Shown one piece after another: positions 1 to 64,000 of a stretch of 64,000 nt of DNA. The stretch covers positions 13,357 through 77,356 of the forward strand of contig JAGWIS010000001.1 of the NCBI GenBank assembly GCA_028866135.1, read 5' to 3'. The notes beneath the pieces were generated by a model. It did no database searches. It saw nothing but the letters and a program-made list of their open reading frames with translations, and had not been told where the DNA came from. The stretch's first letter is position 1. Every line of letters begins with the position of its first letter. The stretch is from Patescibacteria group bacterium. Its GTDB lineage: Bacteria; Patescibacteriota; Minisyncoccia; Phycocordibacterales; Phycocordibacteraceae. Position numbers and translations under genes: made by a program.

Positions 1-9178: not shown

Positions 9179-9550
9179 TCACGCGAGGTAGAACAGCGAT
9201 AAACCGACGGCAATCGCGACGATGCCGAAGTAGCTCACCGATTCGAGAACTTTCTTGCTGGCCATCTTGTGAAGCGTCTCGGGCACGAAGATGTACGCCA
9301 GCCCCTTGAGGAGGACGAGCCAGGTGAAGACCGTAACGACCGTGCGCCATGAGCCGTCCCAGATATTGTGCTCGATGAGCAGAAGCGTCGACAGGAAGAT
9401 CAGTATCACGCCGGTCAGATACACAATAGCGGGGTGGCCGAAGAAATCCTTGAGCAGGTGCGGAATCGTCTTCCCGCGGAAGAGAAGGAAGAATCCGCTT
9501 ATGATGAGATAGATTCCGAGCACCTTCGCAGCGACCAAAGAAGTGTCCAT
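9179..9550 (-). CDS. Small integral membrane protein (3 TM), function unknown.
   Basis: It has hydrophobic helices. It is preferred over the overlapping Arg-rich alternative frame at 9168-9569. Confidence 0.4.
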   Translation of the reverse strand: MDTSLVAAKVLGIYLIISGFFLLFRGKTIPHLLKDFFGHPAIVYLTGVILIFLSTLLLIEHNIWDGSWRTVVTVFTWLVLLKGLAYIFVPETLHKMASKKVLESVSYFGIVAIAVGLSLFYLA

Positions 9551-9565
9551 GGCGAAAGTATAGCA

Positions 9566-9829
9566 TCACTTATGCTCTAGCGTTTCATTTAAAACACGAG
9601 TGTATTCTTCCTCCGCACGTCGAATATTCTTCTCTTTTTGTAGCTGACGCAACGAGCGTGCCGATGCTATTTTCCACTCATGGTTTTTAAGAAGGTCGAG
9701 TGAGAATTTATAAAACTTCCTTCTCACTTCAGGATTTTTTAGATCAAGATGCAACTCCTCTGCTATTCGCTGTCGTTTATCGAAAAAATCTTCCCTACCG
9801 AGATTGATGCTGACAAAGATGTTCATCAC
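9566..9829 (-). CDS. Hypothetical small protein.
   Basis: 87-aa charged ORF with a 4-nt overlap with the downstream gene. No motif was recognised. Confidence 0.3.
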   Translation of the reverse strand: MMNIFVSINLGREDFFDKRQRIAEELHLDLKNPEVRRKFYKFSLDLLKNHEWKIASARSLRQLQKEKNIRRAEEEYTRVLNETLEHK

Positions 9830-10341
9830 TCCACCTCCACAATTTGATAGTTTCGTTTGTTTCCGCCGACATCAATCTCTATCTCATCTCCCATTTTCAA
9901 ACCGACCAGCCGCTTGCCGATCGGAGAGTCCGGCGTGATGACCATTAATTCTGTACTGCCTGAAACAACCTGAATCCCTCCTCCTGTGGGAGACAAAACA
10001 TGCCGACGCCTTGTCCCATCGTTCGCTTCAAGGGCGATGACGGCTCCTACGCGAATCGTATCGGTCGGCTTGAACACCGAAGGACGGTCGAGTACGGCCT
10101 GTACTTGTGCCAGAGAAGCTCGCAGCTCGGCCATACGCACCTCATGCGCCGCTACCATCATCTGTGCTTCTTCTTTGAAGGTATCGTACCGAGATTGCAT
10201 GCGGCCCTTGTGCTGATTCGCCTCGTGTTGAGACTCGTTCCTTTGTCTCTCGGTGTTAGCGAGAGTCTTTTCCAACTCTGTTTTGATTTGTTTGAAGATG
10301 TCGTGCTTGTTCATAACTTGCCTCCTTCTCAAGGTTTTCAA
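9826..10341 (-). CDS. greA: GreA/GreB-family transcription elongation factor.
   Basis: It has an N-terminal coiled-coil-like region and a C-terminal ITPDSPIGKRLVGLKMGDEIEI stretch matching the GreA C-terminal domain. The start may be the internal MNKHD at 10314. Confidence 0.6.
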   Translation of the reverse strand: MKTLRRRQVMNKHDIFKQIKTELEKTLANTERQRNESQHEANQHKGRMQSRYDTFKEEAQMMVAAHEVRMAELRASLAQVQAVLDRPSVFKPTDTIRVGAVIALEANDGTRRRHVLSPTGGGIQVVSGSTELMVITPDSPIGKRLVGLKMGDEIEIDVGGNKRNYQIVEVE

Positions 10342-10509
10342 CGAACCTCTGCTTGCTAATCCGAATTGATATTACTTAATATTACTCGATGGGTCAAGTA
10401 TTTGTCGTATTCGACTAATTGAGAGGTCTTTACCGAACCAGTAGATATCTTCGATAAAGTTTTATTTCGTCGCGCATAAATATACGGGCGAATTTCCAAT
10501 TGGGGAGCG

Positions 10510-11160
10510 GTGCGCTACAATCGCCGCATGTGTTTTTCCGCAACGGCAAGCCTCGTAGCAGGCGGAGCGCTCACGGCAACGGGCGCCCTCACTATGTCGC
10601 AAGCAAAGACGAAAAAGGAACTTCCGCTTGCGAGCATTCCGCTTATCTTCGGCATCCAGCAGCTCACCGATGGTGTCGTCTGGCTTTCCTTCGGCGTGGA
10701 GCCGATTCACACAATCGCCGTATACGCGTATTCAATCTTTTCCCAAGCACTGTGGCCGATGTTTGTTCCCTGGGCACTCCTCCTTATAGAAACAGACCCC
10801 GCTCGAAAGAAAGCTTTGCGTCTTTTCTCCCTCTTTGGTCTTCTGGTGGGACTGTTTTTCCTTTTCTATATCGTTACCGGGCCCAACGTGGCAGAAATAG
10901 TGAACCACTGCGTCGCATACTACACCCCGCACCCGCACGTACTCACCACGCTCGCACTCTACCTCCTCGTAACGTGCGGATCCTGTCTCGTATCAAGCCA
11001 TAAACTGCTGAACATCTTCGGCATCGCGCTCTTCTTTTCGTTCATCATCTCGGGGTGGTTCTACATCGAGACGTTCTCCTCCGTCTGGTGCTTCTTCGCG
11101 GCGATCCTGAGCTTCATCATCTACTGGCATTTCCGCAGCCGCTCCGCGGCTGCGGCTTGA
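10510..11160 (+). CDS. Multi-pass membrane protein, function unknown.
   Basis: It has about 6 predicted TM helices. The true start is possibly MSQAKTKKE at about 10594. Confidence 0.4.
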   Translation: MRYNRRMCFSATASLVAGGALTATGALTMSQAKTKKELPLASIPLIFGIQQLTDGVVWLSFGVEPIHTIAVYAYSIFSQALWPMFVPWALLLIETDPARKKALRLFSLFGLLVGLFFLFYIVTGPNVAEIVNHCVAYYTPHPHVLTTLALYLLVTCGSCLVSSHKLLNIFGIALFFSFIISGWFYIETFSSVWCFFAAILSFIIYWHFRSRSAAAA

Positions 11161-11175
11161 GAGGCGTTCGTACTT

Positions 11176-11598
11176 TTACTCAAATACTTTCCGCCAAATG
11201 AAGCCGGGCTCCCCGCTAGGAGCCGCTGCCGGGCCGACTCTCTCAAAACCTGTGTGCTTATAAAATCCCCAAGACTTCCGATGGGCTTCGCTGCTATAGA
11301 GAACCGCCTCCGTGTAATGGCGGCTTTTCATTTCACTCAGCACTGCTTCCGCGAGCGCCTTCCCGATTCCGCAGCCCGGATTTTTCACGGCAAGGATGTA
11401 AAGTTCCGCCGGATTTCCGGTACTGGCAAAGGTGCGGATGTATGCGGGCGCTTTCCTCAAGATCGCCACTCCAACGACTTCTCCATTCTCCTCCGCAACG
11501 AAATATCCAAATTCCTGCTTTACTGATTCCGAAGCGTGGTTTACAAAATCAGCCAGTTTCTTTGAAAGCTTTTCTCTAAAGTCGCCCTCCCAATACAA
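11176..11598 (-). CDS. GNAT-family N-acetyltransferase.
   Basis: It has the acetyl-CoA-binding block AVKNPGCGIGKALAEA (Q/RxxGxG/A-like), and is 140 aa. Confidence 0.6.
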   Translation of the reverse strand: MYWEGDFREKLSKKLADFVNHASESVKQEFGYFVAEENGEVVGVAILRKAPAYIRTFASTGNPAELYILAVKNPGCGIGKALAEAVLSEMKSRHYTEAVLYSSEAHRKSWGFYKHTGFERVGPAAAPSGEPGFIWRKVFE

Positions 11599-11779
11599 AT
11601 CGTAGATACGCTCGACGGCTTCCGCATCCTCTCTTGGTGTTGGATGAGAATTCCAACGCGTCTCGAGCGCGATAACCTAGCACGACTTGGCTGCGGGATT
11701 GCGACTCGAACGCGTCCTGAGCGCGGGGAACCGCGCCCGAGACCCTTGACGAACTCGTGCGCACGTGTTGTGCTCGACT

Positions 11780-11853
11780 TGGCTGCCAGACTTGGATTCG
11801 AACCAAGATGACGACTTTCAGAGAGTCGCATCCTACCATTAGATGATCTGGCA
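11780..11853 (-). tRNA. tRNA-Gln (anticodon CUG), with CCA encoded.
   Basis: Hand fold: acceptor TGCCAGA/TCTGGCA, D arm ATCT-AATGGTA-GGAT, anticodon arm CGACT-CTCTGAA-AGTCG, T arm CTTGG-TTCGAAT-CCAAG, discriminator G plus CCA. Confidence 0.8.
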
Positions 11854-11947
11854 ATGGCACGACAACGTCGTGATTCTTAGAAGATACGGCATCGGGAGGG
11901 TTTATTCAACATGAAGCGCCGCGCCGCGGCTGGTATATAATGGCCCT

Positions 11948-13507
11948 TTGCACAAAGAATATTTCATGCCGCCCTCCCCCGCACACCTCTCCGATACAGA
12001 ACACAAAAACATCATGATCATCATGGGCGCGCTCATGCTCGTGCTCATGCTCGCGGCGCTCGACCAGACCATCGTCTCGACTGCGCTGCCGCGCATCGCG
12101 AGCGATTTCAATGCGCTCTCAGAGCTGTCTTGGGTGGTGACGGCGTATCTGCTCATGACCGCCGTCTCGACGCCGCTCTACGGCAAACTAAGCGACCTCT
12201 ACGGCCGCAAACGCGTGCTCTCCTTCGCCGTCGTGATATTTCTCATCGGATCGGCGCTCGCTGGCGCGGCGCAAACCATGCTTCAGTTGATCCTTTTCCG
12301 CGGGGTGCAGGGGCTCGGCGCCGGCGGACTGATGTCGCTCGTGCTCGCGGCCATCGGAGACGTCGTTCCCCCAAGGCAGCGCGGACGCTACCAGGGCTAC
12401 TTCGGCGCGACGTTTGGAATCGCAAGCGTGCTCGGACCGCTTCTCGGAGGACTCTTCACCGACCATCTCTCGTGGAGATGGATTTTCTACATCAACATCC
12501 CGCTCGGCCTGCTTGCGCTCGCCGCCATCTACGCGCGGCTTCCAAAACACAAGCACCATCGGGAGCATACGATCGACTACGGAGGCGCCTTGCTCCTTTC
12601 CGCGACTATCATCTCCCTGCTCCTGGTCGCGATGTGGGGCGGAACCGTCTATCCGTGGAACTCGCTCACGATACTTTCTCTCGGCGCGCTCGGCCTTTTC
12701 TCGGGAAGGCTCTTCGTGTGGTGGGAATCAGAAAGGTCGGAGGCGCTCATTCCTTTTTCTCTTTTTAGAAATTCGATTTTCCGCGTCTCCGCCCTGCTTT
12801 CGCTCGTTTCGGGCGTGGCGATGTTCTCGGCTATCGTCTTCTTGCCCGAGTATCAGCAGGTGGTGCGCGGATACTCGGCGACGACCTCCGGCCTCCTCAT
12901 GCTCCCGCTCATCTTCGGCCTCCTTACCGCCTCCATTGGATCGGGACGGATCATCTCCCACACGGGCCAGTATCGCATCTTCCCCATCGTGGGCGGACTG
13001 CTCACGATGTACGGCCTCTGGCTCCTCACTCATGCGGACGTCTCCACGTCGCAGTGGATCCTGTCGGTCTGGATGTTCGTCACCGGGCTCGGCATCGGCT
13101 CATCGCTCCAGGTGATGACGATCGCCGTGCAGAACGCCGTGCATCCGAAAGATCTCGGCGCGGCCACCTCCACCATCATGTTCTTCCGCAACATCGGCAG
13201 CACGATCGGCACGAGCATCCTCGGCGCGGTGCTCATCGCACGCTTCAGCGCGCACCTCGCCGAGCGCGTGCCGGAGGGGATCCAGGGATTCTCCATAACG
13301 CTCGGCATGAGCGTCGCGCAGATACAGAATCTTCCGCCCGCGGCTGCTGCAAATATTCTCGAAGCATTCGCGGCTGGCTTCCGCGACGTTTTTTGGTGGA
13401 CGATCCCATTTGCCGCCCTCGCGTTCGTCATCGCACTTTTCCTCAAGGAACAGCCGCTCCGCGAGGACGCTCATGAGCTCGCCGAAGGCGAAGTATTCGG
13501 CCTTTGA
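11948..13507 (+). CDS. MFS transporter, DHA2 (EmrB/QacA) family, 14 TM.
   Basis: 519 aa with typical MFS motifs ([12 protein letters not shown], multiple TM helices). Confidence 0.75.
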
Positions 13508-13589
13508 CGTTTCTCGCGCAAATGAACCACAGTCTCCTGACAAAATTAGCATCCGGCGCAAACGTCCAGAGAAGCTGTAGAATAACTCC

Positions 13590-15728
13590 ATGACCCGTTA
13601 CGTCTGCCCGATGCATGGCGAAGTCCTCCGCGATGTGCCGGGCAAATGCCCCGCCTGCGGCATGGACCTGGTCCCCTACCGCGAGGAGCATGCCAGCCAC
13701 GACACGGGGCACGCAAGCCACCACGACCACGAAGCCGCGATGACCGATCCGCAAATGGCGGAGCGGATGGAGGCAGACATGCGCAGGCGCTTTTTCATTT
13801 CGCTCGCGCTCACCATCCCCATCGTCCTCTACTCAAGCATGGGCGAGATGCTGTTTGGCGCCTCCCTCCCCTCATTCATTCCAAAAAATATACTGCTGTT
13901 TCTTCTGACGACGCCGATTGTCTTTTGGACGGGGTCGATTTTCATCACCGGCACGTACTACTCGCTCAAAGCCCGCAAGCTCAACATGATGGTGCTGATT
14001 GCGACCGGCGTGCTCGCGGCGTATCTCGGCAGCATCGCGCTCGCTTTCACCGGCAGCGGAGAGGCGTTTTACGAAGCGGCGGCGATGCTCGTCACCTTCG
14101 TCCTCTTCGGGCATTGGATGGAGATGAAGTCGCGGCGCGGGACTTCCGACGCGCTCCGCGCGCTCTTCGATCTCGTGCCGCCCCAGGCGCACGTCATCCG
14201 AGCCGGAAAAGAAGAAATCATACCGAGTTCGGAAATCGTGAAAGGCGACATCCTTGCGCTACGCCCGGGAGACAAAGTACCCGTTGATGGCGAGGTCGTC
14301 GAAGGCGAGAGTTCGGTAGACGAATCGCTCGTGACCGGCGAATCCGTCCCCGTCTCCAAAACCCCAGGCAGCGGCCTGGTCGGAGGATCGGTAAATCTCA
14401 CCGGAGCCGTCAGATTCAAAGCGACGAAAGTCGGCTCGGAGACCGTGCTTGCGCAGATCATCAAAATGGTCGAGACCGCGCAGAACTCGAAGGCGCCGGG
14501 ACAGCGCATCGCGGATACAGCCGCGGCATGGCTTGTCGTGCTCGCTATCGGCTCGGGCATCCTCGCCTTTCTCGGGTGGTATGTGCTTGCCGGAGCGACA
14601 TTCGTCACCGCGCTTACCTTCGCCATTTCAGCGATCGTCATCGCTTGCCCGGACGCGCTCGGGCTCGCGACCCCGACGGCGGTCGCCGTTGGCACCGGGC
14701 TCGGCGCGAAGCACAACATTCTCATAAAAGATGCAGCGACCTTGGAGAACACATCGCGCCTCACCGCCATCGTGCTCGACAAGACGGGCACGCTCACCGA
14801 GGGAAAACCGAAAGTGACAAAAATAGTTTCCGCCGCTCCCTACAGCGACCTCGAGGCGCTCAGCTTCGCAGCGGCGGTGGAGCAGCACTCGAATCATCCG
14901 CTCAGTCTCGCTATCATCGAGGAAGCGCGGAAAAGAAAGGTGCCGATTGAGAATGCGGAACGATTCGAATCGGTAAGCGGATACGGCGTGCGTGCCGCGG
15001 TTCGCGGCAAAGCGGTCATCGCGGGTACCGAGCGTTTGATGACGCAACACCATATCGATCTGTCGCCGCTCAAAAAAGAAATTGATTCCTTGCGCGCCGA
15101 GGGAAACACGCTCAGCATCGTCGCGATTGACGGAAAGGCTGCCGGAGTGATCGGCGCGGCCGACGTCGTGCGCGATTCCGCGAAGAAAGCCGTGGCGAAA
15201 CTGAAAGAGATGGGTCTTGAGGTGCTCATGATTACCGGCGACCATGAGCAGGTCGCGCACGCCGTGGCGAAGGAGCTCGGCATCGAACGCTATTTCGCCC
15301 AGGTGCTGCCCCAGGACAAAGCGACATACGTAAAGAAGCTTCAGGACGAAGGGAAAAGCGTCGCCATGGTCGGCGACGGCATAAACGACGCTCCGGCGCT
15401 CGCGCAAGCGGATATCGGCATCGCCATCGGCGCGGGGACAGACGTGGCGATAGAGACCGGCAGCATCGTGCTCATGAAATCCGATCCGTATGACATCGTG
15501 GCTGCGCTGCGCCTCAGCAGGGCGACGGTCGTGAAGATGAAACAGAACCTCTTTTGGGCGGCGATCTACAACGTGCTCGCTATCCCCGTGGCCGCCGGGG
15601 TCTTCTACTCTTCGCTCGGGTGGTCGCTGCGGCCGGAAATCTCCGCGCTTCTTATGTCCGCCTCCTCAATCATCGTCGCGACGAATGCCGTGCTTCTGAA
15701 GCGGGTCGAGCCGCGCCTTAGCGCATAG
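13590..15728 (+). CDS. P1B-type heavy-metal-translocating P-type ATPase (CopA-like).
   Basis: It has DKTGTLT, TGD and GDGINDAPAL motifs. The N-terminal Cys motif is CPMHGE...GKCPACGM. The TM6 motif reads IACPDALGLATP, that is CPD where copper pumps usually have CPC. Confidence 0.8.
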   Translation: MTRYVCPMHGEVLRDVPGKCPACGMDLVPYREEHASHDTGHASHHDHEAAMTDPQMAERMEADMRRRFFISLALTIPIVLYSSMGEMLFGASLPSFIPKNILLFLLTTPIVFWTGSIFITGTYYSLKARKLNMMVLIATGVLAAYLGSIALAFTGSGEAFYEAAAMLVTFVLFGHWMEMKSRRGTSDALRALFDLVPPQAHVIRAGKEEIIPSSEIVKGDILALRPGDKVPVDGEVVEGESSVDESLVTGESVPVSKTPGSGLVGGSVNLTGAVRFKATKVGSETVLAQIIKMVETAQNSKAPGQRIADTAAAWLVVLAIGSGILAFLGWYVLAGATFVTALTFAISAIVIACPDALGLATPTAVAVGTGLGAKHNILIKDAATLENTSRLTAIVLDKTGTLTEGKPKVTKIVSAAPYSDLEALSFAAAVEQHSNHPLSLAIIEEARKRKVPIENAERFESVSGYGVRAAVRGKAVIAGTERLMTQHHIDLSPLKKEIDSLRAEGNTLSIVAIDGKAAGVIGAADVVRDSAKKAVAKLKEMGLEVLMITGDHEQVAHAVAKELGIERYFAQVLPQDKATYVKKLQDEGKSVAMVGDGINDAPALAQADIGIAIGAGTDVAIETGSIVLMKSDPYDIVAALRLSRATVVKMKQNLFWAAIYNVLAIPVAAGVFYSSLGWSLRPEISALLMSASSIIVATNAVLLKRVEPRLSA

Positions 15729-15780
15729 CTTGTGCTCTTTGCGAAAGCGATTCGCCTCGAAAACGCGTTAGAATACACGC

Positions 15781-16530
15781 ATGATCGGAAGCGTCGTCCA
15801 CCCGAGAACAAGCGCCTCGCACCGTTCCCATGCGCGGCGCAACAAGCGGGCGTGGGCGCTCATGGGAATCCTCGTCGGCGTCTCTCTGTTGTTGGTAGCG
15901 TACGGGTACTTCAAAGCGGTCGAGTGGCCGATGCTTGCGGACGCCGTGCTCCACACCACGCTGCGCCTCGCGCTCGCCTACGGCATCGCGCTCGTCATCG
16001 GCGTTTCGATCGCGCTTCTCGTCGGCTGGAGCCCGTTTGCCGATGTGTTCTTCCCTCTTTTCGATATCCTGCAGAATCTCCCTTCCTTCGCGCTCATACC
16101 GCTCTTCATCTACTTTTTCGGATACACGAGCAAGATGATCGTCATCTTCGCCGTGAGTTCCATCGTGTGGCCCATCCTCTTCGCCGTCCTGACTGCGATT
16201 AAAAGCGCTCACAAAGATTTGAGCGATGCCGCGACCATCTTCGGCGCACGCGGGCTCCGGCGCATCCCCTACTTCCTGGCCCCGCTCTCCTTCCCGGCGA
16301 TGCTCACCGGCTCGATCGTCGGCATCGCCATCGGATGGGAGTCGGTCATCGGCGCCGAGATCATCACGAACGTCGCCGGCTTCGGCGATTTCATCAAGGG
16401 CGCGAGCGCCTCGGGCGTCACGGAGGATATGCTCGCCGGAACCTTCGCCATCCTCGTCATCGTCTTTGCGGTAAACCGCCTCATCTGGGCGCCGCTCCTC
16501 TCCGAAAGCAGCAAACGCTACGCCGAATAA
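15781..16530 (+). CDS. ABC importer permease of the NitT/TauT (SsuC/TauC-like) family.
   Basis: It has the BPD-transporter inner-membrane signature region and 6 TM helices. Confidence 0.6.
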   Translation: MIGSVVHPRTSASHRSHARRNKRAWALMGILVGVSLLLVAYGYFKAVEWPMLADAVLHTTLRLALAYGIALVIGVSIALLVGWSPFADVFFPLFDILQNLPSFALIPLFIYFFGYTSKMIVIFAVSSIVWPILFAVLTAIKSAHKDLSDAATIFGARGLRRIPYFLAPLSFPAMLTGSIVGIAIGWESVIGAEIITNVAGFGDFIKGASASGVTEDMLAGTFAILVIVFAVNRLIWAPLLSESSKRYAE

Positions 16531-16533
16531 CCT

Positions 16534-17280
16534 ATGCCCGCAACACACGACATGCTCCTCGTCCTCTCGCGCGTATCGGCGCGCTTCGCCGACGAAGGGG
16601 AAAAAGGCACGCTCGCGCTGAAGGACATTTCCCTTTCCGTTCCCGCCGGCTCGTTCGTATCGATCATCGGCCCCTCGGGCGCCGGCAAGTCCACCCTGAT
16701 GCGCGTCATCCTCGGCTTCATGCCGCAGACAAGCGGCGAGATCGTGCGCAATTTTTCGCGCCCGGCGATGGTGTTCCAGAATTACGCGCTCTTCCCGTGG
16801 CTCTCCGCGCTCGACAACGTGGCGTTCGGCTTGCGCATGAGCGGTGTCCCGCGCAAAGAGCGCGAGCGCATCGCGCGAGAGAAGTTGAAAGAAGTCGGCC
16901 TCGCGCATCTTGAAAACCACTACCCCGCCGCTCTCTCGGGCGGCCAGCGCCAGAGGGTCGGCCTCGCGCGCGCGCTTGCGCTCTCTCCCGACCTCCTCAT
17001 CATGGACGAACCATTTTCAAATCTCGACACCATCACCTCCGAATCCCTCAAGGCGGACCTGCTGAAGATTTGGAGAACCTACGGCATGACCATCCTCATG
17101 GTGAATCACCTCATCCCCGACGCGATCGAGCTCTCCGACCACATCATCGTCATGAGCGGGCACCCCGGGCGCATAGAAAAGACCTTCTCTATTGACCTGC
17201 CACGCCCCCGCGACACGCGCAGCGCGCATTTCTTCAGGCACGTGGATCTCCTGACCGAAGACATCCGCGCCATTTCCTAG
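16534..17280 (+). CDS. ABC transporter ATP-binding protein (SsuB/TauB-like).
   Basis: It has Walker A GPSGAGKST, signature LSGGQRQRV and Walker B LIMDEP. Confidence 0.8.
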   Translation: MPATHDMLLVLSRVSARFADEGEKGTLALKDISLSVPAGSFVSIIGPSGAGKSTLMRVILGFMPQTSGEIVRNFSRPAMVFQNYALFPWLSALDNVAFGLRMSGVPRKERERIAREKLKEVGLAHLENHYPAALSGGQRQRVGLARALALSPDLLIMDEPFSNLDTITSESLKADLLKIWRTYGMTILMVNHLIPDAIELSDHIIVMSGHPGRIEKTFSIDLPRPRDTRSAHFFRHVDLLTEDIRAIS

Positions 17281-18023
17281 ACCTCCATCTTCGAGAAGAA
17301 ATGCGAGCCGAGCGCGAGGAAGAGCGCGCTCACGCCGACGAGGACGCCGATATCAAGCGCAAGCGGGAAGGTCCCCGTGCCGATGAGGAGGTACCGCAGC
17401 GCGTCGACGCCGTAGGAGAGCGGATCGAAACGCGCGACCCAGAGGAGTGCGGGCGGCACGTTCGCAAGCGGAAAGAGGGCGCCGGAGAGGAAGAAGAGCG
17501 GCATCACGAGGAAGTTCATGATGAGCTGGAAGCCCTGCATGTCTTTGAGCTTCGAGGCGACCGCGATGCCAAGCGCGCTGAAAAGCAGTGCGATGAGGAG
17601 CATGATGAGGAGCGCCGGAAGGATGCCGAACCATGAGACGGGACGGAAGCCGGCGACGATCGCAATCGCGAGCACGAGCAGCCCCTGGATGCTCGCAACG
17701 CTTGCGCCGCCGAGCGTGCGGCCAAACATGATCGAGAGGCGGGAGACCGGCGCGACCATCGTCTCTTTCAGGAATCCGAACTGGCGATCCCAGATCACCT
17801 GCATGCCGTTGAAGATCGCGGTAAAAATAATCGACATGCCGATGATGCCCGGCGCGATGAACTCGAGATAATTCCCCTGCCCCGCTTTCTCGAAGACGGG
17901 GCCGAGTCCGTAGCCGAGCGCGATGAGAAATAGGACCGGCTGGCCCAAAGAGCCCATGATGCGGCTCTTTGAGCGGATGAACCGCTTCACTTCCCGCAGC
18001 CACATGATGTAGACGGCTTTCAT
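17277..18023 (-). CDS. ABC-2 type exporter permease.
   Basis: It has a hydrophobic 6-TM core. The start is set at MKAVYIMW (ATG 18023), 5 nt downstream of the ATPase stop. The listed N-terminal 88 aa are Arg/Ser-rich and probably not coding. Confidence 0.65.
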   Translation of the reverse strand: MKAVYIMWLREVKRFIRSKSRIMGSLGQPVLFLIALGYGLGPVFEKAGQGNYLEFIAPGIIGMSIIFTAIFNGMQVIWDRQFGFLKETMVAPVSRLSIMFGRTLGGASVASIQGLLVLAIAIVAGFRPVSWFGILPALLIMLLIALLFSALGIAVASKLKDMQGFQLIMNFLVMPLFFLSGALFPLANVPPALLWVARFDPLSYGVDALRYLLIGTGTFPLALDIGVLVGVSALFLALGSHFFSKMEV

Positions 18024-18027
18024 ATAA

Positions 18028-18831
18028 CTAACGGCGGCTGCCGCTCCACACCTGATGATGCGAGCGCATCGTCTCGAGACGAGATCCGCCCTCGTCGCGG
18101 ATGCTGCTTCCCGTGAGCGCGAGGAACGCTTCCTCAAGCGTCGCCGTGCCCGTCTGCTTTCGGAGCGCTTCGCCGGTGCCTTGCGCGACAATGACGCCGT
18201 TGTCGATGATGGCGATGTGCCTCGCGATGCGCTCGGCCTCCTCCATGTAATGGGTAGTGAGAAAGACCGTGATGCCTTCGTTCGCATTCAGTTTTTGCAC
18301 GTAGCTCCAGAGGTGGTTGCGCGTCTGCGGATCGAGACCGAGAGTCGGCTCGTCGAGGAAAATAATTTTCGGATGATGGAGAAGACCGCGCGCAATCTCG
18401 AGGCGACGCTTCATGCCGCCAGAAAAATCGCGGACGAAGTCATTGCGTCTGTCGGAGAGCTCGACGAGCGCGAGCAGTTCCTCGATGCGTGTCGCAAGCG
18501 TCGCTCTCGGCACGTTATACAGAACGCCATGGAGCTCGAGATTCTCGACCGCGGTCAGATCTTCGTCGAGCGAAGGGTCCTGAAAAACGATACCGAAAGA
18601 GTGGCGCACGAGATCCGGATCCATAACTGGATCGCGACCGGCGATGCGCATCGTGCCCGAAGAAGGCCGGAGCAGGGTCGTGAGCATCTTGATCGTGGTG
18701 GACTTTCCCGCGCCGTTCGGGCCGAGAAATGCAAAGATGCCGCCCTCCTCCACCGAAAACGAGACGTCCTTCACCGCAGCGATGTCACCGAACGTCTTGG
18801 TGAGGTTCCGTACTTCTATGATATTTGCCAT
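18028..18831 (-). CDS. ABC transporter ATP-binding protein (DrrA-like).
   Basis: It has Walker A GPNGAGKST, signature FSGGMKRRL and Walker B FLDEPT. Confidence 0.8.
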   Translation of the reverse strand: MANIIEVRNLTKTFGDIAAVKDVSFSVEEGGIFAFLGPNGAGKSTTIKMLTTLLRPSSGTMRIAGRDPVMDPDLVRHSFGIVFQDPSLDEDLTAVENLELHGVLYNVPRATLATRIEELLALVELSDRRNDFVRDFSGGMKRRLEIARGLLHHPKIIFLDEPTLGLDPQTRNHLWSYVQKLNANEGITVFLTTHYMEEAERIARHIAIIDNGVIVAQGTGEALRKQTGTATLEEAFLALTGSSIRDEGGSRLETMRSHHQVWSGSRR

Positions 18832-18863
18832 GCGTCAGCCCGACTATAGCACGGGCCGAGAAA

Positions 18864-20570
18864 TCATTTCCTCCTCTTGCGGGAGAGGGCGGCGCGGAGG
18901 AATTCGGTGAAAAGCGGGTGCGGGGAGAGCGGGCGGGCGTTGAATTCGGGATGGAACTGCGTGCCGAGCATGAAGGGATGCCGCTCGCGTGGGAGCTCGG
19001 CTATTTCCATGAGGACGCCGTCGGGGCTCGTGCCCGAGAAGACGAGACCTCCGTCCTCGAGCTGCTTCACGTATTTCGAATTGATCTCATAGCGATGGCG
19101 GTGGCGCTCCTCGACGAGCTCTTTCTTATACGCAGCGCGGGCGAGCGTGCCTTTTTTCAGGTACGCGGGGTAGACGCCGAGGCGCATCGTGCCGCCGTAT
19201 TTATTGTCGGAAAGATGCTTCTTCTGCTCGAGCATCACGTCGACGACCGGGTGCTCAGCGGCCTTCTTGATCTCAGTCGTGTTCGCACCCGCGAGCCCGA
19301 GCACGTGGCGCGCGTATTCGATCACCATGAGCTGCATGCCGTAGCAGAGGCCGAAGTACGGGATCTTCTTCTCGCGCGCGAATCGTATCGCCTTGATCTT
19401 CCCCTCGATACCGCTTTCGCCGAACCCGCCGGGTACGATGATGCCGTCGTATTTCGCAAGCATATCAACGGACTCCCCCCTAGACCGGCCGCTACGGCCG
19501 GTCGGGCGAACATCGCTTCGCGATGTTTTAGCCTTCTCGAGGTCTTTCGAGTTCACCCAGGTGATCTTCGCGCGGCGACCGAGCTTTGCCGCTGAAAACT
19601 TAATCGCCTCGATGACCGAGAGGTACGCGTCGGAAAGCACGAAACTGCCCGTATCGAAATATTTCCCGACGATGGCGATCGAAACCTCCGGCGCCTTGGC
19701 ATTCATCGCCGCAAGCGCGAACTTCTTCCACGCGGCAAGCGACGCCCGCTTCTTCTCCGGCAGCCGGAGCGCGTCGAGCACCGCGTCGCCGAGCTTGTCC
19801 TTCTCGAAATTGAGCGGGGCTTCGTAGATGCTCGTGATGTCGGGAGCGGCGATGATGCGGTCCTTGCGTACATTGCACCAGATCGCGAGCTTCTCCTTGC
19901 GCTTCTCGTCGACCGGCTCTTTCGACCGCGCAACGATAAAGTCCGGCTGCACGCCGTAGGAATTCAAATCGCGTACGGCCATCTGAGTCGGTTTCGTCTT
20001 CATCTCGCCGAGGGTCCCGGGCGTCGGCAAGTACGAGACCATGACGAAAAGCACGTCCTCCGGATGCTGCATCTTCAAGACACGCGCCGCCTCGATGAAA
20101 AGCGCATTCTGAAAATCGCCGATGGTGCCGCCAATTTCGATGACGGAGATGCGGCTGCCGTTATAGGAGGACGCGGCTTCGATGCGTGCGAGGATCTCGT
20201 CGCGCACGTGCGGGACGGCCTCAACGCACTTGCCGCCGTAGCCGAGCGCGCGTTCGCGCTCGATGACCGACTGATAGACCATGCCGCTCGTCATGTAATC
20301 CTCGTTTGTGAGATCCCGACCGAGGAACCGCTCGTAATTCCCCATGTCCTGGTCGGTCTCGAGTCCGCTCCGAAGCACGAACACCTCGCCGTGCTCGGTC
20401 GGATTCATCGTCCCCGCATCGACGTTCAGATAGGGATCAATCTTCACCAGATTCACCGGATACCCTTTTTGCTGGAGAAGGAGGCCGAGCGAGCTCGCGA
20501 CGACGCCCTTGCCGACGCCGCTCATGACCCCGCCGAGAACGAATATGTATTTGTGTCCCTCTTTCGCCAT
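18864..20570 (-). CDS. pyrG: CTP synthase.
   Basis: 568 aa with an N-terminal synthetase domain (VLGGVMSGVGKG) and a C-terminal glutamine amidotransferase domain (GLCYGMQ). Confidence 0.9.
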   Translation of the reverse strand: MAKEGHKYIFVLGGVMSGVGKGVVASSLGLLLQQKGYPVNLVKIDPYLNVDAGTMNPTEHGEVFVLRSGLETDQDMGNYERFLGRDLTNEDYMTSGMVYQSVIERERALGYGGKCVEAVPHVRDEILARIEAASSYNGSRISVIEIGGTIGDFQNALFIEAARVLKMQHPEDVLFVMVSYLPTPGTLGEMKTKPTQMAVRDLNSYGVQPDFIVARSKEPVDEKRKEKLAIWCNVRKDRIIAAPDITSIYEAPLNFEKDKLGDAVLDALRLPEKKRASLAAWKKFALAAMNAKAPEVSIAIVGKYFDTGSFVLSDAYLSVIEAIKFSAAKLGRRAKITWVNSKDLEKAKTSRSDVRPTGRSGRSRGESVDMLAKYDGIIVPGGFGESGIEGKIKAIRFAREKKIPYFGLCYGMQLMVIEYARHVLGLAGANTTEIKKAAEHPVVDVMLEQKKHLSDNKYGGTMRLGVYPAYLKKGTLARAAYKKELVEERHRHRYEINSKYVKQLEDGGLVFSGTSPDGVLMEIAELPRERHPFMLGTQFHPEFNARPLSPHPLFTEFLRAALSRKRRK

Positions 20571-20701
20571 ATCCTGTAGTGAAAAATGGCATCGCTAACG
20601 CGACGCGCATCCATTATTTTTAATAAACGCTCCGACGGCAAGTACGTCGCTTTGAGAAGGCGCTTTGGTATTCCAATGCCATTTTCTACTACGGGACATA
20701 C

Positions 20702-21628
20702 CTAGATCTTCAGATATTTGCGGATAGCGAGCACCGAGGCGACCGCGCCGAGCACGATGCCCGAAAGCGTGAGTATGGAAAAGACGAGCGCGAAGTGGTC
20801 GGCATAGTAGCTTGCGATGCTGAATCCGCCGAACCACCCCTCCGTCTTCGTCCCCGCATACCAAGCCGCGGGCCACAGGAGAATGAGGACCGCGGCGGCC
20901 GCGATGACGCCCGTGATGACGCCGGTCACCACGAAGGGCCCCTGGATGTAGATGTTGCTCGCGCCCACGAGCCGCATAACCGAGATCTCCTCCTTGGCGG
21001 TGTAGATGGCGAGGCGGACGGTCGCGAACGCGATGAGGATCGAGGCGATGGCGAAAAGCGCGATGACCGCGAAGCCAATGGAGCGCGTCGCTTGTATCGC
21101 GAGCGCGAGGCGGTCGATGATCTCCTTGTTCTGCGCGTAGTTGACGCGATCGACGATGGACGTGCCGTCTGAGGAAAGCGCCGGAGACGCTTCGAGGAAG
21201 CTCACGATGCTCTCGTACTGGGTCGGGTCTTTCGCCTGCACCTCAAGCGACGCGTCGAGCGGATTGCCGCCGAGCTCGTTCAGCGCCTGGAGCGTGAGCT
21301 GGTCGTTTGCGTGCCGCGCGCGGAAGGCCGTGAGCGCGTCGGCAGCCGAGGTGTAGGAAACGGTTGCCACCTGCGGCAGCTTCTCGAGCTGATCCTTCAC
21401 CGCGAGGATGTCGGATTCGCTCGCGCTTGTGACGAAGTACACGGACACGTCGACTTTCTGCGTGATCGTCGTGAGCGTGTAGGACAGGAGCGCCGAGAGG
21501 AAAATAAGGGAGGCGATGATCCCGAGCGTGACGGTCATGATGAGCACGGTCGCCGCGGAGACCGCGCCGCCGCGGGCGAAATTCTTTCCGCCGGCGACGA
21601 GCATGCGCTTCGTGACCATCCAGTTCAT
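20702..21628 (-). CDS. ftsX: Cell-division ABC permease FtsX.
   Basis: It lies downstream of ftsE. It has a periplasmic loop and 4 TM helices in FtsX topology. The start is chosen at MNWMV; the ORF track extends to 21694. Confidence 0.75.
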   Translation of the reverse strand: MNWMVTKRMLVAGGKNFARGGAVSAATVLIMTVTLGIIASLIFLSALLSYTLTTITQKVDVSVYFVTSASESDILAVKDQLEKLPQVATVSYTSAADALTAFRARHANDQLTLQALNELGGNPLDASLEVQAKDPTQYESIVSFLEASPALSSDGTSIVDRVNYAQNKEIIDRLALAIQATRSIGFAVIALFAIASILIAFATVRLAIYTAKEEISVMRLVGASNIYIQGPFVVTGVITGVIAAAAVLILLWPAAWYAGTKTEGWFGGFSIASYYADHFALVFSILTLSGIVLGAVASVLAIRKYLKI

Positions 21629-21665
21629 AATGGGTTCAGTATACCAGCCGCGCTCCGGAGCGTTC

Positions 21666-22343
21666 TCATAGCGAGTACTTCCCTCCCGCGTCATCCCGGA
21701 CCACCTTTCCGCGGTCGACGGTGATCACGCGCTTGCCGATGGCGTCGACGACGCCCTTGTTGTGCGTCGTGATGATGATGGTCGTGCCGAGCTCGTTGAT
21801 TTTTTTCAAGATTTCGACGACTTCGTACGTATTGATAGGGTCGAGATTCCCCGTCGGCTCGTCGGCGACGATGAGATCCGGCTGATTGATGATCGCGCGG
21901 CCGATGGCAATGCGCTGTTTCTCGCCGCCCGAGAGCTGGTCAGGAAAATGGGCCGCTTTGTCGGAAAGGTTTACGAGCTCGAGGATGTAGGGCACGTCGG
22001 TCGCAATCTCTTCGTCGGAGCGGCCCGCCGCTTCCATCGCGAACGCGATGTTTTCATACGCGGTTTTGTTTGGAATGAGCCGGAAATCCTGGAACACCAT
22101 ACCGATCTTGCGGCGGTAGTGGTGGAGCGCGGAGCTCGGCAGATCGTTCACGTCGATCGATTCGAAAAAGACGTTCCCGTCGGTCGGCCGTTCTTCGGCA
22201 AGGAGGAGTTTGAGGAGCGTCGTCTTTCCGGCGCCCGAGTGGCCGACGATGGAGACGAATTCTTTGGGGGCGACGGAGATGGTGACCCCTTCGAGCGCCG
22301 CCGTATCCCCGTATCGTTTCGTCACCTTGTCGAAATAAATCAT
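21666..22343 (-). CDS. ftsE: Cell-division ATP-binding protein FtsE.
   Basis: It has Walker A GHSGAGKTT, signature LSGGEKQRI and Walker [11 protein letters not shown], and is paired with ftsX. Confidence 0.85.
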   Translation of the reverse strand: MIYFDKVTKRYGDTAALEGVTISVAPKEFVSIVGHSGAGKTTLLKLLLAEERPTDGNVFFESIDVNDLPSSALHHYRRKIGMVFQDFRLIPNKTAYENIAFAMEAAGRSDEEIATDVPYILELVNLSDKAAHFPDQLSGGEKQRIAIGRAIINQPDLIVADEPTGNLDPINTYEVVEILKKINELGTTIIITTHNKGVVDAIGKRVITVDRGKVVRDDAGGKYSL

Positions 22344-22353
22344 GCGTCGGTTT

Positions 22354-23265
22354 CTATTTTATCCTACCTTCAGCGGCTTGCCCAGCACCAACATTCTGAT
22401 TTTGGTGCTGGGCGTCTATGAACTCGTCGAGGTCGCCTTCAAGGACGCGGTCGGGATTTGAGGATTCATGGCCCGTGCGGTGATCTTTGACCATTTTGTA
22501 CGGGTGGAGGACGTAGGAGCGGATCTGGCTCCCCCACTCGTTTGCGGTCGTGGCGGCGATGGAGCGGCCTTTCGCTGCGGCCTCGCGCTCAGCTTCTTCT
22601 TTAGCGAAAATCTTTGCCTTGAGGAGCTCAAGCGCCTTCTCGCGATTGGCGAGCTGGCTGCGCTCGCTTGAGATATGCACGGAAAGATTCGTCGGTTTGT
22701 GGAGGATGCGCACGGCCGTCTCGCGCTTGTTGACGTTTTGCCCGCCCGCGCCTCCGGCGCGGGCGAATTGTATCTCAAGATCCTCCGGCTTGAGCTCGAC
22801 CTTGTCGGCCGCGACCAGGACCGGGAGCACCTCGACGAGCGCGAAGCTCGTCTGCCGCTTCGCATTCGCATTAAAGGGCGATTGGCGCACAAGCCGGTGC
22901 ACCCCGGCTTCGTGCTTGAGGCGCCCGTAGGCACCCGCGCCGATTATTTCAAGCATGAGATTTCGGTAGCCGCCATGATCGTTCTCATTCGCGTGGAGCT
23001 CGCGCACGCCCCAGCCTTTTACGGCGGCATAGCCCTCATACATGCGCCGGAGCATGCGTGCAAAATCTTCCGCGTCGTCCCCGCCCGCGCCCGCGAGAAT
23101 CGCAAGAGTCGCGTTCCCTCTATCGTGCGGATCGCCCCCGCCGCCATCCTTGAGCGCCTGGTATTCCGCAACGAGTTGCTGCGCCTGACCTTTGTCGAGC
23201 CAGAAATCAGGCGATGCCATCATCGCCTCAAGTTCTTCCAAACGTTTCTTCCCTTTCTCGTCCAT
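22354..23265 (-). CDS. prfB: Peptide chain release factor 2.
   Basis: It has the GGQ motif ([10 protein letters not shown]) and the RF2-specific SPF tripeptide (RQSPFNA). The ORF is uninterrupted, so there is no programmed frameshift. Confidence 0.85.
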
Positions 23266-23282
23266 ACGGGCGAGTATAGCAA

Positions 23283-23310
23283 AGCGCGCGGCCCTCTCGG
23301 ATCGCGCGCT
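23283..23310 (-). terminator. GC-rich hairpin with a weak U-tract between tRNA-Thr and prfB (possible terminator or processing site).
   Basis: The stem AGCGCGCG/CGCGCGCT has a 12-nt loop. On the minus strand it is followed by UUUGCUAU. Confidence 0.25.
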
Positions 23311-23316
23311 ACTTTG

Positions 23317-23389
23317 AGCCGCCCCGGAGGATCGAACTCCGGACCTTCGCGTTACGAATGCGATGCTCTACCAACTGAGCTAGGGCGGC
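23317..23389 (-). tRNA. tRNA-Thr (anticodon CGU), no CCA encoded.
   Basis: Fold: acceptor GCCGCCC/GGGCGGC, D arm GCTC-AGTTGGTA-GAGC, anticodon loop TTCGTAA, T arm CGGAG-TTCGATC-CTCCG, discriminator U. There is one A-C mismatch at 31:39. Confidence 0.75.
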
Positions 23390-23436
23390 AGACCGTGGAA
23401 ATATAGCACAATTTTATTTTTTACGGATTGAGCCGT

Positions 23437-23874
23437 TCATTGCAGCTTTCGAGCTGTGGTTACCCTCTTGCTCACCGCCCTGCCCTTTCTTCCCCTACCT
23501 CTATTGAGTCCTGCATACGTCGGCCCGAGCGCATCGCAATTCGGACAAACAAGACGAAGATTTTCTTCGCGGTTATTCTGCCAATTGCCGTCGATGTGAT
23601 CCGCCACGAGCGGCACCTTGCCGGTTTTCGGGTTCACCTTTGACCATCCGCACAAGCAGCATTTGTTGTCATATTTTTCACGCAAATATCTCTTTACGGA
23701 ATCCGCCACCAAACCGATCGAATTAAGTCCTTTTATGTCTCCCCGTTTCCAGCGCTCGATATAGATCCGGTATTGAAATTCATGCTGGCACGCATTGCTA
23801 CAGTATTTATAAAATGAGCGTGCAGGCTCTTTGCCACACACGGGACAGGGCACGCGCGGTTTCTTCGGATTCAT
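23437..23874 (-). CDS. HNH endonuclease with an N-terminal zinc ribbon.
   Basis: It has CPVCG...C..C followed by LVADHIDGNWQNNREENLRLVCPNCD, the HNH/His-Me finger. The start is taken at MNPKK. Confidence 0.7.
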   Translation of the reverse strand: MNPKKPRVPCPVCGKEPARSFYKYCSNACQHEFQYRIYIERWKRGDIKGLNSIGLVADSVKRYLREKYDNKCCLCGWSKVNPKTGKVPLVADHIDGNWQNNREENLRLVCPNCDALGPTYAGLNRGRGRKGRAVSKRVTTARKLQ

Positions 23875-24018
23875 GCGCCTATCGTAACGCAAATGTAGAC
23901 CAATCAAAAATCCTGTCTTGGTCGTTTTGTTGAAAAACTCTGGAGCCGAGAGTCGGGATTGAATCCCAGTAGGAAACCATCGGAATGGTGCCTACGGGAC
24001 AGGCCGACGAACCTTTTG

Positions 24019-24090
24019 AGCCGGAGGTGGGAATCGGACCCACGATCTTCGCCTTACCATGGCGACGTTCTACCACTGAACTACTCCGGC
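24019..24090 (-). tRNA. tRNA-Thr (anticodon GGU), no CCA encoded.
   Basis: Fold: acceptor GCCGGAG/CTCCGGC, D arm GTTC-AGTGGTA-GAAC, anticodon arm TCGCC-ATGGTAA-GGCGA, T arm GTGGG-TCCGATT-CCCAC (unusual TCC rather than TTC), discriminator U. Confidence 0.7.
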
Positions 24091-24103
24091 CATGGACGTA
24101 CTC

Positions 24104-24195
24104 TACTGCCAAGCGAGCCGAATCAAAAAGGAATGCAGTTCCATTTTGTGAGGCAAGCGACGGCAGAAAGCTTTGCTTACTGCCAAGCGAGCCGA
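24104..24195. repeat. 18-nt perfect direct repeat tactgccaagcgagccga in two copies (24104-24121 and 24178-24195).
   Basis: Seen directly in the sequence, 74 nt apart, between tRNA-Thr(GGU) and a tRNA-like 5' fragment. Its reverse complement contains TCGGC, which could pair with the GCCGA acceptor strand of the fragment. Confidence 0.6.
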
Positions 24196-24244
24196 GCGAC
24201 ATGCGGATGTCCTCATACGCATGTCCGAGGCAAGCGCGGGCAGG

Positions 24245-24283
24245 AAGCGTGCAAGAAACGCTTACCAACTGAGCTATCTCGGC
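24245..24283 (-). pseudogene. tRNA-like 5' fragment (acceptor strand and D arm only).
   Basis: The minus strand reads GCCGAGA-TA-GCTCAGTTGGTAAGC, a canonical tRNA 5' end. No T arm or standard anticodon arm follows, only an 8-bp hairpin GACATGCG...CGCATGTC. Confidence 0.35.
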
Positions 24284-24352
24284 TTCGCGCACCTGTGCAT
24301 ACTAACGGAGTTCTTTCATTCTTTCAATTTCCGTGATGTTTCCGGATGCCCT

Positions 24353-24646
24353 TCAGTACAGCAGGATGCCTACAACGATGACGATGTCGAAGAGTGCGAT
24401 GAATGCGTTCGCGAAGAAAAGCTGCTTGTCTTTGTGCACGGCGCCGTAAAACGCCCAGAGCATGTTGAAAACTGTAAGAAGAGTCCAGGTGAGGAGCGAA
24501 ACGCCCGCTCCGCTTTTCGTGCCGTAGATCTGGAGTATCTGTGGCACAAGCGCGACGGGCGCAAGGATGCCGACGCCGTACATGAGGTAATCGAGAAAAC
24601 GCTTCCACGCGCCCTCAGCAGGAAACGGTTCGAGGCCTTGCGTCAT
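24353..24646 (-). CDS. SemiSWEET (bacterial PQ-loop / MtN3-like 3-TM sugar transporter).
   Basis: 97 aa with 3 TM helices and the PQ motif (LVPQILQIY) followed by a conserved S...W. Confidence 0.55.
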   Translation of the reverse strand: MTQGLEPFPAEGAWKRFLDYLMYGVGILAPVALVPQILQIYGTKSGAGVSLLTWTLLTVFNMLWAFYGAVHKDKQLFFANAFIALFDIVIVVGILLY

Positions 24647-24728
24647 GAGCGCGCGCTTTCGCAGGTGATGGAAGCCGTGCATAGCGCGTATGATAGCCCG
24701 CGCACGCGCGCTATACTAGGCGCATCGT

Positions 24729-25085
24729 ATGGAAAACCTCGCGCACTACGCGAAAGAAGAGCGTCCGTGGGGCAACTTCGAGCGCTTCACGCTGAACGAA
24801 AAGACGACGGTGAAGATCATCGCCGTGAATGCCGGCGAGAGCATCAGCCTGCAGACGCACGAACATCGCGACGAATTCTGGCGCGTCATCAAAGGCTCGG
24901 GCACGATTCGCATCGCCGACAAAGAACATTCGGCGCGCGAAGGAGATCAGTTCTTCAGCCCGCGTCACGCGGAGCACCGCATCACGGGCGGACCCGAAGG
25001 GCTCGTCTGCCTTGAAATAGCCTTCGGCGACTTCGACGAAGGCGACATCAAGCGCCTCGAAGACCGCTACGGCCGCGCGTCATGA
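24729..25085 (+). CDS. Cupin-domain protein (type II phosphomannose isomerase C-terminal-like).
   Basis: It has the cupin motifs ISLQTHEHRDEFWRV...G and H in a second block, and is 118 aa. Confidence 0.5.
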   Translation: MENLAHYAKEERPWGNFERFTLNEKTTVKIIAVNAGESISLQTHEHRDEFWRVIKGSGTIRIADKEHSAREGDQFFSPRHAEHRITGGPEGLVCLEIAFGDFDEGDIKRLEDRYGRAS

Positions 25086-25843
25086 GCGAGGACGACGGGA
25101 ACGACGAGAGCCTTTCCCGCTCCCTCAACGATCCCGCGCTCCGCGCCGCCTACGCGAAGCCCTTCGACGGGCACCGCTGCGTGTTCATCGCCCGGCTTCT
25201 CGGATCGCTTCTCATCCATTCAGGGACGTTCGTTTACGGCCGCAAGCCTTCGTACGCGAAACTGAAAGCGATCGAAGTCATCGCCCGCATCCCCTACCAG
25301 TCGTGGGAGGTCGCGGCGTATACCATCCTCACCGCCCTGTACTCGGACGAACGCCGGGCGATCGAGCTCGCCAAGCTGAATGCCTTCAGTCGCGTGGCGC
25401 AGGACAACGAGACGATGCACGTCGTGGTCATCTCGCAGATCGTAGAGCGCCTCGGCTGCCAGGGATTCTTCCGCCACACGTTCATTCCGTTTCTCTTCTC
25501 GTTCTTCTATTTCTGGATGCTCTACTTTCTCTTTATCCTCTCTCCGCGTTCCGCGCTCGATCTCAACTACCTCTTCGAATCGCACGCATGCGCGCAATAC
25601 CAGGAATTTCTCGATACGGAAGGCGACCGCCTGCGGAAGACCCCGATCGCGTCGGCATTCCTCTCCTTCTACGGGAGGAACGTCAGGAACGAATACGAAT
25701 TATTCGAACTCATCCGGAACGACGAACTCATCCACCGGAACCGATCGGTGAGCGTGCTGAAATCGACTCGGAAACAAGAACGAACGGGGCGAGATGGAGT
25801 TCCTGGCGCTCAATTCCCCTCCGGGGTCGAGGAAGCCGCTTGA
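25082..25843 (+). CDS. Alternative-oxidase-like di-iron carboxylate protein (AOX/PTOX family).
   Basis: Four helix motifs resemble AOX iron ligands: IPYQSWE, DNETMH, LFESHA and IRNDELIHRN, compared with LET, NERMHL, LEEEA and RADEAHHR. Confidence 0.5.
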   Translation: MSEDDGNDESLSRSLNDPALRAAYAKPFDGHRCVFIARLLGSLLIHSGTFVYGRKPSYAKLKAIEVIARIPYQSWEVAAYTILTALYSDERRAIELAKLNAFSRVAQDNETMHVVVISQIVERLGCQGFFRHTFIPFLFSFFYFWMLYFLFILSPRSALDLNYLFESHACAQYQEFLDTEGDRLRKTPIASAFLSFYGRNVRNEYELFELIRNDELIHRNRSVSVLKSTRKQERTGRDGVPGAQFPSGVEEAA

Positions 25844-26469
25844 TCGCCGGAACTTGATTCGTGCATGGACGCGGAAGAGCTCGCTGAAGTCTCCGTGCTA
25901 CCCGCGCCGCCGCCCTCGCATTCCACTTCCATCTCGTTATCCATCTCCGAGCGCGTGCGTGGGCCCACAATGCCAAATCCGGTCGTTTCCGGAGTACCCG
26001 TAGACACGACGTTGTGAGCCGCTTGCCAACGCCGAACGGCTTCCTCGGTCATGGAGCCGAAATACCCCGTAACGGCCCCTTCGGGATAAATATTTCTGTC
26101 CTTCCCGAGGAAGGCTTGCAGCCGCGATACGTCGTCGCCCGTGGAGCCAGCCTGGAGATTCCCGGCCGAGAGTACGGGACATCCGCTGCCGTTCGCGGAT
26201 TGCGCCGATTCTCCAACAGAACTCGACAATCCGCTCGAGACTTGCGTCGAGGTCGCCGAAGCCGTGGTGCCCTCGAGCGCGACCTGCACGTTCGCAATCG
26301 TCGCCGGATCGGCGCCAAAAGCTTGTAAGAGATTGGTGACCGCGTCTATCTGAGCGGCAGTGAGGGAAGCCGCCATGACAGGCGGCGCCGCAGCAAAAAG
26401 GGACGCGGCGAGGGCGGCGCCGATTGTTACGGAAACAAAACGAGAATTTGCGTATGTATTCATATCCAT
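25810..26469 (-). CDS. Secreted protein with a peptidoglycan-binding (PG_binding_1) domain.
   Basis: It has a signal peptide and DVSRLQAFLGKDRNIYPEGAVTGYFGSMTEEAVRRWQ. Ser/Thr-rich linkers flank the domain. Confidence 0.55.
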   Translation of the reverse strand: MDMNTYANSRFVSVTIGAALAASLFAAAPPVMAASLTAAQIDAVTNLLQAFGADPATIANVQVALEGTTASATSTQVSSGLSSSVGESAQSANGSGCPVLSAGNLQAGSTGDDVSRLQAFLGKDRNIYPEGAVTGYFGSMTEEAVRRWQAAHNVVSTGTPETTGFGIVGPRTRSEMDNEMEVECEGGGAGSTETSASSSASMHESSSGDQAASSTPEGN

Positions 26470-26786
26470 AAAACGCCGGGGGAGTGGGTATTAGATAGTA
26501 ACTCGCGTACAGGGCAATGCTAGCACGAGCCAGAACCACAGAATTCACCGTGAGGAGGCTGTGTGGATAAAACGGAAAGACGATTCGTCTTTTTCATTAT
26601 GATGCACGTGGTGCGCGAGAGACGGGACTCTTTCCCTCGACTCTCGCTTCGCCGCCGCTCAGCTCGGTCTGGGCACAGCCTCGCGGCGATCACTGCCGTC
26701 CGCACATCGCTCCGGCATTCAACTCGCAAAGCTTCGCTTCGCGCTCTCGCGCAAAACACAAAGCCCCTTGCGGGGCATGTGTTTTG

Positions 26787-27071
26787 CGCGAGAGACGGGA
26801 CTTGAACCCGCAACCTCCGCCGTGCACGTTTCCACTGCTTTCGAAGTGGCGTGGACTATATCTTCACCATGGGTATTCCGTTAGGTGTTCCGGTATCTAG
26901 TCTCTACGGCGCCCCGCCACACTTTTGCGGTGTGGCGGGTTCCCTCGGTATTCGCATATTCGCCTACGGCGAACGTAGCCTCCACCGATATCCCAGAAAG
27001 TTTCAATCCCGATTTCTCGAGAAAGCTGCACGTCTACAGGGCGGCGCTCTAACCAGTTGAGCTACTCCCGC
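26787..27071 (-). tRNA. tRNA-Asp (anticodon GUC) interrupted by a group I intron, 285 nt in total.
   Basis: 5' exon 27071-27036 is GCGGGAG-TA-GCTC-AACTGGTTA-GAGC-G-CCGCC-CUGU. 3' exon 26824-26787 is CAC-GGCGG-AGGTT-GCGGG-TTCAAGT-CCCGT-CTCTCGC-G. The joined anticodon loop CUGUCAC and the T arm match E. coli tRNA-Asp, and the discriminator is G. Confidence 0.7.
26825..27035 (-). ncRNA. Group I intron (Azoarcus-like, subgroup IC3 type) in the anticodon loop of tRNA-Asp.
   Basis: The minus strand contains GUAGAGACUAGAUACCGG (P7 region; compare Azoarcus GUAGAGACUAGACGGCACC) and GAAGAUAUAGUCC. The intron ends with G. P1 can form between exon CUGU and intron GCAG with a U-G pair at the splice site. 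Confidence 0.7.
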
Positions 27072-27473
27072 ATTCCTAAATCCCGGATCGCATCTTTAAG
27101 CTTGATTCGCTTGCGCGGCAGATGCAACCTCGGAATTTTACCAGTATGATACATAATTCGATGAAGCGCAACGCTGTCGGTATGACTGAAGACCAGCTCA
27201 AAACCCCGAGTCTTTTTCTTTAACGAACCTCCGCGAATACCGCACCTTGTGTGCCCTGCTCTGCCGTTTTCGTTTCTGAATCTTATGCGTGGAGCCAACG
27301 GCGTTTCGGATCATTTCCAGAACGATACGGTCTGTAATGGTGAATTCGATGAAGTGCCCGTCGCGCTTATTGCGAATCATGGAACCATCTGCCGCGAAGA
27401 AACCGAGCACGTATGCCATTTCGGGCGACCATGTCTTGAAGAAATCATGATTCAGGTCTCGGTGCACCGGCAT
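27062..27473 (-). pseudogene. LAGLIDADG homing endonuclease, frameshifted into two ORFs (27198-27473 and 27062-27298).
   Basis: The upstream ORF has the LAGLIDADG motif AYVLGFFAADGSM. Its basic C-terminus breaks into a second frame. Together the two pieces are about 165 aa, typical for single-motif enzymes. Confidence 0.5.
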
Positions 27474-27551
27474 AGGTAAATACTATGATAGGGCATGACT
27501 ACAAGACTCGCGAAGTTGTACGGAAAGAAAATCGAATATTTCTTGTAGATC

Positions 27552-28397
27552 TTGTGGCGATTGTTCCATGGGATTGCCGCATATCCTGCTATCATGACTG
27601 CAATGCGCAATCGCTTCTTCGGTATTCCGATATTGCTTGTCGTTTCCGGCATGTTCGTCCTCGGACTCGCAGGATTCCTGCTCTTTACGACCGGGAACGA
27701 GCGCATCTACTCCGGAGTCTCCGCAGCCACCTCGACCCCGGCTTCTCCAAACACCGCTTCATCATCGCCAACGCGCGCCGGCAAGACCATATACCTCACG
27801 TTCGACATGGATATGAACGAGTTCATGTACAAGAAGACGGTCACGACGGGCGAGAAATGGTACGACCCTGCCGTATTCGCATACCTGGAGCAGAACCATA
27901 CCCCCGCATCGTTCTTCGTATCGGGGCTCTTCGCCGTCGCCTACCCCGACCTCATGAAGAGCCTCGCGTCGACGAGCGAGTTCTCTTTCGAGAACCACAG
28001 CTACGACGAAGCGTCCTTCACCCCGCACTGCTATTGGCTCACTGCCCTCGGGAACGATTCGGCCAAGGCCGCCCAGATTGAAGCGACCGAACGAATCATC
28101 CAGTCGCTCACCGGACAGACACCCAAGTATTTCCGTTTCCCGGGCATCTGTCACGACAAAGCAAGCGACGCACTCGTGGAAAGCTTAGGCTACGTCATCA
28201 ACGACGGGACGGTCGTGCCGAGCGACCCGTTCAACACCGATACCAAGAGAATGGTCCGGACGGTCATGAGCAAGGCGAGGGATGGCGCGACCATCATCAT
28301 GCACGTCGGAGGACATAACGCGCCAGAGAGCCTCTTCTTGCTCGAACAGATCGTGCCCGGCCTCAAGGCCGAAGGATACGCGTTCGAAAAGCTGTGA
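27552..28397 (+). CDS. Polysaccharide deacetylase (NodB / CE4 family), membrane-anchored.
   Basis: It has an N-terminal TM helix, then NodB-like blocks (IYLTFDMDM, HSYDE) and the C-terminal HVGGH. Confidence 0.55.
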   Translation: MWRLFHGIAAYPAIMTAMRNRFFGIPILLVVSGMFVLGLAGFLLFTTGNERIYSGVSAATSTPASPNTASSSPTRAGKTIYLTFDMDMNEFMYKKTVTTGEKWYDPAVFAYLEQNHTPASFFVSGLFAVAYPDLMKSLASTSEFSFENHSYDEASFTPHCYWLTALGNDSAKAAQIEATERIIQSLTGQTPKYFRFPGICHDKASDALVESLGYVINDGTVVPSDPFNTDTKRMVRTVMSKARDGATIIMHVGGHNAPESLFLLEQIVPGLKAEGYAFEKL

Positions 28398-28494
28398 TAT
28401 GACATAACGAACACGATTGCCCTGTTATGGACAACCGTGTTCCGCTGCCGCAATAGTTCGCATCATGCGCGCATGCGGAGTGCGCACAGAGATG

Positions 28495-28848
28495 TTATTT
28501 GCCCGTCGTACCGCTCTCTGGTGCATCCGGCGTGGCGTCCTGATGGTCACCCGTCTGATTCACCTGATCGTTCGGGCCTCCGGCCGGATCGTTCGCAGAT
28601 GTCTGCTCACCGGTTGACGCTTCTGCCGTTGCGTCCTGCACATCCGAACCCTGCGCACCGGACTGGATATTGTCCGTATCAGGACCGCTCGCGTGCTCGC
28701 TATCTGAAGTCTGTACGGTCGTGGAGGAACCGGTGACGACTGGCGTCGTGCTGCCGCTGCTCGCGTGCGCGTACATGCCGATCGTCGCCGCGCTGCCGAT
28801 AAGGAGTACCGGAACCATGAGCGCCGCTTTCTTGAAGAGATTTTTCAT
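28495..28848 (-). CDS. Secreted low-complexity Ser/Thr/Asp-rich protein.
   Basis: It has a signal peptide MKNLFKKAALMVPVLLIGSAA followed by low-complexity sequence. Confidence 0.35.
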   Translation of the reverse strand: MKNLFKKAALMVPVLLIGSAATIGMYAHASSGSTTPVVTGSSTTVQTSDSEHASGPDTDNIQSGAQGSDVQDATAEASTGEQTSANDPAGGPNDQVNQTGDHQDATPDAPESGTTGK

Positions 28849-28955
28849 AATTCGAATCGTTAGTTATGCGGGTAAATGTTCGATTACTATGGCTCAGGCG
28901 ATGCGCTGAGCCTGCGGGCAAGTATGCGCTCGCATGCGTCAAGCGCGTGTAAAGG

Positions 28956-29984
28956 CTAGGCGAGCGGCAAGCGCACCTCGACTCGCGTACCGGAGCCAAG
29001 AACGCTTTCTATCCCTACCGAACCGCCCGAGCGCCCGACAAGTTCTTTCACGAGCGCGAGCCCGAGCCCGCTCCCGGCGCTTTTCTCTCCCTTATAGAAG
29101 GGCTCGAACACGCGCGATAGCGCATCGGGCGCGATGCCGACGCCCGTATCCTTTATCTCGATGAGCGCATAAGCGCCTTGCGGGCGTGCCGTTACCTGCA
29201 CCGTCCCTCCCTTGGAGGTATGCGCGAATGAGTTCTGGATGAGGTTACGCACCGCACTGCCGATATCCGGTACCGCGCGAATCATAAGCTCAGGATCTCC
29301 TTCGTATGAGAGCTTGAGGCCCTGCTCGCGTGCGAGCTTCGTAAACGGCTCGAGCTCTTCGCGAACAAGCGAGTCGAGGTTGAGCGGGCGAGGATTCCCC
29401 ATCCCGCCCTCGAGCCGCACGAGCGCGAGCAGGGTTCCGATGATGCGTTCCATGCGTGAAAGTTCCTCAAGGTTACTGAGAGCAACTTCTCTGGCATCCT
29501 CCGGCCGCCGGTACGCGCTTCGCGCTAGTCGCTCGGTATCGCTACGCATGATGGCGAGCGGCGTGCGCAGTTCATGGGAAGCGTTCGTCGCGAACGCGCG
29601 CTGGGCGCGATTCGCGCGTTCGATAGGACGCAGAAGAAGCCCTGATGCGTAGTAGCTCGCGGCAGTAACGCATAGGAGCAGTGCGATATCGGCATATGCG
29701 AGCGAATTCAGGACGCTTGAGGTCGTGCCGCTCACGAACTGCTGGACGTTGTCCTGCTGCTGCACGTTGTCCGTATCGGCAGGTATGCCGCCCGATTTCG
29801 TGACTTGGCTGCCGATATCGGTCACGTCGGACGTGACGTTCAGGTATACGTACGCGCTGAACGCACCGGCTACCGCGAGTGCCACTGCAAACGACAGCAG
29901 CGTAAATCGGATTCGCGCTCGTACGAAGAGCTTAGAATCGGAGCCGATAGCCGATTCCCCGGATGGTTTCGATTGATACGTCAT
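28956..29984 (-). CDS. Sensor histidine kinase.
   Basis: It has the H box ASHELRTPL, N box, G boxes IKDTGVGI and GSGLGLAL, and two N-terminal TM helices. Confidence 0.8.
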   Translation of the reverse strand: MTYQSKPSGESAIGSDSKLFVRARIRFTLLSFAVALAVAGAFSAYVYLNVTSDVTDIGSQVTKSGGIPADTDNVQQQDNVQQFVSGTTSSVLNSLAYADIALLLCVTAASYYASGLLLRPIERANRAQRAFATNASHELRTPLAIMRSDTERLARSAYRRPEDAREVALSNLEELSRMERIIGTLLALVRLEGGMGNPRPLNLDSLVREELEPFTKLAREQGLKLSYEGDPELMIRAVPDIGSAVRNLIQNSFAHTSKGGTVQVTARPQGAYALIEIKDTGVGIAPDALSRVFEPFYKGEKSAGSGLGLALVKELVGRSGGSVGIESVLGSGTRVEVRLPLA

Positions 29985-30606
29985 CGCAATGCTTTATCAG
30001 TTTAGCGCGCAGGTTGTTCACATGCACGTCCACGACGCGGCTCAACTGATTCGCCGCGAAGTCCCAGAGATGGTCGAAGAGATCCTGGCGGGAGACAACT
30101 TCATGAGGTCGTCCCATGAAATACTCGAGAAGACGGAATTCTTTCAAGGTGAGCGGGAGCGTGTGACCATCGCATCGCGCCTCCTGCGTTGCCGGATCGA
30201 GAGCGAGCGAGCCGACGCGCAAGACCGGCGCATGCGCCGCACGCGGACGCCTCCCGAGCGCTCTGATGCGGGAGAGCAGCTCCGCGAAAGCGAACGGCTT
30301 CACGAGGTAGTCGTCCGCGCCGCAGTCGAGCCCAAGCACCCGGTCCTCAACCGCGTCACGGGCCGTGAGCATGAGAACGGGTGTCACGATGCCGCGCTCC
30401 CGGGCATCCCTGCACAATGCGATGCCGTCCTTGCCCGGCAAAAGAAGATCGAGGATGACGAGGTCGTAATCGCCATGATGGACCGAAAGCCGCCGATCCG
30501 CTGCCAGACCGTCTTTCTCGACGTCGACCGCGTAGCCTTCCTCTTCAAGCGCGCGGGCGATCGATCTCGCGAGCTTCGGTTCGTCTTCAACGAGCAGGAT
30601 GCGCAT
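29932..30606 (-). CDS. OmpR-family response regulator.
   Basis: It has a receiver domain (MRILLVEDE...DLVILDLLLPGKDG) and a winged-helix output domain (...GYRLRF). Confidence 0.8.
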   Translation of the reverse strand: MRILLVEDEPKLARSIARALEEEGYAVDVEKDGLAADRRLSVHHGDYDLVILDLLLPGKDGIALCRDARERGIVTPVLMLTARDAVEDRVLGLDCGADDYLVKPFAFAELLSRIRALGRRPRAAHAPVLRVGSLALDPATQEARCDGHTLPLTLKEFRLLEYFMGRPHEVVSRQDLFDHLWDFAANQLSRVVDVHVNNLRAKLIKHCDDVSIETIRGIGYRLRF

Positions 30607-30615
30607 ATGCGGAGC

Positions 30616-31239
30616 TTACTGTCCGACGACTTCGGCACCGCCCGGAGCCTTGGTCGCCGTTGCATATACCGGTGCGTATCCGGGCGTGCTTACCTCGACC
30701 TTGAACGTGAGCTTATCCGTAGCGGTGCCGTATATGCCGTGCATATTGACTCCATAGTGTCCCGGGCCGGATGCGCCGTCAAAGTTGACGGTACCTGACC
30801 CCTGTGGCGGAAGCGAGAAACCCGTAAGCTGTTTGTAATAGCCCTCTTGCTTGCCGTTTGCAGCATCGACGACGGTATAGTACGCCTCGAAATTCGAGAG
30901 CGTCTTGTTGGTCAAGTTCTTGAGCGTGAACTGCAGGTGGTCGCTCACCGGGTTCCCCGCCGCGTCCACGTTGTTCTCGGTCATGATTGACGAGACGGCA
31001 AAGCCTTTTGCGGTCGCGGCGTTTTTGATCGGATTCGGATACAGGCCGGGAACGATGTCCTCGGCGCCTTGGGCCGACGCGGTACTGGTCGTCGCCTGCA
31101 CTGGAGACGTGTGCGCTGGAACCGCTTGCATAGGAACCGAAGGATGGTTCTGTGTCGTTGTGCGCCCGCCGGAGAGCAAGACAAACGCTCCGACCGCGAC
31201 GACCGCGACGGCGATACCGATAATGACGTTTTTGTTCAT
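30616..31239 (-). CDS. Membrane-anchored extracytoplasmic protein, function unknown.
   Basis: It has an N-terminal TM anchor (VIIGIAVAVVAVGAFVLL) and a Thr/Ser-rich linker. It lies between the response regulator and the ABC permeases. Confidence 0.4.
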   Translation of the reverse strand: MNKNVIIGIAVAVVAVGAFVLLSGGRTTTQNHPSVPMQAVPAHTSPVQATTSTASAQGAEDIVPGLYPNPIKNAATAKGFAVSSIMTENNVDAAGNPVSDHLQFTLKNLTNKTLSNFEAYYTVVDAANGKQEGYYKQLTGFSLPPQGSGTVNFDGASGPGHYGVNMHGIYGTATDKLTFKVEVSTPGYAPVYATATKAPGGAEVVGQ

Positions 31240-31268
31240 ACGAGTATGATTATGTTTCGTAATGCTAT

Positions 31269-32252
31269 TCATGGCGAAGCTGCCATGATGCGTGAGGGAC
31301 GCGCGCTCAGGTACGCGAGTACGATGCTTCCCATAAGGAACACAAGAAGCACGAGCAGGTCAGGCCACTTGTCATGCATGATGAATCCGAGCGACTTGTC
31401 GTTATACGTGGTCTTGATTCCGAGTGTCGCGAACGTGAGACGCTCGTAATGCTTCTCTACTGAGCTCACTTCGAGCGCATTTCTGAAGTTCTCGTACCGC
31501 CTGAACTGGTTTATCACGGCGGTTTGCCCGTCCTGGGTCATATGCAGGTGCGCGAAGAAACCGCCTGGTACCTGGTTGTCAGGATCCATCGTGTCGCCAA
31601 TCTGCGGGATGATGAGCACGAACACGAGCCAGAGCGAGAACGCGAGCATGAGCGCGCGGGGCAGGTTCGGCACGAGGAGCGCGAGCGCCGCTGAGAAACA
31701 GAAGAAGAACAAGAGATACCCGTAGGTATACATGAGCACAAGGCCGAGCTTCATGAGTTCGCTCGCCGAAAACGCGACGTGCCCGACGAATGTGACCGCG
31801 GCGACAGAGAAAACGCCTATACCGAGGACGAGCGCGATAAGAATGATACTCGCACCGAGCAGCTTCCCACCGACAAAACTGCCGCGCGTCACCGGACGGA
31901 CGAGAAGGAGACGCGAGGCGTTGCTCCCTTTCTCCTTTGCGATCGCCAGATAGCCGAGCACGAGCGCAATAATCGCGCCGATGACCTCAAGATACTCGAT
32001 GGTGCCGCGCAGCATTTGGAGCGGATAATATGCGGGCGCAGTAAGCACGATGGACTTCAGCTGGTCCGGCGATAGCTGAGAGAGTGCCGCGTGGTACTGT
32101 GCCACCTGCGACTGGAATGCGAACGAGGCTACAAGGATCGAAACGCCGACGAGGAGAAGCAGGAAAAACGCGAGCGTGGCAAAAAGCGAGTTGCGCAGGG
32201 CATCCGTGACCTCCTTTTTCGCGATGATACCGATTATGCGAAGTCTCTTCAT
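31269..32252 (-). CDS. ABC-2 family exporter permease (second of two).
   Basis: The start MKRLRIIG (ATG 32252) forms an ATGA overlap with the stop of the upstream permease. It has 6 TM helices. The listed N-terminal extension is Arg-rich, probably non-coding. Confidence 0.65.
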   Translation of the reverse strand: MKRLRIIGIIAKKEVTDALRNSLFATLAFFLLLLVGVSILVASFAFQSQVAQYHAALSQLSPDQLKSIVLTAPAYYPLQMLRGTIEYLEVIGAIIALVLGYLAIAKEKGSNASRLLLVRPVTRGSFVGGKLLGASIILIALVLGIGVFSVAAVTFVGHVAFSASELMKLGLVLMYTYGYLLFFFCFSAALALLVPNLPRALMLAFSLWLVFVLIIPQIGDTMDPDNQVPGGFFAHLHMTQDGQTAVINQFRRYENFRNALEVSSVEKHYERLTFATLGIKTTYNDKSLGFIMHDKWPDLLVLLVFLMGSIVLAYLSARPSRIMAASP

Positions 32253-33184
32253 AGGTAGAGATCGCGCGTGACGGCATATCGGCGGAGTGCGAACGCGCTC
32301 GCGCCGATCGCGACACCGACGTAGGCGAGGAGCGCGAACAATGAAGCGATACTGTTGCCGATCCCTCCCCCGAGCATGCCGAGCGCACTTCGCGTGTACA
32401 ACTGACCAACGGAGAACGGGCTCAGGAGGCGATGTGCGGCCGTAAAGAACAACCCTTGGTCCGGGATCGCGCCCGTGAGCGTCACCGGATTCAGGAGGGC
32501 GACCGGGTTCTGCCCAGTCGTCAGTTCCGGCAAGATAAAGACAGCAGCCACCCACACGAGTATCGGCATAAAGAGCGCGGTGGATTCATTTTTCATAATG
32601 ACCGAGAAAAACAGCCCGGCCGCCGCGAAGAATGCGAGGTAGACGAGCGAGACCGCATAAAAGCCAAGGAGCGCCGCGTAACCACCCGCAGGCAAGCGGA
32701 GCGCGGGAATGAAGGCCGCGGAGAACGCGCTCACCGCATACGTTGCAAAGACAATACCCGTAAGCGCGAGCAGTATGCCAAGAAGTTTCGCGCCGATGTA
32801 CCGTGCGCGCGAGATAGGACGCACGAAGACGAGCGGTAAAACACCCGCGGCGCGCTCGCGGATGAATGAGCGGTGGCCGATAACGATGGCGAGCAAGGCA
32901 CCTATGAGAAGCAGGTAGACGAGCATGTTGTCGAACACGAGAAGCGGCGAGACGCCAGTGAGCGGATCCGCCACGATGCTCGTGACGCCCTGTGCTGCAA
33001 GATATGCGACAGACGCGTGGTAGATGGCCTCGGTCGTCGTGCGCGTAGACCACCCGATGTAGACCGAGAAGAACGTCATGGCCATAAAGATGGCGAGGAG
33101 AAGCAGGAACGTCTTCTCGCGCGCGAGCGTCGTGAGCTCATGGCGCACGACGCTCGCGAATACCGATGGCGCACGCGCACTCAT
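32249..33184 (-). CDS. ABC-2 family exporter permease (first of two).
   Basis: It has 6 TM helices and is translationally coupled to the ATPase (4-nt overlap) and to the second permease. Confidence 0.65.
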   Translation of the reverse strand: MSARAPSVFASVVRHELTTLAREKTFLLLLAIFMAMTFFSVYIGWSTRTTTEAIYHASVAYLAAQGVTSIVADPLTGVSPLLVFDNMLVYLLLIGALLAIVIGHRSFIRERAAGVLPLVFVRPISRARYIGAKLLGILLALTGIVFATYAVSAFSAAFIPALRLPAGGYAALLGFYAVSLVYLAFFAAAGLFFSVIMKNESTALFMPILVWVAAVFILPELTTGQNPVALLNPVTLTGAIPDQGLFFTAAHRLLSPFSVGQLYTRSALGMLGGGIGNSIASLFALLAYVGVAIGASAFALRRYAVTRDLYL

Positions 33185-33960
33185 ACGAGCTCTTCCATCT
33201 GCACGTAGATTGCCTCGAGCGACACCTCGTCCGGAAAATCCGCGAGCGTCTTCTCGAGCGACTCGTTGTAGATGAGGCGTCCGCGATTCAACACGCCGAT
33301 AGAGGTGCAGGTCTTCGACACTTCCGAGAGCAGGTGCGTATTCATGAAGATGGTCATGCCTTTTTCTTGATTGAGCCGCAGGATGACGTCACGCAGATTC
33401 TTAATGCCAACCGGGTCGAGGCCGGTCGTCGGCTCATCCAAGAAGACAACCTCGGGTTCGTGAAGTATTGCTTGCGCGAGCCCGATCCGTTGGCGCATGC
33501 CTTTCGAGAAGGTCTTGAGCTTCCTGTGCTCGATGCCGCGAAAATCAAGAAACCCGAGCGCTTCGTCGATACGTTCGTCAACGTTCTTCACACCCGAGAG
33601 ACGCGCGAAATACGCCAGATTCTCATAAGCGGTGAGGTCATTGTAGAACGTGATATTCTCCGGCAGGTACCCAATACGACGACGTACCTCGTCCGCTTCG
33701 GAGACGGTATCGAACCCAGCAATACGCGCTGCACCCGCGGTTTGGCGCAAAAGCGTCGTAAGAATGCTGATGGTCGTCGTCTTGCCCGCCCCGTTATGCC
33801 CAAGGAAGCCGAATATCTCGCCACGAGGGATGGCGAGATTCAAATCATGGAGAACCGTTTCTCCGCCATAAGAGTGCGTCAAACCATCAAGTTCGATGAC
33901 AGGGGCATCTTTCTTTATGTTCGGCTCGACGACTGCATGGGACGGTAATTTCATGTGCAT
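33181..33960 (-). CDS. ABC transporter ATP-binding protein (BcrA-like).
   Basis: It has Walker A GHNGAGKTT, signature FSKGMRQRIGLA and Walker B FLDEPTTGLD. The start is taken at MHMKLP. Confidence 0.8.
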   Translation of the reverse strand: MHMKLPSHAVVEPNIKKDAPVIELDGLTHSYGGETVLHDLNLAIPRGEIFGFLGHNGAGKTTTISILTTLLRQTAGAARIAGFDTVSEADEVRRRIGYLPENITFYNDLTAYENLAYFARLSGVKNVDERIDEALGFLDFRGIEHRKLKTFSKGMRQRIGLAQAILHEPEVVFLDEPTTGLDPVGIKNLRDVILRLNQEKGMTIFMNTHLLSEVSKTCTSIGVLNRGRLIYNESLEKTLADFPDEVSLEAIYVQMEELV

Positions 33961-34034
33961 ACTATATGCACGGGTATGTAAAGAAACTGTAAAGGTCGCT
34001 GCACCCACGAAATGCGAGTGTCTCGTGGTATAAG

Positions 34035-34508
34035 ATGATAATGAATTTGTTTTTCATTCTCGCGGCGAAATATTTATACCTCGTCCCTGTTGCGATACTC
34101 GGCGTGTATTTCCTTCTACAAGAGCGTGGGGCTTGGAAGCGCATGGCTTTCTTCGCCATTCCTGCTGGCCTGTTCGCACTTGCGCTCGGCACGCTTGCCA
34201 ATCACCTGTATTTCGACCCGCGCCCGTTCGTCGCCCTGCACTTCACGCCGCTCGTCCCGCACGCGCCTGATAACGGCTTTCCGTCCGATCACACGCTCCT
34301 CGTTTCTGCCGTCGCGATGATTGGCACGCTCTGGAATCGCCGTCTCGGCATCGTACTCTGGGCACTCGCGCTCCTCGTCGCGATCGGTCGCGTATATGTC
34401 GGCCTGCACCATGTGCTTGATGTGGCGGGCAGTGTCGTCATCTCCTTCGTGGCGGTACTATTGACCTATGCCGCCTACACATACCTCTGGCATAAGGAGA
34501 TTGCTTAG
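34035..34508 (+). CDS. PAP2-family phosphatase (undecaprenyl-diphosphatase, BcrC-like).
   Basis: It has the PAP2 motifs FPSDHT and GRVYVGLHHVLDV on a small membrane protein. Confidence 0.65.
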   Translation: MIMNLFFILAAKYLYLVPVAILGVYFLLQERGAWKRMAFFAIPAGLFALALGTLANHLYFDPRPFVALHFTPLVPHAPDNGFPSDHTLLVSAVAMIGTLWNRRLGIVLWALALLVAIGRVYVGLHHVLDVAGSVVISFVAVLLTYAAYTYLWHKEIA

Positions 34509-34998
34509 CGAGAAGAACATCCATCTCGTCTTCGACGTAAGCCTCTGGCTGAAGGCTGTCTTCGCGTTTGGAGAGATTCTATCGGGTATCGCGACGTATT
34601 TCGTCTCAAAGGAGCTTCTCGTACAAATAATCTTTCTCGTCACGAAGGCAGAGTTTGCCGAGGATCCGCACGACCGGCTCGCGAACTACCTGCTCCACGC
34701 CGCACAGAATCTCTCAATCGGAGCGCGCGATTTCGCCGCGATATACCTCATCGCCCACGGCATCGTGAAGCTCTGGATCATCGCGGGCCTTCTGCGCAAG
34801 AAGCTTTGGTATTACCCGACCGCCATGATTGTTTTCGGTCTCTTCATCGTCTACCAGCTCTACCGGTTCGCCTTTACGCATTCCGTTCTTCTTATCCTCA
34901 TCACTATCCTCGATCTCATCGTCATCGGACTCACGTGGCATGAGTGGCGGTACCTGAGTCGCGTCCTGAAAAAAAGTGCGGCATCGTCCGGACAGTAG
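34468..34998 (+). CDS. DUF2127-like membrane protein.
   Basis: It has 4 TM helices. The start is likely the TTG at 34501, immediately after the PAP2 stop, rather than the listed overlapping ATG. Confidence 0.4.
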
Positions 34999-35560
34999 CG
35001 CGAGAAAATGGACAATACCTGCGCGCCGGTCGTGGATCCCATCCGCGCGAGCACGATGAAGCAGATGTTCGAGAAGGTCGGCAACGAGCGGTGGAGAACC
35101 GGCCGAAGCACAGGTTCCAGGATTTCATCTTCACCAAGCTCATGCTCTGCGGGGAGTGCGGCTCGGGTATCACAGCCCAGGAGAAGCAGAAGGGCCTTGC
35201 GAGCGGCGGCCTGGCCTTCTATGTCTACTACTCCTGCCGCAGGTCCAAAGACCGCGCATGCAAGAATCCGTACATACGCGAGGACCGGCTGATCGAACAA
35301 CTGCTCGCGCTCCTCGGCGAGGTATCGATAGACGAGATAGGGGCGCGGCACCTTATCGAGAAGGAAGTATCCCGATACAACAAGCTGCGGACGGCGATGC
35401 GCGACGGGAGCGAGAAAGTGAAAGCGGACGAGATGGACACGTACGGCGATACGCGAAGTACTTGCTTGAGAACGGCACATTGCCCGAGAAGCGGGAACTC
35501 CTGAGCCATCTCAAGGAAAGGATCGTGCTGAAAGAGCGGAAGATCGCACTCGAGAACTGA
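34944..35560 (+). pseudogene. Large serine recombinase remnant. The N-terminal catalytic domain is missing and the rest is spread over three frames.
   Basis: One frame has the recombinase zinc-ribbon region [19 protein letters not shown]...[33 protein letters not shown] second frame has a recombinase-domain-like segment [14 protein letters not shown] third has the C-terminal coiled-coil tail [36 protein letters not shown]. Confidence 0.55.
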
Positions 35561-35663
35561 CGCAAAAGACGCGATTATGATCGCGTCTTTTGCGGCAAAT
35601 ACCCCTGACGGTACCGCACCAAATTCGAGGCCAGACGGTCTCAAATAGGGATGCTGACTGCTG

Positions 35664-35735
35664 TGCCGATGAGTGGAATCGAACCACTGTCTAGGGCTTA
35701 TGAGTCCCTCGTTCTAACCATTGAACTACATCGGC
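35664..35735 (-). tRNA. tRNA-Met (anticodon CAU, elongator type or Ile2), no CCA encoded.
   Basis: Fold: acceptor GCCGATG/CATCGGC, D arm GTTC-AATGGTTA-GAAC, anticodon loop CTCATAA, T arm AGTGG-TTCGATT-CCACT, discriminator A. Confidence 0.7.
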
Positions 35736-35942
35736 AAAGTGAGGAACAATATGACTGTCCTCAGTTATATTTTCCGAACGCAGCCGATGCAAGCCTTCTT
35801 ACATCGGCGAGCGAGAGCATACGGAAATGTATGTCCCCATACATTTCCGTATGCCTCGAGCGAGCCGGATGAAAGCGTGCAAGCAACGCTTACAGCGGCA
35901 ATTCATCGGTTCGTTACTGAAACACTACCAAAGGCTTCCTGT

Positions 35943-36683
35943 TCAGACAATGTAAGAAGAGAAGTCGCTCGTCATCGTTGCAGTGCCGCGAGCATCGATT
36001 GCGTAACCCTCAAAACCAGGAAGGTTTTCGATGAATGCGATGCCTGCCTTCCCCATCGCGAATGCTGCCGTCGCGAAGCGATCGGCCTCAAGCACGTCCG
36101 GACCGATGACCGTGATGCTCACGATTTCCTTGAGCTCTTGCTTAGGCGTGCGAGGATTATAGATATGTGCGCCGCGGATATAGGAGCCCGAGGTCGCGAC
36201 CCCCTTCCCTCGCGGATAGATGACCTTCACCACTTCATTTATAGAGAAAGGACTTCTGATGCCGACGCTCCAATCTTTACCCTCGGCATTCACGCCTCCC
36301 ATGGCGATGTCGCCGCCAGCGTTCACGAAATAATTTTCATGCCCTGCGCGCCGTATGAGTGCGGCCGTATTTAGTATTGCCCACCCTTTCACGATGCCGG
36401 AGGGGTCGAGGAATCCGTCCGGACGGCGCATGTCGAAGTACCCGTTTGTCTCTTTCTTCGTCTTTTCCGCGAGCGCAAACACTTCTCGCATCTCCGGACT
36501 CATCGCAGACTCCTTGATTTCTCCGCGATTGATGCGCGAAATCTCGCTGCTCTCTTTGTAGGTACTGAAGCGTTCGTCGACGGCGACCAGGTACGCAAAT
36601 GCCGCCTCAAGTGCCTCGCGGGCATGGGGGTCGACGATTTCTATCTCTATCGGCATACCCATGATGATCCGTGTCTCCTTCAT
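35943..36683 (-). CDS. apbE: FAD:protein FMN transferase (ApbE family).
   Basis: It has ApbE-like blocks (GGIVKGWAI, NAGGDIAMGG, VATSGSY). The start is taken at MKETRI. Confidence 0.65.
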   Translation of the reverse strand: MKETRIIMGMPIEIEIVDPHAREALEAAFAYLVAVDERFSTYKESSEISRINRGEIKESAMSPEMREVFALAEKTKKETNGYFDMRRPDGFLDPSGIVKGWAILNTAALIRRAGHENYFVNAGGDIAMGGVNAEGKDWSVGIRSPFSINEVVKVIYPRGKGVATSGSYIRGAHIYNPRTPKQELKEIVSITVIGPDVLEADRFATAAFAMGKAGIAFIENLPGFEGYAIDARGTATMTSDFSSYIV

Positions 36684-36745
36684 ACGCCTATGATACGCCC
36701 CGCATGAGGCTTTCATTTCATTTCCGCTTCCTCTAGAATGGGCGC

Positions 36746-37747
36746 ATGATTCACTACTTTTCGGGAGAGCCGTGGGAGGAGGACTACGTGCGCGGGAAAT
36801 TCGCCGGAGAGGAAATCAGCTTTCATCAAGGAACCCTCGCCGCTTCTCCGGATCTTGCCGACCCAAACGCGCAAGTGCTCTGCACGTTCATCGACTCGCC
36901 GATAGGCAAAGCGGAGCTTGACCGCTTCCCCGCTCTAAAGCTCATCGCGACGCGCTCGACCGGCTTCGATCACATCGACCTTGCGGAAACGAGGAAGCGC
37001 GGCATCGTTGTGGCAAACGTGCCCTTCTATGGTGAGAATACCGTCGCTGAATTCGCCTTCGCGCTCCTTCTCGCGCTCTCGCGACGCATCATCGACGCCG
37101 ACGAGCGCGTGCGCGAAGCAGGCACCTTCTCCCCCATCGGGCTGCGCGGCTTCGATCTCGCCGGAAAGACGCTCGGCGTCGTCGGCACCGGGCACATCGG
37201 CGCGCACGTGATCCGCATGGCGAAAGGCTTCGGCATGAAAGTCATCTGCTTCGACGCATATCCGAATGCGGACCTCTCCCACACGCTCGATTTCCCGTAC
37301 GTTTCGCTCCAAGAATTGCTCGCGACTTCCGACATCATTACCCTCCACGTCCCCTACAACAAAGAGACGCACCATCTCATCAGCCGGGAGAATCTCGCGC
37401 AGGTGAAAAAAGGCGCGTACCTTATCAACACCGCCCGCGGCGCGGTCGTCGAAACGGCGGCGCTCGTCGAAGCGCTTCAAAGCGGAGCAGTCGCAGGCGC
37501 CGCGCTCGACGTCCTCGAAGAAGAAGGCGCGCTCTCCGACGAGGCGGCATTTCTCACGTCTGATCACCCAAGCGAAGAGCGGATGAAGACCGCGCTCGCC
37601 GATCACTACCTCATCAATCATCCCCGCGTCATCGTGACGCCCCATCTCGCCTTTAATACGATTGAAGCGGTACGACGCATCCTCGATACGTCCATCGAGA
37701 ACATCCAGAACTTCATCAAGGGTTCGCCTACGAACGTCGTCTCTTGA
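36746..37747 (+). CDS. D-isomer-specific 2-hydroxyacid dehydrogenase.
   Basis: It has the NAD-binding GVVGTGHIGAHVIRMAKGFGMKVI and the catalytic R/E/H pattern (TARGAVV...HLAF). Confidence 0.75.
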   Translation: MIHYFSGEPWEEDYVRGKFAGEEISFHQGTLAASPDLADPNAQVLCTFIDSPIGKAELDRFPALKLIATRSTGFDHIDLAETRKRGIVVANVPFYGENTVAEFAFALLLALSRRIIDADERVREAGTFSPIGLRGFDLAGKTLGVVGTGHIGAHVIRMAKGFGMKVICFDAYPNADLSHTLDFPYVSLQELLATSDIITLHVPYNKETHHLISRENLAQVKKGAYLINTARGAVVETAALVEALQSGAVAGAALDVLEEEGALSDEAAFLTSDHPSEERMKTALADHYLINHPRVIVTPHLAFNTIEAVRRILDTSIENIQNFIKGSPTNVVS

Positions 37748-37782
37748 AAAACGCCCGTTTCAGGGCGCTATACTGAAGCGGC

Positions 37783-38343
37783 ATGAATGAAAAGCTCTCG
37801 CAGAAGACCGACGAGGAGCTTGCTGCTTTGGTGCAAGGAAAGAATGAGGAGGCGTTCGGTGTACTTATGGATAGGTACCAGAAGAAACTTCTTCGCTACG
37901 GGAGAAGATTCCTTCTTGAGCTGGCGCCCATCGAAGATGTCGTTCAAGAGGTATTCATTAAAGCGTATGAAAACATCAGGAGCTTCGACACCACGAGACC
38001 CTTTTCGCCCTGGATATACCGTATCGCCCATAACATGTTTATAAATACGTTGAGGAAGAATAGCCGTACGCCGTTTATCACGATCGACCTTGATACGATC
38101 TCGGCGCACGCCGCCTATGAGATCGATCCGGCGGAAGACGAGGAGCAAGCGCATACGCGCGCGCTCATCGATCGCGGATTGGAAAAACTCCCTCCTATCT
38201 ACCGCGAAGTGATCATTCTCTATTATCTTGAGCAGCTCTCTTATCAGGAAATCGCGGAGGTGCTTCGCGTGCCTCTTGGAACCGTCGGCATCCGCCTCTC
38301 TCGAGCGCGGGAGGCGCTTCGAACCTATGTTGAAGGAGAATGA
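37783..38343 (+). CDS. ECF-subfamily RNA polymerase sigma factor.
   Basis: It has region 2 (YRIAHNMFINTLR) and region 4 (LSYQEIAEVLRVPLGTVGIRLSRARE). Confidence 0.8.
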   Translation: MNEKLSQKTDEELAALVQGKNEEAFGVLMDRYQKKLLRYGRRFLLELAPIEDVVQEVFIKAYENIRSFDTTRPFSPWIYRIAHNMFINTLRKNSRTPFITIDLDTISAHAAYEIDPAEDEEQAHTRALIDRGLEKLPPIYREVIILYYLEQLSYQEIAEVLRVPLGTVGIRLSRAREALRTYVEGE

Positions 38344-39037
38344 CATTCGGAAAAGCGTGCTCGAGAAGATCCGCTCGGGTGAGGTCCCCATGCGCTCCCG
38401 GGCGTATTTCGCGCTGCGCACCGTCCTTGTCGTTGTTATGTCTCTGCTCATGCTTGCCGCCGCCCTCTTCGCGCTCAGCTTCATGTCCTTCAGCGTGCAC
38501 GAGAGCGGGGTGCGGTTCCTGCTCGAGTTCGGCGAGCACGGACTCGTAGCGTTCGTCGCGCTCTTTCCGTGGCATCTCCTCCTCATTTCCCTGCTCATTC
38601 TCGTCATCCTCGAATTCCTGCTCAACCGCTTCACCCCCGCATACCGGTTCCCGTTCCTGCGCACCTTCCTGTGGATACTCGTCGCCCTCATCGCCGGCAG
38701 CACGCTCGTAGGATTCACGCCGCTGCATTCCTTCCTCCTCTCGGAGGCAGATAGAAACGAGCTTCCGGTCCTCGGCCCCTTCTACGAACAGGTCCACGAC
38801 TCGCATCAGGAACAGGGCGTCTACCGCGGAAGCGTTTCCTCCGTCGACGCATCGGGGTTCATCATTGCGCATGACGACAGCGACAAAGATTCGGACGAAG
38901 GGTCATGGCACATCGTCCCACCTCCAGGATTCGATCTCGGCACGCTCTCGGTCGGCGAGAAAGTCTACGTCGGAGGACGCCTGCAAAGCGGAGTCGTATA
39001 CGCATACGGCGTCCACTCCCTTTCGGGTGAGGAGTAA
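38327..39037 (+). CDS. Putative anti-sigma factor / membrane protein.
   Basis: It overlaps the sigma factor stop by 17 nt. It has several TM helices, and the start is taken at MLKENDIRKS. Confidence 0.45.
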   Translation: MLKENDIRKSVLEKIRSGEVPMRSRAYFALRTVLVVVMSLLMLAAALFALSFMSFSVHESGVRFLLEFGEHGLVAFVALFPWHLLLISLLILVILEFLLNRFTPAYRFPFLRTFLWILVALIAGSTLVGFTPLHSFLLSEADRNELPVLGPFYEQVHDSHQEQGVYRGSVSSVDASGFIIAHDDSDKDSDEGSWHIVPPPGFDLGTLSVGEKVYVGGRLQSGVVYAYGVHSLSGEE

Positions 39038-39075
39038 TGTGAAATACCCGGTCGTATCCGCGCGTATCTACAGTA

Positions 39076-39705
39076 TTGCCTATGAACGCGCCAGAAAGAG
39101 CTTCCGCCGTCCGGACGATAGCGCGGCCTCCCCTTACGAAAAGCAAGCGCTCGCTTTCTTTGGGATTCCTGTTCGTCTCCGCCGCATACGTCGTGTGGCA
39201 GTACTTCGGCGGCCCGCAAGCCGCGGCGATAGACTCCGTCGCATCGAGCCAGACGACGCCCGCTCCCCTCACTCCTGGCCAGTCCTACAAGGCCGCAAGC
39301 GAGGCGCTTTTGCAGACCCTCTCCGCCTTACCCGCAGCTTCCCCCGCTTCCAACCCTCCGCAAGCAAAAACTCCCGCTCCGGCGATGCAACCTCCTCCCG
39401 CTCCGCGGCAGATCGGGGGACTCTACGCCGACGGTTCCTACGCCGGCAGCCCGGCGGACGCATACTACGGCACCGTGCAGGTGAAGGCGGTCGTGCAAAA
39501 CGGACGGATCGCCGATGTGCAATTCCTCCAGTACCCGAGCGATCGCAGCACTTCCCGTTACATCAACGGCCAGGCGATGCCGCTCCTGACCCAGGAAGCC
39601 ATTCGGGCGCAGAGCGCGCAGGTCGACGGCGTCTCCGGCGCGACCTTCACGAGCCAGGCGTTCGCGGAATCGCTCGCCGCGGCGCTCGCGCAGGCGAAAA
39701 AATGA
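39076..39705 (+). CDS. Secreted FMN-binding domain protein, an ApbE flavinylation substrate.
   Basis: It has a signal/TM anchor and a Pro/Ala-rich linker. The FMN_bind domain carries the flavinylation motif DGVSGATFTS. Confidence 0.6.
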   Translation: MPMNAPERASAVRTIARPPLTKSKRSLSLGFLFVSAAYVVWQYFGGPQAAAIDSVASSQTTPAPLTPGQSYKAASEALLQTLSALPAASPASNPPQAKTPAPAMQPPPAPRQIGGLYADGSYAGSPADAYYGTVQVKAVVQNGRIADVQFLQYPSDRSTSRYINGQAMPLLTQEAIRAQSAQVDGVSGATFTSQAFAESLAAALAQAKK

Positions 39706-39706
39706 G

Positions 39707-41221
39707 ATGACCTTCGTCGACGACATCCTCGATCGGATCACGATGTACCGCCTCGTGCTTTACTACCTCGCGGCGCTCCTCGTCGCGGGGGCTTTCTTCG
39801 CGTTCTTCGGCGCGCTCTCCTTCAATCCCGCGAATCTCGCGTTCTCGACGCTCATCATCCTCGGGACATGCTGGGTCACGAACGCCGTATTCGCGAAAGG
39901 ATTCGGCGCGGCGCCAAACGTCGAGTCGATCTACATCACGGGCTTCATCCTGGCGCTCATCATCACGCCCGTCTCCTCTACCGACTACGCCGGCGTCGGC
40001 TTCCTCGTCTTCGCATCGGCATGGGCGATGGCATCGAAATACCTGATAGCCGCCGGCAACAAGCACCTGTTCAACCCGGCGGCCTTCGGCGTCGCGCTCT
40101 CGGCGCTTGTAATCAACCACTCGGCGACTTGGTGGGTCGGCGGCAATCTCCCGCTCCTCCCCTTCGTATTCTTCGGAGGACTGCTCATCGTCCGGAAAAT
40201 CCGTCGATTCGATCTCGTCGCGTCATTTTCAATCGCGGCACTTCTCACTATCGTCCTTACCTCCGGCAGCAGCGATTATCTGGCTCCCGTGGCGCAGACA
40301 TTCCTCCATTCGTCATTCTTCTTTTTCGCTTTCGTCATGCTCACCGAGCCCTTGACCATGCCGCCCAATCGGCTGCTGCGGATTCTCTATGGAGCCATCG
40401 TCGGATTTTTCTTCGCCCCCGCCATCCACCTCGGCTCCTTCTACTTCACGCCTGAGCTCGCGCTTCTCATCGGCAATCTCTTCGCGTATGCCGTGAGTCC
40501 GAAAGGGCGCTTTCTACTGACGCTCATTGAAAGAAATAACCTCGGCACGGGCGCCTATGAATTCGTATTTGCGCCGGATCGAGCGTTCACGTTCCGACCG
40601 GGACAATACATGGAATGGACACTCGGGCACCGTTTCCCCGACGATCGCGGCAATCGCCGCTACTTCACCATCGCCTCTTCTCCGACTGAAGATACGGTGC
40701 GGCTCGGGGTGAAGTTTTACGCGCCGGAAAGCAGCTACAAGCGCGCGCTGTGGAATATGCAGCTCGGCGACACCGTATCCGCCTCCCATCTCGCTGGAGA
40801 TTTCATCCTGCCAAAAGACACTGCGAAGAAGCTGGTATTCATCGCCGGAGGCATCGGCGTGACGCCGTTCCGCAGCATGGTGCAGTACCTCATGGATATG
40901 AAAGAAAAACGCTCCGTCGTGCTGCTCTACGCGAACAAGACGGCAGCTGAAATCGCATATAAGGGCGTCTTCGATACGGCGGGACGCGCAATCGGCATGA
41001 AAACTGTGTACGCTCTTTCGAACGAACCGAATCCGGTGCCTGGCATCTATGCCGGCATGATTGACGGAGCGCTCATCAAGCGGGAAATTCCCGACTACAA
41101 AGAGCGCACTTTTTATATTTCCGGCCCCCACGGCATGATCACCGCGTTTCAGAAGGTGCTTCGGGAGATGGGCGTCTCGCCGCTGCGCATCAGGACGGAT
41201 TACTTCCCCGGCTTTGCCTGA
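39707..41221 (+). CDS. Membrane oxidoreductase: an N-terminal multi-TM domain fused to an FNR-like FAD/NAD(P)H-binding domain.
   Basis: It has the C-terminal RRYFTIASSP (FAD RxYS motif) and FIAGGIGVTPF (NAD-binding). The N-terminal approximately 270 aa are hydrophobic. Confidence 0.6.
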   Translation: MTFVDDILDRITMYRLVLYYLAALLVAGAFFAFFGALSFNPANLAFSTLIILGTCWVTNAVFAKGFGAAPNVESIYITGFILALIITPVSSTDYAGVGFLVFASAWAMASKYLIAAGNKHLFNPAAFGVALSALVINHSATWWVGGNLPLLPFVFFGGLLIVRKIRRFDLVASFSIAALLTIVLTSGSSDYLAPVAQTFLHSSFFFFAFVMLTEPLTMPPNRLLRILYGAIVGFFFAPAIHLGSFYFTPELALLIGNLFAYAVSPKGRFLLTLIERNNLGTGAYEFVFAPDRAFTFRPGQYMEWTLGHRFPDDRGNRRYFTIASSPTEDTVRLGVKFYAPESSYKRALWNMQLGDTVSASHLAGDFILPKDTAKKLVFIAGGIGVTPFRSMVQYLMDMKEKRSVVLLYANKTAAEIAYKGVFDTAGRAIGMKTVYALSNEPNPVPGIYAGMIDGALIKREIPDYKERTFYISGPHGMITAFQKVLREMGVSPLRIRTDYFPGFA

Positions 41222-42129
41222 TGGGCGCCCGCGCCGCTATACTTCTTCGCATGCTTCCCCGGCTCCGCACGCTCGCCCTCCTTGTCGTCTTGTGCGCCGC
41301 GGTCTCGGCAGGCGTGTTCCTGGTTGCGCATGACCTCCTCGGCACGTACCGTCTCGCTCTGCATGTCTTTTCGCAAAACGAAGCGGCGTATGCCGAATTC
41401 GGCACCGTTTCGGCGGAAGTCGCCGCGGGAAGCGCCGCCTCCGCCCGGAGCGTGTACGTGCCGATCCTCGTCTATCACATCGTCCGCCCGAGCTATCCGA
41501 GCGACAGCGCCGCCGTGCGCCGGCTCGCGCTCACGCCGGAAACCTTCGACGCCGAACTGTCGCATCTGTCCGAAGCCGGGTATCGCGTCGTTTCTTTTGG
41601 CGACCTCGAAGCGTATTTCGCGAGCGGCACGCCGCTTCCGGCAAAGCCGATACTGCTATCGTTCGACGACGGCTGGCAAAATCAGTTCACCTACGCGTTT
41701 CCAATCCTCAAGAAGCACGGATTTTCGGCGACGTTTTTCGTATTCACGAATGCGATCGGCCGGCGCGGATTCATGACGTGGGACGAGCTTAAGCGGATGC
41801 GGGAGGCGGGGATGACGATCGGCGCCCACAGCCGCTCCCACCCATACCTCACGAAAATCGCCGACCCGGCCGCGCTATGGGACGAGATAGCCGGCAGCAA
41901 GGCAGTGCTCGAACAGCGTCTCGGCGTGCCCGTCACCGTATTCGCGTATCCCTTCGGGCAATACGATCCATCCGTCGTGGCGGACGTGGCCCGGGCCGGC
42001 TACCGCCTCGCGCGCGGGGATTTCTACGCGGGAGGTATGGTCTCGGCAGAGCGCCCCTATGAGCTCGGCGCGATGAACGCGCCGACGACCACGGAGCTCT
42101 TTGCGAAGAAATTCCCGGCCGCCCGCTAG
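41221..42129 (+). CDS. Polysaccharide deacetylase (NodB / CE4 family).
   Basis: It has the motifs LSFDDGWQNQ, HSRSHP and FAYPFG, plus an N-terminal TM/signal segment. Confidence 0.65.
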   Translation: MGARAAILLRMLPRLRTLALLVVLCAAVSAGVFLVAHDLLGTYRLALHVFSQNEAAYAEFGTVSAEVAAGSAASARSVYVPILVYHIVRPSYPSDSAAVRRLALTPETFDAELSHLSEAGYRVVSFGDLEAYFASGTPLPAKPILLSFDDGWQNQFTYAFPILKKHGFSATFFVFTNAIGRRGFMTWDELKRMREAGMTIGAHSRSHPYLTKIADPAALWDEIAGSKAVLEQRLGVPVTVFAYPFGQYDPSVVADVARAGYRLARGDFYAGGMVSAERPYELGAMNAPTTTELFAKKFPAAR

Positions 42130-42130
42130 C

Positions 42131-42697
42131 ATGGAAAAGCCCGATGAGGAGCTGGTTGTCGAGCATCTCGCAGGAAATGAAGAAGCATTCACGCTCCTTG
42201 TGAAGCGCCACCTGAAGGGGATCTACTCCTTCGTCGCGCGCCTGGCCGCAGAGGAGGCGGACGACATCGTGCAGGATACGTTCCTGAAAGCATGGAAGGG
42301 CTTGCGCTCCTACGACTCGCGAAGCGCGGCATTCAAGACGTGGCTTACGAGGATCGCGCGCAACGCCGCCATCGATCATCTGCGAAAAAAGAAGCCGCTC
42401 GTCTTTTCCGACTTCGGAGACGGAACCGAGGACGGCTTCCCGGACCCGGAAGATTCAGAACCACTGCCGGATGAGGCGTTCGCGCGAGCGGAAGACGCAC
42501 AAGCTCTTGAGGAGGCTCTCAAAAGCCTGCAGCCTCTCTATCGGGAGGTGATCCTTCTCCGCGATATGAGCCAATTGACGTTCGAAGAGATGGGCGCCGT
42601 CCTCGGCGCGCCTGTCAACACCGTGCGGAGCCGCTACCGCCGAGGGCTTGCCCGGATGAAGCGCCTTCTCGAGAGTGTGCACCAAAAAGGGATGTGA
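42131..42697 (+). CDS. ECF-subfamily RNA polymerase sigma factor.
   Basis: It has region 2 (TWLTRIARNAAIDHLR) and region 4 (LTFEEMGAVLGAPVNTVRSRYRRGL). The start is taken at MEKPDEE. Confidence 0.8.
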   Translation: MEKPDEELVVEHLAGNEEAFTLLVKRHLKGIYSFVARLAAEEADDIVQDTFLKAWKGLRSYDSRSAAFKTWLTRIARNAAIDHLRKKKPLVFSDFGDGTEDGFPDPEDSEPLPDEAFARAEDAQALEEALKSLQPLYREVILLRDMSQLTFEEMGAVLGAPVNTVRSRYRRGLARMKRLLESVHQKGM

Positions 42698-42715
42698 CTT
42701 CGTATACATGGGTAC

Positions 42716-43114
42716 ATGGCTGGAAATCCAGGAACCCTCTTCAGGGAGATCGATCCGCCGCACGGACTCCTTCCCTCAGTCCTGGCGCGGATCGCGGTCG
42801 CGCGCCGCCGGGCCGCCCGTCTCCGGTTCGCGGCGTCCGGCACGCTTGCGCTCGTCTCCGTGCTCATTCTCGTCCCTGCCGTGCAGTATGCCGCAAGCGA
42901 ATTCTACGCCTCCGGATTCTCCGACTACGCCTCGCTCTTCTTCGATAGTCTTTCGGGAGGATTCTCCCGCGAGCTTCTCTACTCCCTCTTGGATTCCCTG
43001 CCCTCGCTTGCGCTCCTGATCCTTGCCTCCGCCGCCGGCGCGCTTCTATGGTCGCTCAAGCGTACGAATCGCGACGCGCGGATCGCTTTCGCTCCCCTCT
43101 CGTTACCGGCCTAG
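42716..43114 (+). CDS. Putative anti-sigma factor (single TM).
   Basis: It immediately follows the ECF sigma factor and has one central TM helix. Confidence 0.4.
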   Translation: MAGNPGTLFREIDPPHGLLPSVLARIAVARRRAARLRFAASGTLALVSVLILVPAVQYAASEFYASGFSDYASLFFDSLSGGFSRELLYSLLDSLPSLALLILASAAGALLWSLKRTNRDARIAFAPLSLPA

Positions 43115-43123
43115 CTCAGAACC

Positions 43124-43573
43124 ATGGGTACTCTTGAAACTATCCTGTCCTCGAAAAAAGTACGCCTCGCCGCGGGCGTGGTCGGGGCTCTCATCCTTGC
43201 GCTCCTCATTTTCCACGCGGGCGTCGTGGTCGGAGCGCATCGCGGATCATCTTTTCGCCGCGACGCAGACGGCGGATTCAGGCATCCGTTTTTCCCGGGC
43301 GGCTTCATGCTGCCGCACGGATTCATCCCGAACGCTCATGGCGCCGTCGGGACCGTCTCTGCCGTGTCGCTGCCGACATTCACCATCGAGACGCGTTATG
43401 GGACGAGCCAGACCATCCTCGTCGGCACGTCCACGATTCTTCGCGCCGCGGGAGACGCCTCTGCCACACGCATCTCTACGGGAGACAACGTCATCGTGCT
43501 TGGCGAGCCGGACGGCCAGGGTCGCATTACAGCGACCTTCATCCGCATCTTCTCCTCAGCGCAGAAACCATGA
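43124..43573 (+). CDS. Small membrane-anchored periplasmic protein, a paralog of 47489-47881.
   Basis: It has an N-terminal TM anchor and a beta-rich C-terminal domain. It is similar to the protein after the MacB-like permease (shared I.TR.G.S...L...T.IL, G..V.V.G motifs). Confidence 0.4.
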   Translation: MGTLETILSSKKVRLAAGVVGALILALLIFHAGVVVGAHRGSSFRRDADGGFRHPFFPGGFMLPHGFIPNAHGAVGTVSAVSLPTFTIETRYGTSQTILVGTSTILRAAGDASATRISTGDNVIVLGEPDGQGRITATFIRIFSSAQKP

Positions 43574-45348
43574 CGATGAAAAAGATTCCGTCCTGGTTCT
43601 TTTTTGTAAAAGAGTACGCGGTCGCGCACAAGACGGTCGCCGCGATAGGGGCGCTCGTCGTGCTCTACGCCGGCTACCATGCCTACAGCATCATTACCGC
43701 CCCTTCGACCGCGCCCCGCTACGTTACGACGACGGTCTCGACCAGCACCGTCGTCGCCTTCATCGACGAGACCGGGCAGGTTTCCGCAAGTTCGAATATC
43801 GACGTGCAATCGAAGTCCTCCGGCGAAATACTGTCAATGCCCGTGACGGCGGGGCAGCATGTGGACGCCGGAGCGGCACTCGCCTATCTCGATCCCACGA
43901 CGGCCGAACAGAACGTATCAAGCGCCCGACAGGCGCTTGAGTTAGCGCAGATAGCGCTCGCCAAGCTCCAGGAACCGGCGACGGACTCCGCGCTCACAGC
44001 CGCGGAGAACGCGGTCGCGGCGGCACAGGCGAATCTCGTGAATGCGCATGAGACCGGCTACAACGACGTTTCCTCCTCGTTCCTCGATCTGCCAAACGCG
44101 ATCACCAGCCTCAACAGCGTCCTCCATGGCAACACCGTTCCGGGGCGCACGAATCAGCAGAACGAGAGCGCCTATAGCGACATGATCGTCTCGTACGACA
44201 GCGGCGTCGTGCAGTATGAGACCATCGCGGAGAACGCGTATCAGGCCGCCTACGCCGCGTACACACAGACGCTCTCCGATTTCAAGTCGACGCCGCGCGA
44301 TGCGGACGATGCGAAAATGGAAGCGCTGATCACCGAGTCGTATCAGACGGCCGCACTCATCTCCGACGCGCTCAAAGCCTCGACCAATTTCCTCAACTTC
44401 GTGAACACGACCCTTTCGAATCACCAGCTCACGCTCCCCTCCACGCTCGCCGCACACATAAGCTCCCTTACCGGCTACACGACGACGACCAATGGCCACG
44501 TCGCGGCGCTCTCGAGCGACGCGGCGAGCGTGACGAGCTCCGAGCGCTCGCTCGCGGCGGCGAAAGCGTCGCTTGCGGAACTTCAGGCTGGTGCCGATCC
44601 GCTCGACATCCAGTCAAGCCAGCTTTCAGTCCAGATGAAGCAGGATGCGCTTTCGGTGGCCGAACAGGATCTTGCGGACACGGTTGTCCGGGCGCCTTTT
44701 AGCGGCACCGTCGCGAAGCTCGACGTGCAGCAGTACCAGACGATCGGCAGCGGCACCGCGATCGCCACGATGGTGAGCGACAACCAGAGCGTAGCCGTGT
44801 CGGTAAACGAAGTGGACGCGGCAAAGCTCAAGGTCGGACAGAAAGCGACTCTTGCGTTCGACGCGCTGCCGGGCATTTCGATCGCCGGAACCGTCTCCTC
44901 GGTGAACACGATCGGGACGGTCTCCTCCGGCGTCGTCTCCTACGGAGCCGTCATCACGTTCGACACGCCGAACCCAAGCGTGAAGCCCGGCATGAGCGCG
45001 ACCGCGAACATCGTCATCGGCACCGAAACAGGCCTTCTCGTGCCGCAAAGCGCGGTGAAGACGTCCGGCGGCCAGAAATACGTCGAGGTGTTTAATCCCC
45101 CGCTTGCCGGGAGTACCTCGAGCGCGGGGGCCGTCTCGGGAACGGCGCCGGAGCGAATAACTGTTGTCACCGGCCTTTCCGACGACACGAACATCGTCAT
45201 CGAAAACGGCCTCGCTGCCGGCGCCCAGGTCGTCGAGAGGACGATCGCGGGAGCGGCCGCGGCGCCGACAAGCGCCGCCCAGAGCACGTCGATCTTCGGC
45301 GCGGGACGCGGCGGCATCGGCGGCGGAGCGCGGGTTCTCACGCCATGA
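43570..45348 (+). CDS. Efflux membrane-fusion protein (HlyD/MacA family) with a long coiled coil.
   Basis: It has an N-terminal TM anchor, an extended Ala/Gln-rich coiled coil, and C-terminal beta-barrel/lipoyl-like segments ([13 protein letters not shown]). Confidence 0.65.
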
Positions 45349-46082
45349 TCGAGTTCAGGAACATCACCAAAACGTACGGCGCCGGCCCCGAGGCGTACGC
45401 CGCTCTTCGCGGCGTTTCTTTTTCCATCGACGAGGGAGAGTTTGTCGCGATCATGGGCCCCTCGGGAAGCGGCAAGTCCACGCTGATGCACATCCTCGGA
45501 TGCCTCGACACGCCGACCTCGGGCATCTATGAGCTCGACGGGAAAGATGTCTCGACGATGAGCGACGACGAGCTCGCCTTGATTCGCAAAGACAAGATCG
45601 GTTTCGTTTTCCAGTCCTTCAACCTCCTCCCCCGCACGACGGTCCTCCGGAACGTCGTGCTGCCGCTCGTCTACGCCGGCATCCCGCCCGAGGAGCGCGA
45701 TACGCGGGCCGCGGCGGCGCTTACCGCCGCCGGGCTCACCGAAGAGCACTTTCTCCATCTCTCGAACCAGCTCTCGGGCGGGCAGGTTCAACGGGTGGCC
45801 ATCGCTCGCGCGCTCGTGAACGACCCCGCGCTCATCCTTGCCGACGAACCGACCGGGAATCTCGACAGCCGGACGAGCCTGGTCGTGCTCGGCACCCTGC
45901 AGGAGCTCAACAGGAAACACGGACGTACGATCATCCTCATCACGCACGAGCCGGACATCGCCGAGCACGCCGATCGCATCATCCGCCTTCGGGACGGCCT
46001 CATCGTCTCCGACGAGAAGAACGCCGCGCCGCGCGACGCGGCGCGGGAGACGAAACTGTACGACGAACCCGCCCGCGTATGA
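45345..46082 (+). CDS. ABC transporter ATP-binding protein (MacB/LolD-like).
   Basis: It has Walker [10 protein letters not shown], signature [15 protein letters not shown] and Walker [11 protein letters not shown]. Confidence 0.85.
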
Positions 46083-46193
46083 CCCGACACACTGAAAAGG
46101 CGTTGTCCGACACTTTGCGGCAAAGTGTCGGACGCTGTGCTGTACCTCGCGATATGGAAAGAACGCCGTGCGTGGTTCTGCCAGTAACAGCAT

Positions 46194-47462
46194 ATGGGGC
46201 ATGCGACGCCTTTTAGTGTGACGGGTATGAGAACCCGCGACATCCTGCAGGAAACGTACGCTGCCCTGTCCGCAAATAAAGTGCGGTCGGGCCTCACCGT
46301 GCTCGGCATCGTCATCGGCATCGCATCGGTCATCGCGCTCACCGCGATCGGCCAGGGCGCGCAGAGTTCGGTACAGGCATCGATCGAATCGATCGGCTCG
46401 AATCTCATCGAGGTGCTCCCGGGGGTGGCGCGGCAGATCGGTTTCGGCGCGTCAGGCGGGCGCGGCACGGCCCGTTCGCTCACGCCCGCGGATGAAGACG
46501 CGATCGCGCTCGTCGCGAATGTCGCCGCCGTCTCGGGCGAATATTCAGGCCGTTATCAGATCGCGGCGGCGGGCGCCAACACGAACACCTCGGTCGTCGG
46601 CGTGAATGCCGCGTATGCCACGATACGCAATCTGGTCATGGACCAGGGCTCCTTCATCACCGACAGCCAATCGACGTCGCTCGCGAAAGTCGCCGTCGTG
46701 GGGCCGACCGTCGTCACCGACCTCTTCGGCGCGACGGCCGCCGCGAGCGACGCGCTCGGAGAGCACATCCGCCTCAACAACCTTCTGTTCACGATCGTCG
46801 GCGTCACCAAGACGAAAGGAAGCTCCGGTTTCGGCAATCAGGACGACACCGTCTACGTCCCGCTCGGGACGGCGCTCCAGTATTTCGCCGGAACCGGCAA
46901 CGACTACCTCTCGACGATCGATATCCAGGCGGCGAGCCAGGCGAGCATGACGCAAGTGCAGAACGATGTCACGGCGCTCCTCATGACGCGGCATAATATA
47001 AGCGATCCGACGAAAGCCGATTTCAGCATCCTCAACCAGGCGGATATCGTTTCCGCCGCGTCGAGCGTAACGCAGACCTTCACCATCCTCCTTGCGGCGG
47101 TCGCGGGCATCTCGCTTCTCGTCGGCGGCATCGGCATCATGAACATGATGCTCACGACCGTGACCGAACGCATGCGGGAGATCGGCCTCCGGAAAGCGAT
47201 CGGGGCGACGAAGTCGGATATCAACCGCCAGTTCCTCGCGGAAGCGGTCGCGCTCACGTTCGTCGGCGGCGCGATAGGCATCGCGCTCGGCTGGAGCATC
47301 TCCTCCGTCATCACGCTCCTCGGTCTCGTGGCGGCGCAGGTGACGCTCTCCTCGATCCTGCTCGCCTTCGGCGTCTCGGCGGCTATCGGCATCGTCTTCG
47401 GCTGGTACCCCGCTCGCAGGGCGTCAAATCTTAATCCCATCGATGCCCTGCGCTATGAGTAG
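46194..47462 (+). CDS. ABC transporter permease (MacB-like, FtsX fold with periplasmic domain).
   Basis: It has an N-terminal TM helix, a large periplasmic domain and a C-terminal FtsX-like 3-TM domain. The start is likely MRTRDIL at 46227. Confidence 0.75.
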   Translation: MGHATPFSVTGMRTRDILQETYAALSANKVRSGLTVLGIVIGIASVIALTAIGQGAQSSVQASIESIGSNLIEVLPGVARQIGFGASGGRGTARSLTPADEDAIALVANVAAVSGEYSGRYQIAAAGANTNTSVVGVNAAYATIRNLVMDQGSFITDSQSTSLAKVAVVGPTVVTDLFGATAAASDALGEHIRLNNLLFTIVGVTKTKGSSGFGNQDDTVYVPLGTALQYFAGTGNDYLSTIDIQAASQASMTQVQNDVTALLMTRHNISDPTKADFSILNQADIVSAASSVTQTFTILLAAVAGISLLVGGIGIMNMMLTTVTERMREIGLRKAIGATKSDINRQFLAEAVALTFVGGAIGIALGWSISSVITLLGLVAAQVTLSSILLAFGVSAAIGIVFGWYPARRASNLNPIDALRYE

Positions 47463-47488
47463 GGCTTATCGTAAAAATAATTGAACCT

Positions 47489-47881
47489 ATGAACAAGAAT
47501 CCCATCCTTATAGGAATCGTCTCGCTCCTCATCGGCATCGGCATCGGGTACGGCGGCGCAAATGCGCTTCATCCGGCGACCCCCGCGCCAAACGCTCGCG
47601 GAACCTTCGCGGGCGGCATGCGCGGCGGCGCGGGCGGTTTCCTTTCCGGCACGGTCGCGGCGAAAGATTCCGAGAGCATCACCCTCGATACGCGCGACGG
47701 CAGCTCGCACGTCGTCTTGCTCACCCCGGCCACCAGCGTCTTGAAGAGCGTGAGCGGAACCGAGAACGATATCTCGATCGGCTCGACTGTCATCGTCTCC
47801 GGCACGACTAACGGCGACGGCAGCGTATCGGCAAATCTGATCCAGCTGCGCCCTGCGACCCCTCCGGCCCCGGGGCAATAG
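47489..47881 (+). CDS. Small secreted or membrane-anchored protein, a paralog of 43124-43573.
   Basis: It has a signal/anchor MNKNPILIGIVSLLIGIGIGYGG and a Gly-rich region followed by a beta-rich domain. Confidence 0.4.
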   Translation: MNKNPILIGIVSLLIGIGIGYGGANALHPATPAPNARGTFAGGMRGGAGGFLSGTVAAKDSESITLDTRDGSSHVVLLTPATSVLKSVSGTENDISIGSTVIVSGTTNGDGSVSANLIQLRPATPPAPGQ

Positions 47882-47922
47882 CGCTCCCCCGATAGCAAAG
47901 CGCGGCGAGACGCCGCGCTTTG

Positions 47923-48327
47923 CTATCGGTCTTCCTTGGGACGGTTCGTGCCCCCGTCCTCGCGCGAGCGCACCGCGTCCTCGTCCATGCCGAAGTAATG
48001 CGCGTACTCGTGCCAAATAGTCTCGGCGACGATCGTCCGCATCTCTTCCAGACTTCCATTTGCCGCTTCCTCTATCGGCAGTTGAAATAGCGTGATGGTA
48101 TCGGGGAGCGTCGGTCCGACGCCGTAGGAGTCCCCGCGAGCGGTGGCTGGGATGCCTTGGTAGAGCCCAAGAAGCGTCTCATCCTCTGAAAGTCCTTCCT
48201 TCTGCCTCACTTCCTCTGATGGCTCGTCCTCGACGAGAAGCGCGACGTTGCGTATCCGCTCCCGAAATTTCTCCGGAATGAGGAGGAATCCTTCGTGCAC
48301 CAGCTTCTCGAATGCTTCGCGTTCCAT
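47923..48327 (-). CDS. Zincin-like metallopeptidase-family protein (DUF1025-like).
   Basis: It has the HExxH motif in TIWHEYAHYFG, and is 134 aa. Confidence 0.5.
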   Translation of the reverse strand: MEREAFEKLVHEGFLLIPEKFRERIRNVALLVEDEPSEEVRQKEGLSEDETLLGLYQGIPATARGDSYGVGPTLPDTITLFQLPIEEAANGSLEEMRTIVAETIWHEYAHYFGMDEDAVRSREDGGTNRPKEDR

Positions 48328-48373
48328 AGGTATGGAAAGTCTAGCAGCTTTCTTCTCCGCAGCGGCGCAAGCG

Positions 48374-48847
48374 CTACGCCTCGGCCCCCTCGTCTTTGAT
48401 ACGCTTGAGCGCGGTGGCGAATGCGGAAAATTCCTTCTTCGAGAGCGGAGAGAACATCCCGCCCAAAAGCCGCAGGGCGCGCGCGGCGGCCGTCCTGAGC
48501 TCAGTCTTCCCTTTTGCGGTCAGCACGAGCCGCGAGGTGCGGCGATCCTGCCGACCCGTGAAGCCCCTCACGAGCCCGCTCCGTATGAGTCCGCCGATAA
48601 GCGCGGTCGCCGAGGGCGCGGTGATGGAGAGATAGTCCGCGACGTCTTTCATCCTGGGCTCGTTCTGGTCCGCGATGAACTTCAGCGTTTCAATCCGCAG
48701 CCACGTCGACGGATCGAGCTTCTTCCCTTTCGCGAATCGCACGCGCATGATCCGGCGCACCGAAGAGAAGAGCGACAAAGCGAGCGCGACGTCGCCCGGA
48801 GCATGAGTGTGTTTTGGAGAGGAGTATTTTTTCATAAGCTCTGTCAT
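48374..48847 (-). CDS. MarR-family transcriptional regulator.
   Basis: It has a winged HTH (DVADYLSITAPSATALIGGLIRSGLV...DRRTSRLVLTAKG). Confidence 0.75.
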   Translation of the reverse strand: MTELMKKYSSPKHTHAPGDVALALSLFSSVRRIMRVRFAKGKKLDPSTWLRIETLKFIADQNEPRMKDVADYLSITAPSATALIGGLIRSGLVRGFTGRQDRRTSRLVLTAKGKTELRTAAARALRLLGGMFSPLSKKEFSAFATALKRIKDEGAEA

Positions 48848-50370
48848 CCGCCTGCTGCCGCTTCGGCGAGCGCTTCCGGCGGGAGCGCCTCCTTGCTCTC
48901 GGTTGTCCGCAGGAGAAAGAGCGCCGTCAGAGCGCCGACAATCATGGAAAAAGCCGCGTACCCGAAGATCGTTCCGTAGGAAAGAAGCTCGGCCTTCATG
49001 ATGATGAGCTGTGCAGCTTCGGAAAGTATCGTCGGCGCGCTCCCGAGGATGTGCGAATTCTGCGCGACCATGAGCACGTTTGCATTCGTGAGGCTGGTGA
49101 GGATCGTGCCGAAGATGGCGATGCCGAAAGCTCCGCCGATGTTGCGGGTGAGGTTCAGAAGGCCGGAGGACATGCCCACTTCGTGAAGCGGCACGGCCGT
49201 CGTGGCGGCATTGGTGAGGGGCGCCATGCCGAGCCCGAGCCCGACGCCGAAGAGGGCGAGGGGCAGGATGAAGTCCGCGGCGGTCATGGTCGGATCCAGA
49301 TGGATGAGCTGGTACAGCCCGAGCGCGCTCACGAGCATGCCGAGCGAAACCGTGTACCGCGGGTGGATAGCGCTTGAGAGCCGGGCGCCGATCGGCGCGG
49401 AGACGAGAAGCGCGACCGCGAGCGGTATGAAGATGTACCCGCTTTGCGTCGCCGTGTAGTGGAGGAACGCCTGCGTGAATACCGGCAGGAGGAACATCGC
49501 ACCCATCATTCCTCCGAAGGAAATGAAGGAGACAACGAGTACCGAGACGATGGTCGGATTGCTGAAAAGCTTAAAGTCTATGATGGGATGCGCGTGGCGC
49601 GTCTCCCACGCATACACGAGCGCGCCAAACAAAACGGTGCCGGCGTAGCAGAGCAGGCTCGAAAGAGAGAGCCAGCCCCAGTCTTGCCCGCGATCGACCA
49701 CGAGCACCAGGCTCGAGATGGCTCCGGAAAGGAGCACTGCCCCGAACCAGTCGAATGCGCCGCGCTCTTCCGGCCGGTCATGCGGAAGGAAGAGAAGCGT
49801 CATGGCGAGGCCGGCGATCCCGATCGGCAGATTGATGAAGAAGACCCAGCGCCACGAAAAATTATCGACGAGATACCCGCCAAGCAGCGGGCCGATGACG
49901 GCGGAGACCGCGAAAGAGGACGACCAGATGCCGAGGGCCAGGGCGCGCGCCTTCGTGTCGACAAACGATTTCGCGATGAGCGACATGGCCGTCGGGTAGA
50001 CGGCCGCGCCGACCAATCCCTGGATCAGGCGGAAAAAGAGGAGCGAGGCGAAATTCCAGGAAAGGCCCGCGAGGACGGAAACGGCGATGAATCCGATGAA
50101 GCTCCAGAGGTAGATGATGCGGTCGCCGAAGAGGTCGCCGAGCTTGCCGAACACCGGCACGAAAATGGCGTTGCTGATGATGTAGGCGGTCGCGATCCAC
50201 GCGGCGGTCGCGACCGTGATGCCGAAATCGCTCATGATGTTCGGCACGGCGAGATTCACGACCGTGCGGTCGAGGCCGATGAGGAGCGTGCCCACCATCA
50301 CGGTCGAGAGAACGAGCCACGGATGCCCGGCGAGCCGGTGAGTTTTTTCGCGTTCAACGATACCCGCCAT
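48844..50370 (-). CDS. MFS drug efflux transporter (EmrB/DHA2 family, 14 TM).
   Basis: 508 aa with the MFS motif GKLGDLFGDR and 14 hydrophobic helices. There is a 4-nt overlap with marR. Confidence 0.8.
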   Translation of the reverse strand: MAGIVEREKTHRLAGHPWLVLSTVMVGTLLIGLDRTVVNLAVPNIMSDFGITVATAAWIATAYIISNAIFVPVFGKLGDLFGDRIIYLWSFIGFIAVSVLAGLSWNFASLLFFRLIQGLVGAAVYPTAMSLIAKSFVDTKARALALGIWSSSFAVSAVIGPLLGGYLVDNFSWRWVFFINLPIGIAGLAMTLLFLPHDRPEERGAFDWFGAVLLSGAISSLVLVVDRGQDWGWLSLSSLLCYAGTVLFGALVYAWETRHAHPIIDFKLFSNPTIVSVLVVSFISFGGMMGAMFLLPVFTQAFLHYTATQSGYIFIPLAVALLVSAPIGARLSSAIHPRYTVSLGMLVSALGLYQLIHLDPTMTAADFILPLALFGVGLGLGMAPLTNAATTAVPLHEVGMSSGLLNLTRNIGGAFGIAIFGTILTSLTNANVLMVAQNSHILGSAPTILSEAAQLIIMKAELLSYGTIFGYAAFSMIVGALTALFLLRTTESKEALPPEALAEAAAGG

Positions 50371-50376
50371 ACGCGG

Positions 50377-51036
50377 CTATCTCGTGTAGATCCACATCCG
50401 GGCGGACATACCGTTTCGGAGCTCCGGGTACGCGCTCGTATCGAAGCGCGCCTTCACGTCGAACTGCTGGGTCTGGCGCTGATCGGAAATGTTGAAGACG
50501 ATGCCGGACTGGTTCGAGGTCGGCGCGATCTCGTCGATGACGCCGGAGAATGTCCTGCTGCCGAACGCGTCGACCGTAAAGGTGATGGGGTCGCCGATGC
50601 GTATCTGCGCAAGGCCTTTCGTCTCGTCGATCCTCCCTACGACGCGCAGCTGCGTCGGATCGATCATTTCCACGATTGTCTGGCCCGGCGCGACCTGCGC
50701 CCCGATGGTGTCATTGGCCTGCACGATGAGCCCGGGAGCTTTCGTCTTCAGCACTTCCGTCCCGACGAGCGCGACGGGAGCATTCGCGGGAAGCCGGTCC
50801 CCTTCGTTTACATAGACCGCATTCAAGCGCCCGGGAGCCGTCGAGGAGAGATTGATGAGCGGAGCCGAGACGGAAGCGGTGTCGATGGCGACTTGCCCGC
50901 TTGAAAGGATGAGATACGAAGCGACTCCCGCAGCGGCGAGGATGAGGATCGCTCCGCCGCCGAAGATCATGAGGCGACGGCGCAGATCCTTCAAGAGTTC
51001 CGGAGCGGTTTCCGTGTTGTTCGTGTTCATACTCAT
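50377..51036 (-). CDS. Short HlyD-family membrane-fusion protein (EmrA-like, lacking the coiled coil).
   Basis: It has an N-terminal TM helix and HlyD beta-barrel-like segments. There is a 4-nt overlap with the upstream adaptor. Confidence 0.55.
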   Translation of the reverse strand: MSMNTNNTETAPELLKDLRRRLMIFGGGAILILAAAGVASYLILSSGQVAIDTASVSAPLINLSSTAPGRLNAVYVNEGDRLPANAPVALVGTEVLKTKAPGLIVQANDTIGAQVAPGQTIVEMIDPTQLRVVGRIDETKGLAQIRIGDPITFTVDAFGSRTFSGVIDEIAPTSNQSGIVFNISDQRQTQQFDVKARFDTSAYPELRNGMSARMWIYTR

Positions 51037-52544
51037 ATAGAGAGCACTTCGTCTCCGGCGGAGAGGCCGCTTATGACCTCGGTCATGCCGGCGGCGCTCT
51101 CGATGCCGGTGGTGATAGGCGTTCGCAGCGTGCCGGAGGGCGTTTTCACGTAGACGAATTTCTGATTCCCGTCGGTGATGATGGCGCTCGTCGGTACGAG
51201 AAGCGTAGACGGTTTCGTCGCCGTGATGATGCGGAGGTTCGCGGGAAGCCCGGGCAGCAGACGCGGATCGTTCTCGAGGAACGTAACGGTGACGCCGTAG
51301 GAAGCGATTCCCCCGCCTGTCGACGCGGCCGGATTGACCGTCGTCACGGCCGCCGCGAAAGTCACGCCCGGGTACGCGGCGAAGGTCGCTTCGACGGTAT
51401 CGTTTATTTTCACTTTCGCGATATCGGCTTCCGAAATCTGCGCATCGGCCTGGTATTTCCCGTCCGCGATCATCGAGACGAGGGGCACGCCGGGGACGAC
51501 CGTTTCGCCGAGGTTCGCGTTCTGGGCGGTAATGGTTCCCGCGACGGGGGCGGCGATGACCGTCTGCTCCGCCGCCGCTTCTGCGGCAGCGACCGATGCT
51601 TGTGCGGCATCAACAGCAGCTTTCTGCGCCGCAATGTCGTTTGCGGTCGCTCCTGCCTGCGCGAGCGTGAGCGCGCCAGTCGCGGCTTTGTATGCCGTGT
51701 CGGCCGACGTGAGTCCGGAGAGGGCCGTAAGCACGTTGAGGCGCCCGGTGTTCACGCTCGTCTGGTAGCCGGCGAGGGTGGTTGCAGAAATTGAACTCGG
51801 CTGCGCCTCCGCGAGCGCCACCGTGAGATCATCGAGAAACGCGGTTACGGTTTTCAGATTCGCTTCGGAAGACACGACGGCCTGTTCCGGATTGTCGGCG
51901 GTAGAAGCGAGCGCCGCATTCCAGGTAGAGAACATTGATTCGAGCACGATGCGCTCGGCCTGAATTTGGTTGACCATTCTCGCGTCGGGCACGAGGATGG
52001 CCAGCTGCGGATTCGAGCTTTTTGGATTGGCGAACGCCTGGTCGGCCTTCGCGTGCACGGCATCGTCGGCATTCGTATACGCGGTCGCGAGCGCGGTTGC
52101 GAGGGCATTTTGCGCTTGCGCGACGGCTGTCTGGTCTATCGCGAGCTGCTCGGGACGCGTGCCGGCGGTGAGCGCGGCGAGCTTCGCCTGCTCTGCTTCG
52201 AGATCCGCCTTTGCGAGCGCCACGGCGGCGCTCTGGCTCGAGCCATCGAGCGCGACGAGCGTCTGCCCCACGCTCACGTGATCGCCCACGCTCACCCGTA
52301 TCAGGGCGACGCGTCCGGAGGTCTGGAATGCGAGGTCCGTGCTGTGCGCGGCCTTCACCGTGCCGGAGACGTCCACCTCTTCGGTAATCGGTCCGTTTTC
52401 GACGGCCGCATACTTACCCGCCGGGGAGACCGAGATGGTGTGCCACGCAAGCCCGACGGCGCCAGCGCCGATGAGGAGCGCGCCGCCGAGCGCGACCGCG
52501 GGTTTCGAAATGAAGTGCAGGAAAGGCAGGAATCGTTCGCGCAT
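51033..52544 (-). CDS. Efflux membrane-fusion protein (HlyD family) with a long coiled coil.
   Basis: It has an N-terminal anchor, an extended Ala-rich coiled coil and C-terminal lipoyl/beta-barrel segments. Its architecture resembles 43570-45348. Confidence 0.6.
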   Translation of the reverse strand: MRERFLPFLHFISKPAVALGGALLIGAGAVGLAWHTISVSPAGKYAAVENGPITEEVDVSGTVKAAHSTDLAFQTSGRVALIRVSVGDHVSVGQTLVALDGSSQSAAVALAKADLEAEQAKLAALTAGTRPEQLAIDQTAVAQAQNALATALATAYTNADDAVHAKADQAFANPKSSNPQLAILVPDARMVNQIQAERIVLESMFSTWNAALASTADNPEQAVVSSEANLKTVTAFLDDLTVALAEAQPSSISATTLAGYQTSVNTGRLNVLTALSGLTSADTAYKAATGALTLAQAGATANDIAAQKAAVDAAQASVAAAEAAAEQTVIAAPVAGTITAQNANLGETVVPGVPLVSMIADGKYQADAQISEADIAKVKINDTVEATFAAYPGVTFAAAVTTVNPAASTGGGIASYGVTVTFLENDPRLLPGLPANLRIITATKPSTLLVPTSAIITDGNQKFVYVKTPSGTLRTPITTGIESAAGMTEVISGLSAGDEVLSI

Positions 52545-52616
52545 GAGGATTGCTAATTACTTAGGTACTCGAAGTATATCAGGAGACCGCGCATCGGCAA
52601 CCCCCCGCGGCTTTCT

Positions 52617-54986
52617 TCAGGCAGTTCCGCCCGCCCGAACGGGACTCCGTCCGGCTTCCGCGCTCGCCCGTACCGACTTCATCCCCTCGCCCACCTGCAT
52701 CCAGAAGAACGCCCAGACCCAGACGAACGCCGCGAGCGGGAGAGGAATGGCCGCGACGAACAGGCCGGAGACCGCGAGTGCGGTCGCCGCGAGCTGGGTG
52801 AGCGATGTCGCCCAGATGACGCTTCGCGCGGGCAGGAACCTCCACCAGCGTTCTTTGGTGTGCGCGACGTAGATCAGCATGTGGCCCGAGACCGTGAGCT
52901 TCAAGAAGAAGGCGGTCTGGATGAGCGCGAGCGGCAGACGGACGACACTGGCGAGCAGGAAGTAGAGACAGAGGCTGTTTGCGACGCCGACGAGCCCGAA
53001 GAGCGTGCCGAGGACGAAGCGGTCGCGGGGCGCGAGATCCGCCGGACGGTCGGCGCGCTTCACCCGGTCGAACGCGAGCGAGATGATGGGGATGTCGTTC
53101 AGGAACGCGAGCAGTATGATCTGCACCGGCGTGAGCGGGAACCCTTTGATGATGAGGCCGAGCACGAGCGCGGTCACGATGAGCCGGAAGCTCTCGGAGA
53201 TGCGGTAGACGGAATAATTGTAGAGCCGGAAGAATATCTTTCGGGCTTCGATGAGCGCGGTTTGCATGACGCCGATGCCGGAATCCAGGAGCACGATGTC
53301 CGCCGTCCCCTTCAGGGCATCGACCGCGTTTGCGACCGCGATGCCGACATCGGCTTTGCGCACGGCGGGAAGGTCGTTCACGCCGTCGCCGGTCGCGGCG
53401 ACCACGTACCGCTCCTGCGCCCGGACGACGAGCGCAAGCTTATCCTCCGGCAAGACTTCGGCGAAGGCGGCGGTCGTGGTGAAGACGTCGGCGGAGAGAT
53501 GCGCGAGGTCGATATCCTTCGTCCGCATGATCCGGCCCGCGAGACCGAGCGCGGCGGCGACATGCGCGGCCGTCTCCTTCGTGTCTCCCGTGACCATGAC
53601 GGCGCTCACTCCCTCGTTCTTGAGGAAACGGAGCGTCTCTTCCGCGTCGGCGCGGAGCGGATCGGCAAGCACGAGCATGCCGATGAAGGTCATGTCGCGT
53701 TCGTCCCCGATACCGAGAGGGTCCTTCTTGAAGGCGACAGCGATGGCGCGCGAGCCGTCTTTCGCGGCGTCCTCCGTATCGCGGCGCACCGACTCGGCGA
53801 GCCCGTCGAGCGGAGCGCATATGCTCTCGATAACGGGCGGCATGCCGATGGATACCAGATAGCGGACACCGTCGCGTTCGAGCAGGGCCGTGGTGCGCTT
53901 GCGCGTCGAATCCGCGGGAATCGTCTCGAGTATGCGATGCGGCGAGACACCCGGCGTTCCCGCAGCGACGATCGCGTAATCGATGGCGGTGCCGCCCGGC
54001 TCCGCGGCCAGCGAAGCGTAGGCGCGGACATCGTCTTCAGAAAAAGGCGCGTACGCATGGACGCGCTCGACGAATATCTTGTTTTCGGTCAGCGTGCCGG
54101 TCTTGTCGGTAAGGAGGAGCGTGACGTTCGCCAGATCCTCGAGCGCGGAGAGGCGCCGTACCAGCGCTTTCTTCGCGGCGACGGCAAGCGCCCCGATCGA
54201 AATGATGAGCGTCATCACGGTGGGAAGCGACACGGGTATGCCCGCGACGAGGAGCGAGAGATCGAGAATGACGATGCCGGCAAGCGGCTGTCCGTCGAGG
54301 ATGAAAACAGCGGTGAGAACAGCCACGGCGATCAGGCTCGCGATGATGAGGTACCGCGAGATGGCCAGGATGTCGCGCTCCATGCTCGATGCGCGCCTCC
54401 CCTCATTTCCGGAGGCAGCGATTTTGCCGAAGAAGGCATTGTTTCCGGTCGCGGTAACCGTCCCGGTGAAGTTGCCGGACACGACCACCGAGCCGGAATA
54501 CGCCGTATCGCCGATTTTTTTCTCTTTCGGCAACGATTCGCCGGTCAATACCGCCTCGTTGATTTCAAGATTCACCGTCCGGTCGATGCGCGCATCGGCG
54601 GCAACCAGCGCTCCGACGCCGCATTCGATAACGTCTCCCGGCACGAGTTCTCGCGACGGCACGCTCCGCCACGTCCCGTCGCGCATGACCTTCGCTTCGA
54701 CGGAAAGCTGCGAACGCAACATCTCGAGCGCATTGTCGGCCTTCCTCGCGTGCCAGAGCGTCATTCCCACGTTGAGCGCGAGGAGCGCGAGTATGAAAAA
54801 TCCGTCGAATCGCTGCCCGATGTAGAACGAGAGCGCCGATGCGACGACGAGCATGAGCGACGCCGGGGAGGCGAGCGCCTCGAGGAGCTTTCCGAACCCG
54901 CCCGGCCGCTTTTCGCGGATCTCGTTTGGGCCGTACCGCGCCAGCAATCGCGCGGCGGCGGCGGCCGTCAATCCTTGAGGATCCAT
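52617..54986 (-). CDS. Cation-transporting P-type ATPase (type II/III, MgtA- or Ca2+/H+-ATPase-like).
   Basis: It has DKTGTLTEN, MVTGDTKETA and ATGDGVNDLPA motifs and about 10 TM helices. The start is taken at MDPQGL. Confidence 0.8.
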   Translation of the reverse strand: MDPQGLTAAAAARLLARYGPNEIREKRPGGFGKLLEALASPASLMLVVASALSFYIGQRFDGFFILALLALNVGMTLWHARKADNALEMLRSQLSVEAKVMRDGTWRSVPSRELVPGDVIECGVGALVAADARIDRTVNLEINEAVLTGESLPKEKKIGDTAYSGSVVVSGNFTGTVTATGNNAFFGKIAASGNEGRRASSMERDILAISRYLIIASLIAVAVLTAVFILDGQPLAGIVILDLSLLVAGIPVSLPTVMTLIISIGALAVAAKKALVRRLSALEDLANVTLLLTDKTGTLTENKIFVERVHAYAPFSEDDVRAYASLAAEPGGTAIDYAIVAAGTPGVSPHRILETIPADSTRKRTTALLERDGVRYLVSIGMPPVIESICAPLDGLAESVRRDTEDAAKDGSRAIAVAFKKDPLGIGDERDMTFIGMLVLADPLRADAEETLRFLKNEGVSAVMVTGDTKETAAHVAAALGLAGRIMRTKDIDLAHLSADVFTTTAAFAEVLPEDKLALVVRAQERYVVAATGDGVNDLPAVRKADVGIAVANAVDALKGTADIVLLDSGIGVMQTALIEARKIFFRLYNYSVYRISESFRLIVTALVLGLIIKGFPLTPVQIILLAFLNDIPIISLAFDRVKRADRPADLAPRDRFVLGTLFGLVGVANSLCLYFLLASVVRLPLALIQTAFFLKLTVSGHMLIYVAHTKERWWRFLPARSVIWATSLTQLAATALAVSGLFVAAIPLPLAAFVWVWAFFWMQVGEGMKSVRASAEAGRSPVRAGGTA

Positions 54987-55046
54987 GCTTCCACAGTACA
55001 CCTGCGACCCTTATTTTTCAGCACGCCTATGCGATAGTGTAGGGTA

Positions 55047-55394
55047 ATGATCCGGATCAAGCGCGCGTACGAAAAAGCGGAGAGGGCCGACGGCACCCGC
55101 ATCCTGGTGGATCGCCTGTGGCCGCGCGGCGTCTCGAAAGCAACTATAAAGATTGATGGGTGGGAAAAAGAAATCGCGCCATCGACGGCCCTGCGGAAAT
55201 GGTTCGGGCACGACCCGAAGCGTTGGAGCGAATTCAAGAAGCGCTATAAAGCAGAGCTGCGGACGCACAAAGCCGAGCTCGCGGCGCTCAAGGCGCGGGA
55301 GCGAGGCAAGGCTCTCACGCTCGTCTACGGCGCCAAGGATCCGAAACACAATCATGCGCTCGTGCTCAAGGAAACACTGGAACACCTGGCATGA
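55047..55394 (+). CDS. DUF488 (YeaO-like) protein.
   Basis: It has the RILVDRLWPRG N-terminal signature of DUF488. Confidence 0.55.
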   Translation: MIRIKRAYEKAERADGTRILVDRLWPRGVSKATIKIDGWEKEIAPSTALRKWFGHDPKRWSEFKKRYKAELRTHKAELAALKARERGKALTLVYGAKDPKHNHALVLKETLEHLA

Positions 55395-55424
55395 GGAGCG
55401 GAGAACGTAAGATTTCCGCGAATC

Positions 55425-56225
55425 TTAGAACGGAATTAGGTAACTTGTCGTAGAGGTCGACTCTGATGAAAGAGTGACGGGAAATTTTTGATAGCCGTAA
55501 GATTGTCCTTGATTGAGATCGTTTCCATATTGCCAGACGTTGCCTTCGCTGATTTGGTAACTCTTTTGTCCTTTCCCGCTGAAATTAATTATTCGTGGCG
55601 TGTTTCCCAGAGTTAAATTATATGGGTATTCGTTTCCACAAGCATCTCTCACGTCCACCGTTGCATAAATGATTCCATTGAGATTGGTTGCGCCGATCTT
55701 AATCGGGATTGGCCCCGTTGTACCTATGTCGGAACATAGCAGGCTCCCATTTTGTAGTATCCCTCTGCTTATACAGGAATCACTGAGAGAAATCGTTGGA
55801 ATGGGTGTCATATCGCACGATTGAAAATCACTCGTACTTTTTAGCGGGGAAGCCTCCGTTATTTGTTGGTTTGTCTGCGTAATCGATACTGGAGTTACTT
55901 GTTCAACAGTTTGGTGGTTGGTTTGTGGCGGCATCTGCACTGCTGACGTATCGGCAGTAAACGAGGTCAGGAGATTGACGAAGGAGCTCGCGGATACGCT
56001 AGGAGCAGCCTGGACGACGCCGATAAGACTTTCGGCTTGAGCAACTGTGATATTAGAGAAAGCCGTGATGAGGTTGGTGAACACACTGGCAGGAGTGCCC
56101 GGCGACGACTGCACGACATTTATAAGACTTTCTGCCTGTGCTTGTGTAAGCGGCGCAGCAAAGGAAATGGACGGGGCAAGGAGGAGTAGGGCGGAGATAA
56201 ATGCCATCTTTCTCATGACTACCAT
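55425..56225 (-). CDS. Secreted protein with tandem 30-aa repeats and a Ser/Thr-rich C-terminus.
   Basis: It has a signal peptide MRKMAFISALLLLAPSISFA. Repeats of AQAESLI.VVQ..P...AS.F.NL.T.F occur at least twice. The C-terminus is beta-rich. Confidence 0.5.
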   Translation of the reverse strand: MVVMRKMAFISALLLLAPSISFAAPLTQAQAESLINVVQSSPGTPASVFTNLITAFSNITVAQAESLIGVVQAAPSVSASSFVNLLTSFTADTSAVQMPPQTNHQTVEQVTPVSITQTNQQITEASPLKSTSDFQSCDMTPIPTISLSDSCISRGILQNGSLLCSDIGTTGPIPIKIGATNLNGIIYATVDVRDACGNEYPYNLTLGNTPRIINFSGKGQKSYQISEGNVWQYGNDLNQGQSYGYQKFPVTLSSESTSTTSYLIPF

Positions 56226-56260
56226 AATAGCAAAGTCCGGTAAATTCGAATAATGCAAAA

Positions 56261-56283
56261 GCCGCTCTCTTGAGCGGCTTTTG
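56261..56283 (+). terminator. Rho-independent-terminator-like hairpin, flanked by A-run and T-run (bidirectional).
   Basis: The stem GCCGCTC-tctt-GAGCGGC is preceded by AAAA and followed by TTTTG. It lies between divergent genes, so its role is unclear. Confidence 0.35.
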
Positions 56284-56510
56284 CCTAAGTGATGCTTGAC
56301 GGTGCTGTGCTGACCCCGATGGAGGCCGGTACTGGTTCCTGGCGTCACAACCGTGTTGGGGGGCCAGAATTTGCACTCCCCCACTTTCGTCGCATAGATA
56401 CTAACTCGAATGTAATTCTATACCACGAATAACTCTTGGAATCGCACCATTCCCTTCAATAGAGGGGCGCCGACTTGCAAATGCAATAGTATTGCGTTTA
56501 TAATATCCTC

Positions 56511-56942
56511 ATGCCAAGAAGTAACACGGAAAAATATGCGGACATGCTCCGCAAACAAGGGCTCAAGGTGACACCCCAGCGACTTGAGCTCATTTCTCTA
56601 CTCACCCGACTCAAAGAGCCGATGAGCGCGCATGAGATCAAAGCGAAGTGGAAGCAGGGTGATATAGACACCGTGACGCTCTACCGAGCGCTCGATGCTC
56701 TCGTCGATGCGGGAATCGTGCAAAGAGTTGACCTGCAACATGGGCACACGGACTACGAGCTCCTAGTCCCAGGGGAACACCATCACCATCTCGTGTGTAC
56801 GGATTGTGGCACGATCGAGGACTTTGTCGGTTGCCCGGGAAAGAATATGGAGAAACTGGCTCTCAAGAGCAGTTCCCAGTTCGTATCGCTTCGCGAACAT
56901 TCCCTTGAGTTCTTCGGTACGTGCAAAACATGCGCAGTATAA
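56511..56942 (+). CDS. Fur-family metal-responsive repressor (Zur/Fur).
   Basis: It has a winged helix plus the metal sites HHHHLVCTDCG...C..C. Confidence 0.75.
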   Translation: MPRSNTEKYADMLRKQGLKVTPQRLELISLLTRLKEPMSAHEIKAKWKQGDIDTVTLYRALDALVDAGIVQRVDLQHGHTDYELLVPGEHHHHLVCTDCGTIEDFVGCPGKNMEKLALKSSSQFVSLREHSLEFFGTCKTCAV

Positions 56943-56957
56943 ATTAATTGAAACACT

Positions 56958-57674
56958 ATGATCATCCTCATCACGATCGCGACGTTCTTTTCGACCCTTC
57001 TTGGGGGACTCTTTGCTCTGCATCTGAAAGATAGATTGCATTTGATCCTAGGATTCAGCGCAGGAGCCATTCTCGGTGTCGCATTCTTTGATCTCTTGCC
57101 GGAGGCACTCGATTTTGCCAGCAAGGTATATTCCGCTTCGACCGTTCTAACGGTACTTGTTATAGGTTTTACGACTTATCTCGTTCTTGATCGGTTCGTA
57201 CTTCTGCATGGCCACTCAGATGAAGAACATGGTAACGAACGTCGGGGAAATACGGGTGCCGGTAGCCTCTCATTCCACAGCTTCCTCGACGGCATAGGTA
57301 TCGGCCTCGCTTTTCAAGTCTCCCCCACGGTCGGTGCCATCGTGGCCGCCGCCGTCCTTACGCACGACTTCTCTGACGGAATCAACACGGTCAACTTCAT
57401 ACTCAAAAACAAAGGGGCGCGGGCAAAGGCGTTTCGATGGTTGCTTGTCGATGCTATCGCTCCAGTCCTCGGAGTACTCTCTACCTTGCTCTTTGTCCTA
57501 CCCGAGGACAAGCTTGGCCTCTTGCTCGCACTCTTCTCCGGTTTCTTCCTCTATATCGGCGCGAGCGATCTTATACCAGAGAGCTATCATTCTCACCCTC
57601 AGCGTTGGACTACCATCATGACCATCGTTGGCATTTGTACGTTGTACATCATCATCCACTTGGCGAGTATGTAG
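56958..57674 (+). CDS. ZIP-family divalent metal transporter (ZupT-like).
   Basis: It has 8 TM helices with the HSFLDGIGIG and HDFSDGINT metal-binding motifs. Confidence 0.75.
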   Translation: MIILITIATFFSTLLGGLFALHLKDRLHLILGFSAGAILGVAFFDLLPEALDFASKVYSASTVLTVLVIGFTTYLVLDRFVLLHGHSDEEHGNERRGNTGAGSLSFHSFLDGIGIGLAFQVSPTVGAIVAAAVLTHDFSDGINTVNFILKNKGARAKAFRWLLVDAIAPVLGVLSTLLFVLPEDKLGLLLALFSGFFLYIGASDLIPESYHSHPQRWTTIMTIVGICTLYIIIHLASM

Positions 57675-57680
57675 CCAGAT

Positions 57681-58838
57681 TTAGTGCGCATGAGAATGGG
57701 AATGGCCCTCTGACTTCGTGTCAGAGGGTTTCCCTTTTCGAAGCATCCATACGGAAATGAGCGTCGTGAGCGGAACTGCGAGGATGAGGCCGATGCTCCC
57801 GACCATTGTGCGAACGATCTCAGTGGCGAATAATTCTTGATTGATGGTGGCCGCAATGGACATGTCGGTAAAGTGCAGCAGGAGCAAGAGCGGGAGCGAG
57901 ACACCGACATAGGCAATCGCCAAGGTGTTGACGAGTGCTCCGATGTGCTCACGACCGATGCGGAGCGCACGCCGATACAGCTCCCAGTGCGAATAGTGTG
58001 CTGCTGCTCGTTTCAATTCTTCAACGGCGATCGCCTGGCCAATAGCCGCGTCATAGAGGATGCCGAGCAGACCAATCATGATGCCGCCCAAAAGAAGGCC
58101 GACGAAGTCGATCGTGCCGTTGGTCGCGAAGTGGAGGTAGGTGACTTCTTCGGAGCTGTAGCCGGAGAGCATCGCCGCGTGAACGGACCAGTATGCGAGT
58201 GCACCGGTGACACAAATCGTTGCGATCATGCCGAGTACAGCCGCACTCGTTGTCCGATTGAATCCGTGAGTTATATATGAACCAATGACGATAATAAACG
58301 AAGATATTCCAACCGAGAGGAGCACGGGAGAATATCCTGCGAGTATACCGGGGAGAAGAATGTAGAATATGACTGCTAAGCTCGCGATAAGGGAAACAAG
58401 TCCGCGAATGCCCTGCTTGCCGCCGAAGATGATAATTGTGAGAACAAATAGGACGACAAGCATCTCCAGAGTCGGAAGACGATACGGCTCCTGAACATTC
58501 CACGTGTCATTCACTGCATCCATCCCACCGATAGAGTGATTTGCATAAAATTCGTCACCGACTTTTAGATTGAAACGGTCATTATCTACAGTGACGGTCT
58601 TCCCTTTGTCTGGACCCTCAAGAATCTGTGCCTGAAGTGTCTGCACGGTTTCGCTCGTCTGCGTACCCGGCACGTCTTGAATCGTTTGGGTGAGCACTTG
58701 GAGCACTCTTGCTCGTTCAATGTAACTCACCTCTTGATTCTGGGTTTGGGCAGAAACGGGATACGCTGGAACAAAGAAAGCGAGGAACGTGAGCAAACCA
58801 AATATCATTATTACGATTCTGCGCATATGATCTACCAA
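57681..58838 (-). CDS. YibE/F-family membrane protein.
   Basis: It has an N-terminal signal/anchor, an extracytoplasmic domain and a C-terminal multi-TM bundle. The C-terminus is His-rich. Confidence 0.5.
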   Translation of the reverse strand: MVDHMRRIVIMIFGLLTFLAFFVPAYPVSAQTQNQEVSYIERARVLQVLTQTIQDVPGTQTSETVQTLQAQILEGPDKGKTVTVDNDRFNLKVGDEFYANHSIGGMDAVNDTWNVQEPYRLPTLEMLVVLFVLTIIIFGGKQGIRGLVSLIASLAVIFYILLPGILAGYSPVLLSVGISSFIIVIGSYITHGFNRTTSAAVLGMIATICVTGALAYWSVHAAMLSGYSSEEVTYLHFATNGTIDFVGLLLGGIMIGLLGILYDAAIGQAIAVEELKRAAAHYSHWELYRRALRIGREHIGALVNTLAIAYVGVSLPLLLLLHFTDMSIAATINQELFATEIVRTMVGSIGLILAVPLTTLISVWMLRKGKPSDTKSEGHSHSHAH

Positions 58839-59080
58839 GTGTAGCAGAAACGCCCGTTTTATCGCAGTTCGATTCCGTTACCCATGCTCAAAATCTGATC
58901 TATTTCGTTATGACTACACCACAAAACCACCCGAGTACGTGAGTACCGGAATCGCACTGGATATGTGTTGAAAATGCTGTGTGACCTCGCGCAGATATGC
59001 GCTTTTATCGCTCGACACCCGTGCCGGTCTTGAACCAATTTTGACGCGTAACGGTCTCTGATATGGGTCGCACTAGTCTG

Positions 59081-59398
59081 TTGCGGGGGTGGGACTTGAA
59101 CCCACGTCTGGAGGTTATGCTTGCCACTACAATTTTCATTGCCCTATGGTTTGTGGTCTGGACTATGCCTTCACCCGTCACACTGATTTTAAATCTAGTG
59201 AGGCGGGTGTCTGCCGTCTAGTCTCTACACCTTCTCCGCGATATGGCGAGTCGCCTATCTCACGGAGCTTGGCTCGGTATTGCCTTTCGCTTTTTGCAGG
59301 AAGGGTTCGCCGAATTTGACAGATGATCTTACGCGCAATTACTCGCGCGCACGCCCGAATGACTCAAGCCTCCCGAGGTACCTCTCCTCTACCCCGCT
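59081..59398 (-). tRNA. Initiator-like tRNA-Met (anticodon CAU) interrupted by a group I intron, 318 nt in total.
   Basis: The 5' exon (59398-59367) is AGCGGGG-TA-GAGG-AGAGGTA-CCTC-G-GGAGG-CU. The 3' exon (59119-59081) is CAUAA-CCTCC-AGAC-GTGGG-TTCAAGT-CCCAC-CCCCGCA-A. The joined loop is CUCAUAA. The 3' end CCCCGCAA and the A1-A72 mismatch resemble bacterial tRNA-fMet. Confidence 0.65.
59120..59366 (-). ncRNA. Group I intron (Azoarcus-like IC3 type) in the anticodon loop of the tRNA-CAU gene.
   Basis: The minus strand has GGUGUAGAGACUAGACGGCAGACACC (near-identical to the Azoarcus P7 region) and GGCAUAGUCC. The intron ends with G before the 3' exon, and a P2-like hairpin CGCGC-GAGUAAUU-GCGCG lies near its 5' end. 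Confidence 0.65.
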
Positions 59399-59567
59399 AA
59401 TAATCAGTATACATAGAAAAAATTGCGGAGCAACTTGGATTTGGAAGCGAGAAAATGGTCCGAGATGCGCGACGCGGGAAGCTGGCTTTCGGAGACGTAC
59501 TAGAAGGTACGGCGAAGGAAGTCAGCGGGGCCCGCAACAAAGCAGATGGGATTATTTTCTCGCTTCC

Positions 59568-60146
59568 CTAAAGAGCTTTGAACTCGCGGAAAACATTCGC
59601 ATAGCGCGCGATGGTGCGGCGCGCGAGCGTGTCGGAGAGATTGAAGGCGGAGCCTTCGTGCGCGATCTGATTGCGCACTTTGTGCGCGTCCCACGCGTCT
59701 TGGAGGCTGTTGATGTGCGCGGGATCGACCGACTTCAGCTTCTCGCCCACACCATCGCCCACGTATCCCTGCTGCCCGAGCACGTCGTCGAGCATGATGT
59801 CGGCTTCGATGATCGCCTCGCGCCATTCGCTTGCGGTCGCCCCGCCGGCCAATTTCTCGATGTGCTTCCAGCGCTCATGTATCTCGCCCGCCGCCTCCTG
59901 CGTGAGAATGATCGTCTGGTAAAATTTCCGCTCGCGCTCGCGCAGCTCGAAGAGGCGCACGGTCGCGTAGATGATAACGAAGAGTCCAAAGACCGCGAGG
60001 ATGTAGCCAATAGCGACAATCCAGAGCCAAAGATGCGCGAGCCACGCAGCAAGACCGGATAGTCCGGTCGAGCCGTAGCACGCGCCATAAATGCACTCGT
60101 AGAGAAGACGGAACCAGTATTCGACGTTCGCCTGCATTCCCGCCAT
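59568..60146 (-). CDS. Membrane protein of unknown function.
   Basis: It has 2-3 N-terminal TM helices and a soluble alpha-helical C-terminal domain, and is 192 aa. Confidence 0.4.
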   Translation of the reverse strand: MAGMQANVEYWFRLLYECIYGACYGSTGLSGLAAWLAHLWLWIVAIGYILAVFGLFVIIYATVRLFELRERERKFYQTIILTQEAAGEIHERWKHIEKLAGGATASEWREAIIEADIMLDDVLGQQGYVGDGVGEKLKSVDPAHINSLQDAWDAHKVRNQIAHEGSAFNLSDTLARRTIARYANVFREFKAL

Positions 60147-60280
60147 ATGCTTCTAGTATACCCCGTGAGATACCCAATATCGTGGCGGATTCACATGATA
60201 GAAGAGGAAAAACTTCACACTATGCGGCTCCGCACATTCGCACGAGACTATCTCATGGGGTATACGTGCAAAGGGCGTTC

Positions 60281-61720
60281 CTAAAGAGATTTCTCCACTG
60301 TGTTGCCTACGGTGAAAAGGACGTCTTCCGCCTGATGCGGCGCAGTGAAATGGATGCCGACGGGGAGCTCCTTGCCATCGCGATTGACCGTATTCATTGG
60401 AACGGAGATCGCCGGCATGCCGGTGAGGTTTGCGGTTACCGTAAAAATATCTTCGAGATACATGGAAAGAGGGTCGCTCTTTTCGCCGAACTTGAATGCC
60501 GGCGAAGGCGTCGTGGGGAATGCGATGACGTCGCACGATTCAAATGCTTTGTCGTATTCGCGGCGCAGCACGGCCCGCGCCGCATCCGCCTTGCGGTAGT
60601 ACGCGTCGATATAGCCGGAAGAGAGTACGAACGTGCCGAGGAGGATGCGGCGGCGCGTCTCTTCCCCGAATCCTTCGGTGCGGGATTTGATGTAATCATC
60701 AAGGAGCGTGTCCCCGCGCGCCGCGCGCCCGTAGCGCATGCCGTCGAGGCGCGCGAGATTGGTCGAGACTTCGGCGGGCATGATGATGTAGTACGCCGCA
60801 AGCGCGTGCGCGCTCGCCGGCAGCTCGACATCGACAACTGCGTGGCCGGCTTCTTTCAGTTTCGCAAGCGTCGCTTCGAATGCGACGAGCACGTCCGGGT
60901 CGACGCCCTCGCGAAGAAGGTGGCGCGGGACGCCGATGCGGAGCGTCTTCGGAATTTCGCGCTTCGGGTAGAGTCCGTCCGGGATGGTGGTGGAATCAAG
61001 CTCATCTTTTCCCCGGATCGCTTCGTGGAGGATGCGCGCATCGGCGACCGACTTCGCAAGCGGGCCGATCTGATCGAGCGAGGAGCCCATGGCGATGAGC
61101 CCCGAGCGGGAGACGGCGCCATAGGTGGGCTTCAGACCGACGATGCCGGTAAGCGCTGCGGGCTGGCGGATGGAGCCGCCGGTGTCTGAGCCGAGCGCGG
61201 CGATGGCGAGATGCGCGGCGACCGCTGCAGCGGAGCCGCCGGAGGAGCCGCCGGGTACGCGTTCCGTGTCGATAGGATTCTTCGTCGCGCCGAACGCGGA
61301 GTGCTCGGTCGACGAGCCCATGGCAAATTCGTCCATGTTGGTGCGGCCGATGAAAAGCGCTCCGGCTTCTTTCAGTTTTTTTACAACGCTTGCGTCGTAC
61401 GTCGCGCGATAGTTCTCGAGCATCTTCGAGGACGCGCTCGCGATCTTCCCTTCTATCAAAATATTATCTTTTATCGCGAGCGGGATTCCGCAGAGAAGCG
61501 GAGCTCGCTCGCCTTCCGCATCGATACGCTTCTGCGCTGCAGCTATTGCTTCATCATCTGCAGGGAAAATTTCCAGGTATGCGCGGAGCTCCGGATTGCG
61601 CTTTTGCGCCTCTTCCGCACACGCGTCCCAGAGCTCGCGCACCGAGCATTCCCGCGCGCGAAGGCGACGCGCGGCTTCCTCGATCGTGAGCTCGTTTAGC
61701 TTAGTCATCCCATTAGACAT
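60281..61720 (-). CDS. gatA: Glutamyl-tRNA(Gln)/aspartyl-tRNA(Asn) amidotransferase subunit A.
   Basis: It has the amidase signature GGSSGGSAAAVAA and Ser-cisSer-Lys triad context, at typical GatA size (479 aa). Confidence 0.9.
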   Translation of the reverse strand: MSNGMTKLNELTIEEAARRLRARECSVRELWDACAEEAQKRNPELRAYLEIFPADDEAIAAAQKRIDAEGERAPLLCGIPLAIKDNILIEGKIASASSKMLENYRATYDASVVKKLKEAGALFIGRTNMDEFAMGSSTEHSAFGATKNPIDTERVPGGSSGGSAAAVAAHLAIAALGSDTGGSIRQPAALTGIVGLKPTYGAVSRSGLIAMGSSLDQIGPLAKSVADARILHEAIRGKDELDSTTIPDGLYPKREIPKTLRIGVPRHLLREGVDPDVLVAFEATLAKLKEAGHAVVDVELPASAHALAAYYIIMPAEVSTNLARLDGMRYGRAARGDTLLDDYIKSRTEGFGEETRRRILLGTFVLSSGYIDAYYRKADAARAVLRREYDKAFESCDVIAFPTTPSPAFKFGEKSDPLSMYLEDIFTVTANLTGMPAISVPMNTVNRDGKELPVGIHFTAPHQAEDVLFTVGNTVEKSL

Positions 61721-61806
61721 AATTCATGCTGATTATGGCGAATGGCTGGCTTGGAGCGATCACGCATAGTTCGTTTTACGAGTGCTTGTAACATAGTCTA
61801 ACGGGA

Positions 61807-62109
61807 CTAGTGTGTCAGGATCTGCTTCACCGAAAGCGCGTCGCCTCCGCGCGCGGGGAACTGCGCCGCGAGTTTCTCCGTATACGCACCCGGCGCGTGC
61901 GGAACGCCGTCCTCACGCATCACGTTTCGAAGCGGCTGGCCGCTCCGCAGCGCCTCCCCTTCCGGCATCTCGACCGCAGAAATGGTCTCGACATACGCCA
62001 GTATCGCGTCGAATTCTTTCGTAAATTTCTCGAGCTCGGCATCCGCGAGCCTCACGCGTGCGAGCGTCGCGAGCTTCTTGACCTCTTCTACCGTCGCCAT
62101 TCCCCGCAC
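61807..62109 (-). CDS. gatC: Aspartyl/glutamyl-tRNA amidotransferase subunit C.
   Basis: 100 aa with GatC-like VEEVKKLATLARVRL...E at the N-terminus, lying between ligA and gatA. Confidence 0.7.
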   Translation of the reverse strand: MRGMATVEEVKKLATLARVRLADAELEKFTKEFDAILAYVETISAVEMPEGEALRSGQPLRNVMREDGVPHAPGAYTEKLAAQFPARGGDALSVKQILTH

Positions 62110-62113
62110 TCTA

Positions 62114-64000
<1,887 letters not shown>

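Follow-up and report, generated by a model that had tools for sequence, protein, structure and literature searches.

The locus described here is probably a Patescibacteria (CPR) member of the known NQR/RNF-like flavinylation-associated electron-transfer system, in which intracellular NAD(P)H would supply electrons to a covalent flavin outside the cell; in this lineage it would belong to an ECF regulon, and the deacetylase and dehydrogenase genes beside it are best read as neighbours only. The functional unit most likely comprises three genes, encoding two structural subunits (a membrane-anchored FMN_bind protein and a 504-aa membrane-FNR fusion) and their maturation enzyme, ApbE. Both this kind of system (Méheust 2021; Huang 2024) and the membrane-FNR fusion are already known, and the locus adds another member. 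All positions refer to the window, the 64-kb stretch of DNA that was analyzed. Every open reading frame of the initial annotation was recovered where it had been placed and with the domains assigned to it, and the core of the extracytoplasmic flavin electron-transfer unit that it proposed was borne out, given that 53 of 80 related loci, from Patescibacteria and Chloroflexota, carry FMN_bind, ApbE and the fusion in that order as a closely packed operon on one strand; for this reason we read the three as a single unit. The fusion, which had been singled out as notable, proved to be the hallmark of the family, since the NQR/RNF-like system is operationally defined by PF03116 and PF00175 occurring in one protein (Méheust 2021, eLife, PMC8238504). 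Clusters of this system were reported primarily from Actinobacteria and CPR (PMC8238504). With that system the locus shares the identical architecture (one chain joining an NqrB/RnfD-like membrane domain and a PF00175 NAD-binding domain), an NqrC/RnfG-like FMN_bind subunit with a flavinylation motif, an ApbE within the cluster and a membrane subunit without flavinylation site. It differs in that ApbE lies outside the operon, divergently and 2.4 kb upstream, with a sigma/anti-sigma pair and the dehydrogenase gene between ApbE and the FMN_bind-fusion genes. The family comprises 343 clusters at 50% identity (E ≤ 1e-30) and occurs in at least 558 GTDB species genomes, as against 127 NQR/RNF-like clusters in the original count (PMC8238504); the smaller number may owe something to the signal-peptide filter used in that first pipeline. 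Unbiased clustering of the flanks of 76 related loci revealed no conserved electron-acceptor or partner gene nearby, any further gene being limited to 18 of them at most.

The fusion ORF (39707-41221, + strand) begins with a membrane domain (residues 1-268; 39707..40510, +) for which 10 transmembrane helices are predicted with both termini inside, because K/R-rich loops (1-12, 114-123, 166-167 and 264-275) alternate with K/R-poor ones. Since the sequence similarity of this domain to PF03116 is marginal (28.5 bits; cut-off 27.7), its assignment leans on the predicted fold (AF2 model, pLDDT 87). A Foldseek search of the PDB with the isolated domain returned NqrB/RnfD chains as all of the best 15 matches (TM-score 0.55-0.72, E ≤ 5e-4); urea transporters came next (E ~ 0.1), with urea and ammonium channels at ranks 16-32, and no ferric-reductase-domain structure was among the 50 matches listed. 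At the sequence level, phmmer found no match between the domain and the NqrB/RnfD sequences in the PDB, and hhalign aligned residues 156-261 with residues 230-336 of E. coli RsxD (single sequence; probability 70%), including the L-T-[DE]-P motif. On the predicted structure, the membrane domain is thus of the RnfD/NqrB and not the ferric-reductase fold, which settles a comparison that the initial annotation had proposed. The fusion contains no D..[ST].A[ST] flavinylation motif, whereas RsxD carries D181-G-I-S-Q-A-T187, and the stretch from the FNPA motif to the aligned C-terminal part measures ~30 aa in the fusion vs. ~105 aa in RsxD, an equivalence anchored on the sequence motif rather than on a structural alignment. 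No conserved Cys or haem-type motif was found in the fusion, in which one C/S column is conserved. The C-terminal FNR-type FAD/NAD(P)H-binding domain (residues ~269-504; 40511..41221, +; PF00175, E 6e-14) is predicted to be cytoplasmic; Foldseek pairs it with the FAD domains of NqrF, the reductase domains of flavohaemoglobins, Fre and cytochrome b5 reductase, the highest TMt being 0.86. Its cofactor/substrate motifs R-x-Y/F-T-x-A-S and G-G-x-G-x-x-P and its C-terminal Phe, here R317-R-Y-F-T321-I-A-S324, G381-G-x-G-x-x-P387 and D498-x-F500, show little or no variation across 81 fusion sequences, and the conservation of an acidic residue at position 415 makes NADH a likelier donor than NADPH.

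The FMN_bind subunit (39076..39705, +; PF04205, E 5e-10) is NqrC/RnfG-like and consists of an N-terminal membrane anchor, a Pro/Thr/Ala-rich linker and the FMN_bind domain. The ApbE target motif reported for it, DGVSGATFTS, is present as D184-G-V-S-G-A-T190-F-T-S, and the six frames of the window contain no other strict D-x-x-[ST]-G-A-[ST]. Among 71 homologues S-G-A is kept in 69-71, and the Thr/Ser at the attachment site, the loss of which had been named as a refuting observation, is conserved in all 71 (T in 58, S in 13). The protein had been described as secreted; the outside location agrees with the charge distribution, but N-terminally membrane-anchored is the better description, as six K/R residues precede the hydrophobic segment and the homologues start with MKK followed by 17-20 hydrophobic residues. 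Together with the K/R-poor, Pro/Thr/Ser-rich linker that follows in the homologues, this start is read as an N-in, C-out anchor. The topology expected in the initial annotation, which has the FMN_bind domain on the outer and the FNR domain on the inner side of the membrane, is therefore the one to which hydropathy, the positive-inside rule and the AF2 helices point.

The ApbE-family FAD:protein FMN transferase (35943..36683, -; PF02424, E 1e-42) is of a leaderless short form. Although its longest ORF (35943-36716, -) runs on to 36716, translation almost certainly begins at M12 (ATG 36683; product of 246 aa), the start seen in each of the 58 homologues; these begin MK[QE]TR..MGMP eight residues ahead of the conserved core, with an N-terminus that is not hydrophobic. 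Neither here nor in any of the 58 relatives was a signal peptide or lipobox found, a point missed in the initial annotation. The enzyme is alignable to E. coli ApbE (4xgw), and all 59 sequences compared retain unchanged the motifs S106-G-x-V-K-G, G135-D136, A174-T-S-G, G182-x-H184-I-Y-N-P and A211-D-R-F-A-T216, including the His that aligns with the catalytic base reported for ApbE. For canonical ApbE, periplasmic localisation is essential (review, PMC12052999), and a leaderless enzyme would thus conflict with a simple picture of extracytoplasmic flavinylation; with a target predicted outside, the model as drawn would be wrong on the maturation route or on the topology. Klebsiella pneumoniae likewise has an ApbE without signal peptide, which flavinylates a soluble fumarate reductase (cited in PMC12052999), but its substrate is a cytoplasmic enzyme, whereas the sole motif-bearing substrate here is predicted to be exported.

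Between the ApbE and FMN_bind genes lie the genes for an ECF sigma factor (37783..38343, +; Sigma70_r2 and r4_2 domains), most similar among NCBIfam models to SigW, under the cut-offs of those models, and for a protein predicted to span the membrane three times and to place an acidic C-terminal domain outside it (38327..39037, +). The latter gene overlaps the sigma stop codon, and its product, which matched no Pfam family, is a putative anti-sigma factor by position. Exact matches to the ECF-type promoter-like motif TGAAAT-N17-CGTATC occur only twice in the window on both strands. One precedes ApbE (36692..36720, -), with its -10 element ending 8 nt ahead of ATG 36683, and the other precedes FMN_bind (39040..39068, +), its -10 ending 7 nt ahead of TTG 39076 and 13 nt ahead of ATG 39082. 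Sigma homologues, adjoined by anti-sigma homologues, immediately precede the FMN_bind gene in four related loci (L009, L033, L039 and L078), and TGAAA[T/G]-N16-17-[CT]GTA is found at the same place in 5/5 loci with a homologous pair, against a background rate of 0.0044 per 100 nt per strand. The motif is similar to the TGAAAC / CGTA of B. subtilis sigma-W-class promoters (PMC5758882); a generic sigma-70 promoter and terminator scan of the region yielded nothing beyond chance. Because the motif is confined to these two sites in the window and recurs in all five pair-bearing loci, ECF-sigma control is indicated, and the pair is probably a regulator of the module beyond a mere neighbour. The initial annotation had overlooked this role. 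The module, including its displaced ApbE, thus appears to lie in the regulon of the adjacent sigma factor. The flavinylation papers PMC8238504, PMC10979944 and PMC12052999 mention neither an ECF-type promoter of an NQR/RNF-like module nor a leaderless ApbE of an NQR/RNF-like operon, and they describe no experimental study of the family.

In the mechanism that we propose, NAD(P)H would reduce the FAD of the cytoplasmic FNR domain, and the NqrB/RnfD-fold domain would then conduct electrons across the membrane, presumably on a non-covalently bound flavin, since the covalent-FMN loop is gone from this domain. The electrons would next reach the FMN that ApbE links by a phosphoester to Thr190 of the NqrC-like subunit on the outer face, and from there an acceptor encoded away from the locus. 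This NAD(P)H-to-outside direction has been proposed for the NQR/RNF-like system (PMC8238504), and the AlphaFold-multimer model of the Ktedonobacter complex (Huang 2024, PMC10979944), whose membrane subunit has lost the NqrB/RnfD flavinylation site, docks the FMN_bind subunit on the outer face beside the former NqrB FMN site. The closest structural matches of the membrane domain are in Rnf (RnfD/RnfG; PDB 7zc6, 9eri; E. coli RsxD; TM-score 0.66-0.72). Na+-NQR of Vibrio cholerae (PDB 7xk3, 8a1t) shares the NqrB fold of the membrane domain (TM-score 0.55-0.64) and, in NqrC, the S-G-A-T motif of the FMN_bind subunit; the FAD/NADH domain of NqrF resembles the FNR domain. Unlike Na+-NQR, the module has no NqrA, NqrD, NqrE or 2Fe-2S domain, its NqrF-like part is fused to an NqrB-like domain from which the covalent-FMN loop is deleted, and its electron flow is presumably one-way outward instead of a U-turn to quinone. 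NOX and ferric-reductase-domain oxidoreductases (Streptococcus pneumoniae NOX, PDB 8qta) likewise pass NAD(P)H electrons across the membrane by an N-terminal membrane domain and a C-terminal FNR module, and the FNR domains superpose (Foldseek ranks 5 and 14), but the membrane domain here is not a 6-TM bis-haem ferric-reductase domain. A functional analogue is the flavin-based extracellular electron transfer of the monoderm Listeria (FmnB, PplA, Ndh2, EetAB), which carries NADH-derived electrons to an ApbE-flavinylated surface protein by unrelated membrane components and a quinone intermediate. Its FmnB is a lipoprotein that is exported, and flavin is provided outside the cell by an ECF transporter dedicated to this task (PMC9973259); an exported lipoprotein ApbE, quinone-using membrane components and a flavin ECF transporter were not seen at the locus.

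The leaderless ApbE, found without export signal in 58/58 loci and unable to start further upstream there because it abuts the FMN_bind stop codon, would also fit an arrangement with all flavin domains on the cytoplasmic side, in which a membrane-tethered FMN_bind domain flavinylated there relays electrons from the FNR domain through the NqrB-like domain to a membrane-soluble or intramembrane acceptor, much like the riboflavin-to-quinone end of Na+-NQR. Cytoplasmic ApbE enzymes acting on cytoplasmic FMN_bind domains are known, as for the Klebsiella fumarate reductase (PMC12052999). We nevertheless regard this arrangement as unlikely, as the N-in, C-out signature of the FMN_bind N-terminus speaks against it. 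Moreover, CPR bacteria are generally considered to be without quinones. The published multimer model, with the FMN_bind subunit on the outer face (PMC10979944), also disagrees with it. A wider cassette, in which ApbE, the dehydrogenase, the sigma/anti-sigma pair, FMN_bind, the fusion and the deacetylase act together, for example in 2-hydroxyacid oxidation coupled to envelope polysaccharide modification, seems very unlikely. Its genes are co-directional and closely spaced, and the ATG of the membrane-anchored polysaccharide deacetylase (41221..42129, +; PF01522, E 1e-30) overlaps the fusion TGA by one base (TGATG), such that the two are taken to be co-transcribed here. ECF-controlled peptidoglycan deacetylases occur in Bacillus. 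Conservation largely refutes this idea, however: the deacetylase, which the initial annotation had counted in the cassette, lies downstream of the fusion in 1/80 related loci (L002), and deacetylase and dehydrogenase form no recurrent neighbour cluster. The 2-hydroxyacid dehydrogenase (36746-37747, +; PF02826/PF00389), near the module in 2/80 related loci, was ruled out as a member. Judged by gene neighbourhood, both are lineage-specific local passengers outside the functional unit.

That the locus is what decay has left of a complete Rnf or Nqr operon, without a function of its own, is exceedingly improbable. Just two of six kinds of Nqr/Rnf subunit are present and the membrane subunit lacks the covalent-FMN loop, as decay might leave it, but the 112 columns invariant among 49 sequences indicate strong purifying selection, the family is large, no reading frame is broken and different phyla keep the operon of three genes. 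Outward electron transfer by the NQR/RNF-like system remains our preferred reading. It is quite unlikely, in turn, that the two-subunit complex is a minimal redox-driven Na+/H+ pump or its reverse. Its fold is common to subunits of two known Na+-translocating complexes, NQR and Rnf, the membrane-embedded residues E73, K111, H120, N123, E214, E250 and N257 are invariant in 81/81 fusion sequences, and the family is highly conserved (66-76% identity for the 119 closest non-identical homologues). Current structural work implicates NqrD/E or RnfA/E and their Fe-S centre in ion translocation, and these are missing from the flanks of the 76 related loci analyzed. There is no direct evidence for ion coupling, and conserved polar residues are not specific to pumping, given the resemblance of NqrB/RnfD to urea and ammonium channels. 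Were such a pump nevertheless at work, it would provide a membrane potential to bacteria without a respiratory chain, or would spend that potential on uphill electron transfer.

In silico analysis of the region (ORF calling and Pfam searches) recovered every gene named in the initial annotation, each with the domains assigned to it there. ApbE (PF02424, E 1e-42) is encoded on the minus strand at 35943-36716, with a conserved ATG start at 36683, and is divergent from a D-2-hydroxyacid dehydrogenase gene at 36746-37747 on the plus strand. The latter is followed, on the same plus strand, by genes for an ECF sigma factor (37783-38343), a putative anti-sigma factor of 236 aa that matches no Pfam family and is predicted to span the membrane three times (38327-39037, overlapping the sigma stop codon), an FMN_bind protein of 209 aa (39076-39705; PF04205, E 5e-10), the 504-aa fusion of a membrane domain to an FNR module (39707-41221), and a membrane-anchored polysaccharide deacetylase (41221-42129) whose ATG overlaps the TGA of the fusion gene. 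The fusion scores 28.5 bits for PF03116 (NQR2_RnfD_RnfE) over residues 157-261, where the cut-off is 27.7, and matches PF00175 over residues 378-482 (E 6e-14). It is identical to an NCBI MAG protein of "Patescibacteria group bacterium", and its best GTDB-genome matches come from Paceibacteria/Minisyncoccota-type bins.

When each GTDB species was scanned through a single genome, at least 558 genomes proved to encode a relative of the fusion, and the loci around the best 80 of these (49-75% identity to the window fusion) were compared. Most of these loci are from Patescibacteria, in which many classes are represented, and at least 12 are from Chloroflexota. The results showed that in 53 of the 80 the genes lie in a tight same-strand operon in the order FMN_bind, ApbE, fusion, with frequent stop/start overlaps. 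A rearrangement sets apart the window and the loci closest to it (L001, L002 and L014), in which the ApbE gene has been displaced to a divergent upstream site; in the window it lies four genes upstream on the opposite strand, and the FMN_bind gene is immediately upstream of the fusion gene. The deacetylase had been proposed as a member of the cassette, a proposal that the comparison does not bear out, since among the 80 loci it lies downstream of the fusion gene in one other locus only (L002). The 2-hydroxyacid dehydrogenase is found nearby only in L002 and L008 and is not part of the unit either. A conserved acceptor or partner gene was sought by all-against-all clustering of flanking ORFs within 6 kb on either side of the fusion gene in 76 loci, and none occurred in more than 18; the recurrent flanking genes encoded ECF sigma factors, ABC ATPases and MacB/HlyD efflux components, each in at most 18 of the 76 loci. 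Given that the operon is so widely kept while other neighbours rarely recur, the functional unit is the three genes FMN_bind, ApbE and fusion, and the electron acceptor is not encoded with this unit in the loci compared.

The two halves of the fusion were characterized by structure prediction (AlphaFold2), which gave a pLDDT of 83.6 for the full-length protein. A Foldseek search with this model was dominated by FNR matches and was uninformative on the membrane domain; therefore, residues 1-269 were modeled separately (pLDDT 87.3). The C-terminal half superposes on NqrF, flavohaemoglobin reductase, Fre and cytochrome b5 reductase with a TMt of up to 0.86, and its FNR-family relationship is also visible at the sequence level. 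In an alignment of 81 fusion sequences little or no variation is seen in the FAD motif R317-R-Y-F-T321-x-A-S324, in the pyridine nucleotide motif G381-G-x-G-x-x-P387 or, close to the C-terminus, in D498-x-F500, and position 415 is acidic in all but one sequence (D in 48, E in 32), which, by likeness to NADH-specific cytochrome b5 reductase, gives a slight hint of NADH as the donor. For the isolated membrane domain, the top 15 PDB matches were all NqrB/RnfD chains (E 1e-5 to 5e-4, TM-score 0.55-0.72), and the next matches were urea transporters at E ~0.1. The choice between an RnfD/NqrB and a ferric-reductase-like domain, which had been left for such a check, thus falls to the RnfD/NqrB fold. 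No ferric-reductase domain was matched by Pfam in the fusion, and Foldseek of the membrane domain at E<=5e-4 gave NqrB/RnfD only; as modeled, the protein has no 6-TM bis-haem membrane domain and is not a NOX/ferric-reductase enzyme. Alignment by hhalign paired fusion residues 156-261 with residues 230-336 of E. coli RsxD, for which the sequence of an annotated record was used, and the L-T-[DE]-P motif falls within the aligned part. The kinship is visible only via Pfam, hhalign and the predicted fold: single-sequence phmmer of the membrane domain against the PDB returned no NqrB/RnfD protein and only noise (E 0.33), and a Smith-Waterman alignment with RsxD was set aside because its N-terminal half was misaligned. 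A conserved Cys pattern was also sought in the fusion alignment and none was found, so an Fe-S centre or c-type haem in the fusion is unlikely.

In E. coli RsxD the flavinylation motif is located at D181-G-I-S-Q-A-T187, in agreement with Thr187, which we take to be the flavinylated residue of RnfD. A second RsxD segment, L-L-S-G-A-T at about residue 278, which hhalign pairs with H201-S-S-F204 of the fusion, was considered as the flavinylation site and ruled out, the site that fits the motif being D181-T187. The motif D..[ST].A[ST] is absent from the whole fusion, and the distance from the FNPA motif to the aligned C-terminal part is about 30 residues in the fusion family versus about 105 in RsxD; since there is no motif anywhere and the loop is shortened, the fusion has no covalent-flavin site. 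The RsxD flavinylated loop is replaced by a short outer loop, Q-S-A-[S/T]-W-W (S in 42, T in 31), which in the window lies at residues 139-143 (40121-40135, plus strand), misfits the ApbE motif and has A140, W142 and W143 invariant in 81 of 81 sequences. This loop may be a remnant of the flavinylation motif or a flavin-contact site. The absence of the site is in line with the published finding that members of the NQR/RNF-like family have not kept the flavinylation site of NqrB/RnfD (Huang, 2024; PMC10979944). The pattern described there, a motif-bearing NqrC/RnfG-like subunit with a membrane subunit devoid of the NqrB/RnfD flavinylated Thr, is the one found here.

The operational definition of the NQR/RNF-like system is a PF03116 + PF00175 fusion in a flavinylation cluster (Méheust, 2021; PMC8238504), and the window protein carries an N-terminal PF03116 and a C-terminal PF00175 in one chain, with both folds confirmed by Foldseek. 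In contrast, Na+-NQR and Rnf proper bear covalent FMN on NqrB/RnfD through a D-x-x-S-x-A-T loop, which the window fusion lacks, and the flank clustering (76 loci, 6 kb on either side) found none of NqrA/D/E/F or RnfA/B/C/E as a recurrent neighbour; in the window itself the neighbours of the module are sigma factors, the deacetylase, efflux components, ABC transporters, PAP2 and DUF2127. With the other subunits and the covalent-FMN loop missing, the locus does not encode an Nqr or Rnf complex. Given that the PF03116 + PF00175 definition applies and that Nqr/Rnf proper and NOX/ferric reductases are excluded, it belongs to a known, experimentally uncharacterised class. The initial annotation was therefore right to recognize a flavinylation electron-transfer module, one that is itself published, and the direct fusion that it singled out as notable is already the published defining trait (PMC8238504). 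The original survey counted 127 NQR/RNF-like clusters, primarily in Actinobacteria and CPR (PMC8238504). The fusion family recovered here with the membrane domain alone (E<=1e-30) comprises 343 clusters at 50% identity and appears commoner in CPR than that count suggests.

The FMN_bind protein carries the motif D184-G-V-S-G-A-T190, 20 residues from its C-terminus, which is the only strict match to D-x-x-[ST]-G-A-[ST] in all six frames of the window. ApbE substrates are marked by D-x-x-[S/T]-G-A-[S/T], with the last residue as the acceptor (PMC12052999), and the FMN_bind protein is by this motif a predicted ApbE substrate. The target motif reported earlier in this protein withstood alignment, a Ser or Thr being kept at the acceptor site in 71 of 71 homologues (T in 58, S in 13) and the S-G-A core in 69-71. 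Nearly all of the homologues start with MKK, followed by 17-20 hydrophobic residues, a K/R-poor linker rich in Pro, Thr, Ser and Ala, and the FMN_bind domain; the window protein has six K/R before its hydrophobic segment. By hydropathy and charge bias, this N-terminus has the signature of an N-in, C-out signal anchor. A twin-arginine signal, as exporter of a pre-flavinylated folded domain, is not conserved among the homologues, in which RR is confined to doubtful N-terminal ORF extensions. In the fusion, K/R-rich loops (1-12, 114-123, 166-167 and 264-275) alternate with K/R-poor ones, a pattern that predicts ten TM helices and a cytoplasmic location of both termini and hence of the FNR domain. 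One sub-lineage, whose loci have a divergent ECF sigma gene but lack ApbE, encodes a further, shorter FMN_bind paralogue on the opposite strand upstream of the module (L004 5734-6141, L007 1469-1897 and L013 5257-5658, all minus strand).

The window ApbE shows the features of its family, namely PF02424, alignment to 4xgw, the catalytic His and the Mg2+/FAD-binding motifs. The motifs G-x-H184-I-Y-N-P, A-D212-R-F-A-T216, A-T-S-G and G-G-D are invariant in 59 of 59 sequences, and all motifs checked were kept, among them the D-x-x-x-T element and the His that aligns with the catalytic base described for ApbE; the roles of the remaining conserved residues are presumed. The base in question is His257, which acts as the general base of ApbE (PMC12052999). 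The protein is short (family median 248 aa) and lacks roughly segment 105-150 of E. coli ApbE in the 4xgw alignment. All 58 homologues, and the window protein from M12, open with MK[QE]TR[IL][IL]MGMP, with only eight residues ahead of the conserved core. Where the operon has its canonical order, this start codon touches or overlaps the stop codon of FMN_bind, and the true start is thus not further upstream. No hydrophobic N-terminus, secretion signal or lipobox was found in any of the 58 homologues or the window protein. With its motifs kept and an N-terminal signal missing, the enzyme looks active but cytoplasmic, while its sole evident substrate would be exported. Periplasmic localisation is described as essential for canonical ApbE, and cytoplasmic ApbEs are mentioned for cytoplasmic substrates only (2025 review; PMC12052999); a signal-less ApbE with an exported target is not addressed in PMC12052999, PMC8238504 or PMC10979944. 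Given that the seven-residue motif in an unstructured tag suffices for ApbE (PMC12052999), and that the motif lies so close to the FMN_bind C-terminus, flavinylation before Sec export is conceivable.

We next turn to how expression of the module might be regulated. A promoter-like sequence, TGAAAT-N17-CGTATC, lies at 39040-39068 on the plus strand, its -10 end 7 nt before the TTG at 39076 and 13 nt before the ATG at 39082 of FMN_bind. The same sequence is found on the minus strand at 36720-36692, ending 8 nt before ATG 36683, the ApbE start common to all homologues. These are the only two exact 12-base matches in the 64 kb, and the relaxed pattern TGAAAY-N16-17-CGTA also gives two matches in the whole window versus 0.24 expected. 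The pattern was defined after the 39040 site had been seen, so that the ApbE-side site serves as an independent test, for which the chance of a match in the ~40-nt stretch before ApbE is ~1e-4 or less. The motif resembles sigma-W-class ECF promoters, whose Bacillus consensus is TGAAAC at -35 and CGTA at -10 (PMC5758882). Moreover, TGAAA[T/G]-N16-17-[CT]GTA (background 0.0044 per 100 nt per strand) occurs directly after the anti-sigma stop codon in all five loci with a homologous sigma/anti-sigma pair upstream of FMN_bind (the window, L009, L033, L039 and L078), and in L039 upstream of the sigma gene as well. The features of an ECF regulon are thus present as a candidate bipartite promoter (-35 AAC/AAT, 16-17 nt spacer, -10 CGT) and an adjacent sigma/anti-sigma pair, and from these sequences the module is probably a target of the ECF sigma factor, with the displaced window ApbE probably still co-regulated with FMN_bind and fusion. 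The deacetylase of the window and L002 would then be carried on the module transcript. The short distances from -10 to start suggest leaderless or nearly leaderless mRNAs. A one-mismatch copy, TGGAAT-N17-CGTATC, lies within the fusion gene at 40751-40779 on the plus strand, ~440 nt ahead of the deacetylase start codon, and may either act as an internal promoter or have arisen by chance. A scan of 35500-43600 for generic sigma-70 promoters and terminators gave nothing above shuffled expectation. Across the family, CGTA[TC][ATC][AT] lies 5-65 nt from the start in 24 of 67 FMN_bind upstream regions versus 59 of 1018 control genes, and the 24 positive regions share a GCA[AC]C..AAA element 17 nt upstream. 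This second ECF-like promoter type, GCA[AC]C..AAA-N-CGTAT[AT]A, precedes FMN_bind in 23 loci besides the window (L004-L076), ten of which adjoin a divergent ECF sigma gene of a different group.

The wider neighbourhood holds several further features. Just beside ApbE, an ORF at 34944-35504 (plus strand), whose sole match is a PF13408 recombinase zinc beta-ribbon with no catalytic domain detected, adjoins a tRNA-Met (CAT) gene at 35663-35735 (minus strand); the two may be the scar of an integrated element, perhaps tied to the rearrangement that displaced ApbE. After the module, 42101-47462 (plus strand) encodes a second ECF sigma factor, a small membrane protein, a DUF5666 protein, an HlyD-like adaptor, an ABC ATPase and a MacB/FtsX permease; in L009 and L059 the set of sigma, small membrane protein and DUF5666 genes recurs immediately behind the fusion gene, and in L044 the sigma and DUF5666 genes do so. 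A stretch at ~3900-9000 with a GC content of 0.39-0.42 versus ~0.6 elsewhere, which encodes CYTH, GDSL lipase, NUDIX, AstE/AspA-like and APH-type phosphotransferase proteins, is probably a horizontally acquired island. Two P-type ATPases are encoded at 13590-15728 (plus strand) and 52617-55001 (minus strand), one with an N-terminal heavy-metal-binding domain and the other with a cation-ATPase N-terminus.

The best-supported model for the module is the published NQR/RNF-like electron path. NAD(P)H would reduce FAD in the FNR domain of the fusion; the next carrier would be a flavin, presumably bound non-covalently, in the NqrB/RnfD-like domain, from which electrons would go to the covalent FMN of the NqrC-like subunit on the outer face and finally to an acceptor outside the module. 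We infer each of these transfers, their direction, the intramembrane flavin and the acceptor from the observed domains, folds, conserved cofactor and flavinylation motifs, gene linkage and charge-based topology. The foremost rival keeps all flavin domains in the cytoplasm, where ApbE itself, with its signal-less N-terminus, would reside; set beside the signal-anchor signature of the FMN_bind protein, we judge this arrangement unlikely. A minimal ion pump, a reading that may be held against the Nqr/Rnf kinship of the membrane domain on one side and the missing Nqr and Rnf partner subunits on the other, we rate as less probable again. A wider six-gene cassette as the functional unit, as the packing of the genes around the fusion in the window might invite, is very improbable beside the rarity of these neighbours elsewhere, and a decayed remnant is scarcely credible next to the strong conservation of the family.

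Within the electron path preferred here, we tentatively advance a more specific reading, which we consider possible and hold at well below even confidence. With cytoplasmic FAD as its donor, a minimal, signal-less ApbE of ~248 aa would modify Thr190 while the FMN_bind subunit is still unfolded. The FMN-bearing tail of this subunit would then pass through Sec, and the finished two-subunit complex, turned on by a dedicated ECF sigma factor, would form an NADH-driven outward electron conduit in CPR bacteria without a respiratory chain. If true, pre-export flavinylation would amount to a novel way of maturing extracytoplasmic flavoproteins and would spare reduced-genome bacteria the export of FAD. 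Beyond the accounts in PMC8238504, PMC10979944 and PMC12052999, the present comparison adds the signal-less ApbE throughout, the ECF-type promoter common to ApbE and the structural genes, and the lack of a conserved acceptor gene. The first of these makes the place and time of flavinylation a concrete, testable question, and the shared promoter offers an experimental handle on the timing of module expression. The NQR/RNF-like system, so far defined by bioinformatics only, occurs widely among Patescibacteria and Chloroflexota and is strongly conserved there, as judged from the window and the 80 loci. To our knowledge, CPR bacteria are generally thought to have no electron-transport chains, and a self-contained path that takes NAD(P)H electrons out of the cell could therefore be their main means of disposing of reducing power, or could serve to reduce a target in the envelope or on the host surface.

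Follow-up and report, generated by a model that had tools for sequence, protein, structure and literature searches.

A tRNA(CAU) gene that is broken within its anticodon loop raises the questions of what interrupts it, which tRNA it encodes, and whether the interrupting element has moved within its genome. Herein, we followed up these questions for a gene on the minus strand of the window, i.e., the whole stretch of 64,000 nucleotides that was analysed, where a preliminary description made from the sequence had seen a group I intron in an initiator-type tRNA(CAU) gene. That assignment is borne out by the Rfam score, by intron-less orthologues, by covariation and by tRNA identity features. We conclude that the gene very probably carries a functional, self-splicing IC3-type intron without a homing-endonuclease gene, placed at U33|C34 in the initiator tRNA-Met(CAU) gene of a Patescibacteria-type host; we infer its splicing from structure and conservation.

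Boundaries of the intron and the joined tRNA

When the whole 64-kb window was searched against 4227 Rfam families, the group I intron model (RF00028, Intron_gpI) matched positions 59375-59127 over its full length with 56.0 bits (E 1.6e-11). The covariance-model check that had been proposed for the locus thus gave a score above the gathering score of 50 and far beyond chance. The intron is 247 nt long, carries the core motifs GGTGTAGAGACTAGACGGCAGACACC (59231-59206) and GGCATAGTCC (59169-59160) and ends in G (G59120), all as described earlier, and the P2-like hairpin noted in the same description is real (Table 1). The accompanying claim that the intron begins with GUG did not hold, since its 5' end reads UGAGUC and the GUG sits at the point where the guide and P2 meet (GGGCGUGCGCGC, ~59352-59350). 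No endonuclease ORF was found in the intron, where the only ORF is an antisense, overlapping one of 76 aa with no Pfam match.

The splice junction could be fixed from orthologues that have no intron. Downstream of gatA in two close relatives (L002 and L006) the gene reads ...GGGAGGCT|CATAACCTCC..., i.e., exon 1 followed directly by exon 2, which sets the junction at U33|C34 (CU|CAUAA) and confirms the one that had been proposed. The uninterrupted gene at these loci (AGCGGGGTAGAGGAGAGGTACCTCGGGAGGCTCATAACCTCCAGACGCCGG...CCCCGCAA, with the intron-less target site GGGAGGCTCATAACCTCC) differs from the exons of the window only in the T arm, and the 32 nt of exon 1 are identical in L002, L006 and the intron-bearing locus L001. 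U at position -1 and G at the intron end are found in all 51 of the homologues aligned below.

Exon 1 (59398-59367, minus) reads AGCGGGGTAGAGGAGAGGTACCTCGGGAGGCT and exon 2 (59119-59081, minus) reads CATAACCTCCAGACGTGGGTTCAAGTCCCACCCCCGCAA, with no CCA encoded after the discriminator A73. Joined, the exons give a 71-nt tRNA(CAU) with the 3' end CCCCGCAA, an acceptor stem AGCGGGG/CCCCGCA in which A1 lies opposite A72, a D arm GAGG-AGAGGUA-CCUC, an anticodon arm GGAGG-CUCAUAA-CCUCC, a variable loop of 4 nt and a T arm GUGGG-UUCAAGU-CCCAC. For this joined sequence, the ARAGORN call is tRNA-Met(cat) and the fold of minimum free energy a cloverleaf; the exon coordinates, the CUCAUAA loop, the 3' end and the 1:72 mismatch of the preliminary description all agree with the sequence.

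In its interrupted form, the gene was missed both by ARAGORN without intron search and by the Rfam tRNA model. With introns allowed, ARAGORN found the exons and an intron of 247 nt, placed the junction off by 3 nt and reported a tRNA-Ser(tga). This call at 59081-59398 is an artefact, and it was rejected, as CAU is read in the intron-less orthologues and a long variable arm is missing from the tRNA; errors of this kind by tRNA finders have been warned of (PMC13011429). The mis-call could propagate into annotation. The main value of the locus, which is for annotation, lies in this behaviour of standard tRNA finders, which miss the gene or, when introns are allowed, mis-call it as tRNA-Ser(UGA), so that the genome would seem to be without an initiator tRNA.

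A putative promoter precedes the gene, its TATACT ending 7 nt ahead of tRNA position 1 (A59398); in a consensus scan it fell below the threshold. In the upstream regions of the intron family (L081-L189), TATACT or TATAAT lies 6-9 nt ahead of position 1 in many members, and an AT is conserved at -2/-1 of the tRNA-fMet gene. With a promoter-like hexamer so near to position 1, the precursor may have almost no 5' leader, which could relate to the purine that replaces the usual C at this position.

Table 1 Features of the interrupted tRNA gene, its intron and the second interrupted tRNA gene of the window.
Feature	Position	Strand	Details
Putative promoter	59433-59406	minus	TTGCTC 59433-59428, 16-nt spacer, TATACT 59411-59406; predicted
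tRNA-fMet exon 1	59398-59367	minus	32 nt; tRNA positions 1-33; A1 = 59398, U33 = 59367; read from sequence
Group I intron	59366-59120	minus	247 nt; IC3-like; no ORF of its own strand; omega G = 59120
P1	59371-59351	minus	AGGCU|UGAG (59371-59363) pairs with guide UUCGGGCGU (59359-59351); cmscan alignment
P2 hairpin	59350-59331	minus	GUAA (GNRA) tetraloop 59342-59339; 6/6 counted pairs with compensatory changes
P3 5' strand UCUGUC	59323-59318	minus	pairs with 59215-59210; 99.7% of cells paired; compensatory changes in 5/6 pairs
P4-P5 domain	59314-59273	minus	P4 59314-59308/59279-59273; P5 core 59304-59303/59284-59283
P6 and lineage-specific extension	59268-59233	minus	four base pairs with compensatory changes
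P7 5' strand GAGACUA	59225-59219	minus	pseudoknot with 59165-59160; complementary, invariant in 51/51
P3 3' strand GGCAGA	59215-59210	minus	covariation counts
P8 hairpin and loop insertion	59209-59172	minus	6/6 pairs with compensatory changes
P7 3' strand UAGUCC	59165-59160	minus	fixed by the search pattern, so invariance partly by construction
P9	59156-59124	minus	outer stem CCAC/GUGG; inner hairpin 59141-59130, GAAA tetraloop 59137-59134; 4 inner pairs compensatory
tRNA-fMet exon 2	59119-59081	minus	39 nt; positions 34-73; CAU anticodon, T arm, 3' acceptor strand; A73 = 59081
tRNA-Asp(GUC)	27071-26787	minus	interrupted at 35/36 (CUGU|...G|CAC); ARAGORN agrees
tRNA-Asp group I intron	27035-26825	minus	211 nt; RF00028 only 31.6 bits

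Fold, covariation and the proposed splicing pathway

Homologues were gathered by scanning metagenome contigs with a pattern made up of the 3' portion of the intron followed by exon 2, which retrieved 109 contigs that share both the intron and its insertion site. Exon 1, and with it a complete intron, could be placed by a simple script in 76 of 113 records (the 109 contigs plus the window, L001, L004 and L009), and 51 introns that are <88% identical to each other were aligned with MAFFT only. From this plain alignment RNAalifold recovered P1, P2, P3, P4, P5, P6, P8 and the P9 hairpin, and P7 and the outer P9 stem were added by hand before pairs were counted. Standard pairs occupied 96.0% of the cells, compared with 80.0% when partners were shuffled and 33-42% when partners were slid by 1-3 columns, while the covariation score was 0.525 against 0.211 (shuffled) and ~0.1 (slid); not one of 500 shuffles reached the observed value by either measure. 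Changes on both sides were seen in 30 of the 50 pairs, among them pairs of P2, P3, P4, P5, P6, P8 and the P9 hairpin. No variation at all was seen in P7, the outer P9 stem or the exon side of P1, which are therefore silent on covariation; the invariance of the 3' strands of P7 and of the outer P9 stem was partly imposed by the search pattern, and P7, with both strands invariant and one of them fixed in this way, is uninformative. The P3 of the Rfam alignment, which has two mismatches, was discarded in favour of the clean 6-bp P3 given by the covariation analysis.

Several parts of the fold are shared by nearly the whole family. In P1, U33 (59367) forms a wobble pair with G59355, a U-G pair in all 51 homologues, and the GGCU of the exon and the GGGC of the guide are invariant across them, while L2 and L9 are GNRA tetraloops in 50 of the 51 sequences. 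The P6 extension recurs in the metagenome intron L174, and a 5-nt insertion in the P8 loop occurs in two aligned sequences (2/51), the window copy included. One pair of the window copy is non-canonical, a C x A in P4 that is common to nine of the 51 (window plus eight others). A P10, formed by the guide and the CAUA of exon 2, is available to most members of the family; in the clade of the window, only ~1 bp of it is possible. The window copy has lost none of the bases that are invariant among the 51 homologues, and at columns that are at least 90% conserved it deviates only in the P8-loop insertion and at one Y position. Folded as a single sequence, it has a z of -2.8, with P1, P2, P6, P8 and P9 already visible. 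By its pattern of compensatory change and retained bases, the intron is kept under selection for the group I fold.

From this fold, the following pathway can be proposed. The precursor would be transcribed from the minus strand, probably by the putative promoter described above, and the intron would fold into its P1-P9 core, with the guide GGGC (59356-59353) paired to G31-C32-U33 and the U33 wobble pair marking the 5' splice site. Free guanosine, bound in P7, would attack after U33 (59367), the terminal G59120 would then occupy the same P7 pocket, and the freed 3'-OH of U33 would attack after G59120, so that the exons are ligated and the loop CUCAUAA is formed. Guanosine attack, terminal-G swap and exon ligation are the steps of the standard group I pathway. 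With P10 at ~1 bp, the exons are probably held by the anticodon stem and not by P10; that the anticodon stem aligns the exons was shown for the Anabaena pre-tRNA-Leu intron by Zaug et al. 1993, as cited in PMC3984707. The exon target includes G30 and G31, which belong to G:C pairs highly conserved in initiator tRNAs (PMC5389676); this would plausibly account for the lineage staying with the initiator gene.

Host tRNA, integrity of the copy and the tRNA-Asp intron

In the D stem of the joined tRNA, A11:U24 is a purine 11:pyrimidine 24 pair, a feature of bacterial initiator tRNAs. As read from the sequence, the tRNA also has the features that serve as initiator criteria (PMC5389676), i.e., a 1:72 mismatch (here A1xA72), G2:C71, C3:G70 and A73. 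Its anticodon stem (A29:U41, G30:C40, G31:C39) has two of the three canonical initiator G:C pairs, and such an au/GC/GC stem is a natural initiator variant in alpha-proteobacteria and mycoplasmas (PMC5389676). In global alignments to the metZ, metT and ileX genes from the annotated record of E. coli K-12, the spliced tRNA is identical to tRNA-fMet (metZ) at 55 of 74 positions (74%), to the elongator tRNA-Met (metT) at 39 of 76 and to tRNA-Ile2 (ileX) at 42 of 73; blastn of this tRNA and of the tRNA at 35.7 kb against E. coli genomes gave uninformative matches. A29:U41 and the initiator features recur in the Patescibacteria orthologues that were retrieved. In all the Patescibacteria initiator tRNAs seen (L001-L011, L018, L039 and the window) A29:U41 replaces the first G:C pair, and in most of them A1 lies opposite A72, replacing C1 opposite A72. 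By this comparison, A29:U41 and A1xA72 look like lineage-wide Patescibacteria variants.

An uninterrupted CAU tRNA gene is present at 35664-35735 (minus), where the preliminary description had placed an elongator-type tRNA. An intron-free CAU tRNA is indeed encoded there, but the elongator label may not fit, since its similarity to E. coli tRNA-Ile2 (53/76) exceeds that to the elongator tRNA-Met (47/74), and it may be a lysidine-modified tRNA-Ile2 instead. At the bottom of its anticodon stem, A31 and G39 are mismatched. The presence of this gene had been used to argue that the interrupted copy is the initiator; that answer stands on the tRNA identity features, while the elimination behind it is weak, since bacteria typically carry three kinds of CAU tRNA.

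It is highly unlikely that the interrupted gene itself encodes a tRNA-Ile2 (with lysidine-modified CAU) or an elongator tRNA-Met, as the labels 'Ile2' or 'Met' given by tFind to several fMet 33/34 genes (PMC13011429 Table S5) and the missing first of the three G:C anticodon-stem pairs might suggest. The 1:72 mismatch, A11:U24, G2:C71, C3:G70 and A73, together with an au/GC/GC stem that is known in initiators, argue against it, as do the 74% identity to E. coli tRNA-fMet, compared with 51-58% to the elongator Met and Ile2, and the recurrence of the initiator features in orthologues at Patescibacteria loci. That the intron is a decaying, inactive relic in a tRNA pseudogene, with an intact initiator gene elsewhere in the genome doing the work, would fit the C x A pair in P4, a P10 that is down to ~1 bp and a view of the genome that spans 64 kb only. 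We nevertheless regard a relic as exceedingly improbable: every invariant base is kept and the deviations amount to the P8-loop insertion and one Y position, the C x A is common to nine sequences and so is tolerated, the exons are intact and nearly identical to those of functional-looking intron-less orthologues, and Patescibacteria genomes have one to few genes per tRNA type (PMC13011429 supplement table).

For the functional initiator intron that we favour, there remains its relation to the second group I intron of the window, which interrupts tRNA-Asp(GUC) at 35/36, an 'unusual' insertion site (PMC13011429). We think that the low score of this intron (31.6 bits) arises because the Rfam model takes its P2 hairpin for P1. 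The preliminary description had held the two introns to be of the same type and to suggest mobility within the genome, which the comparison does not support. Over co-aligned columns, on which all identities were computed, with published introns taken from the supplement of PMC13011429, the two are 44% identical; they occupy different tRNAs and sites, and each is much nearer to same-site introns elsewhere. For the Asp intron, identity reaches 76% with the published Paceibacteria Asp 35/36 intron and is 64-65% with Asn and Tyr 35/36 introns. Blastn gave no cross-matches between the two window introns, and an endonuclease gene is absent from both. That they are copies of one element moved within the genome, e.g., by reverse splicing, has next to negligible probability. 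Each is a group I intron inside an anticodon loop, and their J6/7-P7-J8/7 motifs are similar (GUAGAGACUAGA, AUAGUCCA), but such core motifs are not confined to this pair and are seen in further bacterial tRNA introns (PMC13011429 table); an identity of 44%, as opposed to 76-79% to same-site introns of other organisms, speaks against a common element, as do the missing cross-matches and endonuclease genes and the differences in guide, host tRNA and insertion site (33/34 vs 35/36). Judged by these identities, the two belong to different lineages that each keep to one tRNA site, and a recent movement of the intron within the genome of the window is not supported.

Lineage, distribution and meaning

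The consensus of the family is compact and comprises P1-P9 only, with one P2 hairpin and without P2.1, P5abc or P7.1/P7.2, L2 and L9 being GNRA loops; these are the features of IC3 introns. By this architecture and by its similarity to introns that others have labelled IC3 (PMC13011429 Table S5), the window intron is IC3-like. Its nearest relative is the fMet 33/34 intron of L001 (79% identical to the fMet intron and 50% to the Asp intron of the window), followed by the IC3-labelled fMet 33/34 introns of Desulfobacterota, Nitrospirota and Omnitrophota (60-68% and 47-50%, respectively) and the IC3 Ile2 33/34 intron of Acidobacteriota (60% and 41%). The IC3 intron of Anabaena tRNA-Leu (50% and 47%), two Met 33/34 introns of Microgenomatia (46-48% and 48-51%) and the published Paceibacteria Asp 35/36 intron (41% and 76%) are more distant from the fMet intron.

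Placed by these comparisons, the window intron is a member, without an endonuclease gene, of the classical fMet 33/34 lineage. This class ('fMet.2Ug') is one of four classical classes of bacterial tRNA introns (Williams 2020, 10.1101/2020.01.27.920355), and its members are 'commonly found' (PMC13011429). The window intron shares with it the tRNA, the site CU|CAUAA, the U at -1, the terminal G and the IC3-type architecture, and departs from it in its Patescibacteria-type host, in having no endonuclease gene, in starting with UG and not CA, so that P10 is almost absent, and in a tRNA with A1xA72 and an au/GC/GC anticodon stem. The first description of a tRNA-fMet intron, in cyanobacteria, is said to be that of Biniszkiewicz, Cesnaviciene and Shub in 1994.

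Among the 76 complete introns, a single one is long enough for an endonuclease gene. This intron (L153, metagenome contig Ga0247842_10000097) measures 638 nt and holds an ORF of 143 aa in its P1 loop, which matches Pfam PF11645 (PD-(D/E)XK; E 5.9e-46) and PDB 2OST (E 5e-49), which we take to be I-Ssp6803I. This homing endonuclease is that of the tRNA-fMet intron of Synechocystis, which reportedly carries the I-Ssp6803I gene, as described by Bonocora and Shub in 2001 (cited in PMC3984707), and L153 resembles this intron in having an endonuclease gene of the I-Ssp6803I type inside. A further known case is the tRNA-Ile(CAU) intron of Azoarcus sp. BH72, an IC3 intron inserted at 36/37, after CAU, with GUG as guide sequence; the 'GUG start' given for the window intron presumably recalls this one. 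We take the two to be alike as small IC3 introns in CAU anticodon loops, with GNRA L2/L9 and very similar P3/P4/J6-7/P7; the window intron differs in its insertion at 33/34, in its guide GGGC and in its host, an initiator tRNA and not Ile2.

In Patescibacteria, Met(CAU) 33/34 introns are known from the Microgenomatia genomes GCA_001029755.1 and GCA_013426185.1 (PMC13011429 Table 1). These are like the intron of the window in phylum, tRNA type and insertion site, and GCA_001029755.1 also has, like the window, a tRNA-Asp 35/36 intron; they are unlike it in being 46-48% identical to it and in having no CAGACCACAAA...GUGGYAAG 3' domain. No Patescibacteria tRNA intron was assigned to IC in the 95 complete genomes of a 2026 survey (PMC13011429), and, unlike the Patescibacteria tRNA introns of that survey, the window intron groups with IC3-labelled introns. 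An IC3-like tRNA intron in Patescibacteria is thus modest news, and the current understanding of group I introns is unchanged, the window intron being an ordinary example of a long-known family.

The neighbouring genes (P-type ATPase, Fur, ZIP transporter, YibE/F, GatA, GatC-like protein and LigA) are ordinary chromosomal ones. In a scan with GatA (one genome per species) the best matches were almost all Patescibacteria assemblies, with a Candidatus Parcubacteria at 78%, an 'uncultured bacterium' at 75% and a 'Patescibacteria group' at 73%. By these matches the host is of Patescibacteria type; its G+C (~0.6) is unusually high. The closest relative, L001, with a GatA 78% identical, has an intron of 220 nt at the same point (79% identical). 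When the tRNA-fMet gene was checked in the Patescibacteria loci fetched by GatA, the IC3 intron was present at 33/34 in three (L001, L004 and L009), and no intron was found in the gene in L002, L003, L005, L006, L010, L011, L018 and L039. A Parcubacteria assembly (L012, 8946-9270) has exon 1 identical to that of the window and a different group I intron at 36/37 (CAU|A...G|AACC; RF00028, 60 bits) that is 47% identical to the window intron, i.e., two different introns have invaded one gene at two sites. Close relatives with the intron, without it, or with another one at 36/37 make this a tidy case of gain and loss. The IC3-type fMet lineage is thereby placed in Patescibacteria-type genomes by three assemblies, in addition to the 109 metagenome contigs, which were counted irrespective of taxonomy.

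This patchy distribution is consistent with homing in the past, after which the endonuclease gene, and now and then the intron too, would have been lost. The lineage would once have spread by homing through an I-Ssp6803I-type PD-(D/E)XK endonuclease encoded in the P1 loop, and the window copy, as it has no endonuclease gene, probably cannot move and would be passed on by vertical descent, with a loss from time to time. Blastn of the locus against phage records gave no match and the pattern scan of viral contigs found none, hence no sign of a phage vector. A reading that would give the retained intron a role is that the interrupted gene is the sole initiator gene of this reduced genome, so that all initiation would need self-splicing and the intron would act as a gate at the RNA level, tying the supply of initiator to nucleotide status. 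If true, the retained intron would not be a neutral passenger, and initiation would be guanosine- and Mg2+-dependent. We consider this very unlikely; purifying selection on the intron structure and a gene that appears to have its own promoter are consistent with it, and the close relatives without the intron, which show that it is dispensable, count against it. Elsewhere in the window, positions 4001-8000 have a G+C of 0.39-0.42, compared with ~0.6 on average in the rest, and may be foreign DNA.
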